The notes under the pieces are model-generated. The model made no database searches. It was not told where the DNA came from and saw only the letters and a program-made list of their open reading frames with translations. Positions 1-64,000 of a stretch of DNA of 64,000 bases are shown here, one piece after another; positions within the stretch are counted from its first letter, which is position 1, and the number at the start of each line of letters is the position of its first letter. The DNA comes from Candidatus Parcubacteria bacterium (GTDB lineage: Bacteria; Patescibacteriota; Minisyncoccia; Phycocordibacterales; Zambryskibacteraceae). The translations under genes and the position numbers were made by a program. The stretch is taken from NCBI GenBank assembly GCA_019661785.1, contig JAIFWP010000002.1:39059-103058 (forward strand), read 5' to 3'.

Positions 1-159
1 TAATCTTCTTCTCTGTCGGCACTATGACCTGGAAGATTTTGTCCTCCATGCCTAGGGACTCTATGCGCTGCTTCAAGTTGCGCTGAACAGCGTTCTCGTA
101 TCCGGCATAGGTATGTATGACGTACCAGTTTCGGCCTTCCGATATCTTTTGTTTAGCCA
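1..159 (-). CDS. nusG: Transcription termination/antitermination factor NusG, N-terminal part (gene runs off the window start)
   Basis: Minus-strand translation from ATG at 159 gives MAKQKISEGRNWYVIHTYAGYENAVQRNLKQRIESLGMEDKIFQVIVPTEKKI, a typical NGN domain. It lies immediately downstream of secE, as in the conserved secE-nusG pair. Confidence 0.65.
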
Positions 160-168
160 TAATAAAAA

Positions 169-354
169 TTAACCTATGACGAACTTCTGGATAATGAGAG
201 AGAAGAGATAGTCGAAGAATCCGAGGAGTAGAGACACGACTATAGATACGCCGATGACTATGAGCGTGAAGCCGAGAGCCTGCCTGCGGCTAGGCCATAC
301 GACGTGTACAAGCTCGGCTCTGGTGTCGCGGATGTATTGGATGAATGTGGACAT
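169..354 (-). CDS. secE: Preprotein translocase subunit SecE (minimal 61-aa form)
   Basis: MSTFIQYIRDTRAELVHVVWPSRRQ followed by a single TM helix matches the SecE signature. The ORF track extends to 414, but the extra 20 codons cover a hairpin/T-tract terminator, so Met21 at 354 is preferred. Confidence 0.65.
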   Translation of the reverse strand: MSTFIQYIRDTRAELVHVVWPSRRQALGFTLIVIGVSIVVSLLLGFFDYLFSLIIQKFVIG

Positions 355-384
355 CGGGTTTGTGTATTGAAGGCCTCTCGACCT

Positions 385-408
385 AAGAAAAAACGCCCCG
401 TGGCGTTT
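385..408 (-). terminator. Rho-independent terminator downstream of the SIMPL-domain gene
   Basis: The arms aaacgcc/ggcgttt are separated by a 4-nt loop, and the minus-strand transcript continues with TTTTTTCTT. Confidence 0.45.
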
Positions 409-441
409 CTTCACTATACTATAAGCCCCGAAAATTGCAAC

Positions 442-1233
442 CTACCTTATCTCGTAGGTAACCGAAACGTTGTCTATGACCTTATTCTGACCTACTGGGA
501 GAGTGGGCGCAGTGCTCTTGCCCGCGGAGATTCCAACAGTGTCATATGCATACATAGGATACGGTCCGCCGCCTGACTGGCCTTCGCTGAAGTCCACTAC
601 CCTGCCGAGGCGGACACCAAGAGACTTCGATAGAGCCTCGGCCTTAGTCTTGGCATCCTTGATGGCCTTGTCGCGAGCTTCTGCCTGGATAGCATTTGGG
701 TCATCAACAGTAAAGGAGATGCTCGATATGTTCGTAGCCCCTTTCTCACCTGCTAATGCCAAGGCCTTGCCTGCATCGTCGGTCTTGCGCACCTTCACAG
801 TGATAGTGTGGCTCACGGTGTACCCGTCGGCGACCTGTCGCGACGGAGGACAAGAGTTCACTGTACACACTGACTGCTGGTAAACATACTTTGGATAGAC
901 GGAGTAGTCGGTAGTGCGTATATCCTTCTCGTCTACGCCAAGGTCCTTAAGTCCGACAAGTATGGCATCGGTTTTCTTGGTCACCGTGTCCTGTGCGGAT
1001 GCGACTCCCGCTGCATCGGCCGAGACAGAGAAGCTGAAGCTCGCTATATCTGGCGTCGAGTACGCCTCGCCCTGTCCCGTGACAACTATAGTGCTCTGAG
1101 CTGTGCTTGGAGAGCTCCAGTCCTTAAAAGCTGACAAGCTCTTAGCTACTAGGAAAACTGCCAATAAACATACTGCTAATGTAGCAACCTTGAAGAAGCG
1201 TTTAACTTCTATCGTGTCAAAATATTCATTCAT
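442..1233 (-). CDS. SIMPL/DUF541 domain periplasmic protein (YggE-like)
   Basis: 263-aa ORF with an N-terminal hydrophobic anchor. Its overall composition and motifs resemble SIMPL-family (26 kDa periplasmic immunogenic protein) members. Confidence 0.5.
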   Translation of the reverse strand: MNEYFDTIEVKRFFKVATLAVCLLAVFLVAKSLSAFKDWSSPSTAQSTIVVTGQGEAYSTPDIASFSFSVSADAAGVASAQDTVTKKTDAILVGLKDLGVDEKDIRTTDYSVYPKYVYQQSVCTVNSCPPSRQVADGYTVSHTITVKVRKTDDAGKALALAGEKGATNISSISFTVDDPNAIQAEARDKAIKDAKTKAEALSKSLGVRLGRVVDFSEGQSGGGPYPMYAYDTVGISAGKSTAPTLPVGQNKVIDNVSVTYEIR

Positions 1234-1263
1234 GCGACGATTATATATTAGCCGAGGGAAAGT

Positions 1264-2001
1264 TTAAAGGCTTCTGACGTGCCGCCTCCACCACTCCCTC
1301 TCTGAGAGGAAGATGTTAAACACTAATATGGTGAGGCTCACGATGAGAAGCCCGAGCGAGATACCTGCCAGCACATCGAGCGCAAAGTGGGCACTAAGAT
1401 AGACCCGGGAGAAGGCCACAAGGACTGGCGCTATGATGCAAGCCGTCACTAAAGATATCTTCCCTCCCCAGCTCTTGGGCCAAGACCAGAAGGAGTAAGC
1501 TGTAGTGAAGAAGAAGGCCGTTGCCACAGTGGCATGTCCAGAGGGGAAGCTCCACCCAGAGAGCTCAGTTACCAGACTTCCTTCCGGCCTTGGCAAGTGA
1601 AGAGCGTTCTTCATGAGGACGAACCCGACGATAGAAAGGACGATGGATATTACATATAGGAGAGCATCATAAGCATCTCGCTTGAAGAAGAGGATGACGG
1701 CCAAGAGCACGGCGATCATTGAGAGTACGAAGGGCGAGCCCAAATTGGTCATGAGCAGCATGATGCTGGTCGAGAGCGGGGTGCGGAAGGGAGAGATGGC
1801 TGTCTCGACAGCAGTATTCACTGGCGTAAGTTCCCCGCTGCCCGTCGACACTCCGGCAGTGACAATAGCCAGAGTAAGGCCTGAGAAGATTGCGACGAGA
1901 AGGAACAAAATATTTTTTATAACGCGCGAGAGATTCATTGCTGAATTATTTGTGTTTATAAATCGTAACATGAAAAACGATAGCGCCCCGACCATGTGCA
2001 A
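1264..2001 (-). CDS. PAP2-family membrane phosphatase (undecaprenyl-diphosphatase / PgpB-like)
   Basis: A multi-TM protein carrying the three PAP2 motifs: KNALHLPRP, PSGH, and SRVYLSAHFALD. Confidence 0.6.
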   Translation of the reverse strand: MHMVGALSFFMLRFINTNNSAMNLSRVIKNILFLLVAIFSGLTLAIVTAGVSTGSGELTPVNTAVETAISPFRTPLSTSIMLLMTNLGSPFVLSMIAVLLAVILFFKRDAYDALLYVISIVLSIVGFVLMKNALHLPRPEGSLVTELSGWSFPSGHATVATAFFFTTAYSFWSWPKSWGGKISLVTACIIAPVLVAFSRVYLSAHFALDVLAGISLGLLIVSLTILVFNIFLSEREWWRRHVRSL

Positions 2002-2022
2002 TGGTCGGGGCGCGAGATTTCT

Positions 2023-2313
2023 TCAGGTTGTAGCGGGATTGGTCGGCTTGCTCTTCGGCTGCTTCCGGAACTTCTGGCTGAGGAAAGCCCTCACCTCTGC
2101 ATCCTTGGTGAAGAAGAGGGGTCGGATTTCAGGTTCCACCAGCCCGAAGTGCTTGCTGAGGAAGCTGAAGTCCTCGTGCCGCTGTGAGCCTGGGTTGCCG
2201 CGCATAGAGAGTCTTCGAACACGCTTGTAGCCGTCTTCCTCGATCTCTTTGCGGGTCTTCGGCCGCTCCTTCGCTGATGCCGCCACGGACTCACTAACGG
2301 TCTGCTCGGACAT
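2023..2313 (-). CDS. Hypothetical small basic protein
   Basis: A 96-aa ORF that fills the gap between co-directional genes. It is Lys/Arg-rich and has no recognisable family. Confidence 0.3.
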   Translation of the reverse strand: MSEQTVSESVAASAKERPKTRKEIEEDGYKRVRRLSMRGNPGSQRHEDFSFLSKHFGLVEPEIRPLFFTKDAEVRAFLSQKFRKQPKSKPTNPATT

Positions 2314-2426
2314 ACTCTCACCTATGGTGTTGGAGGTAGTTGGGCACAGAGCCCCAGGGGGATGAAAAAGAGCGCTTGCCCGCTGTCTATATAACTACCA
2401 GGAGCTCAAAACGTCAAGCAATGTAT

Positions 2427-4169
2427 TTATGCGCGTTCGCCTATCTGCTGTCTCCACATTGCATGATATAGACCATTCTTCTCCAAAAGCTCGGCGTGGC
2501 TGCCTGTCTCGGCTACTACCCCCTTTTCCAATACATAAATCCTATCAGCGTGCATGATAGTCGAGAGTCTATGGGCGATAAGAACAGTGATATGCGCATG
2601 CAAAGTCGAGATATCACGAACAGTCTTCCCGATTTCAGCCTCGGTGATGGAGTCGAGAGCGCTCGTCGCTTCGTCGAAGATAAGGATATTGGGCTTGCGG
2701 AGAAGTGCTCGCGCAATGGAGAGCCTCTGCTTCTCTCCGCCTGAGACCTTAACTCCGCCCTCGCCAATCACAGTGTCGAGGCCCTTGCCGCCGCGCTCTA
2801 AGAGGTTCTGACACTGAGCCTTGTGGAGAGCGTCGAGGCACTCCTCATCTGTCGCAACTGAGTTCACGAAGAGCAGGTTCTCGCGTATTGTGCCGGAGAA
2901 GAGCTGTGTGTCCTGCGTTACAAAACCAATCTGGCTTCGCATCTCTTCCTTATCTATCTCCTTATGCGGCACGCTGTTGTAGAGGATTGTGCCTTCGGTC
3001 GGCTCATATAGCCCCACCAAGAGCTTCACGAGCGAGGTCTTGCCCGAACCTGACGGCCCTACGAAGGCGATGGTCTCGCCCTTTGCCACTTCATACGAGA
3101 TATCTGAGAGGGCCTTGGTCTCGGCCGAGCGGTATCCGAAGGAGACATCTTTGAATTCTAAAGTATTTATATCGCCCAAAGCCTGTGGGGCCTCGGCCTT
3201 AGGCTCGGGCAGGGTCTCCATGAGCTTCGAGTAGTTGGCTAGAGAGGCCTCGGCCTGGCGATAAGTGCTTATGAAGCTAGTAATCTGCGCCATTGGGAAG
3301 AAAAGCCAGAACGAGTAAATGTTGAGAGACAGATATTGCCCGAAGGTAATCCTCTCAGTGAATATAAGATAGAAGAGGAAGAGATAAAGTCCGGCGCGGA
3401 TGAAGTTCGTCACTGTCCCCTGCACGAAGTCGAGCATGCGTAGGTAGCGGAGCTTCTTGAGTTCGAGCGCGAGAATCTTCTCTGTGACGTTGTTGAGACG
3501 TTCCACTTCTTGGTTCGCTAAACCTAACGCCTTTACCAATTCGATGTTCCTCAAAGACTCGGTGGTCGCACCGGCGAGAGCTGTCGTCTCCGCCACGATA
3601 GTCTGCTGGATGACTTTAATCTTCTTCGAGAAGGCTATGGTGATAGTGCTGACTATCGATATCATGCCGATGAAGATAAGCGGGATGAGCCAATAGACAA
3701 AAGCGGTATATACCAAGATAAAGGCGAGTATCACGACAGAGATGAAGACCACGTTAATGGTGTCGATGACGAGCTTCTCCGTATCCTGGCGAGCTTTCTG
3801 TAATTTACCCAAGGTCTCTCCGCTCCTCTCATCTTCAAAGACCATATAAGGTAAGGCGAGCGAGTGCTCTACCCCGGCTCGATACATGTCCGCGCCTGAG
3901 CGCTGGCTCACAGTGTTCAAATAATAATCCTGGAAGTTCTTCGCTATGCGGGATATAAAAGCGTTCCCGACAAAGACCAAGAGGAGGATAATCGTGCCGT
4001 GAAAGAACTCCGCGCGGGAGATCTCATGGAACCGAAGAGCATACTCATCGATAATGCGTTGAAAGATGATTGGCTCGAAAAGCGAGAAGACTTGGTTCAC
4101 CGCAGCTAGAACCAGCACGAAAACACAGAGTTTCCAGTACCTTCTAAGGTATGCATAAAGAATCTTCAT
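2427..4169 (-). CDS. ABC exporter, fused permease/ATP-binding protein (MsbA/MdlB-like)
   Basis: An N-terminal 6-TM domain followed by Walker A GPSGSGKTS, the ABC signature LSGGEKQRLSIARAL, and Walker B ILIFDEATSALD. Confidence 0.8.
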   Translation of the reverse strand: MKILYAYLRRYWKLCVFVLVLAAVNQVFSLFEPIIFQRIIDEYALRFHEISRAEFFHGTIILLLVFVGNAFISRIAKNFQDYYLNTVSQRSGADMYRAGVEHSLALPYMVFEDERSGETLGKLQKARQDTEKLVIDTINVVFISVVILAFILVYTAFVYWLIPLIFIGMISIVSTITIAFSKKIKVIQQTIVAETTALAGATTESLRNIELVKALGLANQEVERLNNVTEKILALELKKLRYLRMLDFVQGTVTNFIRAGLYLFLFYLIFTERITFGQYLSLNIYSFWLFFPMAQITSFISTYRQAEASLANYSKLMETLPEPKAEAPQALGDINTLEFKDVSFGYRSAETKALSDISYEVAKGETIAFVGPSGSGKTSLVKLLVGLYEPTEGTILYNSVPHKEIDKEEMRSQIGFVTQDTQLFSGTIRENLLFVNSVATDEECLDALHKAQCQNLLERGGKGLDTVIGEGGVKVSGGEKQRLSIARALLRKPNILIFDEATSALDSITEAEIGKTVRDISTLHAHITVLIAHRLSTIMHADRIYVLEKGVVAETGSHAELLEKNGLYHAMWRQQIGERA

Positions 4170-4173
4170 ATAT

Positions 4174-4246
4174 GGGTGGCTATCGGGAGTTGAACCCGAA
4201 CTAGAAGCTCCACAAGCTCCTGTGCTACCGCTACACCATAGCCACC
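4174..4246 (-). tRNA. tRNA-His (anticodon GTG)
   Basis: A cloverleaf that reads GGTGGCTATGGTGTAGCGGTAGCACAGGAGCTTGTGGAGCTTCTAGTTCGGGTTCAACTCCCGATAGCCACC on the minus strand. It has an extra 5' G paired with the discriminator C, and the anticodon loop is TTGTGGA. Confidence 0.8.
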
Positions 4247-4276
4247 ATCATGGTCACTGTAGCGCTAAACAAATTG

Positions 4277-4359
4277 TGCGCGGGAGAGGATTTGAACCTC
4301 CACACCCAGAGGGCGCTACCACCTCAAGGTAGTGCGTCTACCAATTTCGCCACCCGCGC
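4277..4359 (-). tRNA. tRNA-Leu (anticodon GAG)
   Basis: The minus-strand sequence GCGCGGGTGGCGAAATTGGTAGACGCACTACCTTGAGGTGGTAG has the anticodon loop TTGAGGT and the long variable arm of class II tRNAs. Confidence 0.8.
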
Positions 4360-4371
4360 AATAAGGCTATA

Positions 4372-4773
4372 CTACTTCACTTCTACAGATTCCTCAACAG
4401 GAGCGGCCTCAACCTCCGGAGCGGCTAAGCGGACATTACGCATCTGGCGTCGGATCTCCTTAGCTGCCTTGTCGCGTATATGGTAGAGCTTGGAGCGTCG
4501 TACCTTGGAGCGCTTGGTTATCTCGATCTTGTCTATCATAGGAGAGTAGAGCGGGAAGACCTTCTCGACGCCCACGCCTGAAGCTACGCGGCGCACAGTG
4601 AAGGTGGCTCCGGCTTCGGTACCGTGCTTCCTTGCGAGGACTAGGCCCTCAAAGGCCTGGAGGCGGGTCTTACCCTTCTCCATAATCTTCTGCCAGACGC
4701 GCACGGTGTCACCCGACCTAAGGTCGAGCTTCTGGCGGTCTTCAGTCTTGACTGGACTTATAACTCTTTGCAT
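4372..4773 (-). CDS. rplS: 50S ribosomal protein L19
   Basis: A 133-aa protein with VRRAKLYHIRD-type L19 motifs and an acidic C-terminal extension. Confidence 0.85.
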
Positions 4774-4817
4774 TAGGGAACCAATTTACCACGTCTTTGT
4801 ATATATGACAAATGGAA

Positions 4818-4841
4818 AGGCGCGTACGATTGTACGCGCCT
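4818..4841 (-). terminator. Rho-independent terminator after the GC-rich KH-domain gene
   Basis: A perfect 10-bp stem aggcgcgtac / gtacgcgcct with a gatt loop. On the minus strand it is followed by TTTCCATTTGTCAT. Confidence 0.6.
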
Positions 4842-4852
4842 GTTGCTTGTGA

Positions 4853-5383
4853 TCAAATCTTCACGAGCCTGATCCTCACGCCATGCTTCTTGCTGAGCTC
4901 GTTCACCTTCACGCCCTTCTTGCCGATGACTCGGCCCATGAACTCCTTCGGGCAGCGAACCTGGCCGCTCTCCGGGATTCGGATGACGAGCACCTTGCAC
5001 GTATCAGACCGGCGTACCCCTGGCCTGTGGTCGGTCGAATGGCCAGCCCAAACCAGGTCGTAACCCTTGGGCTTGTAGGCTCGAGACATCCCGTAGGCCT
5101 GCCGCCGGGGCAGAAGCGCGACATCGGCATCCCCCGGAAAGCTGCTCTGCATGCTCTCGATGAGTTCTTCTTCCGTTTCGACAAAATCGAACCAGAGCCC
5201 CATCACCCGCTTCGCATCTTCAAGGCTATCAAACTGATGCGGACCGCTGTGGTGTATGGGTCCACCAAGATGCTGGTAAAGCCTGACCACACCAGTAAAG
5301 CCGACCTCCGCTGGCTCGAGATCAAGCACATAGCAGTTGCCCCAGTTACTGACAGAAATGAGCCTGGTAACCATTTTATGCAC
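4853..5383 (-). CDS. KH-domain protein with uncharacterised N-terminal domain (GC-rich, foreign-looking)
   Basis: The C-terminus VIGKKGVKVNELSKKHGVRIRLVKI is a type-II KH motif. G+C and GC3 are much higher than in neighbours, there are no ATA codons, and a strong AGGAGGG Shine-Dalgarno precedes the ATG. Confidence 0.45.
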   Translation of the reverse strand: MHKMVTRLISVSNWGNCYVLDLEPAEVGFTGVVRLYQHLGGPIHHSGPHQFDSLEDAKRVMGLWFDFVETEEELIESMQSSFPGDADVALLPRRQAYGMSRAYKPKGYDLVWAGHSTDHRPGVRRSDTCKVLVIRIPESGQVRCPKEFMGRVIGKKGVKVNELSKKHGVRIRLVKI

Positions 5384-5434
5384 CCTCCTGTGGGTTTAGG
5401 AGCATGGCTGCTCCGAGTGAAAGAACTCGCTATA

Positions 5435-6145
5435 TTATATACCAGAAATACCTATTTTGTCAAGTGCTGTTTGGAAGTCATTTGGATAGGGCGCAACCAC
5501 AACGTTTTTCTCCCCTTTTACATTTGTGAAAGTTGCTTGGCGGGCATGGAGGGCCAGGCGCTCGAACCCGAGGAGTTTAGGTTTGGTGCGAGCATAGAGA
5601 GGGTCGGCTACGACTGGGTGGTGTAAGGCCTTGAAATGCACGCGTATCTGATGAGTGCGTCCCGTCTTCGGCTTGGCCTCGACTAGGCTCACCTCGGGAG
5701 TCTTCTTCATCACTTGGTAGTAGGTTACAGCCTCTCTTAGCTCGCCTCTGGCTCCCCTCTCAGCCGAGCGCTTGCGGAAGTCGGATGCGCTCTTACCAAT
5801 GGGCAAATTGATAGTGCCATGGTCCTCTTGGAATTCACCATATATGAAAGCATGATAGATCTTCTCTATCTCATGGTTTTGGAATTGTTCCTTGAGACAT
5901 GCATGGCCCTCCTTGGTCTTGGCCAAGAGCAAAACTCCACTCGTCTCGCGGTCTATCCTATGCACTATGCCTGGACGAGGAATATCTCCTAGAGGCTCCC
6001 CCACATCCTTGGCCTCTGGATATTTGCTCACGAACCACTCAGCCACACTCGGCTCCTTAGTATGTCCGTCCGCATGCACAACCAACCCCGCAGGCTTATT
6101 TATAGCCAGGATATCATCGTCCTCATATAAGATTTCTATTTTCAT
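5435..6145 (-). CDS. RluA-family 23S rRNA/tRNA pseudouridine synthase
   Basis: Carries HRIDRETSGVLLLAK, the catalytic-Asp motif, and GRTHQIRVH. Confidence 0.8.
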   Translation of the reverse strand: MKIEILYEDDDILAINKPAGLVVHADGHTKEPSVAEWFVSKYPEAKDVGEPLGDIPRPGIVHRIDRETSGVLLLAKTKEGHACLKEQFQNHEIEKIYHAFIYGEFQEDHGTINLPIGKSASDFRKRSAERGARGELREAVTYYQVMKKTPEVSLVEAKPKTGRTHQIRVHFKALHHPVVADPLYARTKPKLLGFERLALHARQATFTNVKGEKNVVVAPYPNDFQTALDKIGISGI

Positions 6146-6166
6146 GCAACTTTTCGCTCGACGTTG

Positions 6167-6239
6167 TGGGAGATACAGGACTCGAACCTGTGACCTTCTC
6201 AGTGTAAATGAGTTGCTCTACCAACTGAGCTAATCTCCC
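6167..6239 (-). tRNA. tRNA-Val (anticodon TAC)
   Basis: The minus-strand sequence GGGAGATTAGCTCAGTTGGTAGAGCAACTCATTTACACTGAGAAGGTCACAGGTTCGAGTCCTGTATCTCCCA has the anticodon loop TTTACAC. Confidence 0.8.
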
Positions 6240-6279
6240 AATGGTCCGATACTATCATATAATGTATGCTCTTTGCATC

Positions 6280-6361
6280 GAGCATGTGGCGGAATTGGTA
6301 TACGCGTACGGTTCAGAACCGTATCCCGTAAGGGTTGGGAGTTCGAGTCTCCCCATGCTCA
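6280..6361 (+). tRNA. tRNA-Leu (anticodon CAG)
   Basis: The acceptor stem is GAGCATG/CATGCTC, the anticodon stem-loop is TACGG-TTCAGAA-CCGTA, and there is a long variable arm plus a T-loop TTCGAGT. Confidence 0.8.
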
Positions 6362-6368
6362 CCCTCAA

Positions 6369-6430
6369 GGCAAAAGCAAAAATAAAACGCCGAGGGTGAT
6401 TTGTCTCGCCGTTTTATTTTTACTTTTGCC
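6369..6430. terminator. Long AT-rich inverted repeat, probable bidirectional terminator between convergent tRNA-Leu and DUF4383 gene
   Basis: The arm ggcaaaagcaaaaataaaacg pairs with cgttttatttttacttttgcc (21-nt arms, one mismatch). The arms flank an inner GC hairpin. Confidence 0.4.
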
Positions 6431-6435
6431 GAATC

Positions 6436-6804
6436 TTACATCGAGCCAGACCTCTTCGACATAGCTCCCCAGAGGAAGATAATGCCCAAGATGAGGTGGA
6501 GCCAATTGTCAGCGGCGTTAACCATAACAAGTCCGAGTACGGAACCCGTAGAGGAGAAGAAGCCGAGCAGGGCCATCAAGAGGTAAATAACGCCGAAGAC
6601 CTTCAAGGTAGTGGCGGCCTTGTGAGCTGCCCCATAAGCTACCCAGAGGAAGATAATGCCCGAGATAAGGTGCACGAGGTTGTGCGCCGTATCTGCCATG
6701 AACAATGCTCCAGATGACGAGCCTATGAGAGGGTTGTTAAAGAAGCCAAGAACACCGAGGACGATGAAGATCCAACCGAAGATCATCGCGAATTTCTTTG
6801 CCAT
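6436..6804 (-). CDS. DUF4383-like membrane protein with internal duplication
   Basis: A 4-TM protein containing two copies of the motif DxAHNxxHLIxGIIFLW[VG]A. Confidence 0.5.
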   Translation of the reverse strand: MAKKFAMIFGWIFIVLGVLGFFNNPLIGSSSGALFMADTAHNLVHLISGIIFLWVAYGAAHKAATTLKVFGVIYLLMALLGFFSSTGSVLGLVMVNAADNWLHLILGIIFLWGAMSKRSGSM

Positions 6805-6894
6805 ATTGTTAAGACTTGATAATCGATTATCTAATAAGGAACAATAAAATTATACAATGTAAATAGTTATGATAATGTATAGCTGTTGATAAAG

Positions 6895-6969
6895 GCCTCC
6901 ATAGCTCAATGGATAGAGCAGCGCTCTTCTAAGGCGTTGATGTGGGTTCGATTCCTGCTGGAGGCACCA
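6895..6969 (+). tRNA. tRNA-Arg (anticodon TCT), CCA encoded
   Basis: The sequence GCCTCCATAGCTCAATGGATAGAGCAGCGCTCTTCTAAGGCGT... has the anticodon loop CTTCTAA. Its 3' end is TGGAGGCACCA. Confidence 0.85.
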
Positions 6970-6971
6970 AA

Positions 6972-7253
6972 TTACTTCGAAGGATCTGGGGTGGTTTCTG
7001 GAACAGCTTTGACTCGGTCGAAGGCGGCACGCTTCTCATCGTAGTAGAGTGCGGCTCTATGTAGAGCGTTCTTGCTTAGAACCTCAGTGGCTATGTCGTC
7101 CTGCGGCAACGGCTTCACCTGCACTAGAGAGAACATCGCTATGCTGCCCACAATAGCGAGCACGAGCAGTATTAGGAAAATGCTAAACATTATCTGCCAA
7201 TCTGCCTGAGGAGAGTACCCCCATTTTTTGAAAGGATTATTCATATCACTCAT
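6972..7253 (-). CDS. Small single-TM protein at distal end of pilMNO operon (PilP-like position)
   Basis: A 93-aa protein with one TM helix. It overlaps the pilO-like stop and is co-oriented with it. Confidence 0.35.
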   Translation of the reverse strand: MSDMNNPFKKWGYSPQADWQIMFSIFLILLVLAIVGSIAMFSLVQVKPLPQDDIATEVLSKNALHRAALYYDEKRAAFDRVKAVPETTPDPSK

Positions 7254-7761
7254 TTAGTACAGTAAGAGCGAAGGTGTAATTGCCGCGCCAACCCTTGTCG
7301 CTCTGCGCGAGCTTGGCGTCGTCGACTGAGGCTTTGTACGGCAAGTTCTCTAGCATGTGAAGGAGTGTGAGATTCGATGCCCAGGTCCCCGTTGAGTCGA
7401 CAGCGATCTTCACTGTCATGGGAGTGCCGGTGGCCGAGGACGTGCCACCACTGATGGAAGCTATCGTTACTCCAAGACCGAGACTCTTGCCGAAGCTCTC
7501 TATCTGCGAGATGACATCAACGAGCTCAGTCTTAGTCACTGCCACTTTGTCTAGACGCGCTATGTCGTCGGCTTCAGACTGCTTAAGCGCACGCAGTCTC
7601 TGAGTGCGGCTGCCTGTGCCCGTGCGGGCCGACGCCTCGGCCGCGATGCTCGCGGCCTCGCTCCTCGCCTGCATCGTTACGGCAAACTCCTTAACCAGCG
7701 CTGCGCCAAGGATTACGAGTACTATGAGCCTCAGTACGAAAGATAGGGTAACGTGTCTCAT
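7246..7761 (-). CDS. pilO: Type IV pilus assembly protein PilO-like
   Basis: An N-terminal TM segment, then a coiled-coil, then a periplasmic domain. It sits third in a pilM-N-O arrangement with 4-nt overlaps. Confidence 0.4.
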   Translation of the reverse strand: MRHVTLSFVLRLIVLVILGAALVKEFAVTMQARSEAASIAAEASARTGTGSRTQRLRALKQSEADDIARLDKVAVTKTELVDVISQIESFGKSLGLGVTIASISGGTSSATGTPMTVKIAVDSTGTWASNLTLLHMLENLPYKASVDDAKLAQSDKGWRGNYTFALTVLNE

Positions 7762-8333
7762 AACTTTGGCATTAAGTTGAGCTGGAAATCGATATTGCTG
7801 TCCTTAGCCAAGTTATTCACCGGGAAGTCGACCTTTGTGAATTCTCCCGAGGCTACCAAAGAGCTCTGGAACCTGAGCAAAGTATCCCGGTCAGGCGCCT
7901 TGCCCTTGGCTATCATGCTATTTCCCGCCTTAGAGTAGGAGAGGCTCGTTATGCGTATAGTGGCAGGCTTCAGCTGGAGCATATCTGTGAAGTACTCGTA
8001 GGGGGCCGATGACGATGCTGCCGGTGAGAGCGCAGCGAGTTCTGTCCTGAGGCCTTGAGCCCAACTTGATAGAGACTCGGCCTCGCTTGTGTCGGTAGCC
8101 GCTCTGGCCCCTGAGAGCTCGACAATAGCGGCGTTCTTCTTGCCGAGAGAAAGTATGAGTGCTGGAGAGAAAACGACTAAAGCGAAGACAAGTAGAAGTG
8201 AAGCGAGAGTGAGAGCTGCCCTGGCTCGACGGGATTGATACTCTGCTTCCACCTTCAACTTTTCCTCTATTGTAAGCAGCTTATACATAGAGTTGGCGGC
8301 TAGGCGGCAGAAGAGCTCCGATAGCCGGAGCAT
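7758..8333 (-). CDS. pilN: Type IV pilus assembly protein PilN-like
   Basis: A short cytoplasmic N-terminus, a single TM (LTLASLLLVFALVVF), and a periplasmic domain, with the gene order typical of pilN. Confidence 0.45.
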   Translation of the reverse strand: MLRLSELFCRLAANSMYKLLTIEEKLKVEAEYQSRRARAALTLASLLLVFALVVFSPALILSLGKKNAAIVELSGARAATDTSEAESLSSWAQGLRTELAALSPAASSSAPYEYFTDMLQLKPATIRITSLSYSKAGNSMIAKGKAPDRDTLLRFQSSLVASGEFTKVDFPVNNLAKDSNIDFQLNLMPKL

Positions 8334-9150
8334 AGCGAAGCGACTCTCTGAAAGGCATCTCCGGAAGCCTGTGTTTGAAAGCTCTCACATTGACCCACAC
8401 ATTCCCTACGGAGTAAGGCGTATCCACCTCTCGCAGGAGCTCTGCGATGAAGGCGTCGTCCTCTGCGCCAACGCCCGTGAGAGTGACATGCTCTATCTTC
8501 TTATCCTTAGAGAAAAGGAAAACTTTGCGTATCTCGTTCTTGAGTAAGGCCATGGACTCTGTAGTATGGACACTCAAGTCTATAGGCAAAGTTGAGCTGA
8601 AGCGCACCATCTCGCTCTCGACTAAGTAGAGTCCGGTCTTAGTCTCGCTCAGGTCTAGGATGAGATACGCGCGAACATCGCCTCTCTCTATGAGCGCTCG
8701 CGCAACAGCCTCAGAGCGGAGGTCGTAGGATACTGGGGTAATGCCCGCAGCGCTCCACTCCTTGGCGTAACTCTCGGCCACATCGAGCGGCAAGACGGAC
8801 ACTGAGGCGGGAATGCTCTTCCCTTCCGCACTCGGCTCGCCCTCATACTCGAAGGAGTGCACGGATGTGGCGAGCTTCACAGGGGCGTTCTCCTCCACCG
8901 TGGAGGCCACGGCATCGCCCAAGTCTTTATAAGTAGCTGACTCAACCTTGATATTGAATACGTACGCCTTGTCATCTGGGATAGCCACACTTACGAAGTG
9001 GAAGCCCATAGCCTTGAACTTGTCCAAACTCATCTCTCCATAGCGAAATGGACTCAAAGAGATATATCTCACTATGCTACCCTCGACAGACACTCCTGCT
9101 TCAGCCAGATTCATATACTTAGGCGCAGGGAAAAGATCAAAAAAACTCAT
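8281..9150 (-). CDS. pilM: Type IV pilus assembly protein PilM-like (actin-like ATPase fold)
   Basis: A 289-aa protein with a PilM-like layout: the motifs AYLILDLSETKTGLYLV and LTGVGAEDDAFIAELL. It is first in the operon. Confidence 0.5.
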   Translation of the reverse strand: MSFFDLFPAPKYMNLAEAGVSVEGSIVRYISLSPFRYGEMSLDKFKAMGFHFVSVAIPDDKAYVFNIKVESATYKDLGDAVASTVEENAPVKLATSVHSFEYEGEPSAEGKSIPASVSVLPLDVAESYAKEWSAAGITPVSYDLRSEAVARALIERGDVRAYLILDLSETKTGLYLVESEMVRFSSTLPIDLSVHTTESMALLKNEIRKVFLFSKDKKIEHVTLTGVGAEDDAFIAELLREVDTPYSVGNVWVNVRAFKHRLPEMPFRESLRYAPAIGALLPPSRQLYV

Positions 9151-9183
9151 CTTGAGATTATATCACCGACATATCATTAAGTA

Positions 9184-9510
9184 TTACTTCACCTTAAGAC
9201 CGACTGGCGTGTCATCACTCACGCGCAAAAGAGAGAAAACAGTGTCTGTAGAGACAGCAAGTATCATGGCCTCGCTCGTAAGGCCCATGAGGGGTCTTGG
9301 TTCGAGATTCGTGGCAAAAGCACATCTTATGTTGACCAAATCCTGCGGATTTGGAAAATGTTTTCTAATCCCCGAGACTACAGTGCGCGGGCGCTCCTCG
9401 CCGAAATCCACTGTGAGCTTCAAGAGCTTGTCGCTTTGCTCGATGATCTCTACCGCTTTTATCTCCCCAATGCTTATCTCCCCCTTCTTGAATTCATCAA
9501 TTGTTATCAT
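9184..9510 (-). CDS. tRNA-binding domain protein (CsaA/Trbp111, MetRS C-terminal-like)
   Basis: KAVEIIEQSDKLLKLTVDFGEE...NLEPRPLMGLTSEAMIL is a typical OB-fold tRNA-binding domain. Confidence 0.7.
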   Translation of the reverse strand: MITIDEFKKGEISIGEIKAVEIIEQSDKLLKLTVDFGEERPRTVVSGIRKHFPNPQDLVNIRCAFATNLEPRPLMGLTSEAMILAVSTDTVFSLLRVSDDTPVGLKVK

Positions 9511-9890
9511 TTTGCTCTAGAGTCTATATAACTTTTTAATATGAGTGCCGCGGCCGAGGCATCGAGCATAGCATTCTCACCTTGGAGCTGCTTGGCCTCG
9601 AGCGAGGTGAGCATCTCTGGGTGGAGCACTACCTCTATGCCATGATCTTCGAGTGCTTGCTTGAAGACTGCTATCTCCGCCTGTATATCATTCGGCTCAC
9701 CCTTGAAGTCCTTCGACTCGCCGAGGATAACCCTCTCTACACCCTCTGCCTCACACATCTTCACTACCTCAGAAACCAAGTGGTGATCGTTTGGCAGAAC
9801 CGCTCTAGGCAGAGCGAACTCCCCTCGGCTATCAGTCGAGGCTACTCCCACCTTCTTTGAACCATAGTCTATACCCATGAGTCTCATCAT
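9507..9890 (-). CDS. ruvX: Holliday junction resolvase-like YqgF/RuvX
   Basis: The N-terminus MRLMGIDYGSKKVGVASTD and the C-terminus AAALILKSYI are both characteristic of this family. Confidence 0.8.
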   Translation of the reverse strand: MMRLMGIDYGSKKVGVASTDSRGEFALPRAVLPNDHHLVSEVVKMCEAEGVERVILGESKDFKGEPNDIQAEIAVFKQALEDHGIEVVLHPEMLTSLEAKQLQGENAMLDASAAALILKSYIDSRAK

Positions 9891-10137
9891 AGATAGATAT
9901 TATTATAACTGGTATACTAGCACCATGCTTAATTGGATAAACACGCACCCCTTCCTTAGCCTCCTTATCGTAGCCTGGACCCTAGCTTGGAAGGGTCTTG
10001 CCCTCTGGAAAGCCGCCGAGAGGAACCAGAAGTACTGGTTCGTCGCCATGCTTGTGGTGAGCACAGTGGGCATACTCGAAATCATCTATATCTTCTTTAT
10101 AGCTAATAAGTACAAGGTCGAAGTAATCCAAGACTAA
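9877..10137 (+). CDS. DUF5652-like small membrane protein
   Basis: An 86-aa 2-TM protein. The motif WKGLALWKAAERNQKYWFVAMLVVSTVGILEIIYIF is typical of a small family common in CPR genomes. Confidence 0.45.
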   Translation: MSLIIDRYYYNWYTSTMLNWINTHPFLSLLIVAWTLAWKGLALWKAAERNQKYWFVAMLVVSTVGILEIIYIFFIANKYKVEVIQD

Positions 10138-10141
10138 TCTG

Positions 10142-10228
10142 CGGAGGAGGTGAGATTCGAACTCACGGTAGCCTTTCGACCACGACAGTTTTCAAGACTG
10201 TTGCCTTAAACCGCTCAGCCACTCCTCC
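10142..10228 (-). tRNA. tRNA-Ser (anticodon TGA)
   Basis: The minus-strand sequence GGAGGAGTGGCTGAGCGGTTTAAGGCAACAGTCTTGAAAACTGT has a long variable arm and a discriminator G. Confidence 0.8.
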
Positions 10229-10251
10229 AAGGCCTATGCTACAATTTATTC

Positions 10252-10722
10252 GTGGCTAAATCTACCTTCACACTCGAGTGGCAGGCCCGAGAGTACGAGC
10301 ATAAGGAGCGTTCTCAAGACTGGTTTTGGGCGGCTGGCATCATCACTGCGGGGCTTGCGCTCGTCGCTTTCATCTTCGGCAATATCATATTTGGCATCCT
10401 TATACTCCTCTCGGCCTTCTCGCTCGCCCTGTTCATAAACCGTCCTCCAACAGATTTGCATATAGCCGTAACAGAGCTTGGGGTAACGCGAGGAAAGCTC
10501 TTCTACCCTGTTGAGACCTTAGCCTCCTTCTGGATAGACACCGACCACCCGCACAAGAAAGTGATACTCCGCTCTAAGAAGTTGCTCATGCCGCTTGTCG
10601 TCGTGCCTCTTGGCGAAGACGTCGACCCTGAGCGCTTGCACAGCCTTTTTATGAAAATCTTGCCCGAGGAATATCACCCTCTCCCCTTGCCCGAAAAGGT
10701 TTTGGAGTATTTGGGATTCTAG
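10252..10722 (+). CDS. Hypothetical 2-TM membrane protein with C-terminal soluble (bacterial PH-like?) domain
   Basis: A 156-aa ORF. No family match is confident from sequence alone. Confidence 0.45.
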   Translation: MAKSTFTLEWQAREYEHKERSQDWFWAAGIITAGLALVAFIFGNIIFGILILLSAFSLALFINRPPTDLHIAVTELGVTRGKLFYPVETLASFWIDTDHPHKKVILRSKKLLMPLVVVPLGEDVDPERLHSLFMKILPEEYHPLPLPEKVLEYLGF

Positions 10723-10747
10723 TCCCTGTATGATAATCTGACGACAC

Positions 10748-10819
10748 GCTCCTGTCGTTCAACGGATAGGACATCAGATTGCGGATCTGAAAATCCAGGT
10801 TCGATTCCTGGCAGGGGCA
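10748..10819 (+). tRNA. tRNA-Arg with anticodon GCG (unusual isoacceptor)
   Basis: The sequence reads GCTCCTG TC GTTC AACGGATA GGAC A TCAGA TTGCGGA TCTGA AAAT CCAGG TTCGATT CCTGG CAGGGGC A. The anticodon stem is a perfect 5 bp, and the loop TTGCGGA gives anticodon GCG. Confidence 0.6.
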
Positions 10820-10826
10820 CAAACAT

Positions 10827-10853
10827 GAAAAAAGCGACACGGGTCGCGTTTTT
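10827..10853. terminator. Bidirectional rho-independent terminator (tRNA-Arg / rpsT)
   Basis: The hairpin gcgac-acgg-gtcgc is flanked by AAAAAA on one side and TTTTT on the other. Confidence 0.55.
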
Positions 10854-10932
10854 CAGTTTGTGCCGGCCGGAGCGCGACGGCGCGAGGCGGGGTCGCGAGC
10901 GCTTTCGGTAGAAAGCGACTTGTGACCACATT

Positions 10933-11196
10933 TTACGAGAGTTTCTTTACCATCTGTGCAAGACGGCTTTTGCGGCGGGAGGCGGTGTTCTTGTCGAGGG
11001 CGTGGGTCTTCACGGCCTTGTCGAGAGCCTTCTGGGCCGTGCGGAGGGCGAGAGCGGCCTCCTTCTTCTTACCGCTGGCTACGAGCTTCTTCACCTCTTT
11101 GACGGCGTTCACTGAGGAAGTCTTCTTGGCCTGATTGAAGACGCGCTTCTTGTCGGAGCTGCGGAGGGCCTTCTTGGCGCTTCGTGTAATTGGCAT
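10933..11196 (-). CDS. rpsT: 30S ribosomal protein S20
   Basis: An 87-aa basic helical protein. The motif MPITRSAKKALRSSDKKRVFN is typical of S20. Confidence 0.8.
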   Translation of the reverse strand: MPITRSAKKALRSSDKKRVFNQAKKTSSVNAVKEVKKLVASGKKKEAALALRTAQKALDKAVKTHALDKNTASRRKSRLAQMVKKLS

Positions 11197-11218
11197 GCCG
11201 AGATGCTATCATACCCGC

Positions 11219-11791
11219 ATGATTGGCACAATCTCCGGCACAGTGCGTCATAAGGATTTGCACACCATTATCGTCGATGTAGGAGGGGTCGGATATAAGG
11301 TCTTCTCTACTACAGACACGGCTCTTGAAGCGACTGAAAATGGCCCCATCTTCCTCTGGACCTACCTCTCGGTTAAAGAAAATGCCCTTGACCTCTTCGG
11401 CTTCCTCGACAAGGACAACTTGGATGTCTTCGAGCTCCTCATAGGCATCTCAGGCATTGGACCAAAGACCGCTCTCTCAATACTTAATGTCGCGACCCCG
11501 GCTATGCTCCGACAGGCAGTGGCCTCGGACGACACCACTTACCTCACTAAAGTCTCCGGCATAGGCAGGAAGAACGCCGAGAAGATAGTCCTCGAGCTCC
11601 GAGACAAGCTCGTCACGACAGTCTCCGACAAGCGAGGAGACATGCGCGCAGAGGGAGATGTCATGGAAGCGCTACTCTCGCTTGGTTACGACGAGAGAGA
11701 TGTGCGCGGCGTGCTAAAGAAAATCCCAAAGGACTTAGAGAAAACGAGCGAGAGAGTCAAAGCCGCCCTAAAACTCCTTTCAAACGGATGA
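11219..11791 (+). CDS. ruvA: Holliday junction branch-migration complex subunit RuvA
   Basis: The sequence MIGTISGTV...GVGYKV...LIGISGIGPKTALSIL has HhH motifs. The ORF-track start at 11135 overlaps rpsT, so the ATG at 11219 is preferred. Confidence 0.8.
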   Translation: MIGTISGTVRHKDLHTIIVDVGGVGYKVFSTTDTALEATENGPIFLWTYLSVKENALDLFGFLDKDNLDVFELLIGISGIGPKTALSILNVATPAMLRQAVASDDTTYLTKVSGIGRKNAEKIVLELRDKLVTTVSDKRGDMRAEGDVMEALLSLGYDERDVRGVLKKIPKDLEKTSERVKAALKLLSNG

Positions 11792-13074
11792 TAGACGACG
11801 TCCTGCACTCTATTAAAAGATTTATACCAAAGCGCCTCTTCGACGCTCTGGCTCCGGCATACCACTACACATTAGCTTTCTTTGGAGCTCTCATCTTCGG
11901 CTTCCCTTCTAAGAAGCTCCTGGTCATCGCTGTCACTGGCACCAAGGGTAAGTCGAGCACAGCCGAGATGGTAAATGCTATCTTCGAGGCAGCCGGACAC
12001 AAGACCGTGCTCATATCCACCATCCGCTTCAAGGTCGGCGAGGACTCGAAGCCCAACAAGAGAAAGATGACTGTGCCAGGACGCTTCTTCATCCAGCGCA
12101 TGTTAAGGGCGGGTCTCCGACAAAATTGCGATGTAGCAATTTTGGAATTATCGAGCGAAGCCGCCAGACAATACCGGCACAAGTTCATATACCTAGATGC
12201 GCTCATCTTCACGAACCTCTCACCAGAGCATATCGAGAGCCACGGCTCCTTTGAGGCATACCGTAGAGCCAAGCTATCGCTCACGGAGACTTTGTGTAGG
12301 AGATTAAAGAAGCACAGCATCATCGTCGCCAATGCTGACGACCCAGAGGCTCACCACTTCCTGAAGTGCGGAGCCGTGGACCAGCGTCCCTTCTCTCTCC
12401 GCGATGCTGAGCCGTACGAGGTGAAGGCAAACGGAGTGAAACTCACCTTCCGCGGCATGAGCATCGAGTCGGGGCTCCGGGGCGAGTTTAATATAAGGAA
12501 CATCTTGGGCGCAGCTACCTGTGCTGAGGCTCTCGGCGTATCTCTCTCAGCTATTAAAGAGGGGGTGGAACAATTATCAATCATCAAGGGCCGAGTAGAA
12601 TTCGTGAAGTTAAATGGCGAGACCGAGCAAGACTTCGACATAGTAGTCGACTATGCGCATACATCCGGCTCACTCACCGAACTCTACAAAGCCTTCGGCA
12701 ATCAGCGCAAAATCTGCGTATTGGGCAACACTGGCGGCGGCAGGGATAAGTGGAAGCGCCCTGAGATGGCTCGCGTGGCTGACACCTTCTGCGACGACGT
12801 AATACTAACGAACGAAGACCCTTACGATGAGAACCCTGACAAAATCATCGAGGAGATGATGCCCGGCTTTAAACTCCACACTCCTGCCGTTGTCATGGAT
12901 CGCCGCGCTGCCATAGCTGAAGCCCTAAGGCGCGCCAAGGGCGGCGATGCCGTGCTCATCACAGGTAAAGGCACCGACCCATACATCATGGAAGCAAATG
13001 GTAAGAAAACTCCTTGGTCCGACTACGAAGTGGCCAAAGAAGAGTTGGAAAAACTTTTGAATAAGAATGCCTGA
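11788..13074 (+). CDS. murE: Mur ligase family protein, MurE-like (UDP-N-acetylmuramoyl-tripeptide synthetase)
   Basis: Carries VTGTKGKSSTAEMV (a P-loop) and the Mur ligase middle and C-terminal domains. Its start overlaps ruvA by 4 nt. Confidence 0.65.
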   Translation: MIDDVLHSIKRFIPKRLFDALAPAYHYTLAFFGALIFGFPSKKLLVIAVTGTKGKSSTAEMVNAIFEAAGHKTVLISTIRFKVGEDSKPNKRKMTVPGRFFIQRMLRAGLRQNCDVAILELSSEAARQYRHKFIYLDALIFTNLSPEHIESHGSFEAYRRAKLSLTETLCRRLKKHSIIVANADDPEAHHFLKCGAVDQRPFSLRDAEPYEVKANGVKLTFRGMSIESGLRGEFNIRNILGAATCAEALGVSLSAIKEGVEQLSIIKGRVEFVKLNGETEQDFDIVVDYAHTSGSLTELYKAFGNQRKICVLGNTGGGRDKWKRPEMARVADTFCDDVILTNEDPYDENPDKIIEEMMPGFKLHTPAVVMDRRAAIAEALRRAKGGDAVLITGKGTDPYIMEANGKKTPWSDYEVAKEELEKLLNKNA

Positions 13075-13918
13075 ACTGCCTGAGGTACAGACAACGGTCA
13101 ATGGCTTGAATGCCACTGTACGAGGTAAAAAGATTGTTGACGTCTGGACCGACTACAAGAGCACGCACAAAATGCATCGCGGGAGCGTGAAGGAGGCTAA
13201 ATTTTATAAAGAATTCTGCCAGAAGGTTACTGGCCAGAAGATTATTAAAGCCGAGCGCAGGGCTAAGAACATTTTGATACACCTTAGTGGCGGACACACT
13301 ATCCTCGTGCATATGAAGATGACGGGACACTTCGTTTATGACAGGCCGGAGTATCCGCATGTGCGATTCAGCCTTAAGCTCGATAATGGCAAGACTCTCG
13401 CTCTCTCAGACATGCGCCGCTTCGCCAAGATAACGGTTATCGACACTAAAAATCTTGATACATCACTCCATCTTGGTAACATCGGCCCGGAACCGCTCGA
13501 AACATCCTTCACTTATCCCAAATTTAAAGAGCGCTTGCTCACGAAGCCCAAAGGCAAGATAAAGACCGTGCTCATGGACCCATCTGTCGTAGCTGGCATA
13601 GGCAACATATACTCCGATGAGATACTCTGGCGCGCGTGCGTGCATCCAGTATCTACAGTAAACAAAATCCCAGAAAAGAATTTGAAACTAATGTTCACTG
13701 CTATGAAGGAGACTCTCAATAAGGGTATAGACTTCGGCGGCGACTCCATGAGCGACTATAGGAACATCAAGGGTGAGCGAGGCGACTTCCAGAACCATCA
13801 TGAAGCCTATAGGCGCACAAACCAAAAGTGCTCGAGAGACAAAGGAATTATAAAAAGATTAGTAGTTGGCAGCCGCTCAGCGCACTTCTGTCCCGTACAT
13901 CAGAAACTATTTCAGTAA
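13067..13918 (+). CDS. mutM: Formamidopyrimidine-DNA glycosylase (Fpg/MutM)
   Basis: The N-terminal catalytic motif MPELPEV and a C-terminal CxxC...CxxH zinc finger are both present. Confidence 0.8.
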   Translation: MPELPEVQTTVNGLNATVRGKKIVDVWTDYKSTHKMHRGSVKEAKFYKEFCQKVTGQKIIKAERRAKNILIHLSGGHTILVHMKMTGHFVYDRPEYPHVRFSLKLDNGKTLALSDMRRFAKITVIDTKNLDTSLHLGNIGPEPLETSFTYPKFKERLLTKPKGKIKTVLMDPSVVAGIGNIYSDEILWRACVHPVSTVNKIPEKNLKLMFTAMKETLNKGIDFGGDSMSDYRNIKGERGDFQNHHEAYRRTNQKCSRDKGIIKRLVVGSRSAHFCPVHQKLFQ

Positions 13919-14401
13919 TTGGTAGAGCGCTATGCCTGTTGCTACAGAGACATTTAAAGACTCCTTCTCCCCTTTCATCTCTATCTCTACTATCTCGTCC
14001 GACATATCTAGCGCTTCTTTAGATACTCCGTCCACTTCGTTGCCAATGATCAACGCAAAAGGTTCTAGGTGCTTGGTTCTAGGTTCTAGCTTTTGGGCCC
14101 GAGAATCTTGTTCAAGGGCGATGATTCTAAAATTTTGAGATTTAAGTTCTTCGATAACTGGTCCAATATCTTTGACATACTCCCACTCGAGCATATCCTC
14201 AGAGCCTAGAGAGACCTTGGCGAAGTCCGCGCGCTTGCGGCCAAAGCGGTCAAGCGGAGCAGGAGTTGTGCCTATTAGATAGACTTTTGAGACTCCGAGC
14301 CCCTCAGCAGTACGAAATATAGAAGCCGTATTCTCTACGCTCCGGAGATTGTCTAGGACTAAAATCATGCTTCTCATGGTCAGATTAGGACATGGTATCA
14401 T
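13907..14401 (-). CDS. SpoU/TrmH-family RNA 2'-O-methyltransferase
   Basis: Carries ILVLDNLRSVENTASIFRTAEGLGV, IIGNEVDGVS and VATGIALYQL. The true start is probably an internal Met (near 14368-14377). Confidence 0.65.
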   Translation of the reverse strand: MIPCPNLTMRSMILVLDNLRSVENTASIFRTAEGLGVSKVYLIGTTPAPLDRFGRKRADFAKVSLGSEDMLEWEYVKDIGPVIEELKSQNFRIIALEQDSRAQKLEPRTKHLEPFALIIGNEVDGVSKEALDMSDEIVEIEMKGEKESLNVSVATGIALYQLLK

Positions 14402-14767
14402 TTGGGCATGCTAAATCCATTCCCCGAACTACTCAGTTACTCGACCTTGGCCCCTTTCATATTGAGAGTGGTCCTTGGGCTCGTCTTCCTCGACCTTGGT
14501 ATTTTAAAGATAAAGAGGAAACACCTTAGTTGGCCAGCCCTGCTTGGCGCCATAGAAGTGATAGGGGCCATCATGCTCTTCGTCGGCTTCTACACTCAGA
14601 TAGCCGCTCTCGCCATAGTTATCACCACAGCCACCGAGCTATATATAGAGTGGAAGGATTCTCAAGTACTGAAGGGTGACTTCGTCTTCTATCTCCTCCT
14701 CCTCGCTATCTCCCTCTCACTTCTACTCACCGGTGCCGGTGCCTTCGCCAGAGATATCCCCTTATAG
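14402..14767 (+). CDS. DoxX-family membrane protein
   Basis: A 121-aa 3-4 TM protein with a DoxX-like N-terminus RVVLGLVFLDLG..K. Confidence 0.45.
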   Translation: MGMLNPFPELLSYSTLAPFILRVVLGLVFLDLGILKIKRKHLSWPALLGAIEVIGAIMLFVGFYTQIAALAIVITTATELYIEWKDSQVLKGDFVFYLLLLAISLSLLLTGAGAFARDIPL

Positions 14768-14885
14768 TCTGTTTGTGGTCACGGATAGTTTTCTGCTGAA
14801 AACTTCCTCGACCCCGCCTCGCGCCGCCGCGCTCCGGCCAGCACAAACCGCAAAAAGCAGCTCAGGCTGCTTCTTTGTGTGTTTG

Positions 14886-14956
14886 TGCTCCCACATGGAA
14901 TCGAACCATGATCAATTGCTTAAAAGGCAACTGCTCTACCACTGAGCTATGGGAGC
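14886..14956 (-). tRNA. tRNA-Lys (anticodon TTT)
   Basis: The minus-strand sequence GCTCCCATAGCTCAGTGGTAGAGCAGTTGCCTTTTAAGCAAT... has the anticodon loop CTTTTAA. Confidence 0.85.
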
Positions 14957-14974
14957 GATACAGCTTAGATTAGG

Positions 14975-15394
14975 CTATTTCCTCGACGAAGTCGAGGTTG
15001 CTAGAGTGCCGTTCATGGTGAGGGCGGATATCTCGACTACCTTGTTCTCCGATGGTCTCCAGAGCACAGCGCGCTTGGCTATCGGGTATATGAGCACCTG
15101 GTCTCCAGCTTTTGAATTAATAAAGAAGGGTTGATTAACAAGCTTCGACGGATCGGAGACAGTTGCCACTGTTGGTACCTCACTCGAAGGAAGCACTGCG
15201 GCATATGAGACCTTCTCTACTATCTGCCTTACCTTGTCTTCGGCCGAGAGAGCTGGAGCGCGATAAATCTCTAGCTGCTTCAACATGAAGAACATGGAGA
15301 CTAGGAGCAATACTACAAGGAGGGTCAGCGCTAAGGTGACACGGCGAACGTTCTTCGGCACTCGCTTGAAGAACTTATTATAGTAATCAATCAT
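14975..15394 (-). CDS. Hypothetical membrane-anchored protein downstream of giant repeat protein
   Basis: A 139-aa protein with an N-terminal TM anchor and no recognised domain. Confidence 0.4.
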   Translation of the reverse strand: MIDYYNKFFKRVPKNVRRVTLALTLLVVLLLVSMFFMLKQLEIYRAPALSAEDKVRQIVEKVSYAAVLPSSEVPTVATVSDPSKLVNQPFFINSKAGDQVLIYPIAKRAVLWRPSENKVVEISALTMNGTLATSTSSRK

Positions 15395-15402
15395 CCCCTA
15401 CA

Positions 15403-18400
15403 TTATGGGGCCAGACCGGGGTCAGAAGCAATGTCTAGAGTGGGTTCAGGAGTTGATGGAGTGTCTGAGGACTCTGGAGCAGGCTCTGTCGCAGGAGGCT
15501 CGCTCACAGTATCTGTAGTAGTGGCCTCCGGAGCAGAAGGAGGGGTCGTTATAGTCGCCGAACCCGCAGTGGAGCAGACACCCTGAGTCTTCACCATCTC
15601 TCCGTTCGTTACCTGGAGACAATATGTAGCGCCAGTAGCTGTATCTGTCATCTCAATGCCTTGCGTGACCTTCAAGGTAGCAGTCTCAACTCTTGTGAAT
15701 ATGCCGAGCGCGGCAGTAACCTTGCTGCCTACCCACTCAAGAGCATTCTGCAGGGCATTGTTAGGTGCCTGTGATATCTGCATAGAGCCCTCGAGAGAGG
15801 CAATCCTAGAAGCGAGGTTATCTATAGTCGGGCTATCGATGCGATCTGCATATACAAGGCCTGCGGTGAGCTTCGGAGTGATGATTTCTAGCCCTGCCAT
15901 CAAGCGGTCAGTGCTTATCTCAGATATATAGCCTATTGTCGTCAGGCTGCCTTCCATAAGAGCAGCGAGAACATTCCTTGAGTCAGGTAATGCGCCGTTA
16001 ACGGCGAGTCCTGGCAAATGCTCGGCTGATAATCCTGAGTAATAGGAATTCTTAACGAATATCATAATCTTCCCCACTCCTCCCCCCGAGTATCCCTCAA
16101 GAGCCTGGCCTATGACCACTCCGGCCTTGAGAGCCTTAGCACCTACGCCGGGAGTGGATGATAGCGATAGATAATCTCCGGCTTTGATAGCGCCGTTCTC
16201 TATAGTGACCTTGAGCGGCACGCGTCCTGCCAGAGCTATAGGCACATCGCCTGGGCGGTTCTCCGCATCTGGGCCCGAGCCTAATACGACGCCAGGCTTC
16301 GTAGAGACGACACCCATCATCTTATCCTTCTCGCCGAGTACAGCCTTAGCTACACCAATACCACTCACAACACTCACCACGTCTCCAGGCTCCAAAGCCT
16401 CATTAGCCTGGTACATTTCCGCCAAGTCGGAGTTGCCGATGAACGTGGACACTGACGATATGCGGCCTGTAGTGGAAGCGGTACACCAGCCATCGCTGTC
16501 AACACAGAGACCTCCCTTCAAAATGTTCAACCCCGAGGGCGTCTTACCATCACCTATAAGCACATACTGGCCAGTAGGTATGCCCATGCCGACTGCGGCA
16601 GTAAGACCGGTGGTTGTAGCGCCGAAGAACTGGATGGTAGATGTACCTGCGCTGTTGTTGAAGGACATCAGAGGATACGCGTTGGTAGCGGTGCTCGTGG
16701 CAATAACCCAGGCCTGGTCAGTGAGCTGGAGAGTGGTGGTGGAGCGGTTCAAGAAGTTCTGGAACCCGGCCTTGTAGTTCACCTGGTCAGTCGACACGTT
16801 ACCGAAGTTCCCGGTTGTAGCAAAGAAGTTCGTTGTAGTCGCCTGCGTCGAAGTCGAGTTCTGGGTGAATAAGTTCTGAAGCGTTGTAGAACCAATAGCT
16901 AAGAAGTTCGTCGTGAATAAGTTAGTTGAAGTCGCGGAAGTGGTTGTGCCTTGGGATGCAAAGAAGGTCTGCAGCGTTGTAGAACCAATAGCCAGAAATG
17001 CCGTAGTGTAGAGGTTCGTGGATGTGGCTGAAGTGGTAGTGCCTTGAGCGGCAAAGAAGTTTTGCAGCGTGGTTGAACCGATAGCGAGGAAGTTGGTTGT
17101 AAATAAGTTAGTCGAGGTTGCCGAGGTCGTAGTGCCTTGAGCAGCAAAGAACTTCTGTAGGGTGGTGGAACCAATGGAGAGGAAGTCAGTGGTGTAGAGG
17201 TTCGTGGATGTGGCAGAAGTGGTTGTGCCCCTTTGAGCAAAGAAGTTTTGGAGAGTAGTGGAGCCTATGGCCAAGAAATCTGTTGTAAATAAGTTCGTGG
17301 ATGTGGCAGAAGTGGTCGTTCCTCTCTGAGCAAAGAAGTTCTGAAGCGTTGTCGAACCTATAGCCAGGAAGTTCGTTGTGAATAAGTTGGTAGAGGTAGC
17401 GGAGGTTGTGGTCCCAGCAGTTGCGGTAAAGAGCTGCAGGGTCGTCGAGCCATTGGCCAAAAGGTTTGTGTAGTAGAGGTTTGTGGCCGTAGCGGACGTA
17501 GAGAAGAGGGCCTGGAAGGAGGAAGATGCAGTAACCAGAAGGTTTCCGGCGTATAGGTTCGTAGCAGTAGCTGACTGGACAAAGAGCTTTTGCAAGGTGG
17601 TGGAACCAATGGAGAGGAAGTCAGTGGTGTAGAGGTTCGTGGATGTGGCAGAAGTGGTTGTGCCTTGAGTTGAGGTGAATCTCTGCAGAGTAGTGGAGCC
17701 GACAACAAATAAATCCCCTGTTCCATTGAACGATGATGTGGCGGTAATGCCGAAGAAGGCGCTTCCGGCAGACAACACTGTCGAGGAAGAGTTGTTGAAA
17801 GTATTCAACAAGCTCCAAGAGTTGGCCGTTGTCGTCGAGAAGTTGAGAGAGAGAACGCTTGATCCGCTCAAGAGAAGCGGGTATGTGGCGGTGAAGCTAG
17901 CTGATGATACGGATGATGCTCCGACACAAACATTATTTATAGAGAAGCAACCCGTCGATATATTGAAGCCGTTTGATGCGGTAGTCGTTGCGCTCCCGAG
18001 TGTGAGCGCGCCGCTAATGCTGACTGTAGATGAGAAGGTCCCCGTGATAGATACGATGTCATCAAGACTTCTTGAGATGGAGCTTGATACGTTAGAAACA
18101 TTTCTATCGCTCTGCTTAGATATCGTCTCGCGCATATTGCTGATGGCAGCTTGCAGAGCAGAAAACTTTTCTTGTATCAAAGGATCAATCCTATATGTCG
18201 ACAGCGCGGCGGACGATATTGCGGCTGGGGCGGAAATAGTTTTGGCCGGAGCAATCTTAACTGGAACAGGTTTCGCCTGAGTAGCTGACTGTGTCGTCTC
18301 TACCAAAGTTCTCTCAGCTGGGTTCACTAAAGATTTAATGATTGAGAGAGCGGAGGCTGCAGTCTGCGTAGCGCTGTTCATCGTTTCGAAAGCGGCGGCT

Positions 18401-18645
18401 TTCAGATTCTCTGCCCCTCTCGTGATATTGGACACAATCTGCTTTGGCTCTACGACAACTACCTGACGGACAACTTCGTGATACGGCAGCGTAGGCAAGC
18501 TGGTGCTCCCGCCCACGGCTGCTATGAGAGCGCCAACCCTGCTCGCATCGAACTGAGCCGGATTCTTAAAAGTCTCAGCGTGTATAAGAGACGGCAGAAG
18601 AAGGATGGTGAATGAAGCGGCTGCAAAAGTTTTCCTGACGTCCAT
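15403..18645 (-). CDS. Giant secreted surface protein with 31-aa tandem repeats (adhesin/S-layer-like)
   Basis: A 1080-aa protein with an N-terminal signal peptide. It contains about nine copies of GSTTLQNFFAQRGTTTSATSTNL[FY]TT[DN]FLAI and a Cys-containing C-terminal domain. Confidence 0.6.
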   Translation of the reverse strand: MDVRKTFAAASFTILLLPSLIHAETFKNPAQFDASRVGALIAAVGGSTSLPTLPYHEVVRQVVVVEPKQIVSNITRGAENLKAAAFETMNSATQTAASALSIIKSLVNPAERTLVETTQSATQAKPVPVKIAPAKTISAPAAISSAALSTYRIDPLIQEKFSALQAAISNMRETISKQSDRNVSNVSSSISRSLDDIVSITGTFSSTVSISGALTLGSATTTASNGFNISTGCFSINNVCVGASSVSSASFTATYPLLLSGSSVLSLNFSTTTANSWSLLNTFNNSSSTVLSAGSAFFGITATSSFNGTGDLFVVGSTTLQRFTSTQGTTTSATSTNLYTTDFLSIGSTTLQKLFVQSATATNLYAGNLLVTASSSFQALFSTSATATNLYYTNLLANGSTTLQLFTATAGTTTSATSTNLFTTNFLAIGSTTLQNFFAQRGTTTSATSTNLFTTDFLAIGSTTLQNFFAQRGTTTSATSTNLYTTDFLSIGSTTLQKFFAAQGTTTSATSTNLFTTNFLAIGSTTLQNFFAAQGTTTSATSTNLYTTAFLAIGSTTLQTFFASQGTTTSATSTNLFTTNFLAIGSTTLQNLFTQNSTSTQATTTNFFATTGNFGNVSTDQVNYKAGFQNFLNRSTTTLQLTDQAWVIATSTATNAYPLMSFNNSAGTSTIQFFGATTTGLTAAVGMGIPTGQYVLIGDGKTPSGLNILKGGLCVDSDGWCTASTTGRISSVSTFIGNSDLAEMYQANEALEPGDVVSVVSGIGVAKAVLGEKDKMMGVVSTKPGVVLGSGPDAENRPGDVPIALAGRVPLKVTIENGAIKAGDYLSLSSTPGVGAKALKAGVVIGQALEGYSGGGVGKIMIFVKNSYYSGLSAEHLPGLAVNGALPDSRNVLAALMEGSLTTIGYISEISTDRLMAGLEIITPKLTAGLVYADRIDSPTIDNLASRIASLEGSMQISQAPNNALQNALEWVGSKVTAALGIFTRVETATLKVTQGIEMTDTATGATYCLQVTNGEMVKTQGVCSTAGSATITTPPSAPEATTTDTVSEPPATEPAPESSDTPSTPEPTLDIASDPGLAP
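16726..17700. repeat. 93-bp tandem repeat array inside the giant surface-protein gene, including a 69-bp exact duplicate
   Basis: The protein repeats recur every 31 aa from about residue 316 to 640. The DNA segment ggtggtggaaccaatggagaggaagtcagtggtgtagaggttcgtggatgtggcagaagtggttgtgcc occurs identically at 17161-17229 and 17596-17664. Confidence 0.7.
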
Positions 18646-18747
18646 GAATATGTATTTGTCCTTTAATATTACAGGCCAAACGACATATTTTTGACAAAAA
18701 GAAAAATACTTTGTGGATACAGCGAGAAATCGCTGTGAAACGCAGTG

Positions 18748-19191
18748 TTAGATTGATAAAATCGTGCGTTCTAAAAGCGAATCTACAGTCGACTTCCCTC
18801 TTCTCGACTCATGGTAGCCCTTTACGAGCTTTAGCGAGAGATGTTCTAGCTCTTGGCTTTTCCAGTTTTTTAAAAAAGATTTCGACTTTTTGTATACAAA
18901 TGGATTCAAACCAGCAACGAGAGCATCGTCGCATCTGTCTGACAAGATGAGCGACTTCACCCCCCACATCACTCTGTAAAATATTTCATCAGCAGTCATG
19001 CCAGAGGCCAAGGCCTTCTCATAAATCATCCACGCGTTGCGTTTATCGCGCGCGCCGATGGCATCAGTCAATGCGAAGATATTGAACTGCTCTTTAGGAG
19101 CAGAGAGCGGCGCGACAGATTCATCAGCGCCGATTAGGTCCACATCAACCTTCTCCCCAAAAAGATTCTTGCCGTAATATTCTTCCGCCAT
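18748..19191 (-). CDS. holA: DNA polymerase III delta subunit (HolA) C-terminal-domain-only protein
   Basis: FNIFALTDAIGARDKRNAWMIYEKALASGMTADEIFYRVMWGVKSLI resembles HolA domain III. There is no N-terminal AAA-like domain, and the gene starts 4 nt after the polA stop. Confidence 0.4.
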   Translation of the reverse strand: MAEEYYGKNLFGEKVDVDLIGADESVAPLSAPKEQFNIFALTDAIGARDKRNAWMIYEKALASGMTADEIFYRVMWGVKSLILSDRCDDALVAGLNPFVYKKSKSFLKNWKSQELEHLSLKLVKGYHESRRGKSTVDSLLERTILSI

Positions 19192-19194
19192 AAA

Positions 19195-21582
19195 TTATTC
19201 TATTGAGTTCATATCGTTCCAATTTTTACCAGCATGCGCTTCGGCAACTATCGGCACGCCGTGCGTCTCCATGTCGCCGAAAACTTCCTCCATTATCTTT
19301 TTGAATTCTTTTGCAACGTCGCTTACCTTTTCATCGCGGACTTCGCAAACAATTTCATCATGCACCTGTAAGACTTGTCGCACATCCTTGCTCCAATTAT
19401 TTTTTTCAATCCTGTCATTTATTTTTTTCATAGCGATTTTCACGATGTCCGCTTCCGTTCCTTGGATCGGCGCGTTCACCGCCATGCGCTCCGCTTGCGC
19501 GCGGATGTATGGCAACGGACTGCGCAGACCAGAGAAGTATCTTTTCCTTCCGAACATCGTCTCGGTGTACCCCTTACGCTCAGCATCCGATTTAACTTTG
19601 TCTAGATACGCAGCAAGCTCAGAGAAAGTTTGAAAATAATTATTGTAGAACTCTTGAGCCTCTTTGCGATCAGTCTTTAGATTCGCGCGGAGCGCATTTA
19701 CTCCCATACCGAAGAGCACTCCGAAATTTATCGTCTTGGCTTTCACACGCATAGCCTTGTCGACTTCGTCGGCGCGGACCCCGAAGACTCTCATTGCGAC
19801 TCCAGTATGAACATCAAGTCCTTCTTTAAATATCTCGATGAGTTTCGCATCTCTTGAGAGTATGGCGGCAATGCGGAGCTCGATTTGAGAGTAGTCGAGG
19901 GAGAGGAGGCTGTAGCTGTCTTCGGCGATAAAGGCCTCTCGTATGGCTCGCCCGAGCTCGGTCCTTATAGGGATGTTCTGCAGATTCGGATTCTGAGAGG
20001 CCATCCTGCCTGTAGTCGAGCCGGCTAATATGAAAGTAGAGTGGAGCCTTGAGTCCTTATCAAGCTGGCTTGGAATAGCGTCTATATATGTAGAGAGTAG
20101 CTTCTCTAGCTCCCTATACTCAAGGACATAACCGATAATCGGGCTTTTGTCCTTTATCTTCTCTAGCTCAGACTCCTTCGTAGAATAGCCTCCTGAAGCC
20201 GTTTTCTTCTGTCTCGGGCCTCCTAGGGCAAGCTTCTCGAAGAGGACTTGGCCTAGCTGCTTGGGCGAACCTATATTGAACTCCTCCCCAGCTAAGTCCC
20301 AGATTTTCTTCTCGAGCTTGTTACTCTCCTTACGATAGTCTTTCGCGAGCTTTGCCAAGGCCTCTTTATCTACCTTAACCCCGACGGCGTTCATCTTGTC
20401 GACCACGGGCATGAGAGGTTTCTCTATATCTTCATACACACTCCTCACCCCTCTCTTATCAAGCTCAGTATCAACAACCTGCCAGGCCTCTTTGGCCGTC
20501 TTCGCCTTGGTGAAAGCGAGGACGTCGTCCATGGTTGGGTTGGTCAGGTTCGAGTCTACTACCCAGAGAGCGAGCTCTAGCTCCTTGTCTTCGGCTACCT
20601 TCTCCTCCACTACTCCTTCTCTCTTCTCTTCTATTATCTTTTCTGGTTTATTTGCCTCTTTTTTATTATTCAGTAGATTTTTCACCCTCTCGACCATAGT
20701 GCGGAACTCTAACTTCCTATAAAGCTCGGTGACTACATCAAGGTCGAGAGTCTCGCGCCAGGGCTTCGGCAGCTTGAAGTTTATCGGAGCGTCGCGTCTT
20801 ATAGTAGCGAGAGTCTTCGAGAAGAGAGCCTCCTCCTCGTTATCTAGGAGAAGATTTTTTATGCGCTCGCTTATGCCGGCCTTCTTATACTCATCACCCT
20901 TCTTCAAGGCTTTGTATATCTTCTCTACTGTGCCGAAGGTCTGGATGAGCTGTGTAGCGGTCTTCTCACCAATTCCGCGCACTCCGATGATATTGTCCGA
21001 GGGATCGCCACGGAGTCCTTTGTAATCAGGCAGGAGCTCGGGCGCGAAGCCAAAGCGCTCCTCCACCTTCTTCTCGTCATAGAGCACGATGTCAGTGAGT
21101 CCCTTGCGCAGAGTGTAGACCAGCACGCGCTTGCCATCGACGAGCTGCATGGTGTCCATGTCCCCCGAGGCGATGACTATCTCCATCTCCTTATCTTTCT
21201 TTAGGTCCTCGACTATCGTGCCAAGCACATCGTCCGCTTCAAAACCTGGGCACGAATATATGGGTATTCCCCAAGCTATGAATACATCTTTAGCTCGCTC
21301 GAGCTGGAGAGCCAGGTTCTCATCTATCTTCTTGCGAGAGCCCTTGTAAGCTTCGTAAGCCTCGTGGCGATGCGTCTTCTCCGGCAAATCGAAAGCTGCC
21401 GCCATGTACGTGGGTGATAAGTCAGAGATGAGCTTAACGAGCATGGTCGAGAGACCATAAAGAGCGCCTGTGGGCTCGCCCTGTGCCGTAGCAAACTCCG
21501 GCAGAGCGTGATAAGCCCTGTGGATTATGGCGTGAGCATCAAGGAGTACTAATCTCGATTTTGCGGGTGGTTTCGTCTTCAT
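19195..21582 (-). CDS. polA: DNA polymerase I (5'-3' exonuclease + polymerase domains)
   Basis: An N-terminal FEN/5'-nuclease domain (LVLLDAHAIIHRAYHAL) is followed by the polymerase motifs A/B/C (DYSQIELRI, RRxAKxxNFGxxYG, HDEIV). The 795-aa size suggests a reduced 3'-5' exonuclease domain. Confidence 0.9.
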   Translation of the reverse strand: MKTKPPAKSRLVLLDAHAIIHRAYHALPEFATAQGEPTGALYGLSTMLVKLISDLSPTYMAAAFDLPEKTHRHEAYEAYKGSRKKIDENLALQLERAKDVFIAWGIPIYSCPGFEADDVLGTIVEDLKKDKEMEIVIASGDMDTMQLVDGKRVLVYTLRKGLTDIVLYDEKKVEERFGFAPELLPDYKGLRGDPSDNIIGVRGIGEKTATQLIQTFGTVEKIYKALKKGDEYKKAGISERIKNLLLDNEEEALFSKTLATIRRDAPINFKLPKPWRETLDLDVVTELYRKLEFRTMVERVKNLLNNKKEANKPEKIIEEKREGVVEEKVAEDKELELALWVVDSNLTNPTMDDVLAFTKAKTAKEAWQVVDTELDKRGVRSVYEDIEKPLMPVVDKMNAVGVKVDKEALAKLAKDYRKESNKLEKKIWDLAGEEFNIGSPKQLGQVLFEKLALGGPRQKKTASGGYSTKESELEKIKDKSPIIGYVLEYRELEKLLSTYIDAIPSQLDKDSRLHSTFILAGSTTGRMASQNPNLQNIPIRTELGRAIREAFIAEDSYSLLSLDYSQIELRIAAILSRDAKLIEIFKEGLDVHTGVAMRVFGVRADEVDKAMRVKAKTINFGVLFGMGVNALRANLKTDRKEAQEFYNNYFQTFSELAAYLDKVKSDAERKGYTETMFGRKRYFSGLRSPLPYIRAQAERMAVNAPIQGTEADIVKIAMKKINDRIEKNNWSKDVRQVLQVHDEIVCEVRDEKVSDVAKEFKKIMEEVFGDMETHGVPIVAEAHAGKNWNDMNSIE

Positions 21583-21976
21583 GAGTGAATACTATATGTA
21601 TAGCATCTTCGGGCAGAATTGACCCGACCTTCTCTGCCCACTCTACTAAGACCAGATTACTGGGCTTTTTCACTATATCTCGCCAGCCAAGATCTAGGAG
21701 TTCCCTCTCGCTTTCTAGCCTGTAGGCGTCTATATGCACAAGGTGTTGCCAAGGCTTGCCGCTTAATTCATATATCTTCTCGATGAGGAAGGTGGGGCTC
21801 TGTATAGGGTCGTGTACTCCCAAGCACTCTCCTATATATTGTGAGAAGGTGGTCTTCCCGCTCCCTAGGTCGCCGTCGAGAGCTATAACCAAAGCGTGGT
21901 CTCGGGCGGAGAGAGACTCTACCAGCTCTATTGCGACTCGCTTAGTGTCCAGAGGAGATTTGGATACATAGTTCAT
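21539..21976 (-). CDS. tsaE: tRNA threonylcarbamoyladenosine biosynthesis protein TsaE
   Basis: Carries LDGDLGSGKTTFSQ (a P-loop) and SPTF. Confidence 0.75.
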   Translation of the reverse strand: MNYVSKSPLDTKRVAIELVESLSARDHALVIALDGDLGSGKTTFSQYIGECLGVHDPIQSPTFLIEKIYELSGKPWQHLVHIDAYRLESERELLDLGWRDIVKKPSNLVLVEWAEKVGSILPEDAIHIVFTHEDETTRKIEISTP

Positions 21977-21994
21977 GTAAATACTATAAACGAA

Positions 21995-22032
21995 AAGGGC
22001 GGAGAATTCTTCCTAAAGAATTCTCCGCCCTT
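21995..22032 (-). terminator. Strong rho-independent terminator after GC-rich lipoprotein gene
   Basis: A perfect 15-bp stem aagggcggagaattc / gaattctccgccctt with an 8-nt loop. On the minus strand it is followed by TTTTCGTTTAT. Confidence 0.65.
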
Positions 22033-22037
22033 GGTAT

Positions 22038-22502
22038 TCAGTTCTCGCCACTTCTCTTGCGGGCCTTCTTGGTACAGGTCGCGCCATTTGGCGAGTCGAG
22101 CTTGTCGACCGTGAGGAGCTTCTGGTGCCCGGAGTAGTATGTATCGACGCCCCAGGGACCGTGCTCAGCGAGGCCGATCTCCTCTCCGCGAGAGTCATAC
22201 GCCTTCACCACGACGTGCATCCAGTAGCCGTAGTCTCCAGCGCCCATTGGCCGGCGGATCTCGACCGTATGCGACGAGTCCTGCAGGATTATCGTCGCCG
22301 TCTCGAGCGTCGTGTGGTCGATGGTGAAGACAGCGATGGCAGGTGCGCACTCGTTCGAGACGAGGAGCACGATGTGCTGGCGCGATAATGGTGAAATGTT
22401 CCTCGGCGCCTGCACGTCACGTCCGCTCTGGGGCACCCACTTCGCGCCCGTAGCGCAGCCTGTGAGAGCCACAAGCCCAAGCAAGTAAAGAATCTTTTTC
22501 AT
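22038..22502 (-). CDS. Hypothetical lipoprotein (GC-rich, foreign-looking)
   Basis: It starts MKKILYLLGLVALTGC, a signal peptide plus lipobox. G+C is clearly elevated, and many spurious ORFs appear on the other frames. Confidence 0.5.
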   Translation of the reverse strand: MKKILYLLGLVALTGCATGAKWVPQSGRDVQAPRNISPLSRQHIVLLVSNECAPAIAVFTIDHTTLETATIILQDSSHTVEIRRPMGAGDYGYWMHVVVKAYDSRGEEIGLAEHGPWGVDTYYSGHQKLLTVDKLDSPNGATCTKKARKRSGEN

Positions 22503-22599
22503 CGGAATGGCTCCGTTGAGGGTCTACATATTATTATACACCCATGTTTTGATTATGTCAAGGGGCAGTAAAGGCAGGGTGAGGCCGTATAATAGAGCC

Positions 22600-24282
22600 A
22601 TGGTAGTCTTCGACGAAGAGAAGCAAAATGAGCGCATAGACTTTCTCCACAAGAAAGAGGAGGAGGAATTGGCCAATGCCCTTTCGGCCAAGTATGGCAT
22701 CCCCTACTTGGACCTCACTGCGCATCCTATAAATATCGACGCGCTCCGAGTTGTGAAGGAGGATGACGCTCGGGCCGCCTCGCTCGCTGTCTTCAACCAA
22801 ACAGATAAGAACATTGATGTCGGTGTGCTCTCTCCAGATGATGCCTTGACCCAAGCGTCTATCGCCCAATTCAAGGAGCGCGGATACATCCCCTCTCTCT
22901 ACCTCGTATCGCACGTATCGCTAAAGAGAGTCTGGGACAGATACAAGGACCTTTCGTATTCCTTCGAGACCAAGTCTGGCGCGCTCGATATATCGAACGA
23001 CGAGATACTCGAAGCGGTGAAGAAGGTAACGAAGCTCGCTGACGTGGAGAAGGAGATTCAAGGAGTGCTCGGGCAGAAGAAGGTCTACCGCGTCTCTAAG
23101 ATACTTGAGATAATCCTGGCTGGCGGCATTAGCATGAAGGCCTCAGACATACATATAGAACCCGAAGAGAACGACATCCGCCTGCGATACAGGCTCGACG
23201 GCGTGCTCACCGATATACTCAGGTTCGACAAAGATACCTTCGAGCTCCTCCTCTCGCGCATAAAGCTAGTTTCGAATGTGAAGTTGAATGTGAAGGATAA
23301 GGCCCAGGACGGACGCTTCACTATTAAATTGAAAGACGATGCCATAGAGGTCCGCGTATCACTCCTCCCAGGACCGAACGGCGAGTCGGTAGTGCTCCGT
23401 GTCCTCGTGCCAGACTCTATCAATGTGCCTCTGGAGAACTTGGGCATTCATCCAAAGCTCCTCACTATATTGCAAAGAGAGATATCGAAGCCTAACGGCA
23501 TGATACTTACCACTGGTCCTACAGGGAGCGGCAAGACCACTACCCTCTACGCCTTTTTGAAGAAGATCTACAGTCCCGAGATCAAAGTCATCACCATAGA
23601 GAACCCGATAGAGTATCACCTAGCTGGCATCGTCCAGACCCAGACCGACGACGAGAAGGGGTACACCTTCGCTGAGGGTCTCCGCTCCGCGCTCCGCCAG
23701 GACCCTGATGTCATCATGGTCGGCGAGATAAGAGACCACGAGACTGCCGAGACGGCTGTGAACGCCTCACTCACCGGACACTTGGTGCTCTCGACCTTGC
23801 ACACCAACAACGCGGCAGGCACCTTCCCCCGCTTACTCGACCTCGGCGTGAATCCTAAAGTCATCTCCTCCGCAGTTTCCGTCGCCATCGCTCAGCGCCT
23901 AGTGCGCAAGCTCTGTGACAATTGTAAGAAGGAGGTGGCTTTAACTCCCACTGACAAGACGCTCGTAGATAAAGTATTGGGCGGAATCCGCGACAAGTCT
24001 TACATGGAAGGCGTCCAGACAGACAAAGTCTGGGAGCCTGTCGGCTGCGAGAAGTGCAACGGCTCGGGCTTCAAGGGACGCATAGGAGTCTTCGAGGTCA
24101 TCCTCGTAGACGAGAAGATAGAGAAGGCTGCCGTGAACAACCCCTCCGAACGCGACATCGAAGCGGCATCGCTCGACCAGAACCTCCTAAACCTCGTGCA
24201 AGACGGCGTTATAAAAATCCTGCAGGGCCAAACCTCTCTCCCAGAACTCAAACGCGTCGTGGATCTCTCCGCTCTAGACTAA
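22600..24282 (+). CDS. pilB: Type IV pilus assembly ATPase PilB (GspE family)
   Basis: A GSPII_E N-terminal domain is followed by Walker A GPTGSGKTTT and then a Walker B/His box with a tetracysteine motif. The ORF-track start at 22507 would leave a 4-bp divergent spacer to the lipoprotein gene, so Met32 at 22600 is preferred. Confidence 0.8.
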   Translation: MVVFDEEKQNERIDFLHKKEEEELANALSAKYGIPYLDLTAHPINIDALRVVKEDDARAASLAVFNQTDKNIDVGVLSPDDALTQASIAQFKERGYIPSLYLVSHVSLKRVWDRYKDLSYSFETKSGALDISNDEILEAVKKVTKLADVEKEIQGVLGQKKVYRVSKILEIILAGGISMKASDIHIEPEENDIRLRYRLDGVLTDILRFDKDTFELLLSRIKLVSNVKLNVKDKAQDGRFTIKLKDDAIEVRVSLLPGPNGESVVLRVLVPDSINVPLENLGIHPKLLTILQREISKPNGMILTTGPTGSGKTTTLYAFLKKIYSPEIKVITIENPIEYHLAGIVQTQTDDEKGYTFAEGLRSALRQDPDVIMVGEIRDHETAETAVNASLTGHLVLSTLHTNNAAGTFPRLLDLGVNPKVISSAVSVAIAQRLVRKLCDNCKKEVALTPTDKTLVDKVLGGIRDKSYMEGVQTDKVWEPVGCEKCNGSGFKGRIGVFEVILVDEKIEKAAVNNPSERDIEAASLDQNLLNLVQDGVIKILQGQTSLPELKRVVDLSALD

Positions 24283-24580
24283 AGAACTCTGACACAGGTT
24301 TGATATAGGGGCAAAAGCGTGTTTATAAAAGGAAAACACCTTGCGGCAAAGGTGGTAAAATGAATAATGGGTCGAGGTGAGAGCAAGCGCTCCAGAGCGT
24401 ACATCTCCAAGCAATAAGCATAACCTATGAGGATAGCGGCAGTACCGGCAAGCCGGACCACGTACGTCCTTAAGGAGACGCTCAAAGCCCGCGAAGGCAT
24501 TGCTTAGAGATGTATGACCTGGAACAGGGACGAAAAGAGACTGACTCGTTCGACCTATACCCTAGCATAGAATATTTTTT

Positions 24581-25624
24581 ATGTCAAGCCCTAAAAATAA
24601 GATGGAGAAAACCGAGAAGACAGCCGCAAAACCCTCTCACGACAACTCATACCTCGATACCGAGCTCCGCCCCTCACGCTGGGACGACTATGTAGGGCAA
24701 AAGTCTATTAAAGATAACTTGCGCATCCTCCTTGGCGCAGCCGCCGAGCGCGGCACCCCGCCTGAGCACATACTCTTCTATGGACCGCCTGGACTAGGCA
24801 AAACAACTCTTGCTCACCTCATAGCCAAGGAGACTGGCAGGCAGATGAAGGTGACTTCAGGCCCAGCTATAGAGAAGGTGGGCGACCTCGCGAGCGTGCT
24901 TACGAACCTCGCTCCGGGAGACATCCTCTTCATCGACGAAATACACCGTTTAAATAAAACCATTGAGGAAGTCCTCTACCCTGCCATGGAGTCAGGCACT
25001 TTAGACATCATCATCGGCAAAGGGCCGAGCGCTCGCACTATACAGCTCGAGCTCCCAGCCTTCACCATGCTTGCTGCAACCACGCGCGTGGCCATGATCT
25101 CTTCCCCACTGCGCTCACGCTTCTCTGGAGGGACCTTCAGACTCGAGTTCTATACTGAGCCGGAGATTGAGGAGATTATCAAGCGCTCTGCAAGGATACT
25201 TGGGGTCAAGACCGCTAAGGGCGCGGAGAAGGCTATCGCCAAGCGAGCGCGCTTTACCCCGCGAACCGCAAACTACTTCCTAAAGCGCGCTCGCGACTAT
25301 GCACAGGTGAACAAACGAGACTTAGATGAGCAGACTGTTGAAGAAGCCCTCGAACTCCTTGGTGTCGACCATGTAGGACTCAATCCTTCAGACAGAAAGC
25401 TCTTAGAAACCTTGGCGGATAAATTCAACGGCGGACCAGTCGGCCTCGGCACTATAGCTGCCGCTCTCTCAGAGGAGGAGGCCACCATTGAGGAGTTCAA
25501 CGAGCCATACCTCATCCAGATGGGCTTCATCGAGCGCACACCCCGCGGCCGCGTCCTATCAGCGAACGGCTACGCCCACCTCGGCAAAAAAGCTCCCAAG
25601 AACCTCCAAGAGAAACTTTTATAA
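24581..25624 (+). CDS. ruvB: Holliday junction DNA helicase RuvB
   Basis: Carries YGPPGLGKTTLAHLIA and FIDEIHRL and has the AAA+ RuvB architecture. Confidence 0.9.
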   Translation: MSSPKNKMEKTEKTAAKPSHDNSYLDTELRPSRWDDYVGQKSIKDNLRILLGAAAERGTPPEHILFYGPPGLGKTTLAHLIAKETGRQMKVTSGPAIEKVGDLASVLTNLAPGDILFIDEIHRLNKTIEEVLYPAMESGTLDIIIGKGPSARTIQLELPAFTMLAATTRVAMISSPLRSRFSGGTFRLEFYTEPEIEEIIKRSARILGVKTAKGAEKAIAKRARFTPRTANYFLKRARDYAQVNKRDLDEQTVEEALELLGVDHVGLNPSDRKLLETLADKFNGGPVGLGTIAAALSEEEATIEEFNEPYLIQMGFIERTPRGRVLSANGYAHLGKKAPKNLQEKLL

Positions 25625-25632
25625 AAAGAAAA

Positions 25633-25656
25633 CACTTCCCTGTTTGTTGGGAAGTG
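25633..25656 (-). terminator. Terminator hairpin in convergent ruvB / YHS-gene spacer
   Basis: An 8-bp stem cacttccc / gggaagtg. On the minus strand it is followed by TGTTTTCTTTTTA. Confidence 0.4.
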
Positions 25657-25715
25657 CGAATGTCACTAGTCTTTGGTCAAACGGATCTGGTGTACTGCTA
25701 ACTTAATTGAGATTT

Positions 25716-25946
25716 CTACTCGTCCTCGTACTGGTTGAAGTACTCTTCGCTCCATTTGCTGTAGCAAACATCCCCGCAGAAGAATTTGCTGCCATCGTGG
25801 ACTTTCCTACCCTCCTCCATTCGATAAAGATACTGGATGATCATATTGTGACCTATACAGATATCCTTACCGCACGATTCACAGCCTTCTTTCGGTGAAA
25901 ATCTCGCCTTTACATCCTTGGTCTTCCCAAGCAAGATGTTCGGCAT
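25716..25946 (-). CDS. YHS/TRASH-domain small metal-binding protein
   Basis: CESCGKDI...(27 aa)...KFFCGDVCYSKW..EY matches the CxxC...FCSxxC pattern of YHS domains. Confidence 0.45.
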   Translation of the reverse strand: MPNILLGKTKDVKARFSPKEGCESCGKDICIGHNMIIQYLYRMEEGRKVHDGSKFFCGDVCYSKWSEEYFNQYEDE

Positions 25947-26037
25947 TCCGCATCACCCCCTCCGTTAGTTCTTAGTTAATTCTACTCTTAAAGTTCCTGT
26001 TTGTCAAGTAGCGGAATGTGGGCTAAAATAAGCTCAA

Positions 26038-26568
26038 ATGAGCGGGCACAACAAATGGTCGAAGATCAAGCGGCAGAAGGGGGCTACGGATGCGGCTAAG
26101 TCGAAGATGTTTAGCAAATTTGCCAAGCTCATATCGACGACCTCGCGCGACGCCAAGGGTGACGTAAACTCCCCTAGCCTCCGAGCTGCCATAGAGAAGG
26201 CGCGCGAGTACAACATGCCAGCGGACAACATTGAGCGCGCGGTGAAGAAGGGTGTGGGCGGCGGCGAGGAAGCTCTCGAAGCTATTACTTATGAGGCTTA
26301 TGGTCCCGGAGGCTCGGCTCTCGTCATAGAAGCTCTCACCAGCAATCGCAACAAGGCAGCCCAGGAGGTGAAGCACGCTCTAACATTGAATGGCTTCGAA
26401 CTCGCTACCCCCGGCTCGGCGCTGTGGGCATTTAGAAAAGAGAATATGGAGTGGAAGCCAACCATGACCGTGCCGCTGTCTGAAGAGGATTCGTCTGTGC
26501 TAGAGAAGTTAATGAACGACTTGGAAGAAAATGATGAAGTCCAAGAAGTCTATACAAATGCCGAGTAA
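26038..26568 (+). CDS. yebC: YebC/PmpR-family DNA-binding regulator (short form)
   Basis: The N-terminus MSGHNKWSKIKRQKGATDAAKSKMFSKFAKLI is diagnostic. The protein is 176 aa, shorter than usual. Confidence 0.75.
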   Translation: MSGHNKWSKIKRQKGATDAAKSKMFSKFAKLISTTSRDAKGDVNSPSLRAAIEKAREYNMPADNIERAVKKGVGGGEEALEAITYEAYGPGGSALVIEALTSNRNKAAQEVKHALTLNGFELATPGSALWAFRKENMEWKPTMTVPLSEEDSSVLEKLMNDLEENDEVQEVYTNAE

Positions 26569-27043
26569 GTCTAGCAGTAGGACCATAGGAATTGACCCTG
26601 GCTTCGACAGATGCGGCGTGGCGATACTTGAAGGCACTAAGTCGAAGCAAACACTCCTCTTCTCCACCTGCATCATGACTGACAAGAAGCAGGCTCACGA
26701 AGACCGCCTGCTCACTCTTGGAAGCGAGCTCGCGAGCATAATTAAGAAGTGGAAGCCCGAATCTCTCGCAACAGAAAAACTCTTCTTCAACATTAACGTC
26801 CGCACAGGTATCAAAGTTGCCGAAGCAAGAGGCGTCATCCTCTACGAAGCGGCGCGAGCACGACTAGATGTGTATGAATATAGCCCTCAAGACGTTAAGA
26901 TCGCCGTGACTGGATATGGCAAGGCTGACAAGCGCCAAGTGGAGGATATGACTCTCCGAATCCTCGGTATGAAGCAGGCTCCAAAGTATGACGACGAGAC
27001 CGATGCTATTGCATTGTGCATAACTCATCTTGCGTCGGCTTAG
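26531..27043 (+). CDS. ruvC: Crossover junction endodeoxyribonuclease RuvC
   Basis: Carries RTIGIDPGFDRCGVAIL and DETDAIALCITH. The alternative start at 26558 gives a smaller overlap with yebC. Confidence 0.8.
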   Translation: MMKSKKSIQMPSKSSSRTIGIDPGFDRCGVAILEGTKSKQTLLFSTCIMTDKKQAHEDRLLTLGSELASIIKKWKPESLATEKLFFNINVRTGIKVAEARGVILYEAARARLDVYEYSPQDVKIAVTGYGKADKRQVEDMTLRILGMKQAPKYDDETDAIALCITHLASA

Positions 27044-27100
27044 AGCATCTGGTACAAATAAGCACGTTAAAGCCAGATAAATATAGAGACAAATATAAAA

Positions 27101-27301
27101 ATGAACGACGACCTCACAAATGACGACCCTTTAGTGCCCCACGATGACCCGATAGAGGACGACGAGCTCGACGCCGATGCCGTAGTCGACCCCTTGAAGA
27201 CTCCCCACCTAGACCCAGACGAGGAAAGCCTCGAGGACTTGGCTGAAGCGGAAGAGGAGGAAGAGGGTCTCGACCTCGACGACGAGGACGGAGGCTTCTA
27301 G
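27101..27301 (+). CDS. Putative very acidic 66-aa protein (low confidence)
   Basis: The ORF is more than 50% Asp/Glu and sits in the gap between ruvC and tyrS. It has no Shine-Dalgarno and may be non-coding. Confidence 0.2.
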   Translation: MNDDLTNDDPLVPHDDPIEDDELDADAVVDPLKTPHLDPDEESLEDLAEAEEEEEGLDLDDEDGGF

Positions 27302-28461
27302 GACAGAGTCAGCTTGACGAAGCGGTGTTTGCCCACGCGGTAGACGCCGCTTTTCATTTCCGTATCTATTGAGTCAACCTTCTCCCCTGCTTCCGTCTCA
27401 ATAGCACCTGCCTCAACGAGACGCCTGAGCTCGCTCACAGATAGACCGAGCGTCTCTGAGAGATCGCGGAGTTTGGAACCGGACTTTATGGATATATCCT
27501 CTGCGCTGCCAGGCTTTAAGAAATTATTTGCCGCTTCCTCGGCTGCTTCCTTGCTATTAAGATCTGAAACGATTTGAAAAGCTAGTTGTTTCTTGAAGGT
27601 CATTGGGTTCTCGCCATTTTTCATGGCTTCATCTATTTTCACAACCTCGGCCATAGGGATTCTCGTCAAAACTTCGAAGCATTTCACAATGACCTCGTCA
27701 GGAAGAGACATCATCTTGCCATAGAGGTCTCCGGGCTTGTCGGTGAGAGCGATGGCATTGCCTTCAGACTTTCCAATCTTGTTGCCGCTTGCATCAGCGA
27801 GGAGCGGAGTCGTCATAACAAACTTATCCTTCCCCTTCATCGCCTTCATGAGAGTCCTTCCGAAAAGCATGTTAAAGGTCTGGTCACTTCCACCGATTTC
27901 CAAATCCACGTCCATGGCCACCGAGTCATAAGCCTGCAAGAATGGGTACAAGGCCTCTCGCATGTTGAGTTCGCTGCCTTGCTTAATCCTTTCTTGGAAC
28001 AAATCCCTCTCGGCCAACTGCTGCCAAGTGAAGTTCCCAGCAATATTAAGAAAATCAGCAAGTTTCAAATCATTGAGCCAATCGCCGTTGAAAAGGACCT
28101 CGACAGGATTGTCACCGTCAAAACGGACAATCTTTGATGCTTGCTTCACATAATTTGTGGCGTTGGCCCTGAGCTCATCACGAGTGAAAAATTTCTCCCG
28201 ACCCGTCTTCTTGCCCGAAGGGTCTCCGGCCTGTCCTGTACCATCGCCAATTACGAAAATGACATGGTGTCCTGCATTCTGCCAATCAGAGAGCTTTCTA
28301 AGCCCAACCATGTGCCCTATATGAAGCTTGTCTCCAGTTGGATCAAAGCCTTGGTAGAGGCGGAGCTTCTTGCCAGTCTCGAGCACCTCTTCAAGAGCCT
28401 CGCGAGACGGGTAAATCTTGTCTACCCCGCGAGAAAGGAGTTCTTGTACGTCTTTAGTCAT
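27298..28461 (-). CDS. tyrS: Tyrosine--tRNA ligase
   Basis: Carries the HIGH motif (KLHIGHMVG), KMSKS-like KIGKSEG, and a C-terminal S4-like domain. Confidence 0.85.
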   Translation of the reverse strand: MTKDVQELLSRGVDKIYPSREALEEVLETGKKLRLYQGFDPTGDKLHIGHMVGLRKLSDWQNAGHHVIFVIGDGTGQAGDPSGKKTGREKFFTRDELRANATNYVKQASKIVRFDGDNPVEVLFNGDWLNDLKLADFLNIAGNFTWQQLAERDLFQERIKQGSELNMREALYPFLQAYDSVAMDVDLEIGGSDQTFNMLFGRTLMKAMKGKDKFVMTTPLLADASGNKIGKSEGNAIALTDKPGDLYGKMMSLPDEVIVKCFEVLTRIPMAEVVKIDEAMKNGENPMTFKKQLAFQIVSDLNSKEAAEEAANNFLKPGSAEDISIKSGSKLRDLSETLGLSVSELRRLVEAGAIETEAGEKVDSIDTEMKSGVYRVGKHRFVKLTLS

Positions 28462-28492
28462 TGAGCCAACTGTAGCATGCTAAAATGAATTT

Positions 28493-30700
28493 ATGAACCC
28501 CTTCCGAGGCGAGCGCCGAAGCCCGAATAAGCGCCAAAATCTCGTTTTCCTGGGCCTTTCCGGGCTCTTGTTCGTGGCTGGACTAGTCTTCCTCTGGGTA
28601 GCAACGCTCAAAATCCCCGATCTCTCCGACCTCACGACAAGGAGAGTAGCCCAGTCGACCAAAATTTACGACCGCACAGGCACTATTCTTCTCTACGACC
28701 TCGGACAAGACATGCGCCGCACCCTAGTACCCTTTGAGGACATCTCACCGGACGTAAAGCGGGCTGTGGTGTCTATAGAGGATAAGAACTTCTACACCCA
28801 TGGAGGCATAGACCTAGGAGCCATGCTCCGCGCAGTTTTTGTCGATGTCTCGTCGCTATCCTTCTCTCAAGGCGGCTCGACCATAACTCAGCAGGTGGTG
28901 AAGAACTCCATCCTCACGAACGACAAGTCCATCACGAGGAAGTTGAAGGAGTGGGTCCTCGCCCTAAAGCTCGACAATGCGCTCAGCAAAGATGAGGTAT
29001 TGAACTTATATCTCAACGAAATCCCTTTCGGCGGCAACTTGTACGGAGTAGAGGAAGCCTCTATGAGCTTCTTCAACAAGCACGCTAAGGATGTGGACTT
29101 GGCCGAGTCTGCTTATCTCGCCGCTATCATCAACGCTCCTACTTACTACTCTCCTTACGGCTCGCACACAAGCAACCTCGAGGACAGAAAGAACCGAGTA
29201 TTGAAAGAGATGCTCGACCAGAAGAGCATCACTCAGGAAGAGTACGACGCTGCGAAGTCGCAAGTGGTCGTCTTCAGCCCCAAGGAGAACACTGGCGGCA
29301 TCAAGGCTCCGCACTTTGTCTTCTTCGTCATCGACTGGCTGCGTGACCGCTACGGCGAGGATGCGCTGCAGAACGGAGGCCTCAAGATAACTACCACTCT
29401 CGACTACGACATCGAGTCCAAGGCCGAGGCTCTCGCCAAGAAGTACGGCGACATCAACCAAGCGCAATTCAACGCCAACAACAACGCCATCGTGGCCATA
29501 GATCCGAAGTCAGGAGATATCCTTGCCATGGTCGGCTCGAGAAACTATTTTGACCAAAAGATTGGAGGCAACTTCAACGCCGCTACTGGGCACCGCCAGC
29601 CAGGCTCTACCTTCAAGCCCTTCGTCTACTCAGTCCTCTTCGACCGAGGCTATACTCCGGACACAATACTGTGGGATGTGCCAACTGAGTTCTCAACCGA
29701 CTGCGCTTGGAACGACTTCAATGATACAGACCCGACTAACAAGTGCTACTCTCCTCAAGACTATGATGAGAAGTTCCGCGGCCCCATGAAGATACGCGAC
29801 GCGCTAGCCCAGTCGATAAATGTCCCCGCCGTCAAAGCTCTATACCTCGCTGGCATCCAAAGCGCCATCGACCGAGCCAAGGACATGGGCATCACAAGCC
29901 TTACCAACCCTGCACAGTACGGACTCACGCTAGTCTTGGGAGGCGGCGAAGTATCCCCGCTTGAGATGGTCTCGGCTTATAGCGTCTTTGCTAACGACGG
30001 CGTGAGGAATCCCTATAACCCAATATTGAAAGTTGAGGATGGCAATGGCCAGGTCCTTGAGGAGCACACTCCTTCGCCTATGCGCGTACTGGAGGCTGAC
30101 ACAGCGAGGAATATCTCTGACATCCTCTCGGATGCCGTTGCCCGCCTGCCGGCTTATGGCGCAGGCTCTCCCCTCACTATCACCGATCGCCCTGTGGCGG
30201 TGAAAACCGGTACGACGAACGACTCTAAGGACGCTTGGATAATAGGCTACACGCCTAATATCGCGGTCGGAGCCTGGGTCGGCAATAATGAGAACACCCC
30301 CATGGTCAAGAAGGTGGCCGGACTCATCGTAGCTCCTATGTGGCGCGCGCTGATGGACCAGATACTGCCGAATCTCCCTGTAGAGACCTTCCCTGCTCCG
30401 CCGCCGGTCGACCAAACTATAAAGCCAATACTGCGCGGCGACTGGTCGACTGGCGGCGTCCACTCAATACTCTACTGGGTAGACAAAACAAACCCCCTTG
30501 GTCCGCAACCTTCTAACCCAGGCAGAGACTCTCAGTATTCAAATTGGGAGAACGCCATCCAATCATACGTAAGCACTCACGGATTCAACCAGCCACAAGC
30601 CGTTCCACAGCAGCAGCAGCAAGTCTTGCCAGTCACTCCCAACTACTACCCCGGCTATCCATACCCTATATACCAAACTCCCGGAGTGACGACTCAGTAA
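28493..30700 (+). CDS. Class A penicillin-binding protein (PBP1A-like transglycosylase/transpeptidase)
   Basis: Carries GT51 motifs (EDKNFYTHGGID, RKLKEW) and the transpeptidase SGSTFKP, SxN and KTGT motifs. The C-terminus has a Gln/Pro/Tyr-rich tail. Confidence 0.85.
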   Translation: MNPFRGERRSPNKRQNLVFLGLSGLLFVAGLVFLWVATLKIPDLSDLTTRRVAQSTKIYDRTGTILLYDLGQDMRRTLVPFEDISPDVKRAVVSIEDKNFYTHGGIDLGAMLRAVFVDVSSLSFSQGGSTITQQVVKNSILTNDKSITRKLKEWVLALKLDNALSKDEVLNLYLNEIPFGGNLYGVEEASMSFFNKHAKDVDLAESAYLAAIINAPTYYSPYGSHTSNLEDRKNRVLKEMLDQKSITQEEYDAAKSQVVVFSPKENTGGIKAPHFVFFVIDWLRDRYGEDALQNGGLKITTTLDYDIESKAEALAKKYGDINQAQFNANNNAIVAIDPKSGDILAMVGSRNYFDQKIGGNFNAATGHRQPGSTFKPFVYSVLFDRGYTPDTILWDVPTEFSTDCAWNDFNDTDPTNKCYSPQDYDEKFRGPMKIRDALAQSINVPAVKALYLAGIQSAIDRAKDMGITSLTNPAQYGLTLVLGGGEVSPLEMVSAYSVFANDGVRNPYNPILKVEDGNGQVLEEHTPSPMRVLEADTARNISDILSDAVARLPAYGAGSPLTITDRPVAVKTGTTNDSKDAWIIGYTPNIAVGAWVGNNENTPMVKKVAGLIVAPMWRALMDQILPNLPVETFPAPPPVDQTIKPILRGDWSTGGVHSILYWVDKTNPLGPQPSNPGRDSQYSNWENAIQSYVSTHGFNQPQAVPQQQQQVLPVTPNYYPGYPYPIYQTPGVTTQ

Positions 30701-30951
30701 ACTATCTTCTTAAAATTTATCTTCGTTTCAAGCCTCGCTTGGGAGAGTACCTTCGCTTCCTCTAGCTTGATGCTGTTCCTCTTAGTTGGGCTCGTTTTTA
30801 TCCGCAGAGTGTCATTCTTCACACTTATGTCTTCAAGCCTTATGTCGAGCCCTGTAGCGTCTTTGACGCACCTAGCCACAATCTCCCTCGTCTCCACATC
30901 TCGCCCGAGTGAGCGCTTAAAGCGATTTAGGAGATTATCGAGCCCTTCCAT
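30694..30951 (-). CDS. DUF721/DciA-like protein downstream of dnaN
   Basis: An 85-aa protein. IVARCVKDATGLDIRLEDISVKNDTLRIKTSPTKRNSIKLEEAKVL resembles the DciA core, and the position after dnaN is typical. Confidence 0.4.
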   Translation of the reverse strand: MEGLDNLLNRFKRSLGRDVETREIVARCVKDATGLDIRLEDISVKNDTLRIKTSPTKRNSIKLEEAKVLSQARLETKINFKKIVY

Positions 30952-32051
30952 TAGCGATTCATCGGCATGAGTAGGTAGCGGAAGCTCTTATCCCCTACGC
31001 CTTCGACGAGTATGGGTTTGCCTTCTCCGGCAAAGGAGAGCGCGAGGCTATCCGATGGAGTTGAGCCGAATCCGTCGGTCAGGTATCTATGGTTAACGCT
31101 CACAGCAAGCTCCCCGCCTTCAAGCGCAGCAGGGACCAGGTAGGTGTTCTCCCCAACGTTTTGGTTCTTAGACTCTATCTCGAATTGATTCTTCTTTGGA
31201 GCTAGAGAGAGCTTCAGCTGGTTGAAATTATCGGTGAAGACGAGTGCAGTCTTGAGTGAGGTTATGAGGTCCTGCTTTAGGACTATGGCTTTAGCCACGC
31301 TCACACTCGGGATAATCTGTTTATAGTCTGGGAAGGTGCCGTCAATAGTCCTTGAGGTTATGTATATGTTCTCCGAGCGCAGAGCTATCTGGTTGTCCTC
31401 GATAGTGATGGATACATCGGTGTCCAGACCGTCTAGAATCCTTATAATCTCGACGGCGTTCTTCTGCGGGATGAGGATTTGGGTGAAGTTAGGAATCTTC
31501 TTCACCTTGACCTTCTTCTCCGCAAGGCGGAAGGAGTCCGTAGCGACGAAGACAAGACTCTCGGCATCGTGCAAGAGACAAATCGACGATAATTCCGGCT
31601 TCACACTGCCCGTAGCTGCCGCGTAGATGACCGCACGAAGCCCTTGGACGAGATCTTTGGCCGGTAATGAGAAGTTGCTCCCTCCCCCTATCTCCGGGAT
31701 GATAGGGAACTCCTCAGGAGGCAAGGTCATAACTTTGGAGTGGACGCTCGGGGTGTCGAGAGAGAGCGTCTGGCCGTCTGAAGATAGGGTGATGTTCTTC
31801 TCTCGGGTGAGCGACCCGAGGAGAGAGGAAAATACTTGTGCTGGCACCACCAAGTGTCCCTCCTCAAGCACCTTCACAGGCAGATGGATAGATATGCCGA
31901 GGTCTAGATTCGTGGCTCTCACGGTGAGTATGGCGCCAAGAGCCTCAAGTGAGAGGCCTGATAGCACAGGCAAGGTTGGGTTCCTTTGAGCAACCTTCTC
32001 CGCTCTCTGGATGGCTTCCACAATCTTCTCCCTAATTGCTTCTATTTTCAT
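30951..32051 (-). CDS. dnaN: DNA polymerase III beta sliding clamp
   Basis: A 366-aa protein with the three-domain clamp layout, positioned immediately downstream of dnaA. Confidence 0.85.
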   Translation of the reverse strand: MKIEAIREKIVEAIQRAEKVAQRNPTLPVLSGLSLEALGAILTVRATNLDLGISIHLPVKVLEEGHLVVPAQVFSSLLGSLTREKNITLSSDGQTLSLDTPSVHSKVMTLPPEEFPIIPEIGGGSNFSLPAKDLVQGLRAVIYAAATGSVKPELSSICLLHDAESLVFVATDSFRLAEKKVKVKKIPNFTQILIPQKNAVEIIRILDGLDTDVSITIEDNQIALRSENIYITSRTIDGTFPDYKQIIPSVSVAKAIVLKQDLITSLKTALVFTDNFNQLKLSLAPKKNQFEIESKNQNVGENTYLVPAALEGGELAVSVNHRYLTDGFGSTPSDSLALSFAGEGKPILVEGVGDKSFRYLLMPMNR

Positions 32052-32221
32052 ATATAAATACTTGTTACTACTACTAGGGGTGTGGATATGTGGAAAACCT
32101 GGATAACCCTTAATGTTGAGCTTAAAACATCGGAAGCGAAAATGAAAGGACGGGGATAGCTCGGGCTCATTGGGGATGGTTTTGCGTTCATGATGAGTTT
32201 ATCCGCTGTTATACACAGCTA
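32052..32221. promoter_or_regulatory. dnaN-dnaA intergenic region with DnaA boxes (oriC candidate / dnaN promoter)
   Basis: TTATACACA at 32209-32217 is a perfect TTATNCACA box. Two adjacent one-mismatch boxes lie on the opposite strand at 32081-32097 (tgtggatat, tgtggaaaa), and the AT-rich stretch tatataaata is at 32051-32060. Confidence 0.5.
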
Positions 32222-33571
32222 CTACACAACCAAAAGGTTCCTAATCTGGGATAACTCTTGGCCTAGGAGCTGGTCTTGCTTTAGGTCCTCCTTTATCTTC
32301 TCGCACGAGTGGATGACCGTGGTGTGGTCGCGGCCGCCGAGCTTCTCCCCTATGGATGGATATGAGATGTTGAAGTCCTCCCTCAGGATGTACATGATGA
32401 TTTGGCGGGGCTTGATGACCTCCTTTCTCCTGGTCTTCTCATAGATGCTGTCTTCCTCGACAGAGTAGAACTCAGAGATGATCTTCACTATGTCTTTGAC
32501 CGCCACGGCGCGCTTAGGCTTCTGGTTCGACTTCACCAGGTTCCTTACATCTGTCACAGATATCTCGCGGCCCTTGAGCTGAGCGTGAACGATAAGAGTG
32601 TTGAGAGCTCCTTCGAGGTCGCGGATGTTCCCTACTACGGTGTGGGCTAGGTAGTCGATGACTTCTTGCGAGAGGACCATGCCGTGCGTGCGAGCTTTAG
32701 CCGTGAGGATGGCAATGCGAGACTCCTGGTCTGGCTGGGGGATGTCGATAATCATGCCGGCAGACATGCGGCTCTTAAGCCTGTCCTCGAGTCCTTGGAT
32801 GAAGTGCGGATGCTTGTCGGAAGAGAAGATGACCTGCTTGTTGTTGTCGTAGAGGGTGTTGAAAAGGTGGAAGAGCTCTTCCTGGAACTTCTGCTTCTCC
32901 GAGAAGAACTGGATATCGTCCATGATGAGGACGTCGTACTTGCGGTACTTCTCCTTGAAGATGCTCATCTTCTGGTTTTGGAGGGCGTTCATGCAGTCTT
33001 GTCCGAAGCGCTCCGAAGTCATGTAGAAGACGCGCTTAGAGGGGCTTGTGGCCTTCACGTGGTTTCCTATCGCTTGGATGAGGTGTGTCTTGCCGTGGCC
33101 AGTGGAGCCGTAGATGAAAAGAGGATTGTACATGAGGCCGGGAGACTTGATGACTGCTTGGGCTGCCGCGTGAGCCAGCTCGTTGAAGGGGCCGATGACG
33201 AAGGTGTCGAAGGTGTAGCGGGGGTTTAAGTTGTCCTCTTTGTTCACATTGGTCTCAGGCAAAGGCAGGCTGGTCATGCCGGCGGCTTGAGACTTATCAT
33301 CACGGGCGTCTCGCCTCTTAGGCTCGTCGCGGTTGATGGCGTACTCTATGGCGTGTATGGTGTGGTCTCGCTCGCGGAGGAGTTTTAGGATGGTAGCGTG
33401 GTACCTAGCCTGGAACATGTCGCGAGCGAAGGCGTTCGGCACGGAGAGAATCATGGTGTTCTCGTCGCGTTTGACTATGTGGGTATCCTTGAACCAGGTG
33501 GCGAAGGCCGGTTTTGACACAGCAAGCTCTACTTCTGCCAATATGCTGTCCCAAAGTTGTCGATAGTCCAT
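32222..33571 (-). CDS. dnaA: Chromosomal replication initiator protein DnaA
   Basis: Carries the AAA+ Walker A GSTGHGKTHL, Walker B DDIQF and a C-terminal DnaA-box-binding HTH. It is divergent from rpmH. Confidence 0.9.
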   Translation of the reverse strand: MDYRQLWDSILAEVELAVSKPAFATWFKDTHIVKRDENTMILSVPNAFARDMFQARYHATILKLLRERDHTIHAIEYAINRDEPKRRDARDDKSQAAGMTSLPLPETNVNKEDNLNPRYTFDTFVIGPFNELAHAAAQAVIKSPGLMYNPLFIYGSTGHGKTHLIQAIGNHVKATSPSKRVFYMTSERFGQDCMNALQNQKMSIFKEKYRKYDVLIMDDIQFFSEKQKFQEELFHLFNTLYDNNKQVIFSSDKHPHFIQGLEDRLKSRMSAGMIIDIPQPDQESRIAILTAKARTHGMVLSQEVIDYLAHTVVGNIRDLEGALNTLIVHAQLKGREISVTDVRNLVKSNQKPKRAVAVKDIVKIISEFYSVEEDSIYEKTRRKEVIKPRQIIMYILREDFNISYPSIGEKLGGRDHTTVIHSCEKIKEDLKQDQLLGQELSQIRNLLVV

Positions 33572-33624
33572 ATGAGTTTAGAAAGACGCTAGTAGTATAT
33601 CCTTCGAATCGAAATACCCGAAAC

Positions 33625-33653
33625 TTGTTCAAACCGTGAAAATTGTTTATAAT
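33625..33653 (+). promoter_or_regulatory. Putative sigma70 promoter of rpmH-rnpA-yidC
   Basis: The -35-like element ttgttc is separated by a 17-nt spacer from TATAAT at 33648-33653, about 25 nt upstream of the rpmH ATG. Confidence 0.35.
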
Positions 33654-33677
33654 GTGTTCATAACCTGTTGACGAACA

Positions 33678-33812
33678 ATGTCTACAACATACCAACCAAA
33701 GAAGCGCAAGAGAGCCCGCTCGCACGGGTGGAGGAAACGAGCCGTATCTAGCGGTGGACGCCGCACGGTCGTCGCTCGCCGCCGCAAGGGGCGCAAGCGC
33801 TTGACTGTCTAA
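33678..33812 (+). CDS. rpmH: 50S ribosomal protein L34
   Basis: A 44-aa ORF, MSTTYQPKKRKRARSHGWRKRAVSSGGRRTVVARRRKGRKRLTV, that falls below the ORF-track length cutoff. It occupies the classic position before rnpA. Confidence 0.8.
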   Translation: MSTTYQPKKRKRARSHGWRKRAVSSGGRRTVVARRRKGRKRLTV

Positions 33813-34144
33813 TGCTTTCGAGGGGTAACAGGATTCCTAGGAGACTCTTCTCCCCCATACTCTCGAGTCGGAGCTTCAAAAACTCGCTTCATTTCACTCT
33901 TCGCATAGGAGAGTCCAGCGTTAATGTGCCCAGAATCGCAGTTTCCGTGTCTAAAAAGGTCGCTAAGGGCGCCGTAGAGAGAAATACGCTCCGTCGGAGG
34001 GTCTACGCAGTCTTAAAAGACGAAATCAGAGGACTTAAGGCGGGCCTCTATCTCTTCGTGGCGAAAAGAGGAGCCTCTGGCATGAAGGGCGAAGCGCTCA
34101 AGAAAGAGGTGCTAGAGCTTCTCAATTCAGTTCAAAGGGCATAA
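33812..34144 (+). CDS. rnpA: Ribonuclease P protein component
   Basis: Carries the RNR-like motif SKKVAKGAVERNTLRRRV. Its start overlaps the rpmH stop (TAATG). Confidence 0.75.
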   Translation: MLSRGNRIPRRLFSPILSSRSFKNSLHFTLRIGESSVNVPRIAVSVSKKVAKGAVERNTLRRRVYAVLKDEIRGLKAGLYLFVAKRGASGMKGEALKKEVLELLNSVQRA

Positions 34145-34154
34145 GATTAGTCTC

Positions 34155-34868
34155 ATGTCGTATTTGTACCACCACTTCCTTGTTGCTCCGATATATAACG
34201 TATTGGTCTGGCTTCTCAATGTACTCCCCTTCTCCGATGCGGGGCTCGCTATCATCATCATCACAATCCTCGTCCGCCTTATCCTATTCCCGCTTTCGAA
34301 GAAGGCCGTGACCGCTCAAGTGGAAATGCAAAGAATAGCTCCCGAGCTTGAGAATATAAAAACCAAGTACCAGGATGACCAGGAGGAGCAGGCCAGAAGA
34401 ACCTTGGCTTTGTATAAAGAGAGAGGAGTGAACCCCTTCTCCGGCATTCTTGTGCTCGTGATACAGCTCCCAGTCATCTTCGCTCTTTACAGAATCTTTT
34501 TGTACACCGGTTTTCCGAAGATAGACTCGACCATGCTCTATACCTTCATCCATGTGCCAGCACAGGTGAGCTCAGTCTTCCTTGGGCTAGACCTGACAGA
34601 GAAGAGCGCTATCCTTGCTTTGCTCGCGGCTGTTGCCACTTTCTTCCAGATACGCTTGGCTACAGTTAATCTGCCAAAGAAGAGCGGCAAGTCTTCGTTC
34701 GGAGATGATCTCGCAAAGAATATGCAAGCTCAGATGAAATACTTTCTCCCGGTGCTTGTCTTCTTCATCGCTTATAAGATTTCAGGAGTCATTGCTCTCT
34801 ACTGGCTTACCACAAACCTATTTACCATCGGCCAAGAGATAGTCGTGCGAAGGAAGCTTAAGGTATGA
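34155..34868 (+). CDS. yidC: Membrane protein insertase YidC (short Oxa1-like form)
   Basis: A 237-aa protein with 5 TM helices and conserved YidC core helices. It occupies the rnpA-yidC position. Confidence 0.7.
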   Translation: MSYLYHHFLVAPIYNVLVWLLNVLPFSDAGLAIIIITILVRLILFPLSKKAVTAQVEMQRIAPELENIKTKYQDDQEEQARRTLALYKERGVNPFSGILVLVIQLPVIFALYRIFLYTGFPKIDSTMLYTFIHVPAQVSSVFLGLDLTEKSAILALLAAVATFFQIRLATVNLPKKSGKSSFGDDLAKNMQAQMKYFLPVLVFFIAYKISGVIALYWLTTNLFTIGQEIVVRRKLKV

Positions 34869-36084
34869 GCTTAAGAGCCCAGAGGGAGAGGTCGGATTTA
34901 TTTATAAAGAAGAGGTAATCCTCGCTAGGGCTTAGGAACGGCTTCTCTACATCTATGTCGGTATGGAAGTCAGTGCTTGGGTCCGCTAAAACATCTGTCG
35001 AGTTTGTTGTCACATCTATCCTCCACACTCTATCGGCGAAGCTAGTTAGGCCCTTGTACCACAAGTCAGGCTGACCACTTGGGAATCCGCCGCTCGGCGC
35101 GCCGCAGTAGACAGTGGAGGAGGACTTCACGCTCCAGGCGCACTTCTCTGGCAAGGTGTTTGGGAATAAGGTGGTCGAAGCTTTCGATGAGAGGTTCAAT
35201 ATAGAAAACGTGTTCGACCCATCACTCTCGTAGGCAAAGAGCGCCCGCTTGCCGTCTGGGGAGAGGTTTGCAGTGAGTCCTAGGAGAGGGCCAAGTACCT
35301 TTGTCATAGCGCCGGTCGAGAGATTCAAGGTATAAGCATATCCTAGGGCTTGCTCGGAGGCCTTGGTATAAATGAGAGCCGTTGAGGCATTTACAGGCAC
35401 AAGGCGCCAGTTAGTGAACGGCATCGTGAAAAGGGTTTTGGGCTTCTCCCCGAGGAAGCTAGACAGGGCTAGAGCGCCTGTGTCATCGAGGACATACAAG
35501 AGATTGCCGTTAGGCATCACGGCAAGTTCGTCCACGCTGCCGCGGAGCAAGGTTGCTGTCTCGGTGTATAAGTTTGATGTAGAGGTGGACTTCGGGGCTA
35601 TAAGAGTGATAGATGCGTTCTTCACTACATCATGCCCCTCGTCGAGTGAGCGAGCCACAAAGCCGGATGCATCGCCTTTCCACAGCGCCTCATATACCTT
35701 TGGTATAGTCGTGTTCGCTATCTGCTGCTTCTCAAGAGTGGCAAGGTTTATTTCAAGTACATGTCCTGTGGCGCGGTCGACGTAGCGCACAAACGTGAGG
35801 CCGTTCTTCGCAAAGCTCACGCTGCCTGCTACCGGGGCGTCCGAGAGTTTGAAGAGCTTGGCCAGAGGCTTGCCATCTGCTCCCAAGCCGGTTTGTGTCC
35901 CATCGTCATCATTTGAACCATCATTTGTCACAGGATTGCTAGAGCCATCAGGAGATGTGCCGAATGGCAGACTATTGATGATAGTCGATACGACTGGGGA
36001 CTTGCCGCCCAAGAGGAAGTACAAGACAGCCGTACCGGCAATGAGGACTAGAGGTATAGAAATGAATAGGGCTCGTCGGGACAT
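34858..36084 (-). CDS. Membrane-anchored PD40/TolB-like beta-propeller protein (last gene of T4SS-like operon)
   Basis: An N-terminal TM segment followed by repeated PD40-like motifs (SPDGKRALFAYESDGS, MPNGNLLYVLDD). Confidence 0.45.
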   Translation of the reverse strand: MSRRALFISIPLVLIAGTAVLYFLLGGKSPVVSTIINSLPFGTSPDGSSNPVTNDGSNDDDGTQTGLGADGKPLAKLFKLSDAPVAGSVSFAKNGLTFVRYVDRATGHVLEINLATLEKQQIANTTIPKVYEALWKGDASGFVARSLDEGHDVVKNASITLIAPKSTSTSNLYTETATLLRGSVDELAVMPNGNLLYVLDDTGALALSSFLGEKPKTLFTMPFTNWRLVPVNASTALIYTKASEQALGYAYTLNLSTGAMTKVLGPLLGLTANLSPDGKRALFAYESDGSNTFSILNLSSKASTTLFPNTLPEKCAWSVKSSSTVYCGAPSGGFPSGQPDLWYKGLTSFADRVWRIDVTTNSTDVLADPSTDFHTDIDVEKPFLSPSEDYLFFINKSDLSLWALKLIP

Positions 36085-36085
36085 G

Positions 36086-36988
36086 TTAGATTCTTACTCT
36101 TATGCCTTCAGGGATATTGCCGAAGCAAGTGAATTTGCTTTTGTAGCTCGCCAGCTTGGCGCTAGTCATAAATGAGTTATAACGAGAGCTATTGCAAATG
36201 AGGTGATATTGAAAGTCGACATTGCCTGTGACCTGAAGGTCTCTTAGGAATCTTGCTACCTGAGTCTCAGTCGTATCTGGCGTAAGGCTAATGTCAATAC
36301 AGCTTCCAGCTTGAGACAAGTCTTTTGTGTTACAAACAGTCAATGGCGTTGTAGATGTGGCAAAAGGAAAGGCCGCGCTTATCTCCCATGGGACGGCCAC
36401 ATACTCTCCTTTGGCATCGTCTATCGCGTCACGGACAACACTCACTTTAGACCAGAAGGCCAAGAGCCGATCATTCAAGGTTTTCTGTACGTAACACGGG
36501 TTATTGGTGCAGGCGTTTGAGTCTATCGGGATTATCGCTGCGATGGGCACGCAATTATTGGTGCAGCCTAATTCGGCCGCAGTTTTAGTTGCTAGGCTTC
36601 CCTTGATTGCCTGGCCTTGCTTGACTGGCTGCAGGGCAAACTGGATATTAACTAGGCCTGGATTCACTGTATTAAGTATCGTGTAGGCGCTTATGGCCAA
36701 AAGCAGCCCGATGAGAGCGTTTTGTATAGTCTCTTTGGCGGAGGATTTGCCGCTGAAGGCATCTGTCGACATGTACTGTATGCCGCCAATGATAATGCGT
36801 ATGACTGCCAATCCGCCAGCGATAGCGATGATGAGCTTTATCATGGCCGGGATGTACGTGCTCACATCTATAGAGCCGACTATGTCCCCGCCTTTTCCTA
36901 GGGGAAGTTTTTCAAGGAGGGTGTAATCAGCCGCGTGGAGATGTGTGATAAGGAAGGAGAGCATGTTAGAAGCTGTTCTGCTTGCCAA
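36086..36988 (-). CDS. VirB2/TrbC-like pilin fused to a Cys-rich C-terminal domain
   Basis: The N-terminal ~115 aa form two hydrophobic helices (MIKLIIAIAGGLAVIRIIIGGIQYM...ALIGLLLAISAYTILNTVNP), as in TrbC/VirB2 pilins. A 180-aa domain with 12 Cys follows. Confidence 0.4.
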   Translation of the reverse strand: MASRTASNMLSFLITHLHAADYTLLEKLPLGKGGDIVGSIDVSTYIPAMIKLIIAIAGGLAVIRIIIGGIQYMSTDAFSGKSSAKETIQNALIGLLLAISAYTILNTVNPGLVNIQFALQPVKQGQAIKGSLATKTAAELGCTNNCVPIAAIIPIDSNACTNNPCYVQKTLNDRLLAFWSKVSVVRDAIDDAKGEYVAVPWEISAAFPFATSTTPLTVCNTKDLSQAGSCIDISLTPDTTETQVARFLRDLQVTGNVDFQYHLICNSSRYNSFMTSAKLASYKSKFTCFGNIPEGIRVRI

Positions 36989-37712
36989 ATTGTACCAGGA
37001 AACTCTTGTCGAGCGGCTGCACGAGGGCAGATTTGTTCCTTGCCTCCACTGTTACCCTAGAGCTGCCGCTCGAGTTGTCTGGTATGCGGTAGGTGACCTT
37101 GTTGCCTGAGCGGTCGTCGCTCCCGCTTGCGAGCCATCGGTATGTCTCAGCCGGAGCAGTGCGGCTTGATACGCCAGAGAAGAACGGTAGGGCTGAGAAG
37201 GAGACCTCTTGTCCGCCGAGGTCGAAGCTTTCCCCTATGGCACGGTGAAGCATGAGCCCATAGAGAGGGCTATCTTCAACAACTAGAGTCTCTGAGGTCG
37301 TTGGGATGAGGCTCACCGAAGCGCTGCCTACATCTGTTTGTCCGTCTGGCAACGTGACGTCGACTCGAACTTCGGTTGGGAGAGAGAGGACAGAGTCATT
37401 CCATGAGAGGGTCCTCCTCCCTGCTCCAGAGCTGTTGCCGAGCACGGTACCGCCTTGAGTCCATTTATATATAAGAGCGTTGGGGTTAGTGTTTCCGCTC
37501 ACCACAGCCACCAAAGTTATCCTGGTCTGGTGCCCCCATAAAGCACGTCCAAGGTAGAAGGGAGGAGTGTAAGTCTCTCCTTGCCAGAGGATGTCCACCT
37601 TGGTTGGCGCTGGCAGAGTCTGTGCGGATGCTCCCACTGGCAGAATCAAAGTCAAAAAAAAGAGATGAGGGAGCAGAGCTCTTCGAAATGTCATCTGTCT
37701 ATTATATACCAA
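36966..37712 (-). CDS. Secreted hypothetical protein (signal peptide) in T4SS-like operon
   Basis: A 248-aa protein with an N-terminal signal peptide (LTLILPVGASAQ), a beta-rich sequence, and no known family. Confidence 0.4.
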   Translation of the reverse strand: MVYNRQMTFRRALLPHLFFLTLILPVGASAQTLPAPTKVDILWQGETYTPPFYLGRALWGHQTRITLVAVVSGNTNPNALIYKWTQGGTVLGNSSGAGRRTLSWNDSVLSLPTEVRVDVTLPDGQTDVGSASVSLIPTTSETLVVEDSPLYGLMLHRAIGESFDLGGQEVSFSALPFFSGVSSRTAPAETYRWLASGSDDRSGNKVTYRIPDNSSGSSRVTVEARNKSALVQPLDKSFLVQFGKQNSF

Positions 37713-38067
37713 CAGTTTTCTTGATTTTGTAGTCTAGGGCTATCCGAGCGATAAGACCGGTCCAGACAGGAAGATCGCCCAAGAATGGGATTAATTTTAT
37801 GACGACACTGGCGCCGATTAGCTTGCCCCTTCTTGCTGTGAAGAAGTCGAGACCCTTCAGTTTGAACCAAAGCCAGAAAGTAAAGATAGCCACTGGCGGT
37901 ACAAGCAGCCATCCGAGGAAGATAAAATCCAAAAGAGCTTGCATTGCGTCGAAAAACAAAGCCACAGCTATCATGAAAGCAATAGTTTTGTTGTCGAGCT
38001 CGGGCTGTTTTTTGGACTCAGGCTCTGTTGGCGGTTGCGGTGCTTGTTGCTGTGGTTGCGGCGGCAT
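37702..38067 (-). CDS. Small 3-TM membrane protein with Pro/Gln-rich N-terminus, immediately downstream of VirB4
   Basis: A 121-aa ORF. It overlaps the VirB4 stop by 50 nt. Confidence 0.35.
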   Translation of the reverse strand: MPPQPQQQAPQPPTEPESKKQPELDNKTIAFMIAVALFFDAMQALLDFIFLGWLLVPPVAIFTFWLWFKLKGLDFFTARRGKLIGASVVIKLIPFLGDLPVWTGLIARIALDYKIKKTVGI

Positions 38068-39889
38068 TTGGTTCCTTAGACTCCTCTAATTCTAACTTGG
38101 CTTTCTTCATGGCGAGGACCTGGCCTGGGTCTGAGGTGATGATCTGGTCCTCGGTATAGCTTGCAATGACCTTAATGGCCACATGCTTCAATCCGGCAAA
38201 GAAGATACCCTCCCCCACATCAGACTCGAGGAGGAGATACTTCTCTTCGTCGGTGAGGTTAAAGGTCTTCTGCAAGTTGTCGATAGTGGTCGGCGACTGC
38301 TTCAGGAGTATTTGGATGGAGGAGTTTGTGATGATAGGCAGACCATAAGGCGATTTCAAGAAGTCGCCTACGTCTTGAGTGATGGTGGCGACGCCCAAGT
38401 AGTACTTGCGTCCGCGCTTCACGAGGCCGGTGAGGAAGCTCGCTGTGTCGTCCGACTTCATCATCCACCAGGCCTCGTCGATGACGAGGAGGCGCTTCTT
38501 CAGCTCTCTTCTCACGGCATTCCAGATGAAGTGGGTGACGATGTACATGGCTATGGGCTTCAACTCATCTTCCATATCGCGGAGCGAGAAGACAACGAGC
38601 TTCTTCGATATGTCGACATTTGTCGGTCTGTTTATGAATCCTGACCAAGTGCCCTTGGTGTACTTTGTAAGGCGTTGGGCTAAGGACTCCCCTCCCTCAA
38701 GGCCGGTGAGCACGAGCTCGAAGTCGCTCATGAGAGGCGGCTCTATAGAGCGGAAGTCAGAGTCGGCAGTGATGTCTTTAAGAGCATAGGTCTCAGTGAT
38801 GGCGCGGTCGATGAGAGCATCTTCCTCGGCGGTGAGTCCGCCCATCATGAGGCGGAAGAGGCCCACGAGGTTAATGATGTTCGAGCGCAAGACATTTGCC
38901 GGGTCTTCGTCTGCTACTGGTATCGGAAGGTCGAAGGGGTTGATGTGGTGCTCGGAGTTTAAGGAAATCTTGAAGTACCTGCCGCCCACGACCTCGGCCA
39001 TGTACTCGTACTCGTTTTCTGGGTCCATAATCATGACATCTGTGTCGAACATGAGTGTTCTCAAGATTTCGAGCTTGGTGAGGTAGCTCTTGCCGGCACC
39101 GGACTTAGCAAAGGTGACGGAGTTGTAGTTCTCAAGACTGAATCGGTCGAAGAGCACGAGCGAGGAGTTGTGCCTGTTCACTCCGTAGAGGATGCCCTTG
39201 TCGCTCGTGAGGTCAAAGGAGGTGAATGGGAAGAGCGAAGAGAGCGGTGATGAATTTAACTTCTGGTGCACGCCCAGGAGGTCGTCACCAAGTGGCAGAG
39301 TCGACTTGTAGCCCTGCTCTTGTTGGAAGAGAGCCGGCTTCACATAGACGAGCTTGGCCTCGAGGATGCCCTTGATCTCGTTCTCGATTTTGTCGAGCTC
39401 AAGCTCGGAGTCGGCGTAGATAGTTATATAGAGCCCAACGTCGAAGAGCTTTTCCTGTGCTTGCTGGAGCTGGTCGCGCAAGTTCTCCAGGTCTTGGTAG
39501 GCCACATCGAGCATTGGATCGCGCACTAAGCCCTTGTCCTCTCTCTCGTGAATCTGCGATTCTACCTCGGCCACCTTCTTTTGGAACTGGTGCAGTATCT
39601 TAGACGTCTCGATAGGATGCACGAAGATAGCCACGTCGAAGACCTTGTCCATATTGAGTACCGGCGAGAACCACTCTTCGGAGAGGAAGCGCGGATAAGA
39701 GATGACGAAGAAGCTCCTAAGTATCTTCTCACCCAGGTCGAGTCCTCGGGGAGAGATTTTCAATGCTGAGGGGGCGATAATGTCTTTCAATTCCAATGCT
39801 CCGGCCTGGTAAACCTCAGCTGGCAGGATAGAAGCGAGATTTGGCTTCTCTTCCTTCTTCCTTCCTAATAATGTGTCGAAGAGTCCCAT
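38018..39889 (-). CDS. virB4: VirB4/TraE-family type IV secretion ATPase (Gram-positive type), C-terminal 623-aa part
   Basis: Carries RSFFVISYPRFLSEEW (the TraE/TcpF-type motif), Walker A FAKSGAGKSY, and Walker B LLVIDEAWWMM. Confidence 0.75.
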   Translation of the reverse strand: MGLFDTLLGRKKEEKPNLASILPAEVYQAGALELKDIIAPSALKISPRGLDLGEKILRSFFVISYPRFLSEEWFSPVLNMDKVFDVAIFVHPIETSKILHQFQKKVAEVESQIHEREDKGLVRDPMLDVAYQDLENLRDQLQQAQEKLFDVGLYITIYADSELELDKIENEIKGILEAKLVYVKPALFQQEQGYKSTLPLGDDLLGVHQKLNSSPLSSLFPFTSFDLTSDKGILYGVNRHNSSLVLFDRFSLENYNSVTFAKSGAGKSYLTKLEILRTLMFDTDVMIMDPENEYEYMAEVVGGRYFKISLNSEHHINPFDLPIPVADEDPANVLRSNIINLVGLFRLMMGGLTAEEDALIDRAITETYALKDITADSDFRSIEPPLMSDFELVLTGLEGGESLAQRLTKYTKGTWSGFINRPTNVDISKKLVVFSLRDMEDELKPIAMYIVTHFIWNAVRRELKKRLLVIDEAWWMMKSDDTASFLTGLVKRGRKYYLGVATITQDVGDFLKSPYGLPIITNSSIQILLKQSPTTIDNLQKTFNLTDEEKYLLLESDVGEGIFFAGLKHVAIKVIASYTEDQIITSDPGQVLAMKKAKLELEESKEPNAAATTATSTATANRA

Positions 39890-39890
39890 A

Positions 39891-40532
39891 TTACTTTTTT
39901 ACTAGAGCTTTCTCTGTCTCGCCTGGGTTGAAGGCTTTATAAAACAGCTCTATCACTTCGTCAGTGCCGAGCCTTGCCACTCGTATGCCAGTGCGCACTA
40001 GCCCCTGCTCAACGATAGCCAGGCGTTCCTCGAGCTGGGTACGAGCTTCCTCGAAGCCGGAGGTCTTCTCCCCTGCCTTATCCTTAGAGCTTTTCTTGCC
40101 GAGGAAGGAGGTCAGAGCGCCGACCTTCTCCCCTGAGATGGCACCCGGGTTATAGGAGACTACTACAAAGAAGTTCTTGGTCATAATGTTAGTCGACTCG
40201 GTGAAGCTCCTTATGAACTCTATATACTCCCTGGTCTGGATTTTCATAAGGTCTACTTGCTGCTCCTTCTCCTGCTTCTCAAGGAGAGCGAGATAGGGGC
40301 GGATGTCGAGTTTTCTCGATTGGATGACGATTTGGACCGAGAAGTCGAGCGAATTGAGGAAGTCTTGGAACTGGAGGAGAATAGCGTTCTTCTCATCCTC
40401 GGATTTGAGGGAGAAGTTCAAGGACGAGGCCAAGAGGATGCCTCGCATGCCGCCATCCTTCTCTAAGATGATGCCGTCGCGGACTTCTTTGATAGGAACG
40501 AAAGATTGAGTCGAGCTTGAACTCGGTGCCAT
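39891..40532 (-). CDS. VirB4 N-terminal-domain-like protein (separate ORF)
   Basis: FVPIKEVRDGIILEKDGGMRGILLASSLNFSLKSEDEKNAILLQFQDFLNSL resembles the extreme N-terminus of Gram-positive VirB4/TraE proteins. The ORF ends in a TAA-n-ATG junction with the ATPase ORF. Confidence 0.4.
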   Translation of the reverse strand: MAPSSSSTQSFVPIKEVRDGIILEKDGGMRGILLASSLNFSLKSEDEKNAILLQFQDFLNSLDFSVQIVIQSRKLDIRPYLALLEKQEKEQQVDLMKIQTREYIEFIRSFTESTNIMTKNFFVVVSYNPGAISGEKVGALTSFLGKKSSKDKAGEKTSGFEEARTQLEERLAIVEQGLVRTGIRVARLGTDEVIELFYKAFNPGETEKALVKK

Positions 40533-40539
40533 GAGTAAA

Positions 40540-40977
40540 TTATACAGTATCTTTGGTCTGATCTTTTGTAATGGGGTTCGACTGATTCTTCACATCGAGC
40601 TCGAAGGTGAGGTCACGGAGCTTTGACTGTGACAGCTTGGGCACGTATACCTGGTCGTAAGGTTTGCCGGCCGGATCATCAGCCTTCCCCTTAGTCTCTT
40701 CACTCCGCTTCCATATATATAGTCTGCCGCCCACGTAGTACTTAAAGAAATCTTCAATGATGAGGGCGAAGGGGCGCTCGTTGACCTTGAAGAAGGCTAG
40801 GGCCAAGCCTAGACCGGCTACAGGCAGGGAGAGGATGATGGCTATGAACTTGGGCAAAAGGGTGAAGAGGACCGCGCACAAGCCCGCCGCTCCGGCGAGG
40901 TAGACGAACTGCTTGAAGGTCAAAGGGCCGAATATCTTGTCCTCCACCTCAATGTATTGTGGTACTTGGAAGCGCAT
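40540..40977 (-). CDS. PrgI-like (VirB3-analogue) small membrane protein
   Basis: MRFQVPQYIEVEDKIFGPLTFKQFVYLAGAAG followed by two TM helices matches the PrgI-family N-terminal signature. Confidence 0.45.
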   Translation of the reverse strand: MRFQVPQYIEVEDKIFGPLTFKQFVYLAGAAGLCAVLFTLLPKFIAIILSLPVAGLGLALAFFKVNERPFALIIEDFFKYYVGGRLYIWKRSEETKGKADDPAGKPYDQVYVPKLSQSKLRDLTFELDVKNQSNPITKDQTKDTV

Positions 40978-40978
40978 G

Positions 40979-41620
40979 TTAGTTGGTGGGCTCTCTATAT
41001 GGATCTAAGCCGCCAGGGTACTTCGAACTTTGGCTTGGGCTTGCGACGACCTGGGTCAGTTTCTCTGTTATAAAATCCTTCGGCTTATCGGCCGGCATGC
41101 TTGGCAAGTTGGCGGGAGCAAGAGAGGTCTTTGACGCATTCATCACAGGAGGCTCGAGCTTGAGCTCTTGAGGAGGGGCCTCAAGTGGGATGCGATTTAC
41201 AGAAGGCGCGCTCGCCCCGCTCTGCTCGACGACAACTCTCGGAGCAATCTCCTGTGTAGCCGGCTTAGTATCTGGCATGCTCTGCAAAGTCTCATCGGTT
41301 TTCTGTGCTAATTCAGTCGCTTTGGCTAATATGACTGCAAAGACTTTATCCTCAATCTCTTTGGCAAGGGTCACCGCTTTAGACATATCGATGCCGAGCT
41401 CTCTAGCAATATTAGCTGCGAAGTTATCATCGCTATCGAAGCTATAGATGATGAGCATCGTCTCAGTTTCAAGGCTATCGGCCTTGGCTTCATCCAGCCC
41501 ATTCATTATCGAGATGCCTCGAGTGAGCTTGCGCCAAGGAGTGAGTGAAATGGCTCTCTGCACTGGCTGAGGCAAGGTCTTGAATTGCTCTTGTATTAAC
41601 TTGTCTGTGTCTTGCTCCAT
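40979..41620 (-). CDS. Hypothetical cytoplasmic protein in T4SS-like operon
   Basis: The ORF track starts at 41698 and overlaps the upstream gene. Met27 (41620) is preferred, giving a helical N-terminal half and a Pro/Ala/Ser-rich C-terminal half. Confidence 0.35.
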   Translation of the reverse strand: MEQDTDKLIQEQFKTLPQPVQRAISLTPWRKLTRGISIMNGLDEAKADSLETETMLIIYSFDSDDNFAANIARELGIDMSKAVTLAKEIEDKVFAVILAKATELAQKTDETLQSMPDTKPATQEIAPRVVVEQSGASAPSVNRIPLEAPPQELKLEPPVMNASKTSLAPANLPSMPADKPKDFITEKLTQVVASPSQSSKYPGGLDPYREPTN

Positions 41621-41621
41621 A

Positions 41622-43664
41622 TTATGGCGTTGGTGTTGCTGGCGGCGGCACTCCTCCTCCAGTTGGCGGAGTTGCTGGCGTGGCAGGGGCTCCCGCATCT
41701 TCTGCGGCTTGTCCAGCTTTGTTTAACTCCTCGGCCAATTTGTCAGCTGGCTTCTTATCCTTTGCTTTTTTACGTATAGCTATTGCTCCGGCCAGGTTCT
41801 CTCTCTTTACTGGACCGAATATGAGTACGCGGCCGGTTGTATCAAAGCCCACATATCTGTTGCCCATGCCGAAGGTCTTCTGCTCCTCAATCTCTTTGGC
41901 GTAGGCTTCCGCCCTGCTTCTTTGTGCGCTTTTAACTTCCTCTGGCGCCCAGCCAATTCCTGCTGCCTTGGCCTGATCTTTGGCTTCTTTTTCGCTGAGG
42001 CCAGTTGCCTTGAGCCTCTCCACTTCGCGCGTCCTTTCTGTTTCCAGCCTGTCCATTTCAGCCTTAGAGCCCTTTTTATCAAAGCCGTTTTTAATAAGAT
42101 CTAATTGCTTTCTCTTGCGTGCCTCGTCTTCATTGACTCCCTTGAGATCGTCAACATCCTTCTGGGCAGCGGCTATCCTGATTGCGTTGCCAGTTTGCTT
42201 GGCCGCCTCGAGCTTTTTCTCCGCGTCAGAAATGACGATGTCAGACGGTTTGAAGTTCTCAGCAGCTTGCTCCGCGCCCTTGATCTTGTTCTTCAAGTCA
42301 GCAGCGAAGCCTCCCTTCTGAGCTTTGCCCGCATCAAGCGCTCCGCCAACTGGAGTCGCGCGCAGGTCGAAGCTCGATGCCGCCGTACCTCGGCCCGCAG
42401 CGAGAGTGTACTTAGCAAGCTTGGAGAAGCGAGATGAAGAGACGGCCGTTTTCTTCAGGGCCTCGCTGTCGGCTACTGCTTGACCGAGTCTGCCGACAGT
42501 ACCGCGATTGAAGCGCCCTGCCAGGCCAAGGCTTGTGCCTCCAGCCAGTCCAAGCGCTGCGCCAGTGAGCTTCTTTACCCCGCTTCCCGCTCGCTCGGCC
42601 CAGCTCTTCGAGACGATGAGCGAGACTATGAGGAAGGCGATGATGACTATGAAGTTGAGGAAGGTCGGCACGAGCCCCGCTTCGAAGTGGGCACTCGCTG
42701 CGCCGTTTGCCGCTGTTTTGACGGTTCCTGATAGGGCGGCGCTGAAGTCGCTCGGTGCCCCGTTCAGGTTCGCTTTTGTGATGCCTTGGATGACGACTAT
42801 AGATACCCAAGTGAGGAGGAAGTAGATAGGTGCAAAGAAGGCTTGTCCCAAGAGGGCGTCCCACCACTGTCCGCTATACTTCTTCACTCCGGGCAAAATA
42901 TTAGCGACAAAGGCTATTGGTGAAAGGATGAGGACAAAGATGAGCACGACGTAGCGTATGACGAACATGATACCTATAGCGAAGAAGATAAACGCCGAAA
43001 CTAGAAGGACGATAGAGGCCAGGATGCCCATGATGGAGAAATTTGATATATGCGATAATGCGCCGCCAGAGGCTTGCCAGAGAGTAGTGATACCCATGGG
43101 TTCGACGATAGCGTTTGATATGCCGCTTGAGAGGAAGTCAGCACCGGCACTAGGCGCTATAGCGCGGTAGAAGGTAAGGGCCAGCAGGTTCGATGCGTCG
43201 ATAATGACTTTGGTAAAAAATAGACTGAAGTTTATGAGTATGGCGGCTATAACTGTGCGCACGATAGTCTCGCGATAGTTCCCTTCCCCAAAGATGGTCA
43301 TAATGGCCGTGTAGAGGAGGACGAAGATGAATCCCATGTTGGCCACGTCGCGTATGACTCCCCAGGCCGTGTCGATGGCCGGCAAGTTGGCGAAGTTCTC
43401 CGCCATCTTTGTCACGGTGAAGTAGACTGCGGCATTGAGCGCCACGCCTCCGAGCATGGTGAGGAAGCTAGTTAGCTTCAAGAGCACGAGGACTAGCGGT
43501 GAGAGGATGGTGCCGATGAAGTCGAGCGTGACAAGGCCTGCGGCTTTGGCCCCAATGCTCGCGATGGCATCAGGGATAACGTTCTGGGCATGCGCTACAG
43601 GGACAAATCCAACTATGCTTATGGCGAGGACCAGGGCGGCGATGTATGGGGCGCTCTTTCTCAT
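41622..43664 (-). CDS. VirB6/TrbL-like polytopic membrane protein with long coiled-coil and Pro-rich tail
   Basis: A 680-aa protein with a signal peptide and at least 6 TM helices in its first 370 aa. A ~280-aa Lys/Glu/Ala-rich region follows, ending in PATPATPPTGGGVPPPATPTP. Confidence 0.45.
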   Translation of the reverse strand: MRKSAPYIAALVLAISIVGFVPVAHAQNVIPDAIASIGAKAAGLVTLDFIGTILSPLVLVLLKLTSFLTMLGGVALNAAVYFTVTKMAENFANLPAIDTAWGVIRDVANMGFIFVLLYTAIMTIFGEGNYRETIVRTVIAAILINFSLFFTKVIIDASNLLALTFYRAIAPSAGADFLSSGISNAIVEPMGITTLWQASGGALSHISNFSIMGILASIVLLVSAFIFFAIGIMFVIRYVVLIFVLILSPIAFVANILPGVKKYSGQWWDALLGQAFFAPIYFLLTWVSIVVIQGITKANLNGAPSDFSAALSGTVKTAANGAASAHFEAGLVPTFLNFIVIIAFLIVSLIVSKSWAERAGSGVKKLTGAALGLAGGTSLGLAGRFNRGTVGRLGQAVADSEALKKTAVSSSRFSKLAKYTLAAGRGTAASSFDLRATPVGGALDAGKAQKGGFAADLKNKIKGAEQAAENFKPSDIVISDAEKKLEAAKQTGNAIRIAAAQKDVDDLKGVNEDEARKRKQLDLIKNGFDKKGSKAEMDRLETERTREVERLKATGLSEKEAKDQAKAAGIGWAPEEVKSAQRSRAEAYAKEIEEQKTFGMGNRYVGFDTTGRVLIFGPVKRENLAGAIAIRKKAKDKKPADKLAEELNKAGQAAEDAGAPATPATPPTGGGVPPPATPTP

Positions 43665-45400
43665 GGGTTTGTTTCCTGAGTGCTGTCAGATACCTTAATA
43701 CTGCCGCAAGATACTGTGTCGATTGTATTTTGATCGGCATCTAGGGCTGATACGCTGGCCTTCTTGTCGCCCTCGCTAGTATATTTCAAAGCTAGGGTGT
43801 CAGAAGTAGCGTCGGAGCTGACATCGTCGCCCGACCATACGTACGAGGCGGTAGTGGTCGGTGCAGAGTTCACGGCCCATGTTACGAGAGCATTCGTATT
43901 AACGAAGGTCTTGTCTGGTGAGCAGGACAAGGCGATAGGCTGGCCATCGGGGTTGTTCACAGTGCCAATGCCGCGGTACTGGCACTTCTTTGCTATGCCT
44001 GGTACTGGGTCTCCGCCGAAGGATGAGATAGCGCATTTTACATTATTTTCAGCCGTACCAATATTATAAATACCGTTGGCGCCAAAACGTACCTGTTTTG
44101 TTCCGGGAAATGAGCATGTGCCGCCCTCGCTTGCACAGGTTATCCAGTTCGTGGATCCTTGGCCTTCCACCACGACACCTCTAGTCTGCCCGTAGTATGC
44201 GCATGTCTTAGGCACGACATTAAATTGAGCGGGCAGTTTGACAGCCCCGAAGACATCACTCGAACACTTGGCCCCATCAGTAAGAGTAAGCTCTATGTAA
44301 GTGCCGGCTGCCCCATAGCGCACCTTCTCCTCTCCGTCGAAGACGCACTGCTCGCCTTCCTTGGCGCAAGTAATCCATCCGAATTCAGGCATCTTCAAAG
44401 TAGATGAGTCCGCGCCAGCATTGAAGCTGTCGTTATACTTGCTGCTGAAGAGCCCCTTTGGACCGAAGACGTATCTCTGCAAGAGCCCGCTCGCGAAGGC
44501 TCCTACGAGCTGGTCTACCTGAGTCGCATTGACGAGCTTGTTCATGCCAGTTGGGAGAGTGTCATTGAGCTGCTTGGCGATGACAGAGCCAGGTGTGACA
44601 ACGTCGCCGTAGTCTAAGCAGGTTCCGGCAGGCTTATCGAGGTCGAATTTGCCGTAAGTGAAAGTGACATTCTCCTCTGGGACCACCCCATTCAGATAAT
44701 CCTCTATTACATCATCCGGTATCTTCGGATTCTTAGCCAAGCAGGGCTTGTAGCTTAGGAAGCCGCTGCTTATCTGCCTGTCTGTCTGAGCTAAGCCGAG
44801 CTCGTTCGCGAGCCTCGAGTCGATGTTTGACTTAATGTTGATATAAGAGCCGTATGGGTTGTTGTTGTCTTGCTGGGTCATATCGAACCAGGCTCCCCAT
44901 CCCCCGGCACTGAAGCTCTTGTAGAAGTCGGTAAGGTTCCTCCCTATCTGGTCGAAAGTACATTGGGGCTGGTATTCCTGCACATATTGCTGCACGAGCG
45001 AGAGCTTGATCTGAGCCTGGAAAGGCGAACACACGAAGCCTAAGTTGGAGCCGCTTATCGCGTCCGTAATAACTCCCTCGCCGATTTTGCCGAAGTATCT
45101 TTTCGGATTTGTCACATAGGCTGGGTTGCCCTCGAAGCCGGTATTGGCCCAGGTGATAGTCGACTTGACCATATTGTCGATAATCCTCCTTGCATAGACT
45201 TGCGCGGCGGCGTCGATAAGCCTCTTAGCCAGAGCCGCTACGTCCGTCGTGATAGAGGTGTCGACGATACCGAATATCGCTTGCGCCTTAGGCGCGAAGG
45301 CCGGGGCATAGAAGAAGCTTGCCACTGTGAGCATGAGCAAAGTCCCCAGGATCTTTCCGCTCACTTTTTCTGCAAAGTTTTTTGTAAGTTTAGAGTCCAT
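43661..45400 (-). CDS. Large secreted protein with duplicated 4-Cys ~75-aa modules
   Basis: A 579-aa protein with a signal/TM at its N-terminus. The modules WITCAKEGEQCVFDGEEKVRYGAAGTY...KC...KTCAYYG and WITCASEGGTCSFPGTKQVRFGANGIY...KC...KKCQYRG form a tandem repeat. Confidence 0.4.
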   Translation of the reverse strand: MDSKLTKNFAEKVSGKILGTLLMLTVASFFYAPAFAPKAQAIFGIVDTSITTDVAALAKRLIDAAAQVYARRIIDNMVKSTITWANTGFEGNPAYVTNPKRYFGKIGEGVITDAISGSNLGFVCSPFQAQIKLSLVQQYVQEYQPQCTFDQIGRNLTDFYKSFSAGGWGAWFDMTQQDNNNPYGSYINIKSNIDSRLANELGLAQTDRQISSGFLSYKPCLAKNPKIPDDVIEDYLNGVVPEENVTFTYGKFDLDKPAGTCLDYGDVVTPGSVIAKQLNDTLPTGMNKLVNATQVDQLVGAFASGLLQRYVFGPKGLFSSKYNDSFNAGADSSTLKMPEFGWITCAKEGEQCVFDGEEKVRYGAAGTYIELTLTDGAKCSSDVFGAVKLPAQFNVVPKTCAYYGQTRGVVVEGQGSTNWITCASEGGTCSFPGTKQVRFGANGIYNIGTAENNVKCAISSFGGDPVPGIAKKCQYRGIGTVNNPDGQPIALSCSPDKTFVNTNALVTWAVNSAPTTTASYVWSGDDVSSDATSDTLALKYTSEGDKKASVSALDADQNTIDTVSCGSIKVSDSTQETNP

Positions 45401-46142
45401 GGGCTTTTAAGATATTCCTCATGTCGGCGATGAGCGGGTCCTCTGCCTTGAGGTTCTCGTTGTACTTAGCCATGCCGGCGAAGGCGATTGTGGGATCCTT
45501 GTCTACCTGCGCGAGGGCCTTCAAGGCGGCCGTGTTCGAGAGGTACATGTTGGTGAGCTTCACATGGTCGTCGAGTATCGACGACGGAACAGCCATGCCG
45601 AGGAGCGCCTTGGATGCATGCTCGTACGCGGCGGCGAGCTTCAAAGATATGCCGGAGATGTCAGTGCCAGCGAGGCTCACTGCCGAGCCGCTATCAATCT
45701 TTGCTGCTGTGGCCATAGTCTCGTTCGTTAGGTCTGCCAAGGCATTGCCATAAGCTTTGAAGGCGCTCAAGCTATCGGGCACTATTTTTATGTCCGTAGC
45801 GTTTATAACTTTGGCCTGGGTAAGCGTTGGGAGGCTCTCTACGTACCTTGCCGCAAGGGCATTGATGTTCTCCTCAGTGGTTTGTCCGGTAGCGGCCAAG
45901 TTCATGTAGTCAGAGAGCATTTGTCTGCTGACAAGATCCGTAGTGCTGAGGTCCTCCTGCTTGGCTGGCAGAAGATCTGTAGAGCTTGCGGCCGCATAAG
46001 ATACGGCGGATCCGGAGCTTGGTGCTATGTCTATGGCTACTAGCACTGGAGGAGTCGACGACTCTGACCTGAAGCGGAGGAATCCGGCACCCAAAATGAG
46101 GAGGCCTGATAGGGAAAGAGCGGTCAAGATGCGAAATCGCAT
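45390..46142 (-). CDS. Secreted hypothetical protein, first gene of T4SS-like operon
   Basis: A 250-aa protein with a signal peptide and an alpha-helical sequence. It has no family assignment. Confidence 0.35.
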   Translation of the reverse strand: MRFRILTALSLSGLLILGAGFLRFRSESSTPPVLVAIDIAPSSGSAVSYAAASSTDLLPAKQEDLSTTDLVSRQMLSDYMNLAATGQTTEENINALAARYVESLPTLTQAKVINATDIKIVPDSLSAFKAYGNALADLTNETMATAAKIDSGSAVSLAGTDISGISLKLAAAYEHASKALLGMAVPSSILDDHVKLTNMYLSNTAALKALAQVDKDPTIAFAGMAKYNENLKAEDPLIADMRNILKAHGL

Positions 46143-46184
46143 ATTAACCCAAATTATATCAGAGATATATAGGCCCTTTGTCCT

Positions 46185-46991
46185 TTATACACACAAAATC
46201 TGCGCCAGTTTGCCCCAGGTTAAGAGCTGCACATCCTCGGCGCGCGCATTCTCATCCAAACCGAGTTTCGCAAACGCTTGAAGGACCGAATCTTTGGGGT
46301 AAATCCTGGCTAAGTTTGAAGAAAGCTTCTTCCTCTTCGAACTAAAGCCAGCATGGAGCATTTGGAAGAACTCTGGCTCAGTAAAGCCGTTAAAGAAGTC
46401 TTTAGAGATGTTTTCTATAAGCAAAATAGACGAGTCGACCTTAGGAGCGGGGGTAAATGAGCCTGCTTTGACAGTCTCTACGTACTTTGGCTTGCCATAA
46501 CACTTCACAGACAGAGATAGGATGCTCTCCTTGTCATCTCTGCCTTTTTCTCTAGTCACTATCCTTTCTGCCACTTCCTTTTGCACAAGGAGCACCACCC
46601 TCTCAGGCTCGTACTCGGCGCTTAAGAACTTCTCAAGTATCGCGCCAGTGATGTTGTATGGAATGTTCGCAACAAGTTTATAAGTTAGGTCTTTGTAGAA
46701 CCTTAAGACCTCAGGGTCGAAGTCGAGTATGTCGCCATGTATTAAATCAAGTTTGCCTTGAGCAATCTCATCTTTGAATCTTCCACTCAGTTCCTCGTGT
46801 AATGCATCATCTTTTTCTACCGCTATCACTTTAGCGGCAAAGGTGAGAAGGATTTTGGTGAGCACTCCCTCGCCTGGGCCGATTTCCAATATCAAATCAT
46901 CGCCCTTAGGGTCAGAGGCATCTCGTATGGAGCTAAGAGCCCTTTCACTTCGCAAAAAGTGCTGCCCCAGTGATTTTTTGGCATATACCAT
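46185..46991 (-). CDS. rsmA: 16S rRNA (adenine1518/1519-N6)-dimethyltransferase RsmA/KsgA
   Basis: Carries QHFL, the SAM-binding motif LEIGPGEGVLT, and NIPYNI. Confidence 0.85.
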   Translation of the reverse strand: MVYAKKSLGQHFLRSERALSSIRDASDPKGDDLILEIGPGEGVLTKILLTFAAKVIAVEKDDALHEELSGRFKDEIAQGKLDLIHGDILDFDPEVLRFYKDLTYKLVANIPYNITGAILEKFLSAEYEPERVVLLVQKEVAERIVTREKGRDDKESILSLSVKCYGKPKYVETVKAGSFTPAPKVDSSILLIENISKDFFNGFTEPEFFQMLHAGFSSKRKKLSSNLARIYPKDSVLQAFAKLGLDENARAEDVQLLTWGKLAQILCV

Positions 46992-46992
46992 A

Positions 46993-48969
46993 CTAGAAGT
47001 CTATCTCAAGCAAGGGGCGGCGTCTCTTGTCGGGCCTTGGCATGTCGGCCTCGTCGAAGGCGACCTCCTCCGTAAGCTCTGGCGGCACATCGAAGATAAA
47101 TTCGGACGGAATGTTTACCTCTCTTTGGCCGAAGACTGTGCGCACTTGGGCGTAGGAGAGGAATATCTTCTTCCTCGCTCGAGTGAGTGCAACGTAGAAG
47201 AGCCTGCGCTCCTCCTCCGCCTCCTCCGCTGTGATGCCGTCCCTTGTCACTTTGTGATGCGGGAAGAGTCCGTCCTCAAGCCCTGTCACGAAAACTGTAT
47301 CGAACTCGAGACCCTTAGAGGCGTGCACGGTCATAAGTCTTACGCCCTTCTTCTCCTTCTTGCCGTCTTGGTCGAGCTCGTCTTGGTCACTCTGGAGCGC
47401 CGCGTCAGAGAGGAAGGTCTCAATACCAACCTCAGGCTCGAGATGGTCATAGCGCGCGGCGAAGGCCGAGAGCTCGTAGGCGTTCTCAAGTCGGTCTAAG
47501 TCGTCGTCCTTGCCCTGCTTCCACTCTGCTTCCATGCCGCTCGCCGTGATAATGAATGCGACAGTCTCCGATGGTCTCGCGCTCTTGGCTTTGTCTGCAA
47601 TGTCCGCGAGGAGTTTCCTGAAGTTATTTATCTTCGACCTAGTACCTGCCGGGAGAGAGGCCTCGTCCTTGGCGAAGACCTTGGCTACCGTGGCTTTGCC
47701 AATCCCCCGCGCAGGCACATTGATAACTCGCTTTATGTCGGCCAAGCAGTCTGGATTTAGCGCTGCTCGCAGGTACGAGAGCACATCCTTAATCTCTCTG
47801 CGCTCGAAGAAGCGCGTACCAAGGAGCTGATATGGGATTTGTCGCTCGAGGAAGGCTTCCTCCAAGACTCTCGACTGGAAGTTCGCTCTATAGAGCACAG
47901 CTATCTCCTCGCTCGGAGTGCCAGCGCGCAGCTCGGCCTGAGCTCTCTCTGCCACAAAACCTGCCTCAGAGACTTCGTCGAAGCCGGTGTAGAGACCTAT
48001 CTTCTCCCCTGCTCCTTGCGAGGTGAAGAGGTTCTTCTTAACTCTAATCTTGTTCTTCTCGATGACAGCATTCGCGGCGTCGAGGATGTTCTTGCTCGAA
48101 CGGTAGTTCTCCTCAAGAAGGATGACTTTGGCGGCGGGGAAATCCTTCTCGAACTTGAGGATATTCTGGATATCAGCTCCGCGCCAAGAGTAGATGTTCT
48201 GGTCTATGTCGCCCACCACGCAGAGATTCTCCGCCTCTCCAACGAGAAGCCGCGCTATCTCGTACTGCACTTTGTTCGTATCTTGGTACTCGTCGATGTG
48301 GACGTACTGCCAGACCTTCCTGTAGTAGTCGCGTACCTCCGGGTTGCCGCGCAAGAGGCGCACAGTTTTCAAGAGGAGATCGTCGAAGTCGAGAGCGTTC
48401 GACTCCTTGAGAGCCTTCTCATACTCGCGCCAAATGTCGACGACCACTCCGGAGAAGTATCCTCCTTCGGCATGAGCCGCGTACTCCTCTACCACGGTGT
48501 CGCGGCCCTTCTCCTTCGAGATGATGGAGAGTATGCGCTCGGGCTCGTGAGTCTTAGGGTCAAGTCCTTGGTTTACGAGGGCCTCCTTAACAGCGCGCTT
48601 GGCGTCGTCTTTGTCAAAGATAGTAAAGTGCCGTCTCAAGCCTATCCTGTGACCCTGCTCCCTTAGAATGTGTACTCCAAGAGAGTGGAAGGTCGAGAGG
48701 AAGGGACGCTCGTTCATCGACACGGGCCTGTTCAACCCCTTGTCCTCGTCTAGCATCCGCCCGACTCTCTCGCGCATCTCTTTGGCCGCCTTGTTTGTGA
48801 AGGTGATGGCGAGGATAGAGGACGCGGCAACACCCTTGTATATGAGGTGTCGGATGCGCTCAGCAATGGTCTTTGTCTTCCCTGCCCCGGCGCCAGCCAG
48901 TATGAGCAAGGGGCCCTCCGTGGCCTCTACTGCCTCCCTTTGTTTAGCGTTCAAATGGCTAAAATCCAT
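46993..48969 (-). CDS. pcrA: ATP-dependent DNA helicase PcrA/UvrD family
   Basis: Carries Walker A AGAGAGKTKT, motif II VDEYQDTN, and the remaining SF1 helicase motifs. Confidence 0.85.
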   Translation of the reverse strand: MDFSHLNAKQREAVEATEGPLLILAGAGAGKTKTIAERIRHLIYKGVAASSILAITFTNKAAKEMRERVGRMLDEDKGLNRPVSMNERPFLSTFHSLGVHILREQGHRIGLRRHFTIFDKDDAKRAVKEALVNQGLDPKTHEPERILSIISKEKGRDTVVEEYAAHAEGGYFSGVVVDIWREYEKALKESNALDFDDLLLKTVRLLRGNPEVRDYYRKVWQYVHIDEYQDTNKVQYEIARLLVGEAENLCVVGDIDQNIYSWRGADIQNILKFEKDFPAAKVILLEENYRSSKNILDAANAVIEKNKIRVKKNLFTSQGAGEKIGLYTGFDEVSEAGFVAERAQAELRAGTPSEEIAVLYRANFQSRVLEEAFLERQIPYQLLGTRFFERREIKDVLSYLRAALNPDCLADIKRVINVPARGIGKATVAKVFAKDEASLPAGTRSKINNFRKLLADIADKAKSARPSETVAFIITASGMEAEWKQGKDDDLDRLENAYELSAFAARYDHLEPEVGIETFLSDAALQSDQDELDQDGKKEKKGVRLMTVHASKGLEFDTVFVTGLEDGLFPHHKVTRDGITAEEAEEERRLFYVALTRARKKIFLSYAQVRTVFGQREVNIPSEFIFDVPPELTEEVAFDEADMPRPDKRRRPLLEIDF

Positions 48970-49007
48970 ATATTTAGGGCTATTATATCACACCTCTAAT
49001 TTTCTCC

Positions 49008-49035
49008 TTGACAAACTCATCTATTATGATATAAT
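49008..49035 (+). promoter_or_regulatory. Consensus sigma70 promoter of GC-rich lipoprotein gene
   Basis: TTGACA at 49008-49013 is separated by a 16-nt spacer from TATAAT at 49030-49035. A strong SD AGGAGGG follows at 49071-49077. Confidence 0.55.
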
Positions 49036-49081
49036 GGTAGAAGGACCGTTGTTTGGCAAATCACCATCTCAGGAGGGCCCC

Positions 49082-49855
49082 ATGAACATCCGTTTTCTCG
49101 CTGTTGCGTCACTTGCTCTACTCATCGCCGCCTGCTCCTCCAAGGAGCCCGCACCGATGTCGCAGGCCGCTCCCGTCGACTCTGTCGTTCCCTCCTCGGC
49201 ACCCGCCGTGGACTCCGCCAGGATCCGGCATGAGCGGGAAATCCGTTCCGAGTATGCCGATCTGATCCGCAAGGACAGCATCGCCGACGCTCCGGCAGTT
49301 CGCGAAATCGCCCTCGGCCTCAATGCAGAGCGCGCGTGGACTGGCCGCAGTTTCTGCCAGCGGTACGAGCGGACTCACAGGTGGGCACGTCTCAGAAACG
49401 ACCTCGCTTCGTCGCCCGCCCTCGCAACATGGCTCCAGATCAGCCGGGAGGAGGTGCGGCGCCATTACATTGCCAACGTCAAAGCCATCGCACCGATGCT
49501 TCTCTCACAGGAGGGCAAGCGGTCATCCGAGTTTTTGGACAATTACTACATCTACTCGGAATGCGATGGAGAGATGCTCGACGTGATGGAAAAGGTGATG
49601 AGCTGGGTGCTCGATTCCGGACTCGAACCGGCGACTCTTGGCTTGACTCGTCAGGCTGTCCGCGCCAAAGCGGCCGGCATCTTCGCGAGAGAGGTCCGCG
49701 GCGCACTCAAGCAGGGCGACTACGGCCTCGTGAACTGCCACTGCGAGAGCTCGATTCCTTTTTATTTCGATGAGTACAAGTTTACTCGTCGGGAGCTCGG
49801 TTTTACCGAGAAGGAATGGTCGCTGACTCTGAATGACAGCACCAAGAAGTCCTGA
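49082..49855 (+). CDS. Hypothetical lipoprotein (GC-rich, foreign-looking)
   Basis: It starts MNIRFLAVASLALLIAAC, a lipobox. The ORF track begins at 48668 inside pcrA, so the internal ATG at 49082 is preferred. The gene has high G+C and CGG/CGC Arg codons, with no ATA codons. Confidence 0.55.
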   Translation: MNIRFLAVASLALLIAACSSKEPAPMSQAAPVDSVVPSSAPAVDSARIRHEREIRSEYADLIRKDSIADAPAVREIALGLNAERAWTGRSFCQRYERTHRWARLRNDLASSPALATWLQISREEVRRHYIANVKAIAPMLLSQEGKRSSEFLDNYYIYSECDGEMLDVMEKVMSWVLDSGLEPATLGLTRQAVRAKAAGIFAREVRGALKQGDYGLVNCHCESSIPFYFDEYKFTRRELGFTEKEWSLTLNDSTKKS

Positions 49856-49873
49856 GCGCATCGCTCAGGCATA

Positions 49874-49910
49874 GGGTCCAGGAACTACACGTTCCTGGAC
49901 CCTTTCTCAT
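49874..49910 (+). terminator. Rho-independent terminator
   Basis: A perfect 12-bp stem gggtccaggaac / gttcctggaccc with a tacac loop, followed by TTTCTCATTGTTTATT. Confidence 0.7.
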
Positions 49911-49945
49911 TGTTTATTCGGTATAAATAAGGACATAAAACCTGG

Positions 49946-49973
49946 TTGCCTGGCTAGGTGGATGAGGTATAAT
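49946..49973 (+). promoter_or_regulatory. Putative promoter of LysM-M23 peptidase gene
   Basis: TTGCCT is separated by a 16-nt spacer from TATAAT at 49968-49973. Confidence 0.4.
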
Positions 49974-50098
49974 AGATACCTACCGCAAAGGAGCCCTGAC
50001 CGCCCGACCAAATACAAGTTTAACCCTCGTTTATCTCTAAGTTTCCACAATTTGATACCTCTAAGTCACGCGTTAGCCTCATTGTCGGGCTTTTTCTT

Positions 50099-51112
50099 TT
50101 GGTCTCTATTGTAGGGGCGGCTGAGGCTCGAGCTCAGGGGGACAAATTCGCGAAGCTCCCCAATATCATCACGAGCCAGACCTCGCAGACTATGCCTCTC
50201 CTTGAGGCTCATTTGAACTATAACCCCGTAGCCTCGGCTGGAGGCAAGCTCGCCGTCGTCGACAATAGCGCCCTAGAGCCTCTTACCATAGACAGCGGGG
50301 ACACCTTCGCCGATGCGGGGCAGAACGGAGGCCAGATCTCGACATACATAGTTAAGGAGGGCGATACCCTATCGAGCATCGCCAAGCTCTTCGGCGTCTC
50401 GCAGAACACCATCGTCTGGGCGAACAATGTGAAGGGCGGGCGCATCACTCCTGGCCAAGAGCTCGTCATCTTGCCGATCTCCGGCGTGCGCCACACTGTG
50501 GTTAGAGGTGACACCATCGCTACTCTCGCCAAGAAGTACAATGCCGATGTAGGCGACATCCTTTCATACAACGGTTTGGCCTCTGATGCCAAGCTTACAG
50601 CAGGCGACATCATCATAGTCCCCGATGGTGAAATAGGTTCGATACCAAGCACTCCTGCCGGCAGCAAGCCGGGCGTGTGCGGCATCAAAGTCTCTACTTA
50701 CGAACGACTCCTGGTTAACCCTTGTAGCCTCCCTTCCTATCCTGGCTACTTTGCGAGACCTCTTGCCGGAGGCATCAAATCTCAGGACCTCCATGGCTAT
50801 AACGCTATAGACTTTGCGGTTCCACAGGGCACGCCTATCATGGCGGCTGCAGCTGGTACTGTTATCGTCTCCCGCACTGGCGGATACAACGGCGGCTACG
50901 GCACGTATGTAGTTATAAGCCATCCTAACGGTACCCAGACTCTCTATGCTCACATGAGCGTTAACGGCATGACTCTGGGTCAGAAGGTCACTCAAGGCCA
51001 GGTTATCGGTGCTATTGGTTCGACTGGCAAGTCTACCGGCGCCCATCTCCACATCGAAGTCCGCGGCGCCCATCTCCACATCGAAGTCCGCGGCGCCAAG
51101 AATCCGTTCTAA
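50099..51112 (+). CDS. LysM-domain M23-family peptidoglycan endopeptidase
   Basis: It has two LysM repeats (YIVKEGDTLSSIAKLFGV, HTVVRGDTIATLAKKY) and an M23 domain with HxxxD, ending in HLHIEVR. The annotated start is TTG. Confidence 0.7.
   Translation: MVSIVGAAEARAQGDKFAKLPNIITSQTSQTMPLLEAHLNYNPVASAGGKLAVVDNSALEPLTIDSGDTFADAGQNGGQISTYIVKEGDTLSSIAKLFGVSQNTIVWANNVKGGRITPGQELVILPISGVRHTVVRGDTIATLAKKYNADVGDILSYNGLASDAKLTAGDIIIVPDGEIGSIPSTPAGSKPGVCGIKVSTYERLLVNPCSLPSYPGYFARPLAGGIKSQDLHGYNAIDFAVPQGTPIMAAAAGTVIVSRTGGYNGGYGTYVVISHPNGTQTLYAHMSVNGMTLGQKVTQGQVIGAIGSTGKSTGAHLHIEVRGAHLHIEVRGAKNPF
51038..51097. repeat. Perfect 27-bp tandem duplication (2 copies plus 6 nt) inside M23 peptidase gene
   Basis: ggcgcccatctccacatcgaagtccgc occurs at 51038-51064 and again at 51065-51091. 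This encodes GAHLHIEVR twice, in frame. Confidence 0.85.
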
Positions 51113-51756
51113 ACGAAGTTCACTAGGACATTTAATACGAAGGCTAAGGTGAGGTGCGCCACCACTCCTGGCAGTACGGACTTTGTTCTATAGGTGATGA
51201 AAGTAAATATAAGACCTATTACGAAGGCCCAAAGTACTTCCGTAAGAGGCTTCCCTATATGGAGGAGGGCGAAGATGAGGTTAGATATCCATAAGGCGTG
51301 GTACTTGTATCTGTCCCAAAGGCCAAAGAAGAGGAATCCGGTGAAGATGAACCCCTCAGCCAAGTAATATATTGCTCCAAGTAGGACTGTGAGTAATAGG
51401 AAAAGCCCAAACCCCTGTTTGACCGCATAGTACTCTTGGAAGGCAGGCTGCTTCGACAGCCCCACTACGATAGTAGCGAGGGTGAGCTTCACAGCCTCAG
51501 ACATATTCTCTGGCAATCGCAGGCCAAAGTCCCGCAGAGGTCTGCGGAAGACGAATTTTATAATGAGAGCGGGCACCACAAGCATGAGGACAAGCGCTCC
51601 GAGCGCCTCGGCTACGTAGTCCGAAGCATCGCCCTTGGCAAATATGTGATGTGAAAGGCCGTATATGACAGGCCAGTTGCTATAGAAGGCTAAAACCGAG
51701 GCCATTATTATGAGCGGCAGCGGTTTTTGAAGCCAAGTTCTTACTTTGTGCTGCAT
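51109..51756 (-). CDS. CPBP-family intramembrane metalloprotease (CAAX protease/Abi domain)
   Basis: Carries EGFIFTGF (EExxFRG-like), NLIFALLH, and HLTLAFVLN on a multi-TM scaffold. Confidence 0.5.
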   Translation of the reverse strand: MQHKVRTWLQKPLPLIIMASVLAFYSNWPVIYGLSHHIFAKGDASDYVAEALGALVLMLVVPALIIKFVFRRPLRDFGLRLPENMSEAVKLTLATIVVGLSKQPAFQEYYAVKQGFGLFLLLTVLLGAIYYLAEGFIFTGFLFFGLWDRYKYHALWISNLIFALLHIGKPLTEVLWAFVIGLIFTFITYRTKSVLPGVVAHLTLAFVLNVLVNFV

Positions 51757-51761
51757 GTGTA

Positions 51762-53303
51762 TTACATATCAAACTTCTTTGGTCTATATTCTACCGCCTC
51801 GAGGATGTGGTCGCGGGAGACCTCGGGCGACCCCTCGAGATCAGCGATGGTCCGAGCCACTTTGAGCATGCGGTGATAGACGCGAGGGCTAAAGCCGAGC
51901 CGCTCGGCCGCCATGTTCAAGGTCTGCCTCGCCTCTGGCTTCAATGGGACGAAGTTTATGATGTCGCGCGCGCTCATCTCGGAGTTCTTGCCGGCCTTGG
52001 ACTTGAGCTTCTCAAATCTCGCTCGCTGGAGCTCTCTCGCATCGGTCACCTTCTGTCTAAAGAGATGGCTTGCTGCGCCGTCGGGTCCCTCGGAGAGGTC
52101 TCTTGGCAGCACCCTATCTACCTCAAGCCACAAGTCTATGCGGTCGACGATAGGTCCAGACATCTTCCTTCTGTATCTTTGCAAAGCGCCTGGGCTGCAG
52201 ACGCATTGCTTGCCGCGGAAGCCGAAGTTCCCGCATGGGCATGGGTTCATGGCTGCTATGAGGATGACATCCGCTGGGAAGCGCACTGTGCCCTTGGCGC
52301 GCGAGACTGAGATGATCTTGTCCTCAAGCGGTTGGCGCAAGCTCTCAATGACCCGCCTCTCAAACTCTGGGAACTCGTCCATGAAGAGGACTCCCCTGTG
52401 CGCGAGCGTGACCTCGCCTGGCTTGGGAGTCGCGCCTCCGCCTACGAGCGATACATATGAGGCTGTGTGGTGAGGCGAGCGGAAGGGCGGCTCAGTGACG
52501 AAGCCGGAGAGTATTCCTGCGACTGAGTATATGGAAGTAGCTTCAAGAGCTTCATCAAAGGTTAGCTCAGGCAGGATGCCGGCGAAGGCCTTGGCGAGCA
52601 TGGTCTTGCCAGTGCCAGGCGGTCCGTACATGGAGACGTTATGCCCGCCCGCGGCAGCTATGAGGAGACCGCGCTTAGCCCGCTCTTGTCCTCGCACATC
52701 GGCGAAGTCGACCGAAGTACGCTCGCGACTCTTGCCGAAGGCAGTTTTGGCCTGCTTCTTAATGAGCTTCTCCCCCGATAGGTGCTTCAGGAGTTCTCCA
52801 AGAGACTCTACACCGTACACATCGAGGCCTTCGATAAGTGCGGCCTCCTTGGCATTGTCCTTGGGCACATACATTTCTTTGTAGCCCTTCTCTTTGGCAA
52901 ATTTGGCCACTGGCAATACTCCGCGCACGGCCCTAAGCCCTCCGTCGAGAGAGAGTTCGCCCAAGAAGAGTTTGCTCTTAGGGTTGAAGTCTACATCCTC
53001 CGCGGCCAGAAGGTACGAGAGAGCAATGGCGAGGTCGAAGGCGGCACCCTCCTTCTTTTCGTTTGCCGGAGCTAGAGAGATAACTATCTTCTGGTTCTTC
53101 TGCTTGGGACTCGTTAAGCCAGAATTTTTAATAGCGGCCCCTACCCTGTCCTTGGCTTCCTCAACAGCTTGGTCAGGCAGGCCGATAACGGAGAAGGCAT
53201 ACAGTCCGCGCGAGAGGTCAGTCTCGACCTCAACGGCATATACGCTAAGTAAATTAGTTTGCGCACTCGTAACCTTTGAAACACTCATCAAAATATTGTA
53301 CAC
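51762..53303 (-). CDS. comM: YifB/ComM-family Mg-chelatase-like AAA ATPase
   Basis: An N-terminal Lon-like domain, then Walker A YGPPGTGKTMLAKA and Walker B VLFMDEFPEF, then a C-terminal domain. Confidence 0.85.
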   Translation of the reverse strand: MYNILMSVSKVTSAQTNLLSVYAVEVETDLSRGLYAFSVIGLPDQAVEEAKDRVGAAIKNSGLTSPKQKNQKIVISLAPANEKKEGAAFDLAIALSYLLAAEDVDFNPKSKLFLGELSLDGGLRAVRGVLPVAKFAKEKGYKEMYVPKDNAKEAALIEGLDVYGVESLGELLKHLSGEKLIKKQAKTAFGKSRERTSVDFADVRGQERAKRGLLIAAAGGHNVSMYGPPGTGKTMLAKAFAGILPELTFDEALEATSIYSVAGILSGFVTEPPFRSPHHTASYVSLVGGGATPKPGEVTLAHRGVLFMDEFPEFERRVIESLRQPLEDKIISVSRAKGTVRFPADVILIAAMNPCPCGNFGFRGKQCVCSPGALQRYRRKMSGPIVDRIDLWLEVDRVLPRDLSEGPDGAASHLFRQKVTDARELQRARFEKLKSKAGKNSEMSARDIINFVPLKPEARQTLNMAAERLGFSPRVYHRMLKVARTIADLEGSPEVSRDHILEAVEYRPKKFDM

Positions 53304-53341
53304 CCAAGCTCATCATTAGGATGACGAGTTTACGAGTCAGT

Positions 53342-53707
53342 TTATAGAGAGTTGATGTGCTCTTTGCAGGTTCTGGCGGCGGGGTTGGCTTCGAGGCGGT
53401 CTTGTTCGATTTCCTTTTTGCATATTTGGCAGATGCCGAAGACGTTGTGCTTCATCTTGTCGAGGCCGCTCCTCACGTCATTCAATCGCTTCTCTAGTGC
53501 GCTCGCTATGGCGGCGTTGTCCTCGTACTCCTCTATAGCATCGGCAACCACGTTCTCGTCGGCTTGAGAGCCCTCATGCTCGTTCGGCATTGGTATCCAC
53601 TCCGAAGGGTTGGTGGGGTTCTTCCTCGCTACGCGGGAGAGCTCTTGCTCGAGCCGCGCCTGCTCTTCTTCAAGCTTAGCCTTGAAGTGCTCTATATTAG
53701 TTGTCAT
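53342..53707 (-). CDS. DksA/TraR-family C4 zinc-finger protein
   Basis: The coiled-coil N-terminus and CQICKKEI...CKEH C-terminus form a C4 zinc finger. Confidence 0.55.
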   Translation of the reverse strand: MTTNIEHFKAKLEEEQARLEQELSRVARKNPTNPSEWIPMPNEHEGSQADENVVADAIEEYEDNAAIASALEKRLNDVRSGLDKMKHNVFGICQICKKEIEQDRLEANPAARTCKEHINSL

Positions 53708-53718
53708 TGGCTATAAGT

Positions 53719-54630
53719 CTATCTTGAAAGTTTCTCTGATTGCAATCGGTTGACAATAGTGCGGAAGGTGTCCTCGTTGTCAGTCATGATGAGCATCTTG
53801 TTCTCGTAGAAGGCATACAAGAGGACGGTGTGGCCTGTCGGGTCTTTCAATATCCTCGCGTCTCGGTTCGATAGGGTGACGTCGCTCCACTCGGTGTTGG
53901 TAGGTACATTGGCTGCTACCCCCTCGCTTGCGAAGAGGGGCAGAAGGTCCTCAGAGAGCCTCGACTCCCAGTTGAGCATGCCTGGGAAGGCGCTCTCGAA
54001 GGATGCGAGGTTCACTAGTAGGAAGGTGTGTGAGGGGTCGCCAAGGAGCCCAAGCATGAAGAGCGGACCGAAGGCGCGCACTAATGGCGCCGGAGCATGT
54101 GAGCCAAGCCGAGTCAGGAAGTCCTCTGTGGTGAGTAGCTCTGATGCAGGCAGCGCGCCGCGGCGCAACTCTACTTGCTCTATGGCGGATGCGCCGCGGC
54201 TCTTAGCTCGCTCCGCGTTTATGGCTACTAGGAGAGTTTGTCGCGAGAGAGTCGAGGCGTCGACGTTCACGAGGCTCTCCGTCGAGATGAACTGGTTCGC
54301 CGGAGTCTCGACGGTTGGGAGGGCGGATTTCTCAGTATAAGTTTTGTAGGCATACCAAATACCAGTAGCACCAAGGGCTAGGAGGAGGAGGGTGAGTCCA
54401 AGATAGATAAGAGCCTTGCTCCCCTGGCGAGCCTCCACATCTTGTGGACCAAGCACGCGTATGGCATCACGCCTGGCTTGCTCGGCCTCGGCCATAGAGA
54501 CTACAGACTCGCTCTGTCTCTTGATAGTTTCGGCTACGTCACCCTCAAAGGTGCGTATCTGCTTAAGATGCGAGATCTCCTCCGGCTGCTGGGGCGGCGT
54601 CGGCGTTAGTTGGTTTAGAGCGTCGGGCAT
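53719..54630 (-). CDS. Hypothetical single-TM membrane protein
   Basis: A 303-aa protein with a TM segment at about residue 84-104. It overlaps the upstream NYN gene by 68 nt and has an alternative start, Met46, at 54495. Confidence 0.35.
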   Translation of the reverse strand: MPDALNQLTPTPPQQPEEISHLKQIRTFEGDVAETIKRQSESVVSMAEAEQARRDAIRVLGPQDVEARQGSKALIYLGLTLLLLALGATGIWYAYKTYTEKSALPTVETPANQFISTESLVNVDASTLSRQTLLVAINAERAKSRGASAIEQVELRRGALPASELLTTEDFLTRLGSHAPAPLVRAFGPLFMLGLLGDPSHTFLLVNLASFESAFPGMLNWESRLSEDLLPLFASEGVAANVPTNTEWSDVTLSNRDARILKDPTGHTVLLYAFYENKMLIMTDNEDTFRTIVNRLQSEKLSR

Positions 54631-55159
54631 TGTCCCATTTTACATTAGTTCTTGGTGCGATGAGGTACTTCTTCGGATTTGAGTCGAGGTCGAGGAAGTC
54701 GTCAGCGGCTTCTATGAGTTTGGCTGAGGACGATTTGCCGAAGGAGACTACCTCCACCTGCATGCCGTGGGTGTTTTGCAAGTACTCGACGAGGGAGACC
54801 ATGTCGCCGTCGCCTGTTATGAGGATGGTAGTGTCGAGCTTGGGAGCAAGCTTGACCGCGTCCATGGCGAAGTCGATGTCCCAGTTGGCTTTCTTGGCTC
54901 CGCCAGCGAAGATTTGCAGGGGCTTGGTGCGAGTTTCGATACCTACCTTGCCGAGGGCGTCGAAGAAGGCCTTCTCCTCCCCGCCTTCCGTAGTAGCTAC
55001 GTAGGCTATGGCGCGCACGAGTACGCGTCCGTCGAGGGCGTCCTTGATGATGGCGCCGAAGTTGGCCTTGGCGTGGTAGAGGTTCTTAGCCGAGTGATAA
55101 ATGTTTGCCGTGTCGATAAAAATACCTACACGCTGGGCTTTGTGTTTGATAACTGTCAT
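54563..55159 (-). CDS. NYN-domain (LabA/DUF88-like) protein
   Basis: Carries VGIFIDTANIYHSAK, LVRAIAYV and ILITGDGDM, acidic motifs typical of the NYN/PIN-like fold. Confidence 0.55.
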   Translation of the reverse strand: MTVIKHKAQRVGIFIDTANIYHSAKNLYHAKANFGAIIKDALDGRVLVRAIAYVATTEGGEEKAFFDALGKVGIETRTKPLQIFAGGAKKANWDIDFAMDAVKLAPKLDTTILITGDGDMVSLVEYLQNTHGMQVEVVSFGKSSSAKLIEAADDFLDLDSNPKKYLIAPRTNVKWDNARRSKPTNADAAPAAGGDLAS

Positions 55160-55219
55160 GTCTGTTTTTGGACTTCAGTAAACTGAAGTCTTCTACTAAT
55201 TATAAATGTGAACCGAAGA

Positions 55220-55486
55220 CTACTTCTTGAGGCCGAGTTTCTTCACGAGGGCGCTGTGGCGCTTTGGGTGCTTCTTCTCGAGATATTTCAAATGAGCGAG
55301 GCGCGATGCGACAAGCCCAAGGAGTCCGCGGCGGGAGTGGTTGTCCTTCTGATTTTTCTTCAGATGGCTTGCCAACTCCTCAATGCGGGCCGTAAGTATT
55401 GAAATTTGCGCTTCAGGAGAGCCGTTATCCTTGTCGTGGATGCGGGTTTCCTTTATGACGCGTGCCTTTTTGGTCTTAGAAATCAC
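55220..55486 (-). CDS. rpsO: 30S ribosomal protein S15
   Basis: Carries HDKDNGSPEAQISILTARIEELASHLKKNQKDNHSRRGLL. A GTG start is inferred. Confidence 0.85.
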   Translation of the reverse strand: MISKTKKARVIKETRIHDKDNGSPEAQISILTARIEELASHLKKNQKDNHSRRGLLGLVASRLAHLKYLEKKHPKRHSALVKKLGLKK

Positions 55487-55492
55487 GTATAG

Positions 55493-55521
55493 ATAATAGC
55501 ACGTCTCTCTACCAATTGCAA
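55493..55521 (-). promoter_or_regulatory. Putative sigma70 promoter of rpsO
   Basis: On the minus strand TTGCAA is separated by a 17-nt spacer from TATTAT, located 6 nt upstream of the GTG start. Confidence 0.4.
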
Positions 55522-55536
55522 GGGGTAAATTGGCAG

Positions 55537-55564
55537 CAAAACGCGGACCTTGAGGGGTCCGCGT
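55537..55564 (-). terminator. Rho-independent terminator after GC-rich hypothetical gene
   Basis: A 9-bp stem acgcggacc / ggtccgcgt with a 6-nt loop. On the minus strand it is followed by TTTTGCTGCC. Confidence 0.5.
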
Positions 55565-55574
55565 TGCGCACGTA

Positions 55575-55937
55575 TCACCGAGGGCTTGGCTGAGGCCGGA
55601 TCATGTTGAGCTCATGGATCTTCGAGATGAGGATGCTCTCCCGGCTGATTGCGCCGCTGAGGGTGACTCCCTTCTCGAAGGCTCGTTCGCGGATTTCCTC
55701 TACGATGGCACGCAGGTCTCTGCCGAAGGAAACTGAATCGTGCGGCGTGAGAGCGCCCGTTTTCTGCAGGTATTCCAACACGTCGAGCATCCCGTAGGCG
55801 TTCCGAAACACGGGATCCTCCCACGGGTCGTCTTCCTTCCCGTTGGTTGCGGCCATGATGCTATTTTTCATCATGTAGTAGAACTCTCGGTTTTCCGGCT
55901 TGTAGGCCGGCTTTTGTGGGACTTGCGAGGTCGCCAT
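55575..55937 (-). CDS. Hypothetical 120-aa protein (GC-rich, foreign-looking)
   Basis: G+C and GC3 are elevated, there are no ATA codons, and the gene has its own terminator. No family is recognised. Confidence 0.4.
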   Translation of the reverse strand: MATSQVPQKPAYKPENREFYYMMKNSIMAATNGKEDDPWEDPVFRNAYGMLDVLEYLQKTGALTPHDSVSFGRDLRAIVEEIRERAFEKGVTLSGAISRESILISKIHELNMIRPQPSPR

Positions 55938-56013
55938 TTCTTGGTCCTTGCTAGAGTGAGCGGTTCTAGAATTACCCTACTATCCTGAAACACCGAAAGC
56001 AAATGTTATAATA

Positions 56014-56943
56014 TTGTGCGACATGACCATCGCCACAGAGATTGAAAGGCTGAAACGGGAATTCCTCGAGCACACGGAGATAGCCAAGGGCCGCGCGGTG
56101 AAGACTATAGAGAACTACGACCACTACCTCACTCGTTTCATCGAGCAGAGCAAGGTCAAGAAGGCTGCTGACATCACTGAGGAGGTGGTGCGCGAGTTCC
56201 GCCTCTGGTTAAACCGTCAGTCGACGGGACACAAGTCTCCGCACAATGAAACTCTATCGAAGAAGACGCAGAACTACTACCTCATCGCGCTCCGCGCCTT
56301 CCTCAAGTTCTTGGCCAAGCGCGGAGTGAAGTCTCTAGCGTCAGAATATATCGAGCTAGCTAAGGTGGGCGAAAGGCACCTCGACCTCATCTCCTCCGCC
56401 GAGCTCGGCCGACTGCTCGACTCGGCCAAGGGCGAGGACCTAAAGAGCCTCCGCGACAAAGTCATCTTGGAACTTTTATTTTCTACCGGGCTCCGCGTCT
56501 CTGAGCTATGCTCGCTCACTACGGATATCGACTTCCAGGCTGGCGAGTTCCCTATCAAGGGCAAGGGCGGCAAGATTCGCGTGGTCTTCATCTCGGACGA
56601 CGCTCTCAAAGCGGTTAAGGACTATCTCAAGGCTCGCAAGGACATGGAGGAGTCGCTACTAGTGAGGATTACCCAAGCTGGCAAAGTAGCCGGGGCTCTC
56701 GGCCGCCGCTCTGTCGAGCGCATTATTAAGGAGAGAGCTATTCAAGCCGGCATATCAAAGAAGGTCACTCCCCACGTCATGCGGCACATGTTCGCTACGG
56801 ACCTGCTCTCTAACGGCGCTGACCTGCGCTCAGTCCAGATGCTCCTCGGTCACGCCAACATCGCCACCACGCAAATCTACACCCACGTCACCGACAAAGC
56901 TCTCCGCGACACGCATAAGAAGTTTCATAGCCGGGGGAAGTGA
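56014..56943 (+). CDS. xerC: Tyrosine site-specific recombinase XerC/XerD family
   Basis: An N-terminal SAM-like domain and a C-terminal catalytic domain with R...HxxR...Y (HVMRHMFAT, LLGHANIATTQIYTHV). Confidence 0.8.
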   Translation: MCDMTIATEIERLKREFLEHTEIAKGRAVKTIENYDHYLTRFIEQSKVKKAADITEEVVREFRLWLNRQSTGHKSPHNETLSKKTQNYYLIALRAFLKFLAKRGVKSLASEYIELAKVGERHLDLISSAELGRLLDSAKGEDLKSLRDKVILELLFSTGLRVSELCSLTTDIDFQAGEFPIKGKGGKIRVVFISDDALKAVKDYLKARKDMEESLLVRITQAGKVAGALGRRSVERIIKERAIQAGISKKVTPHVMRHMFATDLLSNGADLRSVQMLLGHANIATTQIYTHVTDKALRDTHKKFHSRGK

Positions 56944-56955
56944 TATAGTGACTAT

Positions 56956-57690
56956 ATGGAGAAAAACCAATTTTTCGATATAAACAAGCTCCCGCCAGAG
57001 AAGGGTCTTCTTCTTTTCGGCCTTTCGATGAATAAACTTTTCAATCGGCAAAGTCCAGAGAATTGTCTTGAGGATATAAGACACTTCACGCCTTCCAAAG
57101 TTTCTAAGCCCCTGATTGGACTCAATTTTATTTACAGCGATTTTCTCTATCTCTACAGCGACGAGCCAGCACCGGAACTGAAGAACACATTCATGAGCGA
57201 GGTTATTGCTCATCGTAATGGCGTGCAAAAAATTATTGAGAAAAACCATCTTGAGTTTCAAATCCAACATGCTTTCAATTACATCGTATGGAGCCAGCTT
57301 TATGTAGGAACAAAGAATTTCAATCAGCTGTTCATCTCACTCAAGAAGATTTACGCCGAAGACTCGCTATTTCAGAAATACATAAACGAGGATTGCCAAA
57401 GATATGGTCGAGAAATGGAAGATAACCAAGTCAACTTCTTCCTCGAAGAGATACTTATGATGTATCTATTGACTAAAAACCAAGTGAAACTCCCTAACGA
57501 ATACATAGAAGGACAGCAGAAATGGATTCTCTTCTGTTACCCAGGCCGTCCGCTCAAGAGCACTGTCTATATGTACCAGCTAAATCCCTTTAATCTTGAT
57601 TGGTCGGAGAACCAATATCAAAATAGCCATTTTGATTTAGAAGCTAAGCAGCTCATAGACTTCAACAGGGTCGACCTAGAGACGTACTAG
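56956..57690 (+). CDS. Hypothetical 244-aa protein, markedly low G+C
   Basis: G+C is roughly 40% against the ~52% background. It is rich in Asn/Tyr/Phe/Gln, has no TM or signal peptide, and lies directly 3' of xerC. Confidence 0.4.
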   Translation: MEKNQFFDINKLPPEKGLLLFGLSMNKLFNRQSPENCLEDIRHFTPSKVSKPLIGLNFIYSDFLYLYSDEPAPELKNTFMSEVIAHRNGVQKIIEKNHLEFQIQHAFNYIVWSQLYVGTKNFNQLFISLKKIYAEDSLFQKYINEDCQRYGREMEDNQVNFFLEEILMMYLLTKNQVKLPNEYIEGQQKWILFCYPGRPLKSTVYMYQLNPFNLDWSENQYQNSHFDLEAKQLIDFNRVDLETY

Positions 57691-57720
57691 TTGACAACTT
57701 CGGTGGGGTGTGGATATAAT
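57691..57720 (+). promoter_or_regulatory. Consensus sigma70 promoter upstream of nusA
   Basis: TTGACA at 57691-57696 is separated by an 18-nt spacer from TATAAT at 57715-57720. Confidence 0.6.
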
Positions 57721-57750
57721 AGATGGGTAATAAGTGCTGTTCTGTTATTG

Positions 57751-57772
57751 GGGTTCGCCGAAAGGCGAACCC
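57751..57772 (+). promoter_or_regulatory. Leader hairpin between nusA promoter and start codon (possible attenuator)
   Basis: A perfect 9-bp stem gggttcgcc / ggcgaaccc with a GAAA tetraloop, followed by GTTTCGTATCAATTTT. Confidence 0.4.
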
Positions 57773-57802
57773 GTTTCGTATCAATTTTAAGCAAATACAC
57801 AT

Positions 57803-58939
57803 ATGTTCGACCTCAAAGTCATCAATAGCGTCCTCGGCGAACTCGAAGAAGTCCGCGGCATCCCTCGTGAGAAGATCATCGAGGCTATAGAAGCTGCCCT
57901 AGCTACTGCCTATAAGAAGGAGTACGGCAAGAAGGGCCAGATAATCCGCGCCAAGTTCGATATTAAGACTGGCGAGGTCGAGTTCATGCAGGTGAAGGTC
58001 GTTGTCGACGCTACCAGGGTCATCTTTGATGAGGAGGAGATACCAGGAGAGGGCGACGAGCGAACATACTACAATCCTGAACAGCACATCCTCCTAGAGG
58101 ACGCCAAGAAGATAAAGCGTAATGCAGTACTCGATGACGAGGTTGTCTTCCCTATTGAGTCGAAGGGCGACTACGGCCGCATCGCCGCTCAGACTGCCAA
58201 GCAGGTCATCATGCAGAAGATACGCGAGGCAGAGAAGGTCTCCGTGCTTGGTGAGTTCGGCGCGCGAGAGGGCGAGATAGTCTCGGGCACTGTGCAGCGC
58301 ATAGAGAGGGGCAACATCTTCGTCGACATGGGCCGCGCTACAGGCCTTCTCCCCTACGAGGAGCAGATACCTGGAGAGCACTTTGCTCAAGGTGAGAGAG
58401 TCCGCGCATATCTATATAGAGTAGAGGAGTCTCCACGAGGCGTCTTCCTGCGTCTCTCTCGCTCGCACCCTAAGTTCCTAGAGAAGCTCTTCGAAGCCGA
58501 GGCTCCCGAGCTCCAGAACGGCGCTATCGTAGTGAAGGCTGTGGCTCGTGAGGCTGGCTACCGTTCTAAAATAGCAGCGCAGGCCCTCGACACGCACATT
58601 GACCCTGTCGGCGCTCTCGTCGGACAGCGCGGAGTACGCGTGTCTACCGTCATGAGCGAGCTTAGAGGCGAGAAGATAGACGTCATAGAGTGGAACGAGG
58701 ATGTGAAGAAGTTCATCGAGGAGGCTCTCTCCCCAGCGAAGATACTCGATATCAAACTAGATGATGAGATGAAGACCGCCACTGTCCACGTATCAGAGTC
58801 CGAGCAGTCGCTCGCTATCGGTAAGGGCGGACAGAACGTGCGCCTAGCCGCCAAGCTCACAGGCTGGAAGATAGATATCCAGAGTGCTAAGGGTGAGGAA
58901 CTTGCCACAGCAGAGGCTAAGACTGATAATATAGAGTAA
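57803..58939 (+). CDS. nusA: Transcription termination/antitermination protein NusA
   Basis: An N-terminal domain, an S1 domain, and two KH domains (GQNVRLAAKLTGWKIDI). Confidence 0.85.
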   Translation: MFDLKVINSVLGELEEVRGIPREKIIEAIEAALATAYKKEYGKKGQIIRAKFDIKTGEVEFMQVKVVVDATRVIFDEEEIPGEGDERTYYNPEQHILLEDAKKIKRNAVLDDEVVFPIESKGDYGRIAAQTAKQVIMQKIREAEKVSVLGEFGAREGEIVSGTVQRIERGNIFVDMGRATGLLPYEEQIPGEHFAQGERVRAYLYRVEESPRGVFLRLSRSHPKFLEKLFEAEAPELQNGAIVVKAVAREAGYRSKIAAQALDTHIDPVGALVGQRGVRVSTVMSELRGEKIDVIEWNEDVKKFIEEALSPAKILDIKLDDEMKTATVHVSESEQSLAIGKGGQNVRLAAKLTGWKIDIQSAKGEELATAEAKTDNIE

Positions 58940-59475
58940 TGAATCTCTGGCACGAAATAGATCCGGGCACTAAGGATGAGATGAATGTTATCGTCGAAAT
59001 CCAGAAGGGCTCGAAGAACAAATACGAAGTTGATAAGAAGACAGGTCTCATAGCCCTCGACCGCGTTTCGCATACCGCACAGGACTTCCCTTTCGACTAC
59101 GGCTTCGTGCCGCAGTCTCTTTGGCATGACGGCGACCCTCTCGATGTGGTCCTCCTTACCACGCACCCTCTCTTCCCTGGCGTCTTGGTGAAGGCGCGCC
59201 CAGTCGCTATCATGCACATGATCGACTCCGGTGAAGGCGACGACAAGATTATTGCTGTGCCTGTAGACGATCCTCGCTTCGCCAATGTGAAGGACCTTGC
59301 CGACCTAAACCCTCATTTCTTGAAGGAAATGGAGCATTTCTACTCGACCTATAAGAAGCTCCAGAACAAGGTTGTAGAGGTAAAAGGCTTTGAGGGCGTA
59401 TCTGAGGCCAAGGCCTCCTTTGACGAAGGTTTGAAGCTCTACAGGGAGAAATTTGCAGAGAAACTCTCGAAATAG
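58939..59475 (+). CDS. ppa: Inorganic pyrophosphatase (family I)
   Basis: Carries EIPKGSxNKYE-like VEIQKGSKNKYEVD and the DGDPLDV motif. Confidence 0.85.
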   Translation: MNLWHEIDPGTKDEMNVIVEIQKGSKNKYEVDKKTGLIALDRVSHTAQDFPFDYGFVPQSLWHDGDPLDVVLLTTHPLFPGVLVKARPVAIMHMIDSGEGDDKIIAVPVDDPRFANVKDLADLNPHFLKEMEHFYSTYKKLQNKVVEVKGFEGVSEAKASFDEGLKLYREKFAEKLSK

Positions 59476-59504
59476 ATTGTAGTTTAGGTCAACTTGACCG
59501 CGTG

Positions 59505-59511
59505 TTATAAT
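59505..59511 (+). promoter_or_regulatory. Extended -10 promoter element (TGtTATAAT) upstream of secreted coiled-coil protein gene
   Basis: tgttataat at 59503-59511 lies about 40 nt upstream of the ATG at 59549. Confidence 0.3.
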
Positions 59512-59548
59512 GTATACGCGCGCATAACTGCGCGCCTTAACTACAACC

Positions 59549-60175
59549 ATGAAAAAACTATTACTTTCCGGTGCTGTGCTAAGCATGCTTGTTGCCACTC
59601 CCGCTCTGGCGCAAGGCAGCTTGAAGGACGTTGTTAGGTCAGAAATCGAGTCCAAGAAGATTGAGCTCAAAGACGCTCAGGAAAAGATAAGGGCTACAGT
59701 AGCGAAATCCAAGGAAGAGGCCTCTACTACGAAGAAGGAGCTTAAAGACGAGCGCAAAGAGGCCAAAGACTTCCGCTCGGACATTGCTAAGATGCGCGCT
59801 TCCGTAGCTAGCAAGGTTTTCACCGCGACTATCGGCCGCTTGGAGAAGCTCACAACTCGCATAGAGTCGAGGATGGCCAAGCTCGACGCGAGTGGAGCTA
59901 CTACGACCGATGCCAAGGCTTTCGTAGCGATTGCTAAGCAGAATATCGCTGACGCGAAGACTCACATAGCCACGATGCAGGCCATAGATATCTCCCTCAC
60001 CTCGACCTCGACAGCGAAGGTGAACTTCGACAAGATAAAGGCTGAGGCCAAGGCTGCGAAGGAACTCTTGGTGAAGGCCAAGCAGAACTTGCAGAAAGCT
60101 GTGAACTCTCTTGCTAAGTGGGAGAAGGATCATCGCGACAAGACAGCGACCTCGACCAAGTCTGAAGTAAACTAA
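59549..60175 (+). CDS. Secreted alpha-helical/coiled-coil protein
   Basis: The signal peptide is MKKLLLSGAVLSMLVATPALAQG. The rest is Lys/Ala/Glu-rich helical sequence. Confidence 0.45.
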   Translation: MKKLLLSGAVLSMLVATPALAQGSLKDVVRSEIESKKIELKDAQEKIRATVAKSKEEASTTKKELKDERKEAKDFRSDIAKMRASVASKVFTATIGRLEKLTTRIESRMAKLDASGATTTDAKAFVAIAKQNIADAKTHIATMQAIDISLTSTSTAKVNFDKIKAEAKAAKELLVKAKQNLQKAVNSLAKWEKDHRDKTATSTKSEVN

Positions 60176-60200
60176 AAGCGCACTAAAATAATCTTCCAAC

Positions 60201-60458
60201 ATGCAACCTTCAAATGAGAACTCTGTCGGTCCAGTAGTAGGGGTCATCATCATCCTCGCTGTCATCGTGCTCGGCGGACTCTACTTCTGGGGCACAAGAG
60301 ACAATGCAACGGACGGCGTGAACCAGAACGTAGCAACTCCAAGCGGAGACAGCGCCTCGGCTATCGAGACGCAGTCCTCCTCGGACGATACGTCTAGCAT
60401 CCAGACTGATCTAGACAACACCAATACGAATCTCGACACAGAGTTGAATGCCTCCTAA
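60201..60458 (+). CDS. Small N-terminally anchored protein with Ser/Thr/Asp-rich tail
   Basis: An 85-aa protein with one TM helix (VVGVIIILAVIVLGGLYFW). Confidence 0.3.
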   Translation: MQPSNENSVGPVVGVIIILAVIVLGGLYFWGTRDNATDGVNQNVATPSGDSASAIETQSSSDDTSSIQTDLDNTNTNLDTELNAS

Positions 60459-61203
60459 ACCCGCAGAAAAACACAGCCACAAGCATTTCGAAGGCTTGAA
60501 GTTGGAGATGCTCCCCGACGGGGAGGCCCAAATCACAGGGGAGCTCACTCTCCCCTTTTTGGCAGAGTGCAGGACAGTGGCGCTCAAGGCTCTCACCGAC
60601 CGCATAGAGATACCAGGCTTCCGCAAGGGCCATATACCCGAGAGCGCTCTAACGAAACACTTAGGCGAGATGCGCATACTTGAGGAGGCGGCGGAGGTTG
60701 GCTTGGCCGAGGAGTATGGACACATCATAACGGAATTGAAGCTCTCTCCTATCGGTCGACCGCACATCGCAGTGACCAAACTCGCTCCCGGGATACCGCT
60801 CGAGTTTAAGATATTGGTGCCGCTTGAGCCTGAGCTTACTCTGCCTGACTACAAGAAAGTCGCCAAAGAAGTTCCTAAATCTGAGTTTAAGGACGATGCC
60901 AAGGAGGAAGAAAAATTCTGGGCCAGAGAGAAGCGCCGCGCCGCAATACTCGACGCCATAGTCAAAGCTACAGATATAAAACTGCCCAAAATCCTTAGAG
61001 AGAACGAGAATAAATCCAAAGCCGAACTCATCTTGCTCAAAATTGCCGAAGCAGAGAAGATAGAACCGACACCAGAGGAGCTAGAGGCCGAAGCGCTCCA
61101 CATCCTAAAGCATCATCCTGAGGCCGATCCCCTGCGAGCTCGCCTATACGTATATCAACTCCTTCGCAATACCAAGGTCTTGGAGTTCCTTGAAACTCTG
61201 TAA
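60448..61203 (+). CDS. tig: Trigger factor-like chaperone lacking the PPIase domain
   Basis: The ribosome-binding N-domain signature IEIPGFRKGHIPESAL is present, followed by a C-terminal helical arm domain. There is no FKBP domain, and clpP follows as in tig-clpP operons. The alternative start is Met21 at 60508. Confidence 0.5.
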   Translation: MPPKPAEKHSHKHFEGLKLEMLPDGEAQITGELTLPFLAECRTVALKALTDRIEIPGFRKGHIPESALTKHLGEMRILEEAAEVGLAEEYGHIITELKLSPIGRPHIAVTKLAPGIPLEFKILVPLEPELTLPDYKKVAKEVPKSEFKDDAKEEEKFWAREKRRAAILDAIVKATDIKLPKILRENENKSKAELILLKIAEAEKIEPTPEELEAEALHILKHHPEADPLRARLYVYQLLRNTKVLEFLETL

Positions 61204-61493
61204 CTCCGCCATGTATAATTGGGCAAGGCCCGCTTCGGAGAGATGATGCAAAGACGCATATTGCGCCGAGCAGTAGAGCAAGCCCAACGTCGAAACCAGC
61301 TCACCCTACCTCCCCCTCCCGCTCTCGAGCCCGAAATCCCGAGGAGCGGCGCCTTACCGGAGGCCGAGCCTCCATCCGAACCTGAAGCACCTTCCGTGAA
61401 GCCCCCGCAGTGACGGGGGTTTCATTATGCTTCTCAATGCATTCTTGCTTCGCAAGCGTCTTTTATATATAGTGCAGGCATAACAGCATACAT

Positions 61494-62069
61494 ATGAGCT
61501 ATCTCATCCCCACAGTCATAGAGAAGTCCCCTCTCGGCGAGCGCGCTTATGACATTTACTCACGCCTCTTGAAGGAGCGCATTATCTTCCTCACGGGCTC
61601 GATAGACGACGATGTCGCGAACATCGTCATAGCCCAGTTACTCTTCCTCCAGTCCGAGGACCAGAAGAAGGATATCTCCCTATACATCAACTCCCCTGGC
61701 GGCTCGGTCACTGCCGGCCTCGCCATCATCGACGCTATGAATCATGTGAAGCCCGATGTCTCTACCGTCTGCGTCGGCATGGCCGCATCTATGGGCTCGC
61801 ACATCCTGGCCGCAGGCACCAAGGGCAAGCGCTTCGCCCTGCCTAACTCTGAGATAATGATTCATCAGCCTCTTGGAGGTGCTGAGGGCCAAACATCGGA
61901 TATCGCTATCAGGGCCGAGTGGTATATCAAACTGAAGAAGCGCTTATCAAAGATGATGTCCGAGGCCACCGGCCAGTCTCTGGCTAAGATAGAAAAGGAT
62001 GAGGATAGGGACTTCTTCATGGACTCCGAAGCCGCCAAGAAATACGGCATTATTGACAAGATTTTATAG
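61494..62069 (+). CDS. clpP: ATP-dependent Clp protease proteolytic subunit
   Basis: Carries [16 protein letters not shown], and GMAASMGS with the catalytic Ser. The His and Asp residues are also in place. Confidence 0.9.
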
Positions 62070-62159
62070 GTGGCGTACTCTAAGGCTGTTCACTCTTAAA
62101 TTGTTTTCCTGAAACTTCCAGTCCGCTAAGTCGCGGATCCCGTTAACGGCTGAAATCTG

Positions 62160-63689
62160 ATGTCACTCAAACTCGCCTTTTTGCTCATGTTGCTCGCCGC
62201 TGGAGCCGGTACCGGCTTCGGCTATTTGCTGCGCCTTATTGTGGCCTTCGGCAAGAAGGGTTCCGTCGAGCTCGATGTGAAGCAAATGGAACTCCGAGCC
62301 AAGGAGGAGGCCCAGGCTGTCCTAGACAAAGCTGACGCCGAGGCCAAAGAGCTTGTAGATAAGGCCCAGTCCGAGATTAAGGAGCGCGAGGAGAGGAACA
62401 AGAAGACCGAAGACCGTTTGATAAAGAAGGAGGAACTTCTCGACAATAGACAAGTAGACCTCGATAAGGAGGCCGAGTATATAAAGGAGAAGGCTGCCGA
62501 GATACGCGCTATCAAGGAGAGGGCTGACGAGCTCATAGCCGCACGCACCTTGGAGCTCTCGCGTGTGGCTGGACTCACAGGCGCAGAGGCTCGCGAGGAG
62601 CTCTTGCGCCAAGTGGAGCGCTCGGCTGAGGAAGACCTCTTGATACGCATGCAGAAGCTCGAGCGCGAGGCCGAGGAGCGCATGGACAGCCGCGCCAAGG
62701 AAATATTGGCTACCTCCATCCAGCGCTTGGCCTCCTCTATATCGGGCGAGATGATGTCGACCAACATCCCACTTCCCTCTGACGAGCTCAAGGGCAAGAT
62801 TATCGGCAAGGAAGGTAGGAACATCAAGGCTTTTGAACGAGCTACAGGCGTCGAGGTCATCGTCGACGATACGCCAGGAGCTATCACTATTGCATCCTTT
62901 GACCCTGTGCGACGCGCCGTAGCTAGAGTGGCGCTTGATAACCTCATTGCTGATGGACGCATCCAGCCAGCCAAGATTGAGGAGTTCGTCGACAAGGCCA
63001 AAGTAGAAGTAAATAAGATTATTAAGGAGAAGGGCGAGCAAGCTGCCTACGAGTGCGGAGTCTATAACCTTGATCCTAAGCTCTTGTCCATACTCGGACG
63101 ACTCTACTTCCGCACTTCGTATGGGCAAAATGTGCTCGAGCACTCAGTTGAGATGTCTCACCTTGCAGGCATGATAGCCGAGGAGCTCAAGGCCAATGTG
63201 GCTGTGGCCAAGGCTGGCGCGCTTCTCCACGACATAGGCAAGGCTCTTGATCACGAGGTTGCCGGCACGCATGTCGAGATTGGCAGGAAGATATTGCAGA
63301 AGTTCGGCGTCTCAGAAGATATAATGAAGGCTATGCAGGCTCACCATGGCGAGTATCCATATGAGACCGTCGAGAGCGTTATCGTCCAGACAGCCGATGC
63401 TATCTCCGGTGGACGCCCAGGCGCTAGGCGCGACACCGTTGAGCACTACCTTAAGCGTCTAGAGGACCTTGAGCGCATTGCCACCTCCTTCGACGGTGTA
63501 GAGAAGGCCTATGCCCTCCAGGCAGGGCGCGAGATACGCGTCTTCGTCGAGCCGGGCAAGGTCGGAGACCTAGAGGCCAAGAATATGGCTAGGAATATAG
63601 CTATAAGGATAGAGAAGGAGCTCCGCTACCCTGGCGAGATTAAGGTCAATGTCATAAGAGAGAATCGGTCTATCGAGTTCGCGCGCTAG
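62160..63689 (+). CDS. rny: Ribonuclease Y
   Basis: An N-terminal TM, then a coiled-coil, a KH domain (GKIIGKEGRNIKAFERATGVEV), and an HD domain (LLHDIGKA...HH). Confidence 0.85.
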   Translation: MSLKLAFLLMLLAAGAGTGFGYLLRLIVAFGKKGSVELDVKQMELRAKEEAQAVLDKADAEAKELVDKAQSEIKEREERNKKTEDRLIKKEELLDNRQVDLDKEAEYIKEKAAEIRAIKERADELIAARTLELSRVAGLTGAEAREELLRQVERSAEEDLLIRMQKLEREAEERMDSRAKEILATSIQRLASSISGEMMSTNIPLPSDELKGKIIGKEGRNIKAFERATGVEVIVDDTPGAITIASFDPVRRAVARVALDNLIADGRIQPAKIEEFVDKAKVEVNKIIKEKGEQAAYECGVYNLDPKLLSILGRLYFRTSYGQNVLEHSVEMSHLAGMIAEELKANVAVAKAGALLHDIGKALDHEVAGTHVEIGRKILQKFGVSEDIMKAMQAHHGEYPYETVESVIVQTADAISGGRPGARRDTVEHYLKRLEDLERIATSFDGVEKAYALQAGREIRVFVEPGKVGDLEAKNMARNIAIRIEKELRYPGEIKVNVIRENRSIEFAR

Positions 63690-63758
63690 TCGAGTAGCAC
63701 AAAAAAACGGCTTAATATATAATCTTTGTGGGTTTACCAATACTAATAATCGTAGAAA

Positions 63759-64000
63759 ATGAATAAGCAGGCAATTGTAGAAGCCGTTCACGGCAAACTC
63801 GGCGGCACCAAGGTGCAGGCTGAGGAAGTTGTCGATACTGTCATCGAGAGTATCGTCGGAACCTTGAAGAAGGGCGGCGAAGTCTCCATTGCCGGTCTAG
63901 GCATCTTCTCCACGAAGACGAGAGCTGCTAGGCAGGCGCGCAATCCGCGCACTGGCGAGAGCATCTCTGTCCCCTCGATGCGCGTACCCAAGTTCCGCCC
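63759..64000 (+). CDS. hup: HU-family DNA-binding protein (N-terminal 80 aa; runs off window end)
   Basis: MNKQAIVEAVHGKLGGTKVQAEEVVDTVIESIVGTLKKGGEVSIAGLGIFSTKTRAARQARNPRTGESISVP matches HU/IHF. Confidence 0.7.
   Translation, partial: MNKQAIVEAVHGKLGGTKVQAEEVVDTVIESIVGTLKKGGEVSIAGLGIFSTKTRAARQARNPRTGESISVPSMRVPKFR

Follow-up and report, generated by a model that had tools for sequence, protein, structure and literature searches.

Does a virB4 gene that lies in two pieces represent a broken gene or a natural arrangement? This question is raised by two consecutive open reading frames, here called ORF-N and ORF-C, within the window, i.e. the whole stretch of 64,000 nt that was analysed. Full-length VirB4 proteins of monoderm systems are single polypeptides of about 750-900 aa, whereas here two cistrons of 213 and 623 aa take their place. 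An earlier note on this DNA had described both ORFs, and its coordinates, lengths and quoted motifs are all correct when compared with the ORF list and the sequence (Table 1); for the presence of the two ORFs as such, chance is not an issue. It had favoured a natural split over random decay and had kept a sequencing frameshift or early pseudogenisation as possible. Our data suggest that the pair very probably reflects a natural, ancient putative fission of virB4 within the chromosomal T4SS of a member of the Parcubacteria (Patescibacteria/CPR); database entries with identical proteins carry the name Candidatus Parcubacteria.

Table 1. Positions of the two ORFs, their motifs and the surrounding genes in the window.
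Feature	Position	Strand	Description
ORF-N	39891..40532	(-)	213 aa, begins MAPSSSSTQSFVPIKEVRDGIILEKDGGMRGIL; TrsD-like stand-alone protein, first sub-domain of the VirB4 N-terminal domain
ORF-C	38018..39889	(-)	623 aa, contains LRSFFVISYPRF; short VirB4; residues 1-227 N-terminal domain, second part; residues 228-586 RecA-like ATPase domain
Junction TAAtATG	39887..39893	(-)	ORF-N stop, 1 spacer base, ORF-C start
Walker A AKSGAGKS	39086..39109	(-)	ORF-C residues 261-268
Walker B LLVIDE	38474..38491	(-)	ORF-C residues 467-472
PrgI-family (VirB3-like) membrane protein	40540..40977	(-)	145 aa; Pfam PF12666 PrgI E 1.2e-10, above cut-off
Surrounding chromosomal T4SS-like operon	34858..45400	(-)	putative outer limits; tightly packed gene junctions
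680-aa hydrophobic protein	41622-43664		in operon; no family match
T4SS-pilin-like protein	36086-36988		in operon; Pfam T4SS_pilin E 2e-5, just below cut-off
dnaA	32222-33571		neighbour
dnaN	30951-32051		neighbour
rnpA	33812-34144		neighbour
yidC	34155-34868		neighbour

ORF-C carries the C-terminal RecA-like P-loop NTPase of a VirB4 ATPase. It matches the NCBIfam models CD1110 VirB4 (positions 184-733 of 752, E 3e-110, 369.5 bits with a cut-off of 325) and VirB4_plasma (positions 293-893) as well as Pfam P-loop_TraG (E 9e-26). With both Walker motifs in place and a CD1110 score above cut-off, the ATPase core is located where the earlier note had put it. Residues 228-586 align to PDB 4ag5, the C-terminal domain of VirB4 from T. 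pseudethanolicus (E 6.5e-40), and residues 256-552 to TrwK 446-735. As the 4ag5 match is confined to this part, residues 1-227 are left as N-terminal-domain sequence. Residues 31-227 are covered by CD1110 from position 184 onwards and by a weak CagE_TrbE_VirB match.

ORF-N matches VirB4_plasma at positions 101-234 of 894 (E 3e-12), CD1110 at positions 2-120 of 752 (E 6e-6) and the TrsD/TraD model at positions 21-144 of 201 (E 7.5e-5), the latter with 22.6 bits versus a 200-bit cut-off. Neither the local Pfam-A copy (no significant family) nor a sequence search of the PDB (no match) revealed a relative, such that the homology is visible solely through NCBIfam, structure and a precomputed Pfam label (PF26593, 'TraC-like'). 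Among 32 members of the ORF-N family the TrsD/TraD model (NF041427) is matched by 31, the best of them with E 1.2e-10, and the N-terminal part of a VirB4 model by all 32. Direct comparison with TrsD of pSK41 using hhalign gives a probability of 18% (E 1.4e-3). Judged from these similarities, ORF-N seems to be a TrsD/TraD homologue or to work like one; it scores below the NCBI threshold and is thus not a member of that family.

The AF2 model of ORF-N (pLDDT 81.6) was compared with the PDB. The significant matches are TrwK/VirB4 of R388 only, and they lie in its N-terminal domain. Full-length VirB4 models are likewise matched by ORF-N only at their extreme N-terminus, which is the part that had been claimed for the 213-aa ORF. 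An assignment to a family other than VirB4, named beforehand as the outcome that would speak against this claim, did not result. Moreover, ORF-N is under strong purifying selection (pN 0.03-0.22 vs pS 0.71-0.90).

How do the two products relate to each other? The alignment to full-length VirB4 that had been proposed as a check assigns each ORF its own colinear part of the NCBIfam models: ORF-N covers CD1110 positions 2-120 and ORF-C 184-733, and on VirB4_plasma the respective positions are 101-234 and 293-893. The segment missing from ORF-C is precisely the one present in ORF-N, hence the pieces are complementary and not duplicated. A VirB4-type N-terminal domain is found in both ORFs jointly and in neither alone. 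In addition there is one genuine single ORF (P0215, locus L089), residues 1-214 of which align to ORF-N (40% identity) and residues 225-791 to ORF-C 29-594 (56% identity). This natural fusion joins the pieces colinearly, which shows that the halves are parts of one protein. In the fusion a shorter linker of ~10 residues, unrelated in sequence, takes the place of the initial ~28 residues of ORF-C, and the tail of ORF-N (residues 208-213) has a pLDDT below 50 in the AF2 model. The split point is thus predicted to lie in a flexible segment. AlphaFold2 on the concatenated ORF-N and ORF-C, with a mixed and mostly unpaired alignment, gave a mean pLDDT of 51 and a pTM of 0.38, a quality too low for conclusions on the interface. 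A second candidate for a fused relative, P0366 (846 aa, 84% identical), is a gene-calling artefact; its DNA contains a TGA stop that was read as Trp, and it was therefore dropped as fusion evidence.

Homologues are abundant, with at least 8000 found for each half, and stand-alone homologues of both halves with the same lengths number in the thousands in Patescibacteria. The best 120 homologues of ORF-N are all 208-233 aa long and 119 of the best 120 homologues of ORF-C are 596-648 aa long. In the ORF-N family 149 of the best 150 clusters (50% identity) comprise 102-443 aa. The closest ORF-C homologues all belong to Patescibacteria. A profile search of genome contigs with a 12-sequence alignment yielded 75 GTDB species-level loci. 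All 75 show the same split and none a fused gene, which answers the proposed check on orthologous loci and, together with the selection on ORF-N, sustains a natural split rather than decay. At the protein level the split point is identical in the 75 loci: ORF-C homologues start with MG/MS-[ILF]-F, aligned to residue 1. The spacer between stop and start ranges from -4 to +481 nt; it is 10-122 nt in 17 of the relatives and shows the 1-nt geometry in eight of 75. Synteny around the pair is unchanged in L001-L003, and in four relatives a 23S_rRNA_IVP gene is inserted between the halves.

Such separability could also mean that ORF-N works independently as an accessory protein. It would then be a paralogue of TrsD type with its origin in a VirB4 N-terminus and with a role such as assembly factor, regulator or adaptor, instead of a structural half that rebuilds the N-terminal domain together with ORF-C. 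The genes can be up to ~480 nt apart or have another gene between them, TrsD homologues of Gracilibacteria are not located beside virB4 (PMC12102498), and many family members carry extra C-terminal extensions, by which they reach 280-443 aa. We nevertheless consider this explanation unlikely, given that the pieces are complementary rather than duplicated by their CD1110 and VirB4_plasma coordinates, that a colinear natural fusion exists, and that the ORF-N model superposes on the N-terminal domain of TrwK.

The junction itself is left to be considered. It reads AAG TAA t ATG GGA, with the stop at 39893-39891, the spacer at 39890 and the ATG at 39889-39887, and the frame of ORF-C relative to ORF-N is +1. 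The single-nucleotide spacing that had been noticed in TAATATG (39887-39893) is therefore real, yet the weight put on it was overstated. TAAnATG is found again at 40979/40977 and 36086/36084 in the same operon (two, probably three other boundaries have it) and the spacing varies widely among relatives. As TAAnATG is not conserved and recurs at other operon junctions, the translational coupling that had been suggested is plausible at the present locus and not required, given that relatives have spacers between -4 and about 480 nt.

ORF-N ends in codons that make up an A AAA AAG heptamer in the correct register, the -1 slippery heptamer known from the dnaX frameshift site. Programmed recoding at the junction, by frameshift or readthrough, would yield a full-length fused VirB4 beside the separate products. 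However, ORF-C lies in the +1 and not in the -1 frame, and the -1 frame is closed by a stop some 10 codons further on. Relatives do not have the heptamer; their ORF-N ends e.g. with ...gcaaactaa or ...tctaactaa, and their spacers occur in all three frame relations including ATGA overlaps and gaps up to 481 nt. Frameshifting by -1 at A AAA AAG is thus rejected because of the wrong frame and the missing conservation of the heptamer, and recoding in general appears very improbable.

The least probable explanation, with next to no likelihood left, is a sequencing or assembly frameshift or a recent pseudogenisation of a single ~836-aa virB4, to which the abutting ORFs with their 1-nt offset and the one relative with a single ORF (P0215, L089) would be suited, but which is effectively refuted by an NCBI record that contains the 213-aa and the 623-aa product in identical form (P0001, P0271), by 94-95% identical 213-aa copies from independent ENA and JGI assemblies, by the lack of fusion in 75 species loci with differing spacers, by the purifying selection on ORF-N and by the gene between the halves in four relatives.

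The surroundings of the pair are those of a VirB4. According to Pfam, the gene of the VirB3-like PrgI protein is located immediately upstream of ORF-N and a T4SS_pilin-like gene downstream of the pair. The order PrgI, N-piece, ATPase is also found in L001-L003, L004-L006, L088 and L089. The operon abuts yidC-rnpA and dnaA-dnaN. No relaxase or T4CP was matched by Pfam among the ORFs between 28.5 and 49.9 kb of the window.

[quoted passage not shown] PrgI is expected to anchor the VirB4 N-terminal domain at the membrane and to be its partner. We propose that ORF-N and ORF-C would be translated from one polycistronic mRNA, giving two separate VirB4 polypeptides, whereby the start of ORF-C is probably aided by termination-reinitiation at TAAtATG, as may be the case at several other operon junctions. 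ORF-N and ORF-C would associate non-covalently and rebuild a VirB4-like N-terminal domain. By analogy to R388, this domain could bind PrgI at the membrane and mediate VirB4 oligomerisation, and an ATPase hexamer of ORF-C may then power assembly or secretion.

The arrangement, in which a short virB4 comes after a TrsD-like gene, is real, ordinary and already known. TrsD homologues are the most abundant T4SS component in Patescibacteria, where 1,664 of them are located beside virB4 (Quiñonero-Coronel et al. 2025, Microb Genom, PMC12102498). The same study reports remote homology of TrsD to the VirB4 N-terminus, T4SS clusters near dnaA in Patescibacteria, TrsD homologues that do not adjoin virB4 in Gracilibacteria, and an essential TrsD homologue in S. 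epibionticum (T4SS described by Wang et al. 2023, as cited in PMC12102498). As in this system, the present locus combines a TrsD-like gene and, directly behind it, an MPF-FATA-like VirB4 with PrgI/VirB3, a VirB2/T4SS-pilin-like gene and dnaA nearby. There is no substantive difference, and the locus is an instance of it. That the two genes are complementary halves of a single split VirB4 is not stated in PMC12102498; it is shown here by coordinates, fold and the rare fusion. A literature search for 'split VirB4' found no papers, TrsD is absent from the main text of Guglielmini 2014, and neither TrsD nor a split is mentioned in the 2025 FEMS nomenclature review.

For annotation this means that the 213-aa gene is neither a pseudogene fragment nor 'hypothetical' and that the 623-aa gene is not truncated. 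Pipelines for T4SS detection that rely on the length of VirB4, or that filter out 'fissions' as errors, would go wrong at thousands of loci in Patescibacteria. Moreover, for TrsD/TraD, previously without assigned function, coordinates, fold and the rare fusion provide a concrete proposal for a role: these proteins would contribute the first sub-domain that the VirB4 N-terminal domain otherwise lacks, which is the VirB3-contacting part in R388. In all other respects the locus is an unremarkable example of a system already described.

The same cut is seen in other systems. The plasmid pSK41 of S. aureus encodes a 135-aa ORF, TrsD (227 aa) and TrsE (672 aa, DUF87). We take the 135-aa ORF to be a VirB3-like TrsC; the record annotates it as a hypothetical protein only. 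Residue 36 of TrsE aligns to residue 36 of ORF-C (E 9e-31), the split point is thus the same in pSK41. Gene order and sizes match TrsD/TrsE of pSK41/pGO1, with a protein of ~200-230 aa between the VirB3-like gene and a short VirB4. In contrast, the spacer in pSK41 is 14 nt instead of 1 nt, and pSK41 is conjugative and encodes a relaxase together with a VirD4-like coupling protein, while the present cluster is chromosomal and beside the origin. In its similarity to TrsD, ORF-N also falls well short of the cut-off for the family (22.6 vs 200 bits). The TraD/TraE pair of pIP501 is grouped with TrsD/TrsE by the name of NCBIfam NF041427 (TrsD/TraD family). Megaplasmids of Bacillota and Actinomycetota exhibit PrgI, an N-piece of 319-337 aa and an ATPase of 636-675 aa, cut at the same point. 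Full-length monoderm VirB4 (CD1110, NF045971; Mbov_0397, NF045975; PrgJ/TcpF type) is covered colinearly over the whole model by both ORFs, with the difference that its first ~180 model positions are a separate gene here. TrwK/VirB4 of R388 (PDB 7O41-7O43, 8RTB, 8RTD) shares 15-18% identity and is a single chain of a diderm MPF-T system.

One may speculate that the split inside the VirB4 N-terminal domain is a single ancient event, possibly with functional separation, although we regard this as rather doubtful. Such an event may be common to the Patescibacteria T4SS, the pGO1/pSK41(/pIP501) subclass and the Bacillota/Actinomycetota megaplasmids. If true, the split would be a synapomorphy by which the lineage that donated the T4SS to Patescibacteria is pinpointed. 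A separate VirB3-binding sub-domain might allow another stoichiometry or assembly order than that of the ATPase. For example, ATPase hexamers could dock reversibly to a membrane-resident PrgI-TrsD platform, which would be more than a neutral architecture.

A different break is suggested by the SCO6880 family of Actinomycetota (NF042935, 477 positions). The PrgI ORF matches positions 12-79, ORF-N 238-291 and the N-terminal part of ORF-C 363-476, all of them weakly (E 1e-3 to 4e-2). Going by these weak matches, one protein combines VirB3 with what appears to be the entire N-terminal domain of VirB4, and the break would fall at the boundary between N-terminal domain and ATPase, not inside the N-terminal domain.

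At a single base (39890) between the TAA stop of the TrsD-like ORF-N and the ATG start of the short VirB4 ORF-C, read directly from the sequence, the window's VirB4 is divided into two consecutive ORFs. The earlier note was accurate as to both ORFs, their 1-nt spacing, the quoted peptide motifs and the Walker A and B motifs within ORF-C. Coordinates are collected in the table.

Features of the T4SS region in the window
Feature	Position	Strand	Remark
dnaN	30951-32051		
dnaA	32222-33571		
rnpA	33812-34144		
yidC	34155-34868		
T4SS cluster	~34858 to ~45400	minus	adjoins yidC, rnpA, dnaA, dnaN
T4SS-pilin-like gene	36086-36988		in T4SS cluster
121-aa ORF	37702-38067	minus	called from first ATG; overlaps ORF-C 3' end by 50 nt
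ORF-C	38018-39889	minus	623 aa, ATG start, +1 frame relative to ORF-N
Walker B, LLVIDE	38474-38491	minus	within ORF-C
Walker A, AKSGAGKS	39086-39109	minus	within ORF-C
ORF-N	39891-40532	minus	213 aa, stop TAA at 39893-39891
PrgI-family (VirB3-like) gene	40540-40977	minus	directly upstream of ORF-N; Pfam E 1.2e-10

Both ORFs were aligned to full-length VirB4 models of NCBIfam. ORF-C covers positions 184-733 of the 752 of the CD1110 VirB4-like conjugal transfer ATPase model (NF045971; E 3e-110; 369.5 bits, exceeding the cut-off of 325 bits) and ORF-N positions 2-120 (E 6e-6). In the Mbov_0397 VirB4 model (NF045975, 894 positions) ORF-N is found at 101-234 (E 3e-12) and ORF-C at 293-893. As these coordinates are separate and successive, the two pieces are colinear and complementary, not duplicated, and ORF-N is indeed a VirB4-like N-terminus as proposed before. 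ORF-N also matches positions 21-144 of the 201 of the NCBIfam TrsD/TraD model (E 7.5e-5). All 32 sampled members of its family match a VirB4 model in its N-terminal part and 31 of the 32 match TrsD/TraD (best E 1.2e-10); Pfam recognises the family as PF26593 'TraC-like' (a precomputed label) and NCBI as 'TraC family protein'. Among PDB structures, the crystallised C-terminal domain of Thermoanaerobacter VirB4 (4ag5) resembles ORF-C residues 228-586 (E 6.5e-40), and residues 446-735 of TrwK, the R388 VirB4, correspond to ORF-C residues 256-552. Since the C-terminal domain match starts at residue 228, the N-terminal domain continues into ORF-C, taking in its first ~227 residues. Hence the break lies inside the VirB4 N-terminal domain and not at a domain boundary.

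The two halves are homologous to VirB4, complementary, conserved and syntenic, and ORF-N is under purifying selection. We propose that both would be translated from one operon mRNA and that ORF-N would associate with the N-terminal ~227 residues of ORF-C to yield a VirB4-type N-terminal domain. The rebuilt domain would dock onto the PrgI/VirB3-like membrane protein and mediate oligomerisation, while the ORF-C ATPase would drive the machine. In R388 the VirB4 N-terminal domain (residues 15-400) is wrapped by VirB3 and forms the VirB4 dimer interface (PMC9259494). AlphaFold on the concatenated ORF-N and ORF-C gave a pLDDT of 51 and no support for an association. The main rival, in which ORF-N is an independent accessory factor, is disfavoured because ORF-C misses precisely the segment that ORF-N supplies.

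Each half had at least 8000 homologues among the 5.8 billion proteins searched. The best 120 for ORF-N (70-100% identity) are all 208-233 aa long, and 119 of the best 120 for ORF-C (83-100% identity) measure 596-648 aa. Both proteins are present as identical copies in an NCBI Candidatus Parcubacteria record (P0001, P0271), and independent ENA and JGI assemblies carry 213-aa copies with 94-95% identity. Clustering at 50% identity left 2259 ORF-N relatives; 149 of the best 150 have 102-443 aa. Junctions were measured in loci of species-representative genomes (80 fetched, 61-81% identity). In the 75 that hold both genes, window excluded, the same split is seen and a fused, uninterrupted ORF in none (0/75). 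The split point is constant at the protein level, with ORF-C homologues starting MG/MS-[ILF]-F aligned to residue 1. For ORF-N, pN is low (0.03-0.22) at saturated synonymous sites (pS 0.71-0.90), and the two pairs with computable dS give a dN/dS of 0.015-0.047. The homologue lengths, the lack of fused loci, the constant split point and the low pN thus support the natural split suggested in the earlier note and exclude its alternative, a sequencing frameshift or early pseudogenisation.

Two apparent fusions were found. P0366 (846 aa, 84% identical to ORF-C; L088:2060-4600, ENA ERZ1758444) is a gene-calling artefact: its DNA reads TGA stop, 24-nt in-frame spacer and ATG, and the gene caller translated the TGA as Trp. 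Surveys that compare split with fused genes could be misled by entries of this kind. P0215 (L089:544-2937, GCA_964615945.1, contig CAZTUR010000004.1) is an uninterrupted 797-aa ORF under table 11 and the sole genuine single-ORF TrsD-VirB4 fusion among the best 150 of the 2259 cluster representatives. ORF-N aligns to its residues 1-214 (40% identity) and ORF-C 29-594 to residues 225-791 (56%). The junction DNA (GAG AAG CGA GGA GAG GTT ... GGG ATG GGC) carries CGA at the stop position of the relatives, followed by a GGAGAGG motif and the old start codon ATG. P0215 looks like a stop-to-Arg re-fusion of a split ancestor, judged from one MAG; possibly its single ORF is a sequencing error in that MAG. 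True fusion or not, its sequence confirms that ORF-N and ORF-C are successive segments of a single protein.

In two Parcubacteria relatives the short VirB4 has 1264 or 1267 aa (L038:4652-8446, L068:4709-8512), owing to a ~660-aa intein exactly within Walker A (GSGK|S...FIHN|SY) with Pfam domains Intein_splicing (E 2e-20) and LAGLIDADG_3 homing endonuclease (E 4.5e-21).

With the intein allowed for, these two loci have spacers of 12 and 72 nt; after this reassignment the spacer measures -4 to +9 nt in 53 of the 75 relatives (exactly 1 nt in 8 of the 53) and 10-122 nt in 17. Four loci have 421-481 nt with a 23S_rRNA_IVP-family gene inside (Pfam-confirmed in 2/4, the rest by sequence resemblance), and in one (L066) the ATPase gene is broken. 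Conservation does not extend to the 1-nt TAAnATG spacer. In most relatives the ORF-C start is preceded simply by A/T-rich sequence with no Shine-Dalgarno-like motif. Within the window's operon TAAnATG recurs at 40979/40977 (40977-40981) and 36086/36084 (36084-36088), probably also at 41622/41620 (41620-41624), and another gene boundary shows an ATGA overlap (43661/43664). Tight junctions are therefore the general style of this T4SS operon, whose genes are packed throughout for coupled translation. The special weight that had been placed on TAAnATG is thus not upheld, given the widely varying spacers and the same geometry at other junctions. Termination-reinitiation coupling at the ORF-N/ORF-C junction is plausible, but coupling is neither peculiar to the split nor needed across the family. 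Programmed frameshifting at A AAA AAG, a recognised -1 slippery heptamer with which ORF-N ends, is rejected because ORF-C lies in the +1 frame and relatives lack the heptamer.

The genes that separate the TrsD-like gene from virB4 in four relatives encode 114-134 aa (L021:4686-5090, L035:4683-5027, L051:4686-5048, L063:1560-1934). Those of L021 and L063 are 23S_rRNA_IVP/bAvd-like four-helix-bundle proteins (PF05635); those of L035 and L051 were assigned by resemblance. L002 has a PF05635 gene just upstream of prgI. This small gene lands repeatedly in the T4SS operon.

Quiñonero-Coronel et al. (2025; PMC12102498) described a phylogenetically distinct, chromosomal and usually relaxase-less T4SS, widespread in Patescibacteria, often near dnaA, with a VirB4 related to the MPF-FATA class. 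They counted 2,272 TrsD homologues, 1,664 of them adjoining virB4; TrsD was given without assigned function, and its homologue is essential in Ca. Southlakia epibionticum. The window's system is exactly this one, and its dnaA adjacency agrees with the reported clusters. As the family is moreover in Pfam and NCBI, the split arrangement is already known. What is added here is modest: TrsD-like proteins and the short VirB4 as complementary halves of one VirB4, the break placed inside its N-terminal domain, a split point common to the window and pSK41 TrsD/TrsE, and one natural re-fusion (P0215).

The cluster presumably lies at the replication origin, beside dnaN, dnaA, rnpA and yidC (30951-34868). 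The neighbourhood is shared by L003 and L089. The 121-aa ORF, rich in hydrophobic residues, has no family match in Pfam or NCBIfam; L001, L003 and L088 carry genes of 125-187 aa at its position. Many loci are titled 'Candidatus Saccharibacteria', whereas their closest named relatives are Parcubacteria/Paceibacteria. L071 (DATGWK010000001.1, 5.7 kb, labelled 'Candidatus Nanoarchaeia archaeon') has a TrsD-like gene with 63% identity to ORF-N and is probably a mis-binned Patescibacteria contig.

Using tblastn against plasmids, the split arrangement was also found on Bacillota megaplasmids (Geobacillus pGspE55-1, B. thuringiensis BTB_502p) and an Actinomycetota plasmid (Miltoncostaea). On these large plasmids (L004-L006), typed non-mobilizable by PLSDB, PrgI is followed by a 319-337-aa 'hypothetical' N-piece matching ORF-N across >90% of its length, and then by a 636-675-aa DUF87 ATPase beginning at the position equivalent to the ORF-C start. 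A further match lies on a plasmid of Salinibaculum sp., which we believe to be a haloarchaeon. S. aureus pSK41 parallels the window's order with a 135-aa ORF (taken by us as trsC; annotated only as hypothetical protein), trsD (227 aa) and trsE (672 aa). TrsE residue 36 aligns to ORF-C residue 36 (E 9e-31), hence the split point is the same. Compared directly with the ORF-N profile, TrsD shows a similarity that is weak but colinear across 165 columns (E 1.4e-3 and 18% probability in hhalign). The actinomycete SCO6880 family model (NF042935, 477 positions) receives weak matches from the PrgI ORF, ORF-N and the N-terminal part of ORF-C, which suggests a third partition of the module, in which VirB3 would be joined to the VirB4 N-terminal domain and the ATPase kept separate.

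Follow-up and report, generated by a model that had tools for sequence, protein, structure and literature searches.

Between pcrA and the gene for a LysM-M23 peptidoglycan hydrolase, the genome analysed here carries a GC-rich lipoprotein gene with expression signals of its own. This raises the question of whether the gene was captured from a GC-rich donor, as the original prediction proposed, and recently, or is an older part of the lineage. The stretch that we analysed (64,000 nucleotides; hereafter, the window) belongs to a Candidatus Parcubacteria MAG, has a G+C content of 52.1% and contains dnaA/dnaN, yidC, a T4SS-like cluster, pcrA, ksgA, comM, nusA and clpP. The features of the lipoprotein unit and its right boundary are listed below by window coordinates.

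48999 to 49016, plus strand: 18-nt block ATTTTCTCCTTGACAAAC, upstream bases and the -35 hexamer, identical at the orthologous locus in contig L081
49008 to 49035, plus strand: sigma-70-type promoter, TTGACA-16 nt-TATAAT, 12 of 12 matches, TG extension before the -10 element
49071 to 49077, plus strand: Shine-Dalgarno sequence AGGAGGG, 4 nt before the ATG at 49082
49082 to 49855, plus strand: CDS of the lipoprotein precursor, 257 aa, identical to NCBI protein KW800_01035, with frame and start backed by family alignment A1
49082 to 49135, plus strand: predicted type II signal peptide MNIRFLAVASLALLIAA followed by C, with the lipobox Cys18 codon TGC at 49133-49135
49136 to 49198, plus strand: Pro/Ala/Ser-rich, predicted disordered tether, residues 19-39, poorly conserved; the alignment-based model gives pLDDT <50 for residues 17-37
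49199 to 49831, plus strand: predicted all-alpha helical-bundle domain, residues 40-250, from the alignment-based AlphaFold model and family conservation
49851 to 49869, plus strand: upstream one of the two 3' hairpins, with an 8-bp stem that covers the stop codon
49873 to 49913, plus strand: intrinsic terminator, 13-bp perfect stem (49873-49903), 5-nt loop, T-rich tail
49946 to 49973, plus strand: the LysM-M23 gene's own promoter (right boundary), TTGCCT-16-TATAAT, matching the single promoter in a relative that has no lipoprotein gene (L001)

With these elements, positions 49000-49913 form an autonomous one-gene transcription unit. The complete expression kit that had been proposed was indeed found, with promoter, Shine-Dalgarno sequence, CDS and terminator all present for a monocistronic lipoprotein message; the predicted TTGACA-16-TATAAT promoter and the strong AGGAGGG site were both located, and the terminator exists, its stem having 13 perfect pairs and not the 12 originally counted. 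Perfect promoters of this type are not background noise in the window: four TTGACA/TATAAT-type sites occur in the 64 kb against about 0.02 expected by chance (our own arithmetic), and all four are correctly positioned 5' of genes. No second exact copy of the 18-nt block was found within the window. At the 3' end, the T-tail of the terminator is only moderate (TTTCTCATTGTTT), and the 75-nt region that includes both hairpins folds at -38.8 kcal/mol (z = -8.35 relative to shuffles). In the contig L081, which carries the closest homologue, a terminator occupies the same place, so that the function is kept, with a sequence non-homologous to that of the window. Beyond the unit, the GGGTATAATTAA context at the LysM-M23 promoter is common to L081 and L001. 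An Rfam scan of 48900-50300 gave no match, so that the conserved motif in the M23 leader does not correspond to any known riboswitch.

The sequence evidence points to KW800_01035 as a real gene, predicted to encode a membrane-anchored surface lipoprotein. An open reading frame starting at 48668, inside pcrA, had been dismissed as an artefact, and this was borne out, because all homologues align from Met1. The N-terminus has a positive n-region, a hydrophobic h-region and the lipobox L-I-A-A-C, fitting the PROSITE PS51257-type pattern [LVI][ASTVI][GAS]-C, and it matches the lipoprotein model NF050142 weakly (E = 0.013, under the cut-off). A scan of 30 window ORFs detected neither lgt nor lspA. 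AlphaFold with the family alignment predicted a helical bundle (pLDDT 80, pTM 0.71), and this model was used instead of the one obtained from the single sequence, which was unusable (pLDDT 43). In the 11-member alignment, the lipobox Cys18 is invariant (11/11), as are C92 and C161, and C219 and C221, which form a C-x-C-E motif, are largely conserved. Scans of Pfam, NCBIfam and PHROGs with the window protein and all 11 family members assigned no family. Likewise, a profile search of PDB sequences with the family returned nothing meaningful, and comparison of the helical domain with PDB folds gave no specific relative.

Relatives of this protein are few. Word-indexed protein searches, with a single sequence or a profile, recovered a single distant member besides the query, and phmmer, run exhaustively against 1.84 billion cluster representatives, found just 10 relatives, of 234-279 aa, all of which (10/10) have a Cys aligned to C18. 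The family thus comprises 11 cluster representatives including the window protein, with low pairwise identities (16-46%) and no recently shared copies. With the tighter alignment A2 as query, neither JGI metagenome contigs nor viral contigs yielded a relative. One family host is named, a Candidatus Uhrbacteria MAG (contig L083); as for the others, CPR synteny surrounds the members at the pcrA locus, and the remaining ones come from metagenome contigs with CPR-like neighbours. From these sequence data, the family appears to be small, fast-evolving and undescribed, and so far confined to CPR or CPR-like contexts. The GC-rich donor lineage invoked by the original prediction did not appear among the 1.84 billion representatives.

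Family members sit in neighbourhoods of small housekeeping genes of CPR type. In two lineages (L082 and L088) the gene is located 3' of a xerC-like gene and 5' of rpsO/NYN/pnp; in L085-L087 it lies between uvrA and uvrB, and in L084 beside ruvX. A consensus-like promoter and a hairpin terminator accompany the gene in the window, L081, L082, L084 and L085, and were also reported for L088, whose contig begins too near its gene to judge the promoter. The L083 member has no obvious promoter and is the exception among the five members with upstream sequence, the other four having their own consensus-like promoter and terminator. At the nucleotide level, no similarity among the family cassettes was detected beyond the promoter consensus. 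An in situ de novo origin of the lipoprotein gene was considered and rejected on the grounds that homologues occur at other loci and in other CPR lineages.

To reconstruct the history of the locus, we retrieved 80 pcrA loci from species-representative genomes and mapped the window neighbours on the closest ones by tblastn. Gene order is kept in the clade (g53719-dksA-like-comM / M23 <-> pcrA-ksgA), and in ten relatives with loci of Paceibacteria type (L001-L003, L010, L011, L013, L014 and L019-L021) M23 lies directly beside pcrA, at about 300-600 bp. None of these ten has a lipoprotein homologue at the pcrA/M23 locus, which upholds the view of the gene as an addition with respect to related genomes. 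The pcrA-M23 gap of L001 contains a single promoter, the counterpart of window 49946-49973. Since this is the promoter of M23, and since the ten relatives do not have the gene, the unit of promoter, gene and terminator is an insertion on the pcrA side of that promoter.

The best homologue of the window protein (P0002, about 45-46% identical) is encoded at exactly the same site between pcrA and M23 in contig L081, where the order is ksgA-pcrA <-> lipoprotein -> LysM-M23 -> comM. Its promoter also matches at 12 of 12 positions, and the gene resembles that of the window in composition (GC 0.58, GC3 0.73). L081 is the nearest relative of the window genome that we found: the two PcrA proteins are 78% identical, and each is 66-67% identical to that of L001. 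The identity between the two lipoproteins falls within the span of neighbouring envelope genes (31-53%). At conserved residues, the window and L081 genes use identical codons 48 times against 44.3 +/- 4.6 expected, and synonymous sites between them are saturated. A third member, P0003 (36% identical), is encoded on a 3-kb contig in the order truncated minus-strand gene, lipoprotein, LysM-M23, minus-strand gene, and is probably at the pcrA-M23 site too, judging from this gene map. The evidence for same-site orthology comprises one contig with DNA (L081) and one gene map (P0003). The parsimonious reading of these sequences is that the gene was gained once, long ago, and then passed on vertically. 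A recent capture was contradicted by the L081 orthologue at this site (46%), by the saturated synonymous sites and by P0003 with its matching gene order; orthologues of similar composition at the locus were found for the nearest relatives (L081) and not across the wider clade. A recent islet would be expected to be missing from close relatives; here the closest relative, L081, has the gene, the P0003 contig probably does as well, and the gene is absent only in more distant relatives.

We then asked how far the composition of the gene departs from that of its own genome. Its G+C of 0.597 exceeds the 0.521 of the window by 7.7 points and ranks second of 57 ORFs (z = +2.1), in agreement with the high G+C originally noted. 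When we computed the G+C expected for the protein recoded with the window's own synonymous usage, we obtained 0.559, compared with a mean of 0.525; about half of the excess is thus explained by an Ala/Arg/Ser-rich amino-acid content and the other half by codon choice. The residual due to codon choice (+0.039, z = 1.6) is similar to that of dnaA (+0.044) and xerC (+0.043), and GC3 (0.725) lies inside the range of pcrA (0.71), dnaA (0.76) and xerC (0.74). Under window usage, the per-codon log-likelihood of the gene has a z of -0.6, and in host-preferred codon share it ranks 20th of 57, so that describing its codon usage as clearly foreign was an overstatement. Two deviations are real but isolated. 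ATA is absent, as had been claimed (0/13 versus 37%, p = 0.002), and CGG is over-used (8/24 versus 5%, p = 1.3e-5) to an extent that no native ORF equals. Overall, the lipoprotein gene is only mildly deviant in composition within its own genome.

The gene had also been grouped with other GC-rich cassettes. Such a class does exist, as the three GC-richest ORFs of the window are each driven by a perfect promoter, accounting for three of the four such promoters (hypergeometric probability about 1.4e-4, our own arithmetic); for the gene studied here, no GC-rich donor was found among the representatives searched. The other two ORFs are one with a KH domain (4853-5383) and one encoding another lipoprotein (22038-22502), and two of the three are therefore lipoproteins (49082-49855 and 22038-22502).

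Comparison across hosts revealed that GC-richness characterises the family whichever host carries it, and is not a donor fingerprint in the window genome. The GC3 of the family gene was 0.73 in L081 (neighbours 0.42-0.53), 0.74 in L082 (0.30-0.56), 0.67 in L084 (0.30-0.58), 0.63 in L088 (0.48-0.55), 0.36 in L085 (about 0.29 for most genes) and 0.87 in L083 (about 0.85); the excess over the host, seen at all 7 loci, ranged from 0.01 to 0.32. In L081-L084 the family gene exceeds its surroundings by 5 to 14 points of G+C, and in L081, L082 and L084 it comes last for host-preferred codons. Clade genomes range from 0.34 to 0.55 in G+C, and the GC3 of pcrA changes from 0.30 in L001 to 0.53 in L081 and 0.71 in the window; the lipoprotein gene, in contrast, has a GC3 near 0.73 in L081 and in the window alike, even though the synonymous sites of the two copies are saturated. 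Across most members the family's GC3 stays at about 0.63-0.74, in hosts whose other genes have about 0.3-0.55. Outlier codon usage of the family in lower-GC hosts is an outcome that horizontal transfer would give likewise.

The GC3 excess of the family is most plausibly the result of gene-specific synonymous selection tied to very high expression or mRNA stability, the alternative being repeated transfer out of a GC-richer CPR pool. The rise in GC3 of nearby ribosomal-protein genes is small (rplS 0.66, rpsO 0.55), and for this reason selection linked to expression is a tentative explanation for the family. In the literature searched, we found no description of a host-independent GC3 excess of such a family, and this family-wide excess is the only surprising element of the locus.

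Next, we looked for signs of mobility. No significant direct or inverted repeats flank the lipoprotein unit, and no tRNA was found near the gene. No integrase adjoins it, the nearest integrase-family gene being XerC-like and 6 kb away (56023-56943). Comparisons of the lipoprotein with PHROGs, phage DNA, plasmid proteins and viral contigs gave no match, and the flanks consist of pcrA, ksgA, LysM-M23 and comM, showing that the unit does not reside in a phage or prophage. An integron cassette was also rejected as an identity for the unit, which has its own promoter and neither an attC-like imperfect palindrome other than the terminator nor an integron integrase nearby.

How, then, did the gene come to be here? 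A recent capture, with the composition as the un-ameliorated signature of a GC-rich donor, would account for the elevated G+C, the CGG and ATA anomalies, the gene's absence at the locus in ten more distant relatives and the possession of a promoter and terminator. We nevertheless regard it as very unlikely, and as largely refuted by the L081 locus: the same-site orthologue there and probably P0003, together with the saturation of synonymous sites, point to an old gene, overall codon usage is ordinary for the genome, half of the GC excess reflects amino-acid composition, and none of the homologues among the representatives searched came from a named GC-rich lineage outside CPR. Somewhat less improbable, yet still unlikely, is that the unit is a moron-like mobile cassette drawn from a GC-richer CPR pool, with the pcrA-M23 gap as a hotspot hit more than once and the GC3 excess reflecting transfers that are recent relative to amelioration. 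The presence of the family at no fewer than four unrelated loci (pcrA-M23, xerC..rpsO, uvrA-uvrB and near ruvX) favours this idea, as do the self-contained expression signals of most members, the GC3 excess at all seven loci, the low rank in host-preferred codons, the association of perfect promoters with the GC-richest ORFs of the window, and the finding of different genes in the pcrA-upstream region of other relatives. It is opposed by the lack of a flanking integrase, transposase, terminal repeats or target duplication, by cassettes that share no nucleotide similarity past the promoter consensus, by low pairwise identities that leave no recently shared copies, and by the failure to find phage, plasmid or viral-contig copies; furthermore, two of the loci are each common to at least two lineages, which is consistent with descent.

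Retention at the locus might also be functional, if the lipoprotein specifically served the neighbouring LysM-M23 endopeptidase as its anchor, adaptor or inhibitor, in analogy with the lipoprotein regulators of cell-wall hydrolases. In three lineages the gene immediately precedes the LysM-M23 gene in the same orientation, and both products are extracytoplasmic. We think this quite improbable, given that a strong terminator and separate promoters split the two genes, that the remaining family members are not beside M23 genes, that most relatives have the M23 gene without the lipoprotein, and that no structural similarity to known hydrolase regulators was observed.

Taken together, we consider it probable that this is an old, vertically inherited, lineage-specific accessory envelope lipoprotein gene that is strongly transcribed, and not a recent import. 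In our proposed scenario, the gene would have entered the pcrA-M23 gap a single time, before this lineage and at least one sister lineage diverged, and would have been inherited vertically since, with its promoter conserved. The near-perfect extended sigma-70 promoter and the strong ribosome-binding site would drive synthesis of the 257-aa precursor, which, as its lipobox suggests, would be exported and lipid-modified at Cys18. The mature lipoprotein would then be tethered at the outer face of the membrane by a flexible Pro/Ala/Ser linker of about 20 residues that carries the all-helical domain of about 210 residues, in which the four conserved cysteines could form disulfides or a metal site. 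The double hairpin terminator would keep the unit insulated from the downstream peptidoglycan hydrolase gene (LysM-M23), whose separate promoter is retained. The modest GC excess may derive in part from Ala/Arg/Ser content and in part from a preference for G/C-ending codons that is kept family-wide.

Taken as a single locus, this is an ordinary case of an accessory lipoprotein gene with good expression signals. As an unannotated and structurally unassigned family of surface proteins from CPR-type contexts, its members are candidates for roles in host attachment or envelope maintenance in episymbionts. The locus also illustrates that composition-based calls of foreign genes can mislead in a clade whose genomic G+C spans 0.34 to 0.55. 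Moreover, a small, testable puzzle arises from the family's host-independent GC3 and from the association of perfect promoters with the GC-richest ORFs; it sets synonymous-site selection against cassette exchange in reduced genomes. As a tentative generalization, which we hold to be unlikely, ultrasmall bacteria could maintain, as a class, surface-protein genes that are strongly transcribed and subject to gene-specific synonymous selection, or draw them from a shared GC-rich, moron-like pool without recognisable mobility genes. If this were true, selection could act, for example, on mRNA stability or on translation in tRNA-poor cells.

With respect to known systems, the window protein shares with type II (Lgt/LspA-processed) lipoproteins of monoderms the basic n-region, the hydrophobic core, the lipobox L-I-A-A-C with its invariant Cys, and a low-complexity linker, and it differs from them in having a mature domain without a match in Pfam, NCBIfam, PDB sequences or PDB folds. 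Phage morons are defined as independent transcription units that bring a promoter and a terminator of their own and deviate in GC (PMC3594210). Similarly, the window unit is a single gene with its own strong promoter and terminator, is an addition with respect to related genomes and has a G+C above that of its neighbours. In contrast to morons, it lies between chromosomal pcrA, M23 and comM and not in a prophage, has no phage, PHROG or viral-contig matches, and appears to be old and vertically inherited at its site.

CPR genomes encode many small, fast-evolving secreted or membrane proteins of unknown function. With such orphan or accessory envelope genes, the window gene has in common a narrow distribution, fast divergence, the lack of annotation and a predicted surface location, as well as its proximity to T4SS-like and cell-wall genes. 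It departs from them in belonging to a family that can be traced at defined loci across lineages and that has a host-independent GC3 excess.

Perfect sigma-70 consensus promoters, with all 12 bases of TTGACA and TATAAT matched, occur only four times in the 64 kb (5434–5463, 22533–22561, 49008–49035 and 57691–57720). Three of the four serve the three GC-richest ORFs among the 57 of the window, while the remaining one serves nusA. By our own arithmetic, the probability that perfect promoters coincide with the GC-richest ORFs by chance is about 1.4e-4. Apart from the lipoprotein gene at 49082–49855, these ORFs belong to a second GC-rich lipoprotein transcription unit, made up of promoter, gene and terminator, and to a third unit built like the two lipoprotein units:

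21995–22561, minus strand: second GC-rich lipoprotein transcription unit
22561–22533, minus strand: its promoter, TTGACA-17-TATAAT, 12/12 match
22038–22502, minus strand: gene for a 154-aa lipoprotein, MKKILYLLGLVALTGC..., GC 0.606, GC3 0.77
22032–21995, minus strand: its terminator, 17-bp perfect
4818–5463, minus strand: third unit (promoter, gene, terminator)
5463–5434, minus strand: its 12/12 promoter, inside an RluA-like gene at the gene's 3' end
4853–5383, minus strand: 176-aa ORF with a KH domain at the C-terminus, GC 0.576
4841–4818, minus strand: its terminator, 10-bp

Both the GC and the GC3 of the 154-aa lipoprotein gene are the highest in the window. A Pfam scan of its product gave no match, and the sole further homologue found was a 97-aa fragment with 78% identity. 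As for the KH-domain ORF, the longer plus-strand ORF at 4883–5626 is probably spurious.

Across the loci of conserved gene order (L001–L021, L081 and the window), genomic G+C in the clade ranges from 0.34 to 0.55 and the GC3 of pcrA from 0.30 to 0.71. Given this wide spread, calling a gene foreign from its composition requires lineage-specific baselines. On L085, one of the contigs carrying a lipoprotein-family member at another locus, a vWA/TerF-like gene (18348–19109) has a GC3 of 0.75 versus ~0.29 in the rest of the contig's genes, a deviation that far exceeds that of any window gene.

We also looked at the surroundings of the lipoprotein-family members. Directly downstream of the member on contig L082 lies a further small lipoprotein gene:

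L082 4951–5262: gene for a 103-aa lipoprotein, MKRFILAGLAAVLFAAC...

Like the family member, this gene is GC-richer than its host (0.526 versus ~0.43), and it carries a consensus-like promoter of its own. DNA-repair or recombination genes recur beside family members (pcrA, uvrA/uvrB, ruvX and a xerC-like integrase; L081–L088 and window 46993–48969), which is probably a coincidence in small genomes.

A T4SS-like cluster and the genes that follow it occupy another part of the window:

36086–45400, minus strand: PrgI-family protein, VirB4/TraG P-loop ATPase and T4SS pilin-like protein, then three large secreted/membrane proteins

Pfam gave no match for any of the three large proteins. In several relatives, the pair closest to ksgA is retained beside that gene, albeit weakly conserved (22–53% identity).

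Finally, a conserved leader motif, AAGTTTAACC..TTTAT, sits after the M23 promoter and before the M23 coding region, and is present in the three closest genomes only:

window 50010–50065
L081 (nearest relative) 8260–8310
L001 (more distant relative) 5770–5825, minus strand

The motif had no counterpart in Rfam. Upstream of the first ATG/GTG/TTG in L001, the frame encoding the M23 transmembrane segment is still open, so an unusual true start or leader element is possible. The window holds one more gene, located between M23 and comM:

51109–51756, minus strand: Rce1/CPBP-type membrane protease gene, GC 0.489, under average

In both L001 and L081 this gene is absent from that position and M23 and comM abut; it is another lineage-specific insertion, the second within 2 kb.

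What the first reader, a model, noticed from the sequence alone, without database searches (positions are those of the whole stretch)
51038..51097. In-frame perfect 27-bp tandem duplication of the M23 peptidase active-site motif (GAHLHIEVR x2)
A 27-nt unit is duplicated exactly head-to-tail at the 3' end of the LysM-M23 endopeptidase gene, with a third partial copy. This doubles the conserved HxH zinc-ligand motif (…GAHLHIEVRGAHLHIEVRGAKNPF*). Perfect identity implies a very recent slipped-strand duplication or an assembly artefact. If real, it may alter or inactivate the catalytic site of a cell-wall hydrolase, or mark a phase-variable region.
Basis: seen in the sequence. Interest (0 to 1): 0.5.

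Follow-up and report, generated by a model that had tools for sequence, protein, structure and literature searches.

The report
Private 27-bp duplication in M23 peptidase
A cell-wall-cutting enzyme gene in an uncultivated Parcubacteria genome carries a very recent, one-off 27-base in-frame copy-paste that doubles its zinc-binding HxH motif; this is an ordinary slippage mutation (or, less likely, a sequencing or assembly artefact), not a new kind of system.

Summary
Window 51037-51097 holds a 27-nt unit repeated 2.26 times at 100% identity, in frame, at the 3' end of a LysM-LysM-M23 peptidase gene. The protein therefore ends ...STGAHLHIEVRGAHLHIEVRGAKNPF*.

The duplication is private and derived. 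All 119 other top homologues, including 11 syntenic orthologous loci, have one HxH motif and end exactly 13 residues after it. A degenerate DNA pattern for the duplicated motif found nothing in two large public collections.

The "third partial copy" is a 7-nt microhomology (CGGCGCC). In the single-copy form it sits 27 nt apart. That is the signature of replication slippage rather than of a contig-overlap join. The closest orthologue has CGGCCCC upstream, so a Pro-to-Ala codon change completed the repeat.

Either copy can occupy the active-site strand, and the other becomes a 9-residue loop beside the zinc site. The effect on activity is unknown. Phase variation is not supported. Read-level confirmation was not possible.

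One thing seen in passing is more interesting. All 12 orthologous loci lack a canonical start codon before the signal peptide. Instead they share an invariant GTTTAACC box followed 7-8 nt later by ATT, ATC or ATA, which is probably the real start.

The parts
50033..51112 (+). LysM-LysM-M23 peptidoglycan endopeptidase gene. The annotated TTG start is at 50099 (337 aa, identical to GenBank MBX4198848.1). The probable real start is ATC at 50033 (359 aa). The stop codon TAA is at 51110-51112.
   Evidence: ORF list; Pfam; exact match to P0001 = MBX4198848.1 'M23 family metallopeptidase [Candidatus Parcubacteria bacterium]'; upstream in-frame signal-anchor without a canonical start.
51037..51063 (+). 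Copy 1 of the 27-nt unit. It encodes (G)AHLHIEVR, residues 314-322, with HxH at H316/H318 (51044-51052).
   Evidence: HMMER local alignments (Pfam, PDB) place this copy on the family's HxH.
51064..51090 (+). Copy 2 of the 27-nt unit. It encodes (G)AHLHIEVR, residues 323-331, with HxH at H325/H327 (51071-51079).
   Evidence: MAFFT and the AlphaFold model place this copy on the conserved strand, together with the native tail GAKNPF.
51091..51097 (+). CGGCGCC, the 7-nt microhomology. The same heptamer starts each copy (51037-51043 and 51064-51070). It contains the palindrome GGCGCC.
   Evidence: Sequence. A 7-mer recurs at distance 27 at only 24 of 63,973 positions in the de-duplicated window. 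The two GGCGCC hexamers pair in the single-strand DNA fold at -5.9 kcal/mol, which is not significant against shuffles.
51092..51109 (+). The native C-terminal tail GAKNPF. Its length is invariant across the family.
   Evidence: All 120 proteins end exactly 13 residues after the first His of the (last) HxH. G, F and mostly N-P are invariant.
50792..50812 (+). First zinc-ligand motif, H232-G-Y-N-A-I-D238 (H-x5-D). The canonical HxxxD His position is Tyr234.
   Evidence: PDB alignments; family motif counts; H, N and D are invariant in alignment A1.
50945..50959 (+). YAHMS, which carries the conserved catalytic His285.
50345..50623 (+). Two LysM peptidoglycan-binding domains (residues 83-126 and 132-175).
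   Evidence: Pfam PF01476, two stretches, 91.8 bits; coordinates.
49946..49973 (+). Promoter-like site TTGCCT-16-TATAAT. The extended -10 (TGGTATAAT) is conserved in orthologous loci.
50016..50035 (+). Conserved box AAGTTTAACC, then 7 nt, then ATC. This is the probable non-canonical initiation region.
   Evidence: GTTTAACC/ATTTAACC-N7(8)-AT[T/C/A] is present in all 12 orthologous loci.

Best explanation
This is a very recent, lineage-private tandem duplication, most likely produced by replication slippage (or template switching) between two copies of the heptamer CGGCGCC. In the ancestral sequence these lay 27 nt apart (...ACC GGC GCC CAT CTC CAC ATC GAA GTC CGC GGC GCC AAG...). The nascent strand ending in CGGCGCC re-annealed to the upstream heptamer and copied the 27 nt again. 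The result is a 9-residue in-frame insertion (GAHLHIEVR) in the last beta-strand region of a conserved, syntenic LysM-LysM-M23 cell-wall endopeptidase of a Parcubacteria genome.

Shown: the repeat, its frame, the microhomology, the single-copy state of every relative, and the very strict length conservation of this segment.

Inferred: the slippage mechanism, and that the allele exists in the sampled DNA.

Consequence (inferred): only one HLHIEVR copy can occupy the core strand that carries the zinc-ligand His and the catalytic His. The other copy is extruded as a roughly 9-residue loop next to the active site. That loop lies either before the strand (copy 2 in place, native tail kept) or after it (copy 1 in place, native STG turn kept). 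The enzyme is probably perturbed, somewhere between tolerated and inactive. The duplication has no designed function, and it can revert by the same slippage.
For: - The repeat is perfect, with period 27 and 2.26 copies.
- It is the only such repeat in the window.
- A 7-nt microhomology flanks the unit. By chance this occurs at 24 of 63,973 positions for a 7-mer at distance 27.
- The closest syntenic orthologue (P0008; L001/L002) reads ACCGGCCCCCATCTCCATATCGAAGTCCGCGGCGCCAAGAACCCGTTCTAG, which is single copy. It differs from the de-duplicated window at only 4 of 51 positions, one of which (CCC to GCC, Pro to Ala) completes the heptamer repeat.
- All 119 other top homologues have one HxH.
- The distance from the YxH His to the C-terminus is 44 residues in 116 proteins, 46 in 3, and 53 only in this protein.
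- A degenerate pattern for G-x-H-x-H-x-E-x-R-G-x-H-x-H-x-E-x-R-G gave 0 hits in genome contigs and metagenome contigs.
- The rest of the gene is intact and scores as a normal M23 domain.
- The AlphaFold model of the duplicated domain has mean pLDDT 87. The inserted residues 121-129 score below 50, and the strand at residues 134-140 scores above 90. The single-copy orthologue scores 93-98 across the same region.
Against: - There is no read-level or independent-assembly support. The exact protein exists once in about 15 billion sequences, on one contig. No encoding contig is on record, and no same-lineage DNA was found in either collection.
- The hairpin between the two GGCGCC hexamers is no better than shuffled sequence (z = -0.83), so it adds little.
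- Which copy sits in the active site is not determined. The AlphaFold result follows the MAFFT placement, whereas HMMER chooses the other copy.
- No functional data exist.
Confidence: 0.75

Rival explanations
1. The duplication is an artefact of sequencing, polishing, gap-closing or assembly. Under this reading the organism has a single copy.
For: Perfect identity of the copies. A single assembly is the only source. The segment shows no length variation in any relative, so an insertion here is biologically unexpected.
Against: An unmerged contig overlap gives exactly 2.0 copies at an arbitrary place. Here the unit is bounded by a 7-nt microhomology, which is expected at about 4 in 10,000 positions. 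A de Bruijn assembler cannot create the junction k-mers (GTCCGCGGCGCCCAT) from single-copy reads, because the 7-nt repeat is far shorter than any k in use (inference from how such assemblers work). No other perfect duplication occurs in the 64-kb window, and the site is internal to a 236-kb contig.
Confidence: 0.2
2. The array is a phase-variable or contingency repeat, or a functional doubled metal-binding motif maintained by selection.
For: Tandem repeats of this length can expand and contract by slippage. The extra HxH lies next to the zinc site. Both points are inference only.
Against: The unit is 27 nt and in frame, so copy-number change cannot switch the reading frame. There are only 2 copies. 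No homologue among 119 and no sequence in two large collections shows the doubled motif. Zero divergence between the copies means there has been no time for maintenance by selection.
Confidence: 0.03
3. The gene is a decaying pseudogene, and the duplication is one of several lesions, together with loss of the start codon.
For: No ATG/GTG/TTG lies upstream of the signal-anchor segment, and the annotated TTG start cuts through it.
Against: The missing canonical start is shared by all 12 orthologous loci and is accompanied by a conserved box and an ATH codon, so it is a family trait and not a lesion. The ORF has no frameshift or stop. All catalytic residues are present. Promoter-like elements are conserved.
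Confidence: 0.05

Closest known systems
Microhomology-mediated (slipped-strand) tandem duplication between short direct repeats. This is the classical replication-slippage model for small duplications and deletions in bacteria (established knowledge, cited from memory).
   Same: Head-to-tail perfect copies. The unit is bounded by a short direct repeat (7 nt). Every relative has a single-copy ancestral state. The outcome is in frame by chance of length (27 = 9 x 3).
   Different: Nothing in the anatomy differs. Only the location, the catalytic HxH strand of an M23 peptidase, is unusual.
M23 (LytM/lysostaphin-type) zinc peptidoglycan endopeptidases with LysM domains. The closest solved structures are H. 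pylori Csd1/Csd2 (5j1l), Neisseria NMB0315 (3slu) and V. cholerae ShyA (6ue4).
   Same: Pfam PF01551 at 97 bits. Sequence E-values of 1e-21 to 1e-16 to solved M23 chains. Foldseek probability 1.00. A conserved catalytic His, HxH and Asp are present, with two N-terminal LysM domains.
   Different: The HxH strand is present twice. The first zinc-ligand motif is H-x5-D across the family instead of HxxxD (Tyr/His/Asn at the canonical His position). The domain ends unusually early: only 13 residues follow the first His of HxH, with an invariant C-terminal Phe.
Engineered tandem sequence duplications in T4 lysozyme (Matthews laboratory; cited from memory, not checked here).
   Same: A duplicated secondary-structure element in which either copy can in principle occupy the native site and the other is looped out.
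   Different: Those were helices in a designed experiment. Here it is a beta-strand carrying metal ligands in a natural allele, and no structure or stability data exist.
Latent LytM, in which an extra ligand (Asn117) from another segment occludes the catalytic zinc (PDB 1qwy; the mechanism is cited from memory).
   Same: A flexible segment with metal-binding side chains lies beside the M23 zinc site and could in principle occlude it.
   Different: There is no evidence that the extra HxH loop binds the zinc. This is an analogy only.

Membership tests
Peptidase family M23 (PF01551) | Domain profile match above the curated threshold | tested here: met
   97.1 bits against a cut-off of 28.7, residues 235-325.
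Peptidase family M23 (PF01551) | HxxxD motif supplying the first two zinc ligands | tested here: inconclusive
   The Asp (D238) is invariant, but the canonical His position is Tyr234. An invariant His (H232) lies two residues upstream, giving H-x5-D. The same holds across the family: H-G-[HNY]-N-[GA]-[VI]-D. The geometry could not be measured.
Peptidase family M23 (PF01551) | HxH motif (third zinc ligand plus catalytic His) and an upstream catalytic His | tested here: met
   H285 in YAHMS. HLH is present twice, at H316/H318 and H325/H327.
Peptidase family M23 (PF01551) | M23 beta-sheet fold | tested here: met
   AlphaFold pLDDT 87 and pTM 0.84. Foldseek against the PDB hits Csd1/Csd2, ShyA, NMB0315, LytM and lysostaphin at probability 1.00.
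Peptidase family M23 (PF01551) | Zinc binding and peptidoglycan endopeptidase activity | not testable with these tools
   This needs a biochemical assay of the one-copy and two-copy forms.
LysM peptidoglycan-binding domain (PF01476) | Profile match | tested here: met
   Two stretches, 91.8 bits against a cut-off of 20.9.
Slippage-type tandem duplication | Perfect head-to-tail copies bounded by a short direct repeat | tested here: met
   27 nt x 2 at 100% identity, with CGGCGCC at the start of each copy and immediately after copy 2.
Slippage-type tandem duplication | Single-copy state in relatives (derived event) | tested here: met
   119 of 119 homologues and 11 syntenic loci are single copy.
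Slippage-type tandem duplication | Allele present in the organism's DNA (read support) | not testable with these tools
   No reads are available, and no second assembly was found.
Phase-variable contingency locus (simple-sequence repeat) | Many copies of a short unit whose number varies between close relatives and switches frame or promoter spacing | tested here: not met
   The unit is 27 nt, in frame and in 2 copies. No variation or recurrence was found.
Assembler overlap-join artefact | Exactly two copies of an arbitrary k-length overlap, with no dependence on local microhomology | tested here: inconclusive
   The 7-nt microhomology is improbable for an arbitrary join (24 of 63,973 positions). 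Without reads, however, the artefact cannot be excluded.

The most novel reading that the evidence does not exclude
The two-copy form is a real, majority allele that changes the enzyme's behaviour. For example, the extruded GAHLHIEVR loop could offer a spare HxH that caps the catalytic zinc and auto-inhibits the autolysin, as in latent LytM. In-frame gain and loss of the 27-nt unit would then act as a reversible activity switch in an organism with a minimal set of cell-wall enzymes.
Probability: 0.04. Interest if true: 0.5.

Novelty: new member of a known kind. Interest (0 to 1): 0.15.

Why it matters
In itself it matters little. It is one private mutation of a well-understood type in one metagenome-assembled genome, and it may reduce or abolish the activity of a conserved cell-wall hydrolase.

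It has some use in three ways:
- As a quality flag for that assembly and its GenBank protein record (MBX4198848.1).
- As a natural test of how an M23 domain copes with a duplicated catalytic strand.
- As a clean example of a single codon change (Pro to Ala) creating the microhomology that then enabled a duplication.

The by-product may matter more. The orthologous genes of this Parcubacteria clade appear to start at AUU/AUC/AUA behind an invariant GTTTAACC box. If so, current annotations truncate or remove the signal peptide of this protein family. It also points to a gene-specific way of controlling translation of an autolysin.

Tried and rejected
- I looked for the exact protein's encoding contig to reach the sample or reads. 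None is on record.
- I looked up de-duplicated and alternative-start versions of the protein by exact sequence. None is in the collection.
- I scanned genome contigs and metagenome contigs for the duplicated motif with a degenerate pattern and for a 33-nt lineage-specific string present in both alleles. All four scans gave 0 hits, so there is no second assembly of this lineage and no recurrence elsewhere.
- I searched the window for an M23 paralogue that could compensate. There is none.
- I tested whether a hairpin between the two palindromic GGCGCC hexamers is special. It is not better than shuffles.
- I used AlphaFold to ask which copy sits in the active site. The answer only mirrors the input alignment, so I do not treat it as evidence for either copy's placement.
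- For the conserved leader and box upstream of the gene, Rfam gave no hit at E<=10, and RNAalifold predicted no consensus structure.
- A conserved upstream ORF ending at the TAA inside the box was considered and rejected. The window has no start codon for one, and in L008 the TAA is out of frame.
- Two literature searches found nothing relevant.
- Pseudogene decay was considered and rejected, because the missing canonical start is a family-wide trait.

Full report
**1. The observation**

The sequence at 51037-51097 is CGGCGCCCATCTCCACATCGAAGTCCG twice, followed by CGGCGCC. Tandem Repeats Finder gives period 27, 2.3 copies, 100% matches and no indels. The repeat finder gives two 27-nt copies at 100%.

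The array is in frame in ORF 50099..51112 (+). Its product ends ...GSTGKSTGAHLHIEVRGAHLHIEVRGAKNPF*. Pfam finds two LysM domains and a Peptidase_M23 domain (97.1 bits, cut-off 28.7).

It is the only perfect tandem repeat with a period above 9 in the 64-kb window.

**2. Whose gene it is**

The 337-aa product is identical to one GenBank protein, MBX4198848.1, 'M23 family metallopeptidase [Candidatus Parcubacteria bacterium]'. It is seen once, on a 236,464-bp contig. The next best relatives are only 54-66% identical, although there are thousands of them (5,483 with E<=1e-10).

I fetched 11 other loci. Ten show the order UvrD helicase (-), LysM-M23 (+), ComM/Mg-chelatase-like ATPase (-); L002, a second short contig of P0008, has unannotated neighbours. 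The window has the same order: UvrD at 46996-48969, M23, then ComM at 51765-53303. These are therefore true orthologues of a conserved housekeeping-type gene. No M23 paralogue is present in the window.

**3. The duplication is derived and private**

- All 119 other top homologues have a single HxH motif and the same ending, H-x-H-[FI]-E-[VI]-R-G-x-x-N-P-F*.
- The distance from the catalytic His (YxH) to the C-terminus is 44 residues in 116 proteins, 46 in 3, and 53 only in this protein. The segment tolerates essentially no length change in nature.
- A degenerate DNA pattern encoding G-x-H-x-H-x-E-x-R-G-x-H-x-H-x-E-x-R-G matches the window. It matches nothing in 185,579 species-representative genomes or in 241 million metagenome records.
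- A lineage-specific 33-mer present in both possible alleles also found nothing. De-duplicated versions of the protein are not in the 15-billion-protein collection.

There is therefore neither recurrence elsewhere nor a second look at this lineage.

**4. How it arose**

Removing one unit gives ...ACC GGC GCC CAT CTC CAC ATC GAA GTC CGC GGC GCC AAG AAT CCG TTC TAA. In this sequence the heptamer CGGCGCC occurs twice, 27 nt apart. The '0.26 copy' is this heptamer.

A 7-mer recurring at distance 27 is found at only 24 of 63,973 positions in the window. A duplication placed at random, for example by joining two contigs without trimming their overlap, would very rarely be bounded this way. Replication slippage or template switching between short direct repeats requires exactly such a boundary.

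The closest orthologue (P0008; L001/L002) reads ACCGGCCCCCATCTCCATATCGAAGTCCGCGGCGCCAAGAACCCGTTCTAG. It is single copy and almost identical at the DNA level. Its upstream heptamer is CGGCCCC because the residue before HLH is Pro rather than Ala. The Pro-to-Ala codon change in the window's lineage therefore completed the microhomology.

The two GGCGCC hexamers are palindromic and pair in a single-strand fold (-5.9 kcal/mol, against -0.3 in the orthologue). This is no better than shuffled sequence (z = -0.83), so I give it little weight.

**5. Real allele or artefact**

I cannot see reads. The arguments for a real allele are these:
- The microhomology signature described above.
- Junction k-mers such as GTCCGCGGCGCCCAT cannot be generated from single-copy reads by a de Bruijn assembler, because the 7-nt repeat is far shorter than any k in use. 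This is an inference.
- The window contains no other perfect duplication.
- The site is internal to a long contig.

The arguments for caution are these:
- There is a single source.
- The copies are perfectly identical.
- The segment is otherwise invariant in length.

I put a real allele in the sampled DNA at about 0.75-0.8 and an artefact at about 0.2.

**6. What it does to the protein**

In M23 enzymes the second His of HxH binds zinc and the first is catalytic, together with an upstream His and the H...D pair. This is established knowledge of LytM and lysostaphin.

Both HLHIEVR copies are identical, so either can occupy the core strand. HMMER aligns copy 1 to the family motif. MAFFT aligns copy 2, which keeps the invariant tail GAKNPF.

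The AlphaFold model built on that alignment has mean pLDDT 87 and pTM 0.84. It puts copy 2 in the strand (residues 134-140, pLDDT above 90) and leaves residues 121-129 (S-T-G-A-H-L-H-I-E) as a loop with pLDDT below 50. The single-copy orthologue is modelled at pLDDT 93-98 throughout this region. The model matches Csd1/Csd2, ShyA, NMB0315, LytM and lysostaphin at Foldseek probability 1.00.

The choice of copy in the model simply follows the input alignment and is not independent evidence. What follows safely is limited. A complete catalytic set is still encoded, and a roughly 9-residue His-containing loop is added right next to the zinc site, in a segment that never varies in length. The effect could range from tolerated to inactivating. 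An auto-inhibitory capping of the zinc, by analogy with latent LytM, is conceivable but purely speculative.

**7. Phase variation**

Phase variation is not supported. The unit is long and in frame, there are two copies, and no relative shows variation. The duplication can revert by the same slippage, but nothing suggests this is used as a switch.

**8. Verdict on the finding**

The feature is real in the sequence and correctly described. It is most likely a fresh slippage mutation in one lineage. It is an ordinary kind of event at an unusual site. Interest is low.

**9. Noticed in passing: the start of the gene**

The annotated TTG start (50099) cuts through a hydrophobic signal-anchor segment. 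Upstream in frame, back to TAA at 50021-50023, the sequence encodes PSF-I-SKFPQFDTSKSRVSLIVGLFL, with no ATG, GTG or TTG. This is not a lesion, for the following reasons.

- All 12 orthologous loci share an invariant TTTAACC core, usually (A/C)A(G/A)TTTAACC. It is followed after 7 nt (8 nt in L008) by ATT, ATC or, once, ATA.
- After that codon come a Lys/Arg-rich stretch, a hydrophobic segment and A-x-A|R-[SA]-Q-G.
- In most loci the called start lies inside or after the hydrophobic segment. Such a start would leave a peptidoglycan hydrolase without an export signal.
- In L008 the TAA inside the box is out of frame with the ATT, so the box is not conserved as a stop codon.
- TTTAACC occurs four times in the window (7.8 expected), and only once in this context.
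- An extended -10 element (TGGTATAAT) lies 45-50 nt upstream and is conserved.
- Rfam has no match, and no consensus RNA structure is predicted for the leader.

The simplest reading is initiation at AUU/AUC/AUA (window ATC 50033-50035, giving a 359-aa protein), directed or regulated by the GTTTAACC box. AUU starts are known for infC and pcnB in E. coli (from memory). I found no description of this case.

**10. Noticed in passing: the first zinc motif**

The first zinc-ligand motif of the whole family is H-G-[HNY]-N-[GA]-[VI]-D. The invariant His is two residues further from the Asp than in the canonical HxxxD, and the canonical position is variable; it is Tyr234 here. I could not measure the geometry in the model.

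Noticed in passing
window 50016-50099; L001 2822-3000; L003-L012 about 80-220 nt upstream of each called start: The LysM-M23 gene has no ATG/GTG/TTG before its signal-anchor segment. All 12 syntenic orthologous loci share an invariant box (A/C)A(G/A)TTTAACC followed after 7-8 nt by ATT, ATC or ATA. After that codon come a K/R-rich stretch and then a hydrophobic stretch. The probable real start is AUH (window ATC 50033), so the annotations (TTG 50099 here; ATG/GTG/TTG further downstream elsewhere) truncate or remove the signal peptide. The box looks like a gene-specific translation-initiation or regulatory element. There is no Rfam hit and no predicted consensus structure.
   Followed up: yes
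window 50792-50812 (H232-G-Y-N-A-I-D238): Across the family the first zinc-ligand motif is H-G-[HNY]-N-[GA]-[VI]-D, that is H-x5-D. The canonical HxxxD His position is variable (Tyr here), and an invariant His lies two residues upstream. The ligand appears to be shifted, but the geometry was not checked.
   Followed up: partly
window 51092-51112 and the C-termini of P0002-P0120: All 120 proteins stop exactly 13 residues after the first His of HxH. The tail is a near-invariant R-G-A-[KR]-N-P-F with a C-terminal Phe. This is much shorter than the tails of solved M23 domains, which suggests the free C-terminal Phe has a structural role.
   Followed up: partly
window 51109-51756 (-): A 215-aa Rce1-like/CPBP intramembrane protease gene (PF02517) sits between the M23 gene and ComM. 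It converges on the M23 gene and overlaps its stop codon by 4 nt. This slot is variable in the orthologous loci: empty in most, a NUDIX gene in L004, and small unannotated ORFs in L007-L009.
   Followed up: partly
window 16871-17388, inside ORF 15403..18645 (-): An imperfect 93-nt (31-aa) tandem repeat, 5.6 copies at 74% identity (also read as a 186-nt period), lies inside a 1080-aa ORF with no significant Pfam domain. It is probably a repeat-containing surface or coiled-coil protein.
   Followed up: no
window 48668-49855 (+): This ORF has no Pfam match, and its long form overlaps the 5' end of UvrD. An internal start gives MNIRFLAVASLALLIAACSS..., a lipoprotein-like signal, so the real gene is probably about 49085-49855. 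L008 has an unannotated 351-aa gene in the same slot.
   Followed up: no
window 4174-14956: Eight tRNA genes (His, Leu x2, Val, Arg x2, Ser, Lys) are scattered over about 11 kb.
   Followed up: no
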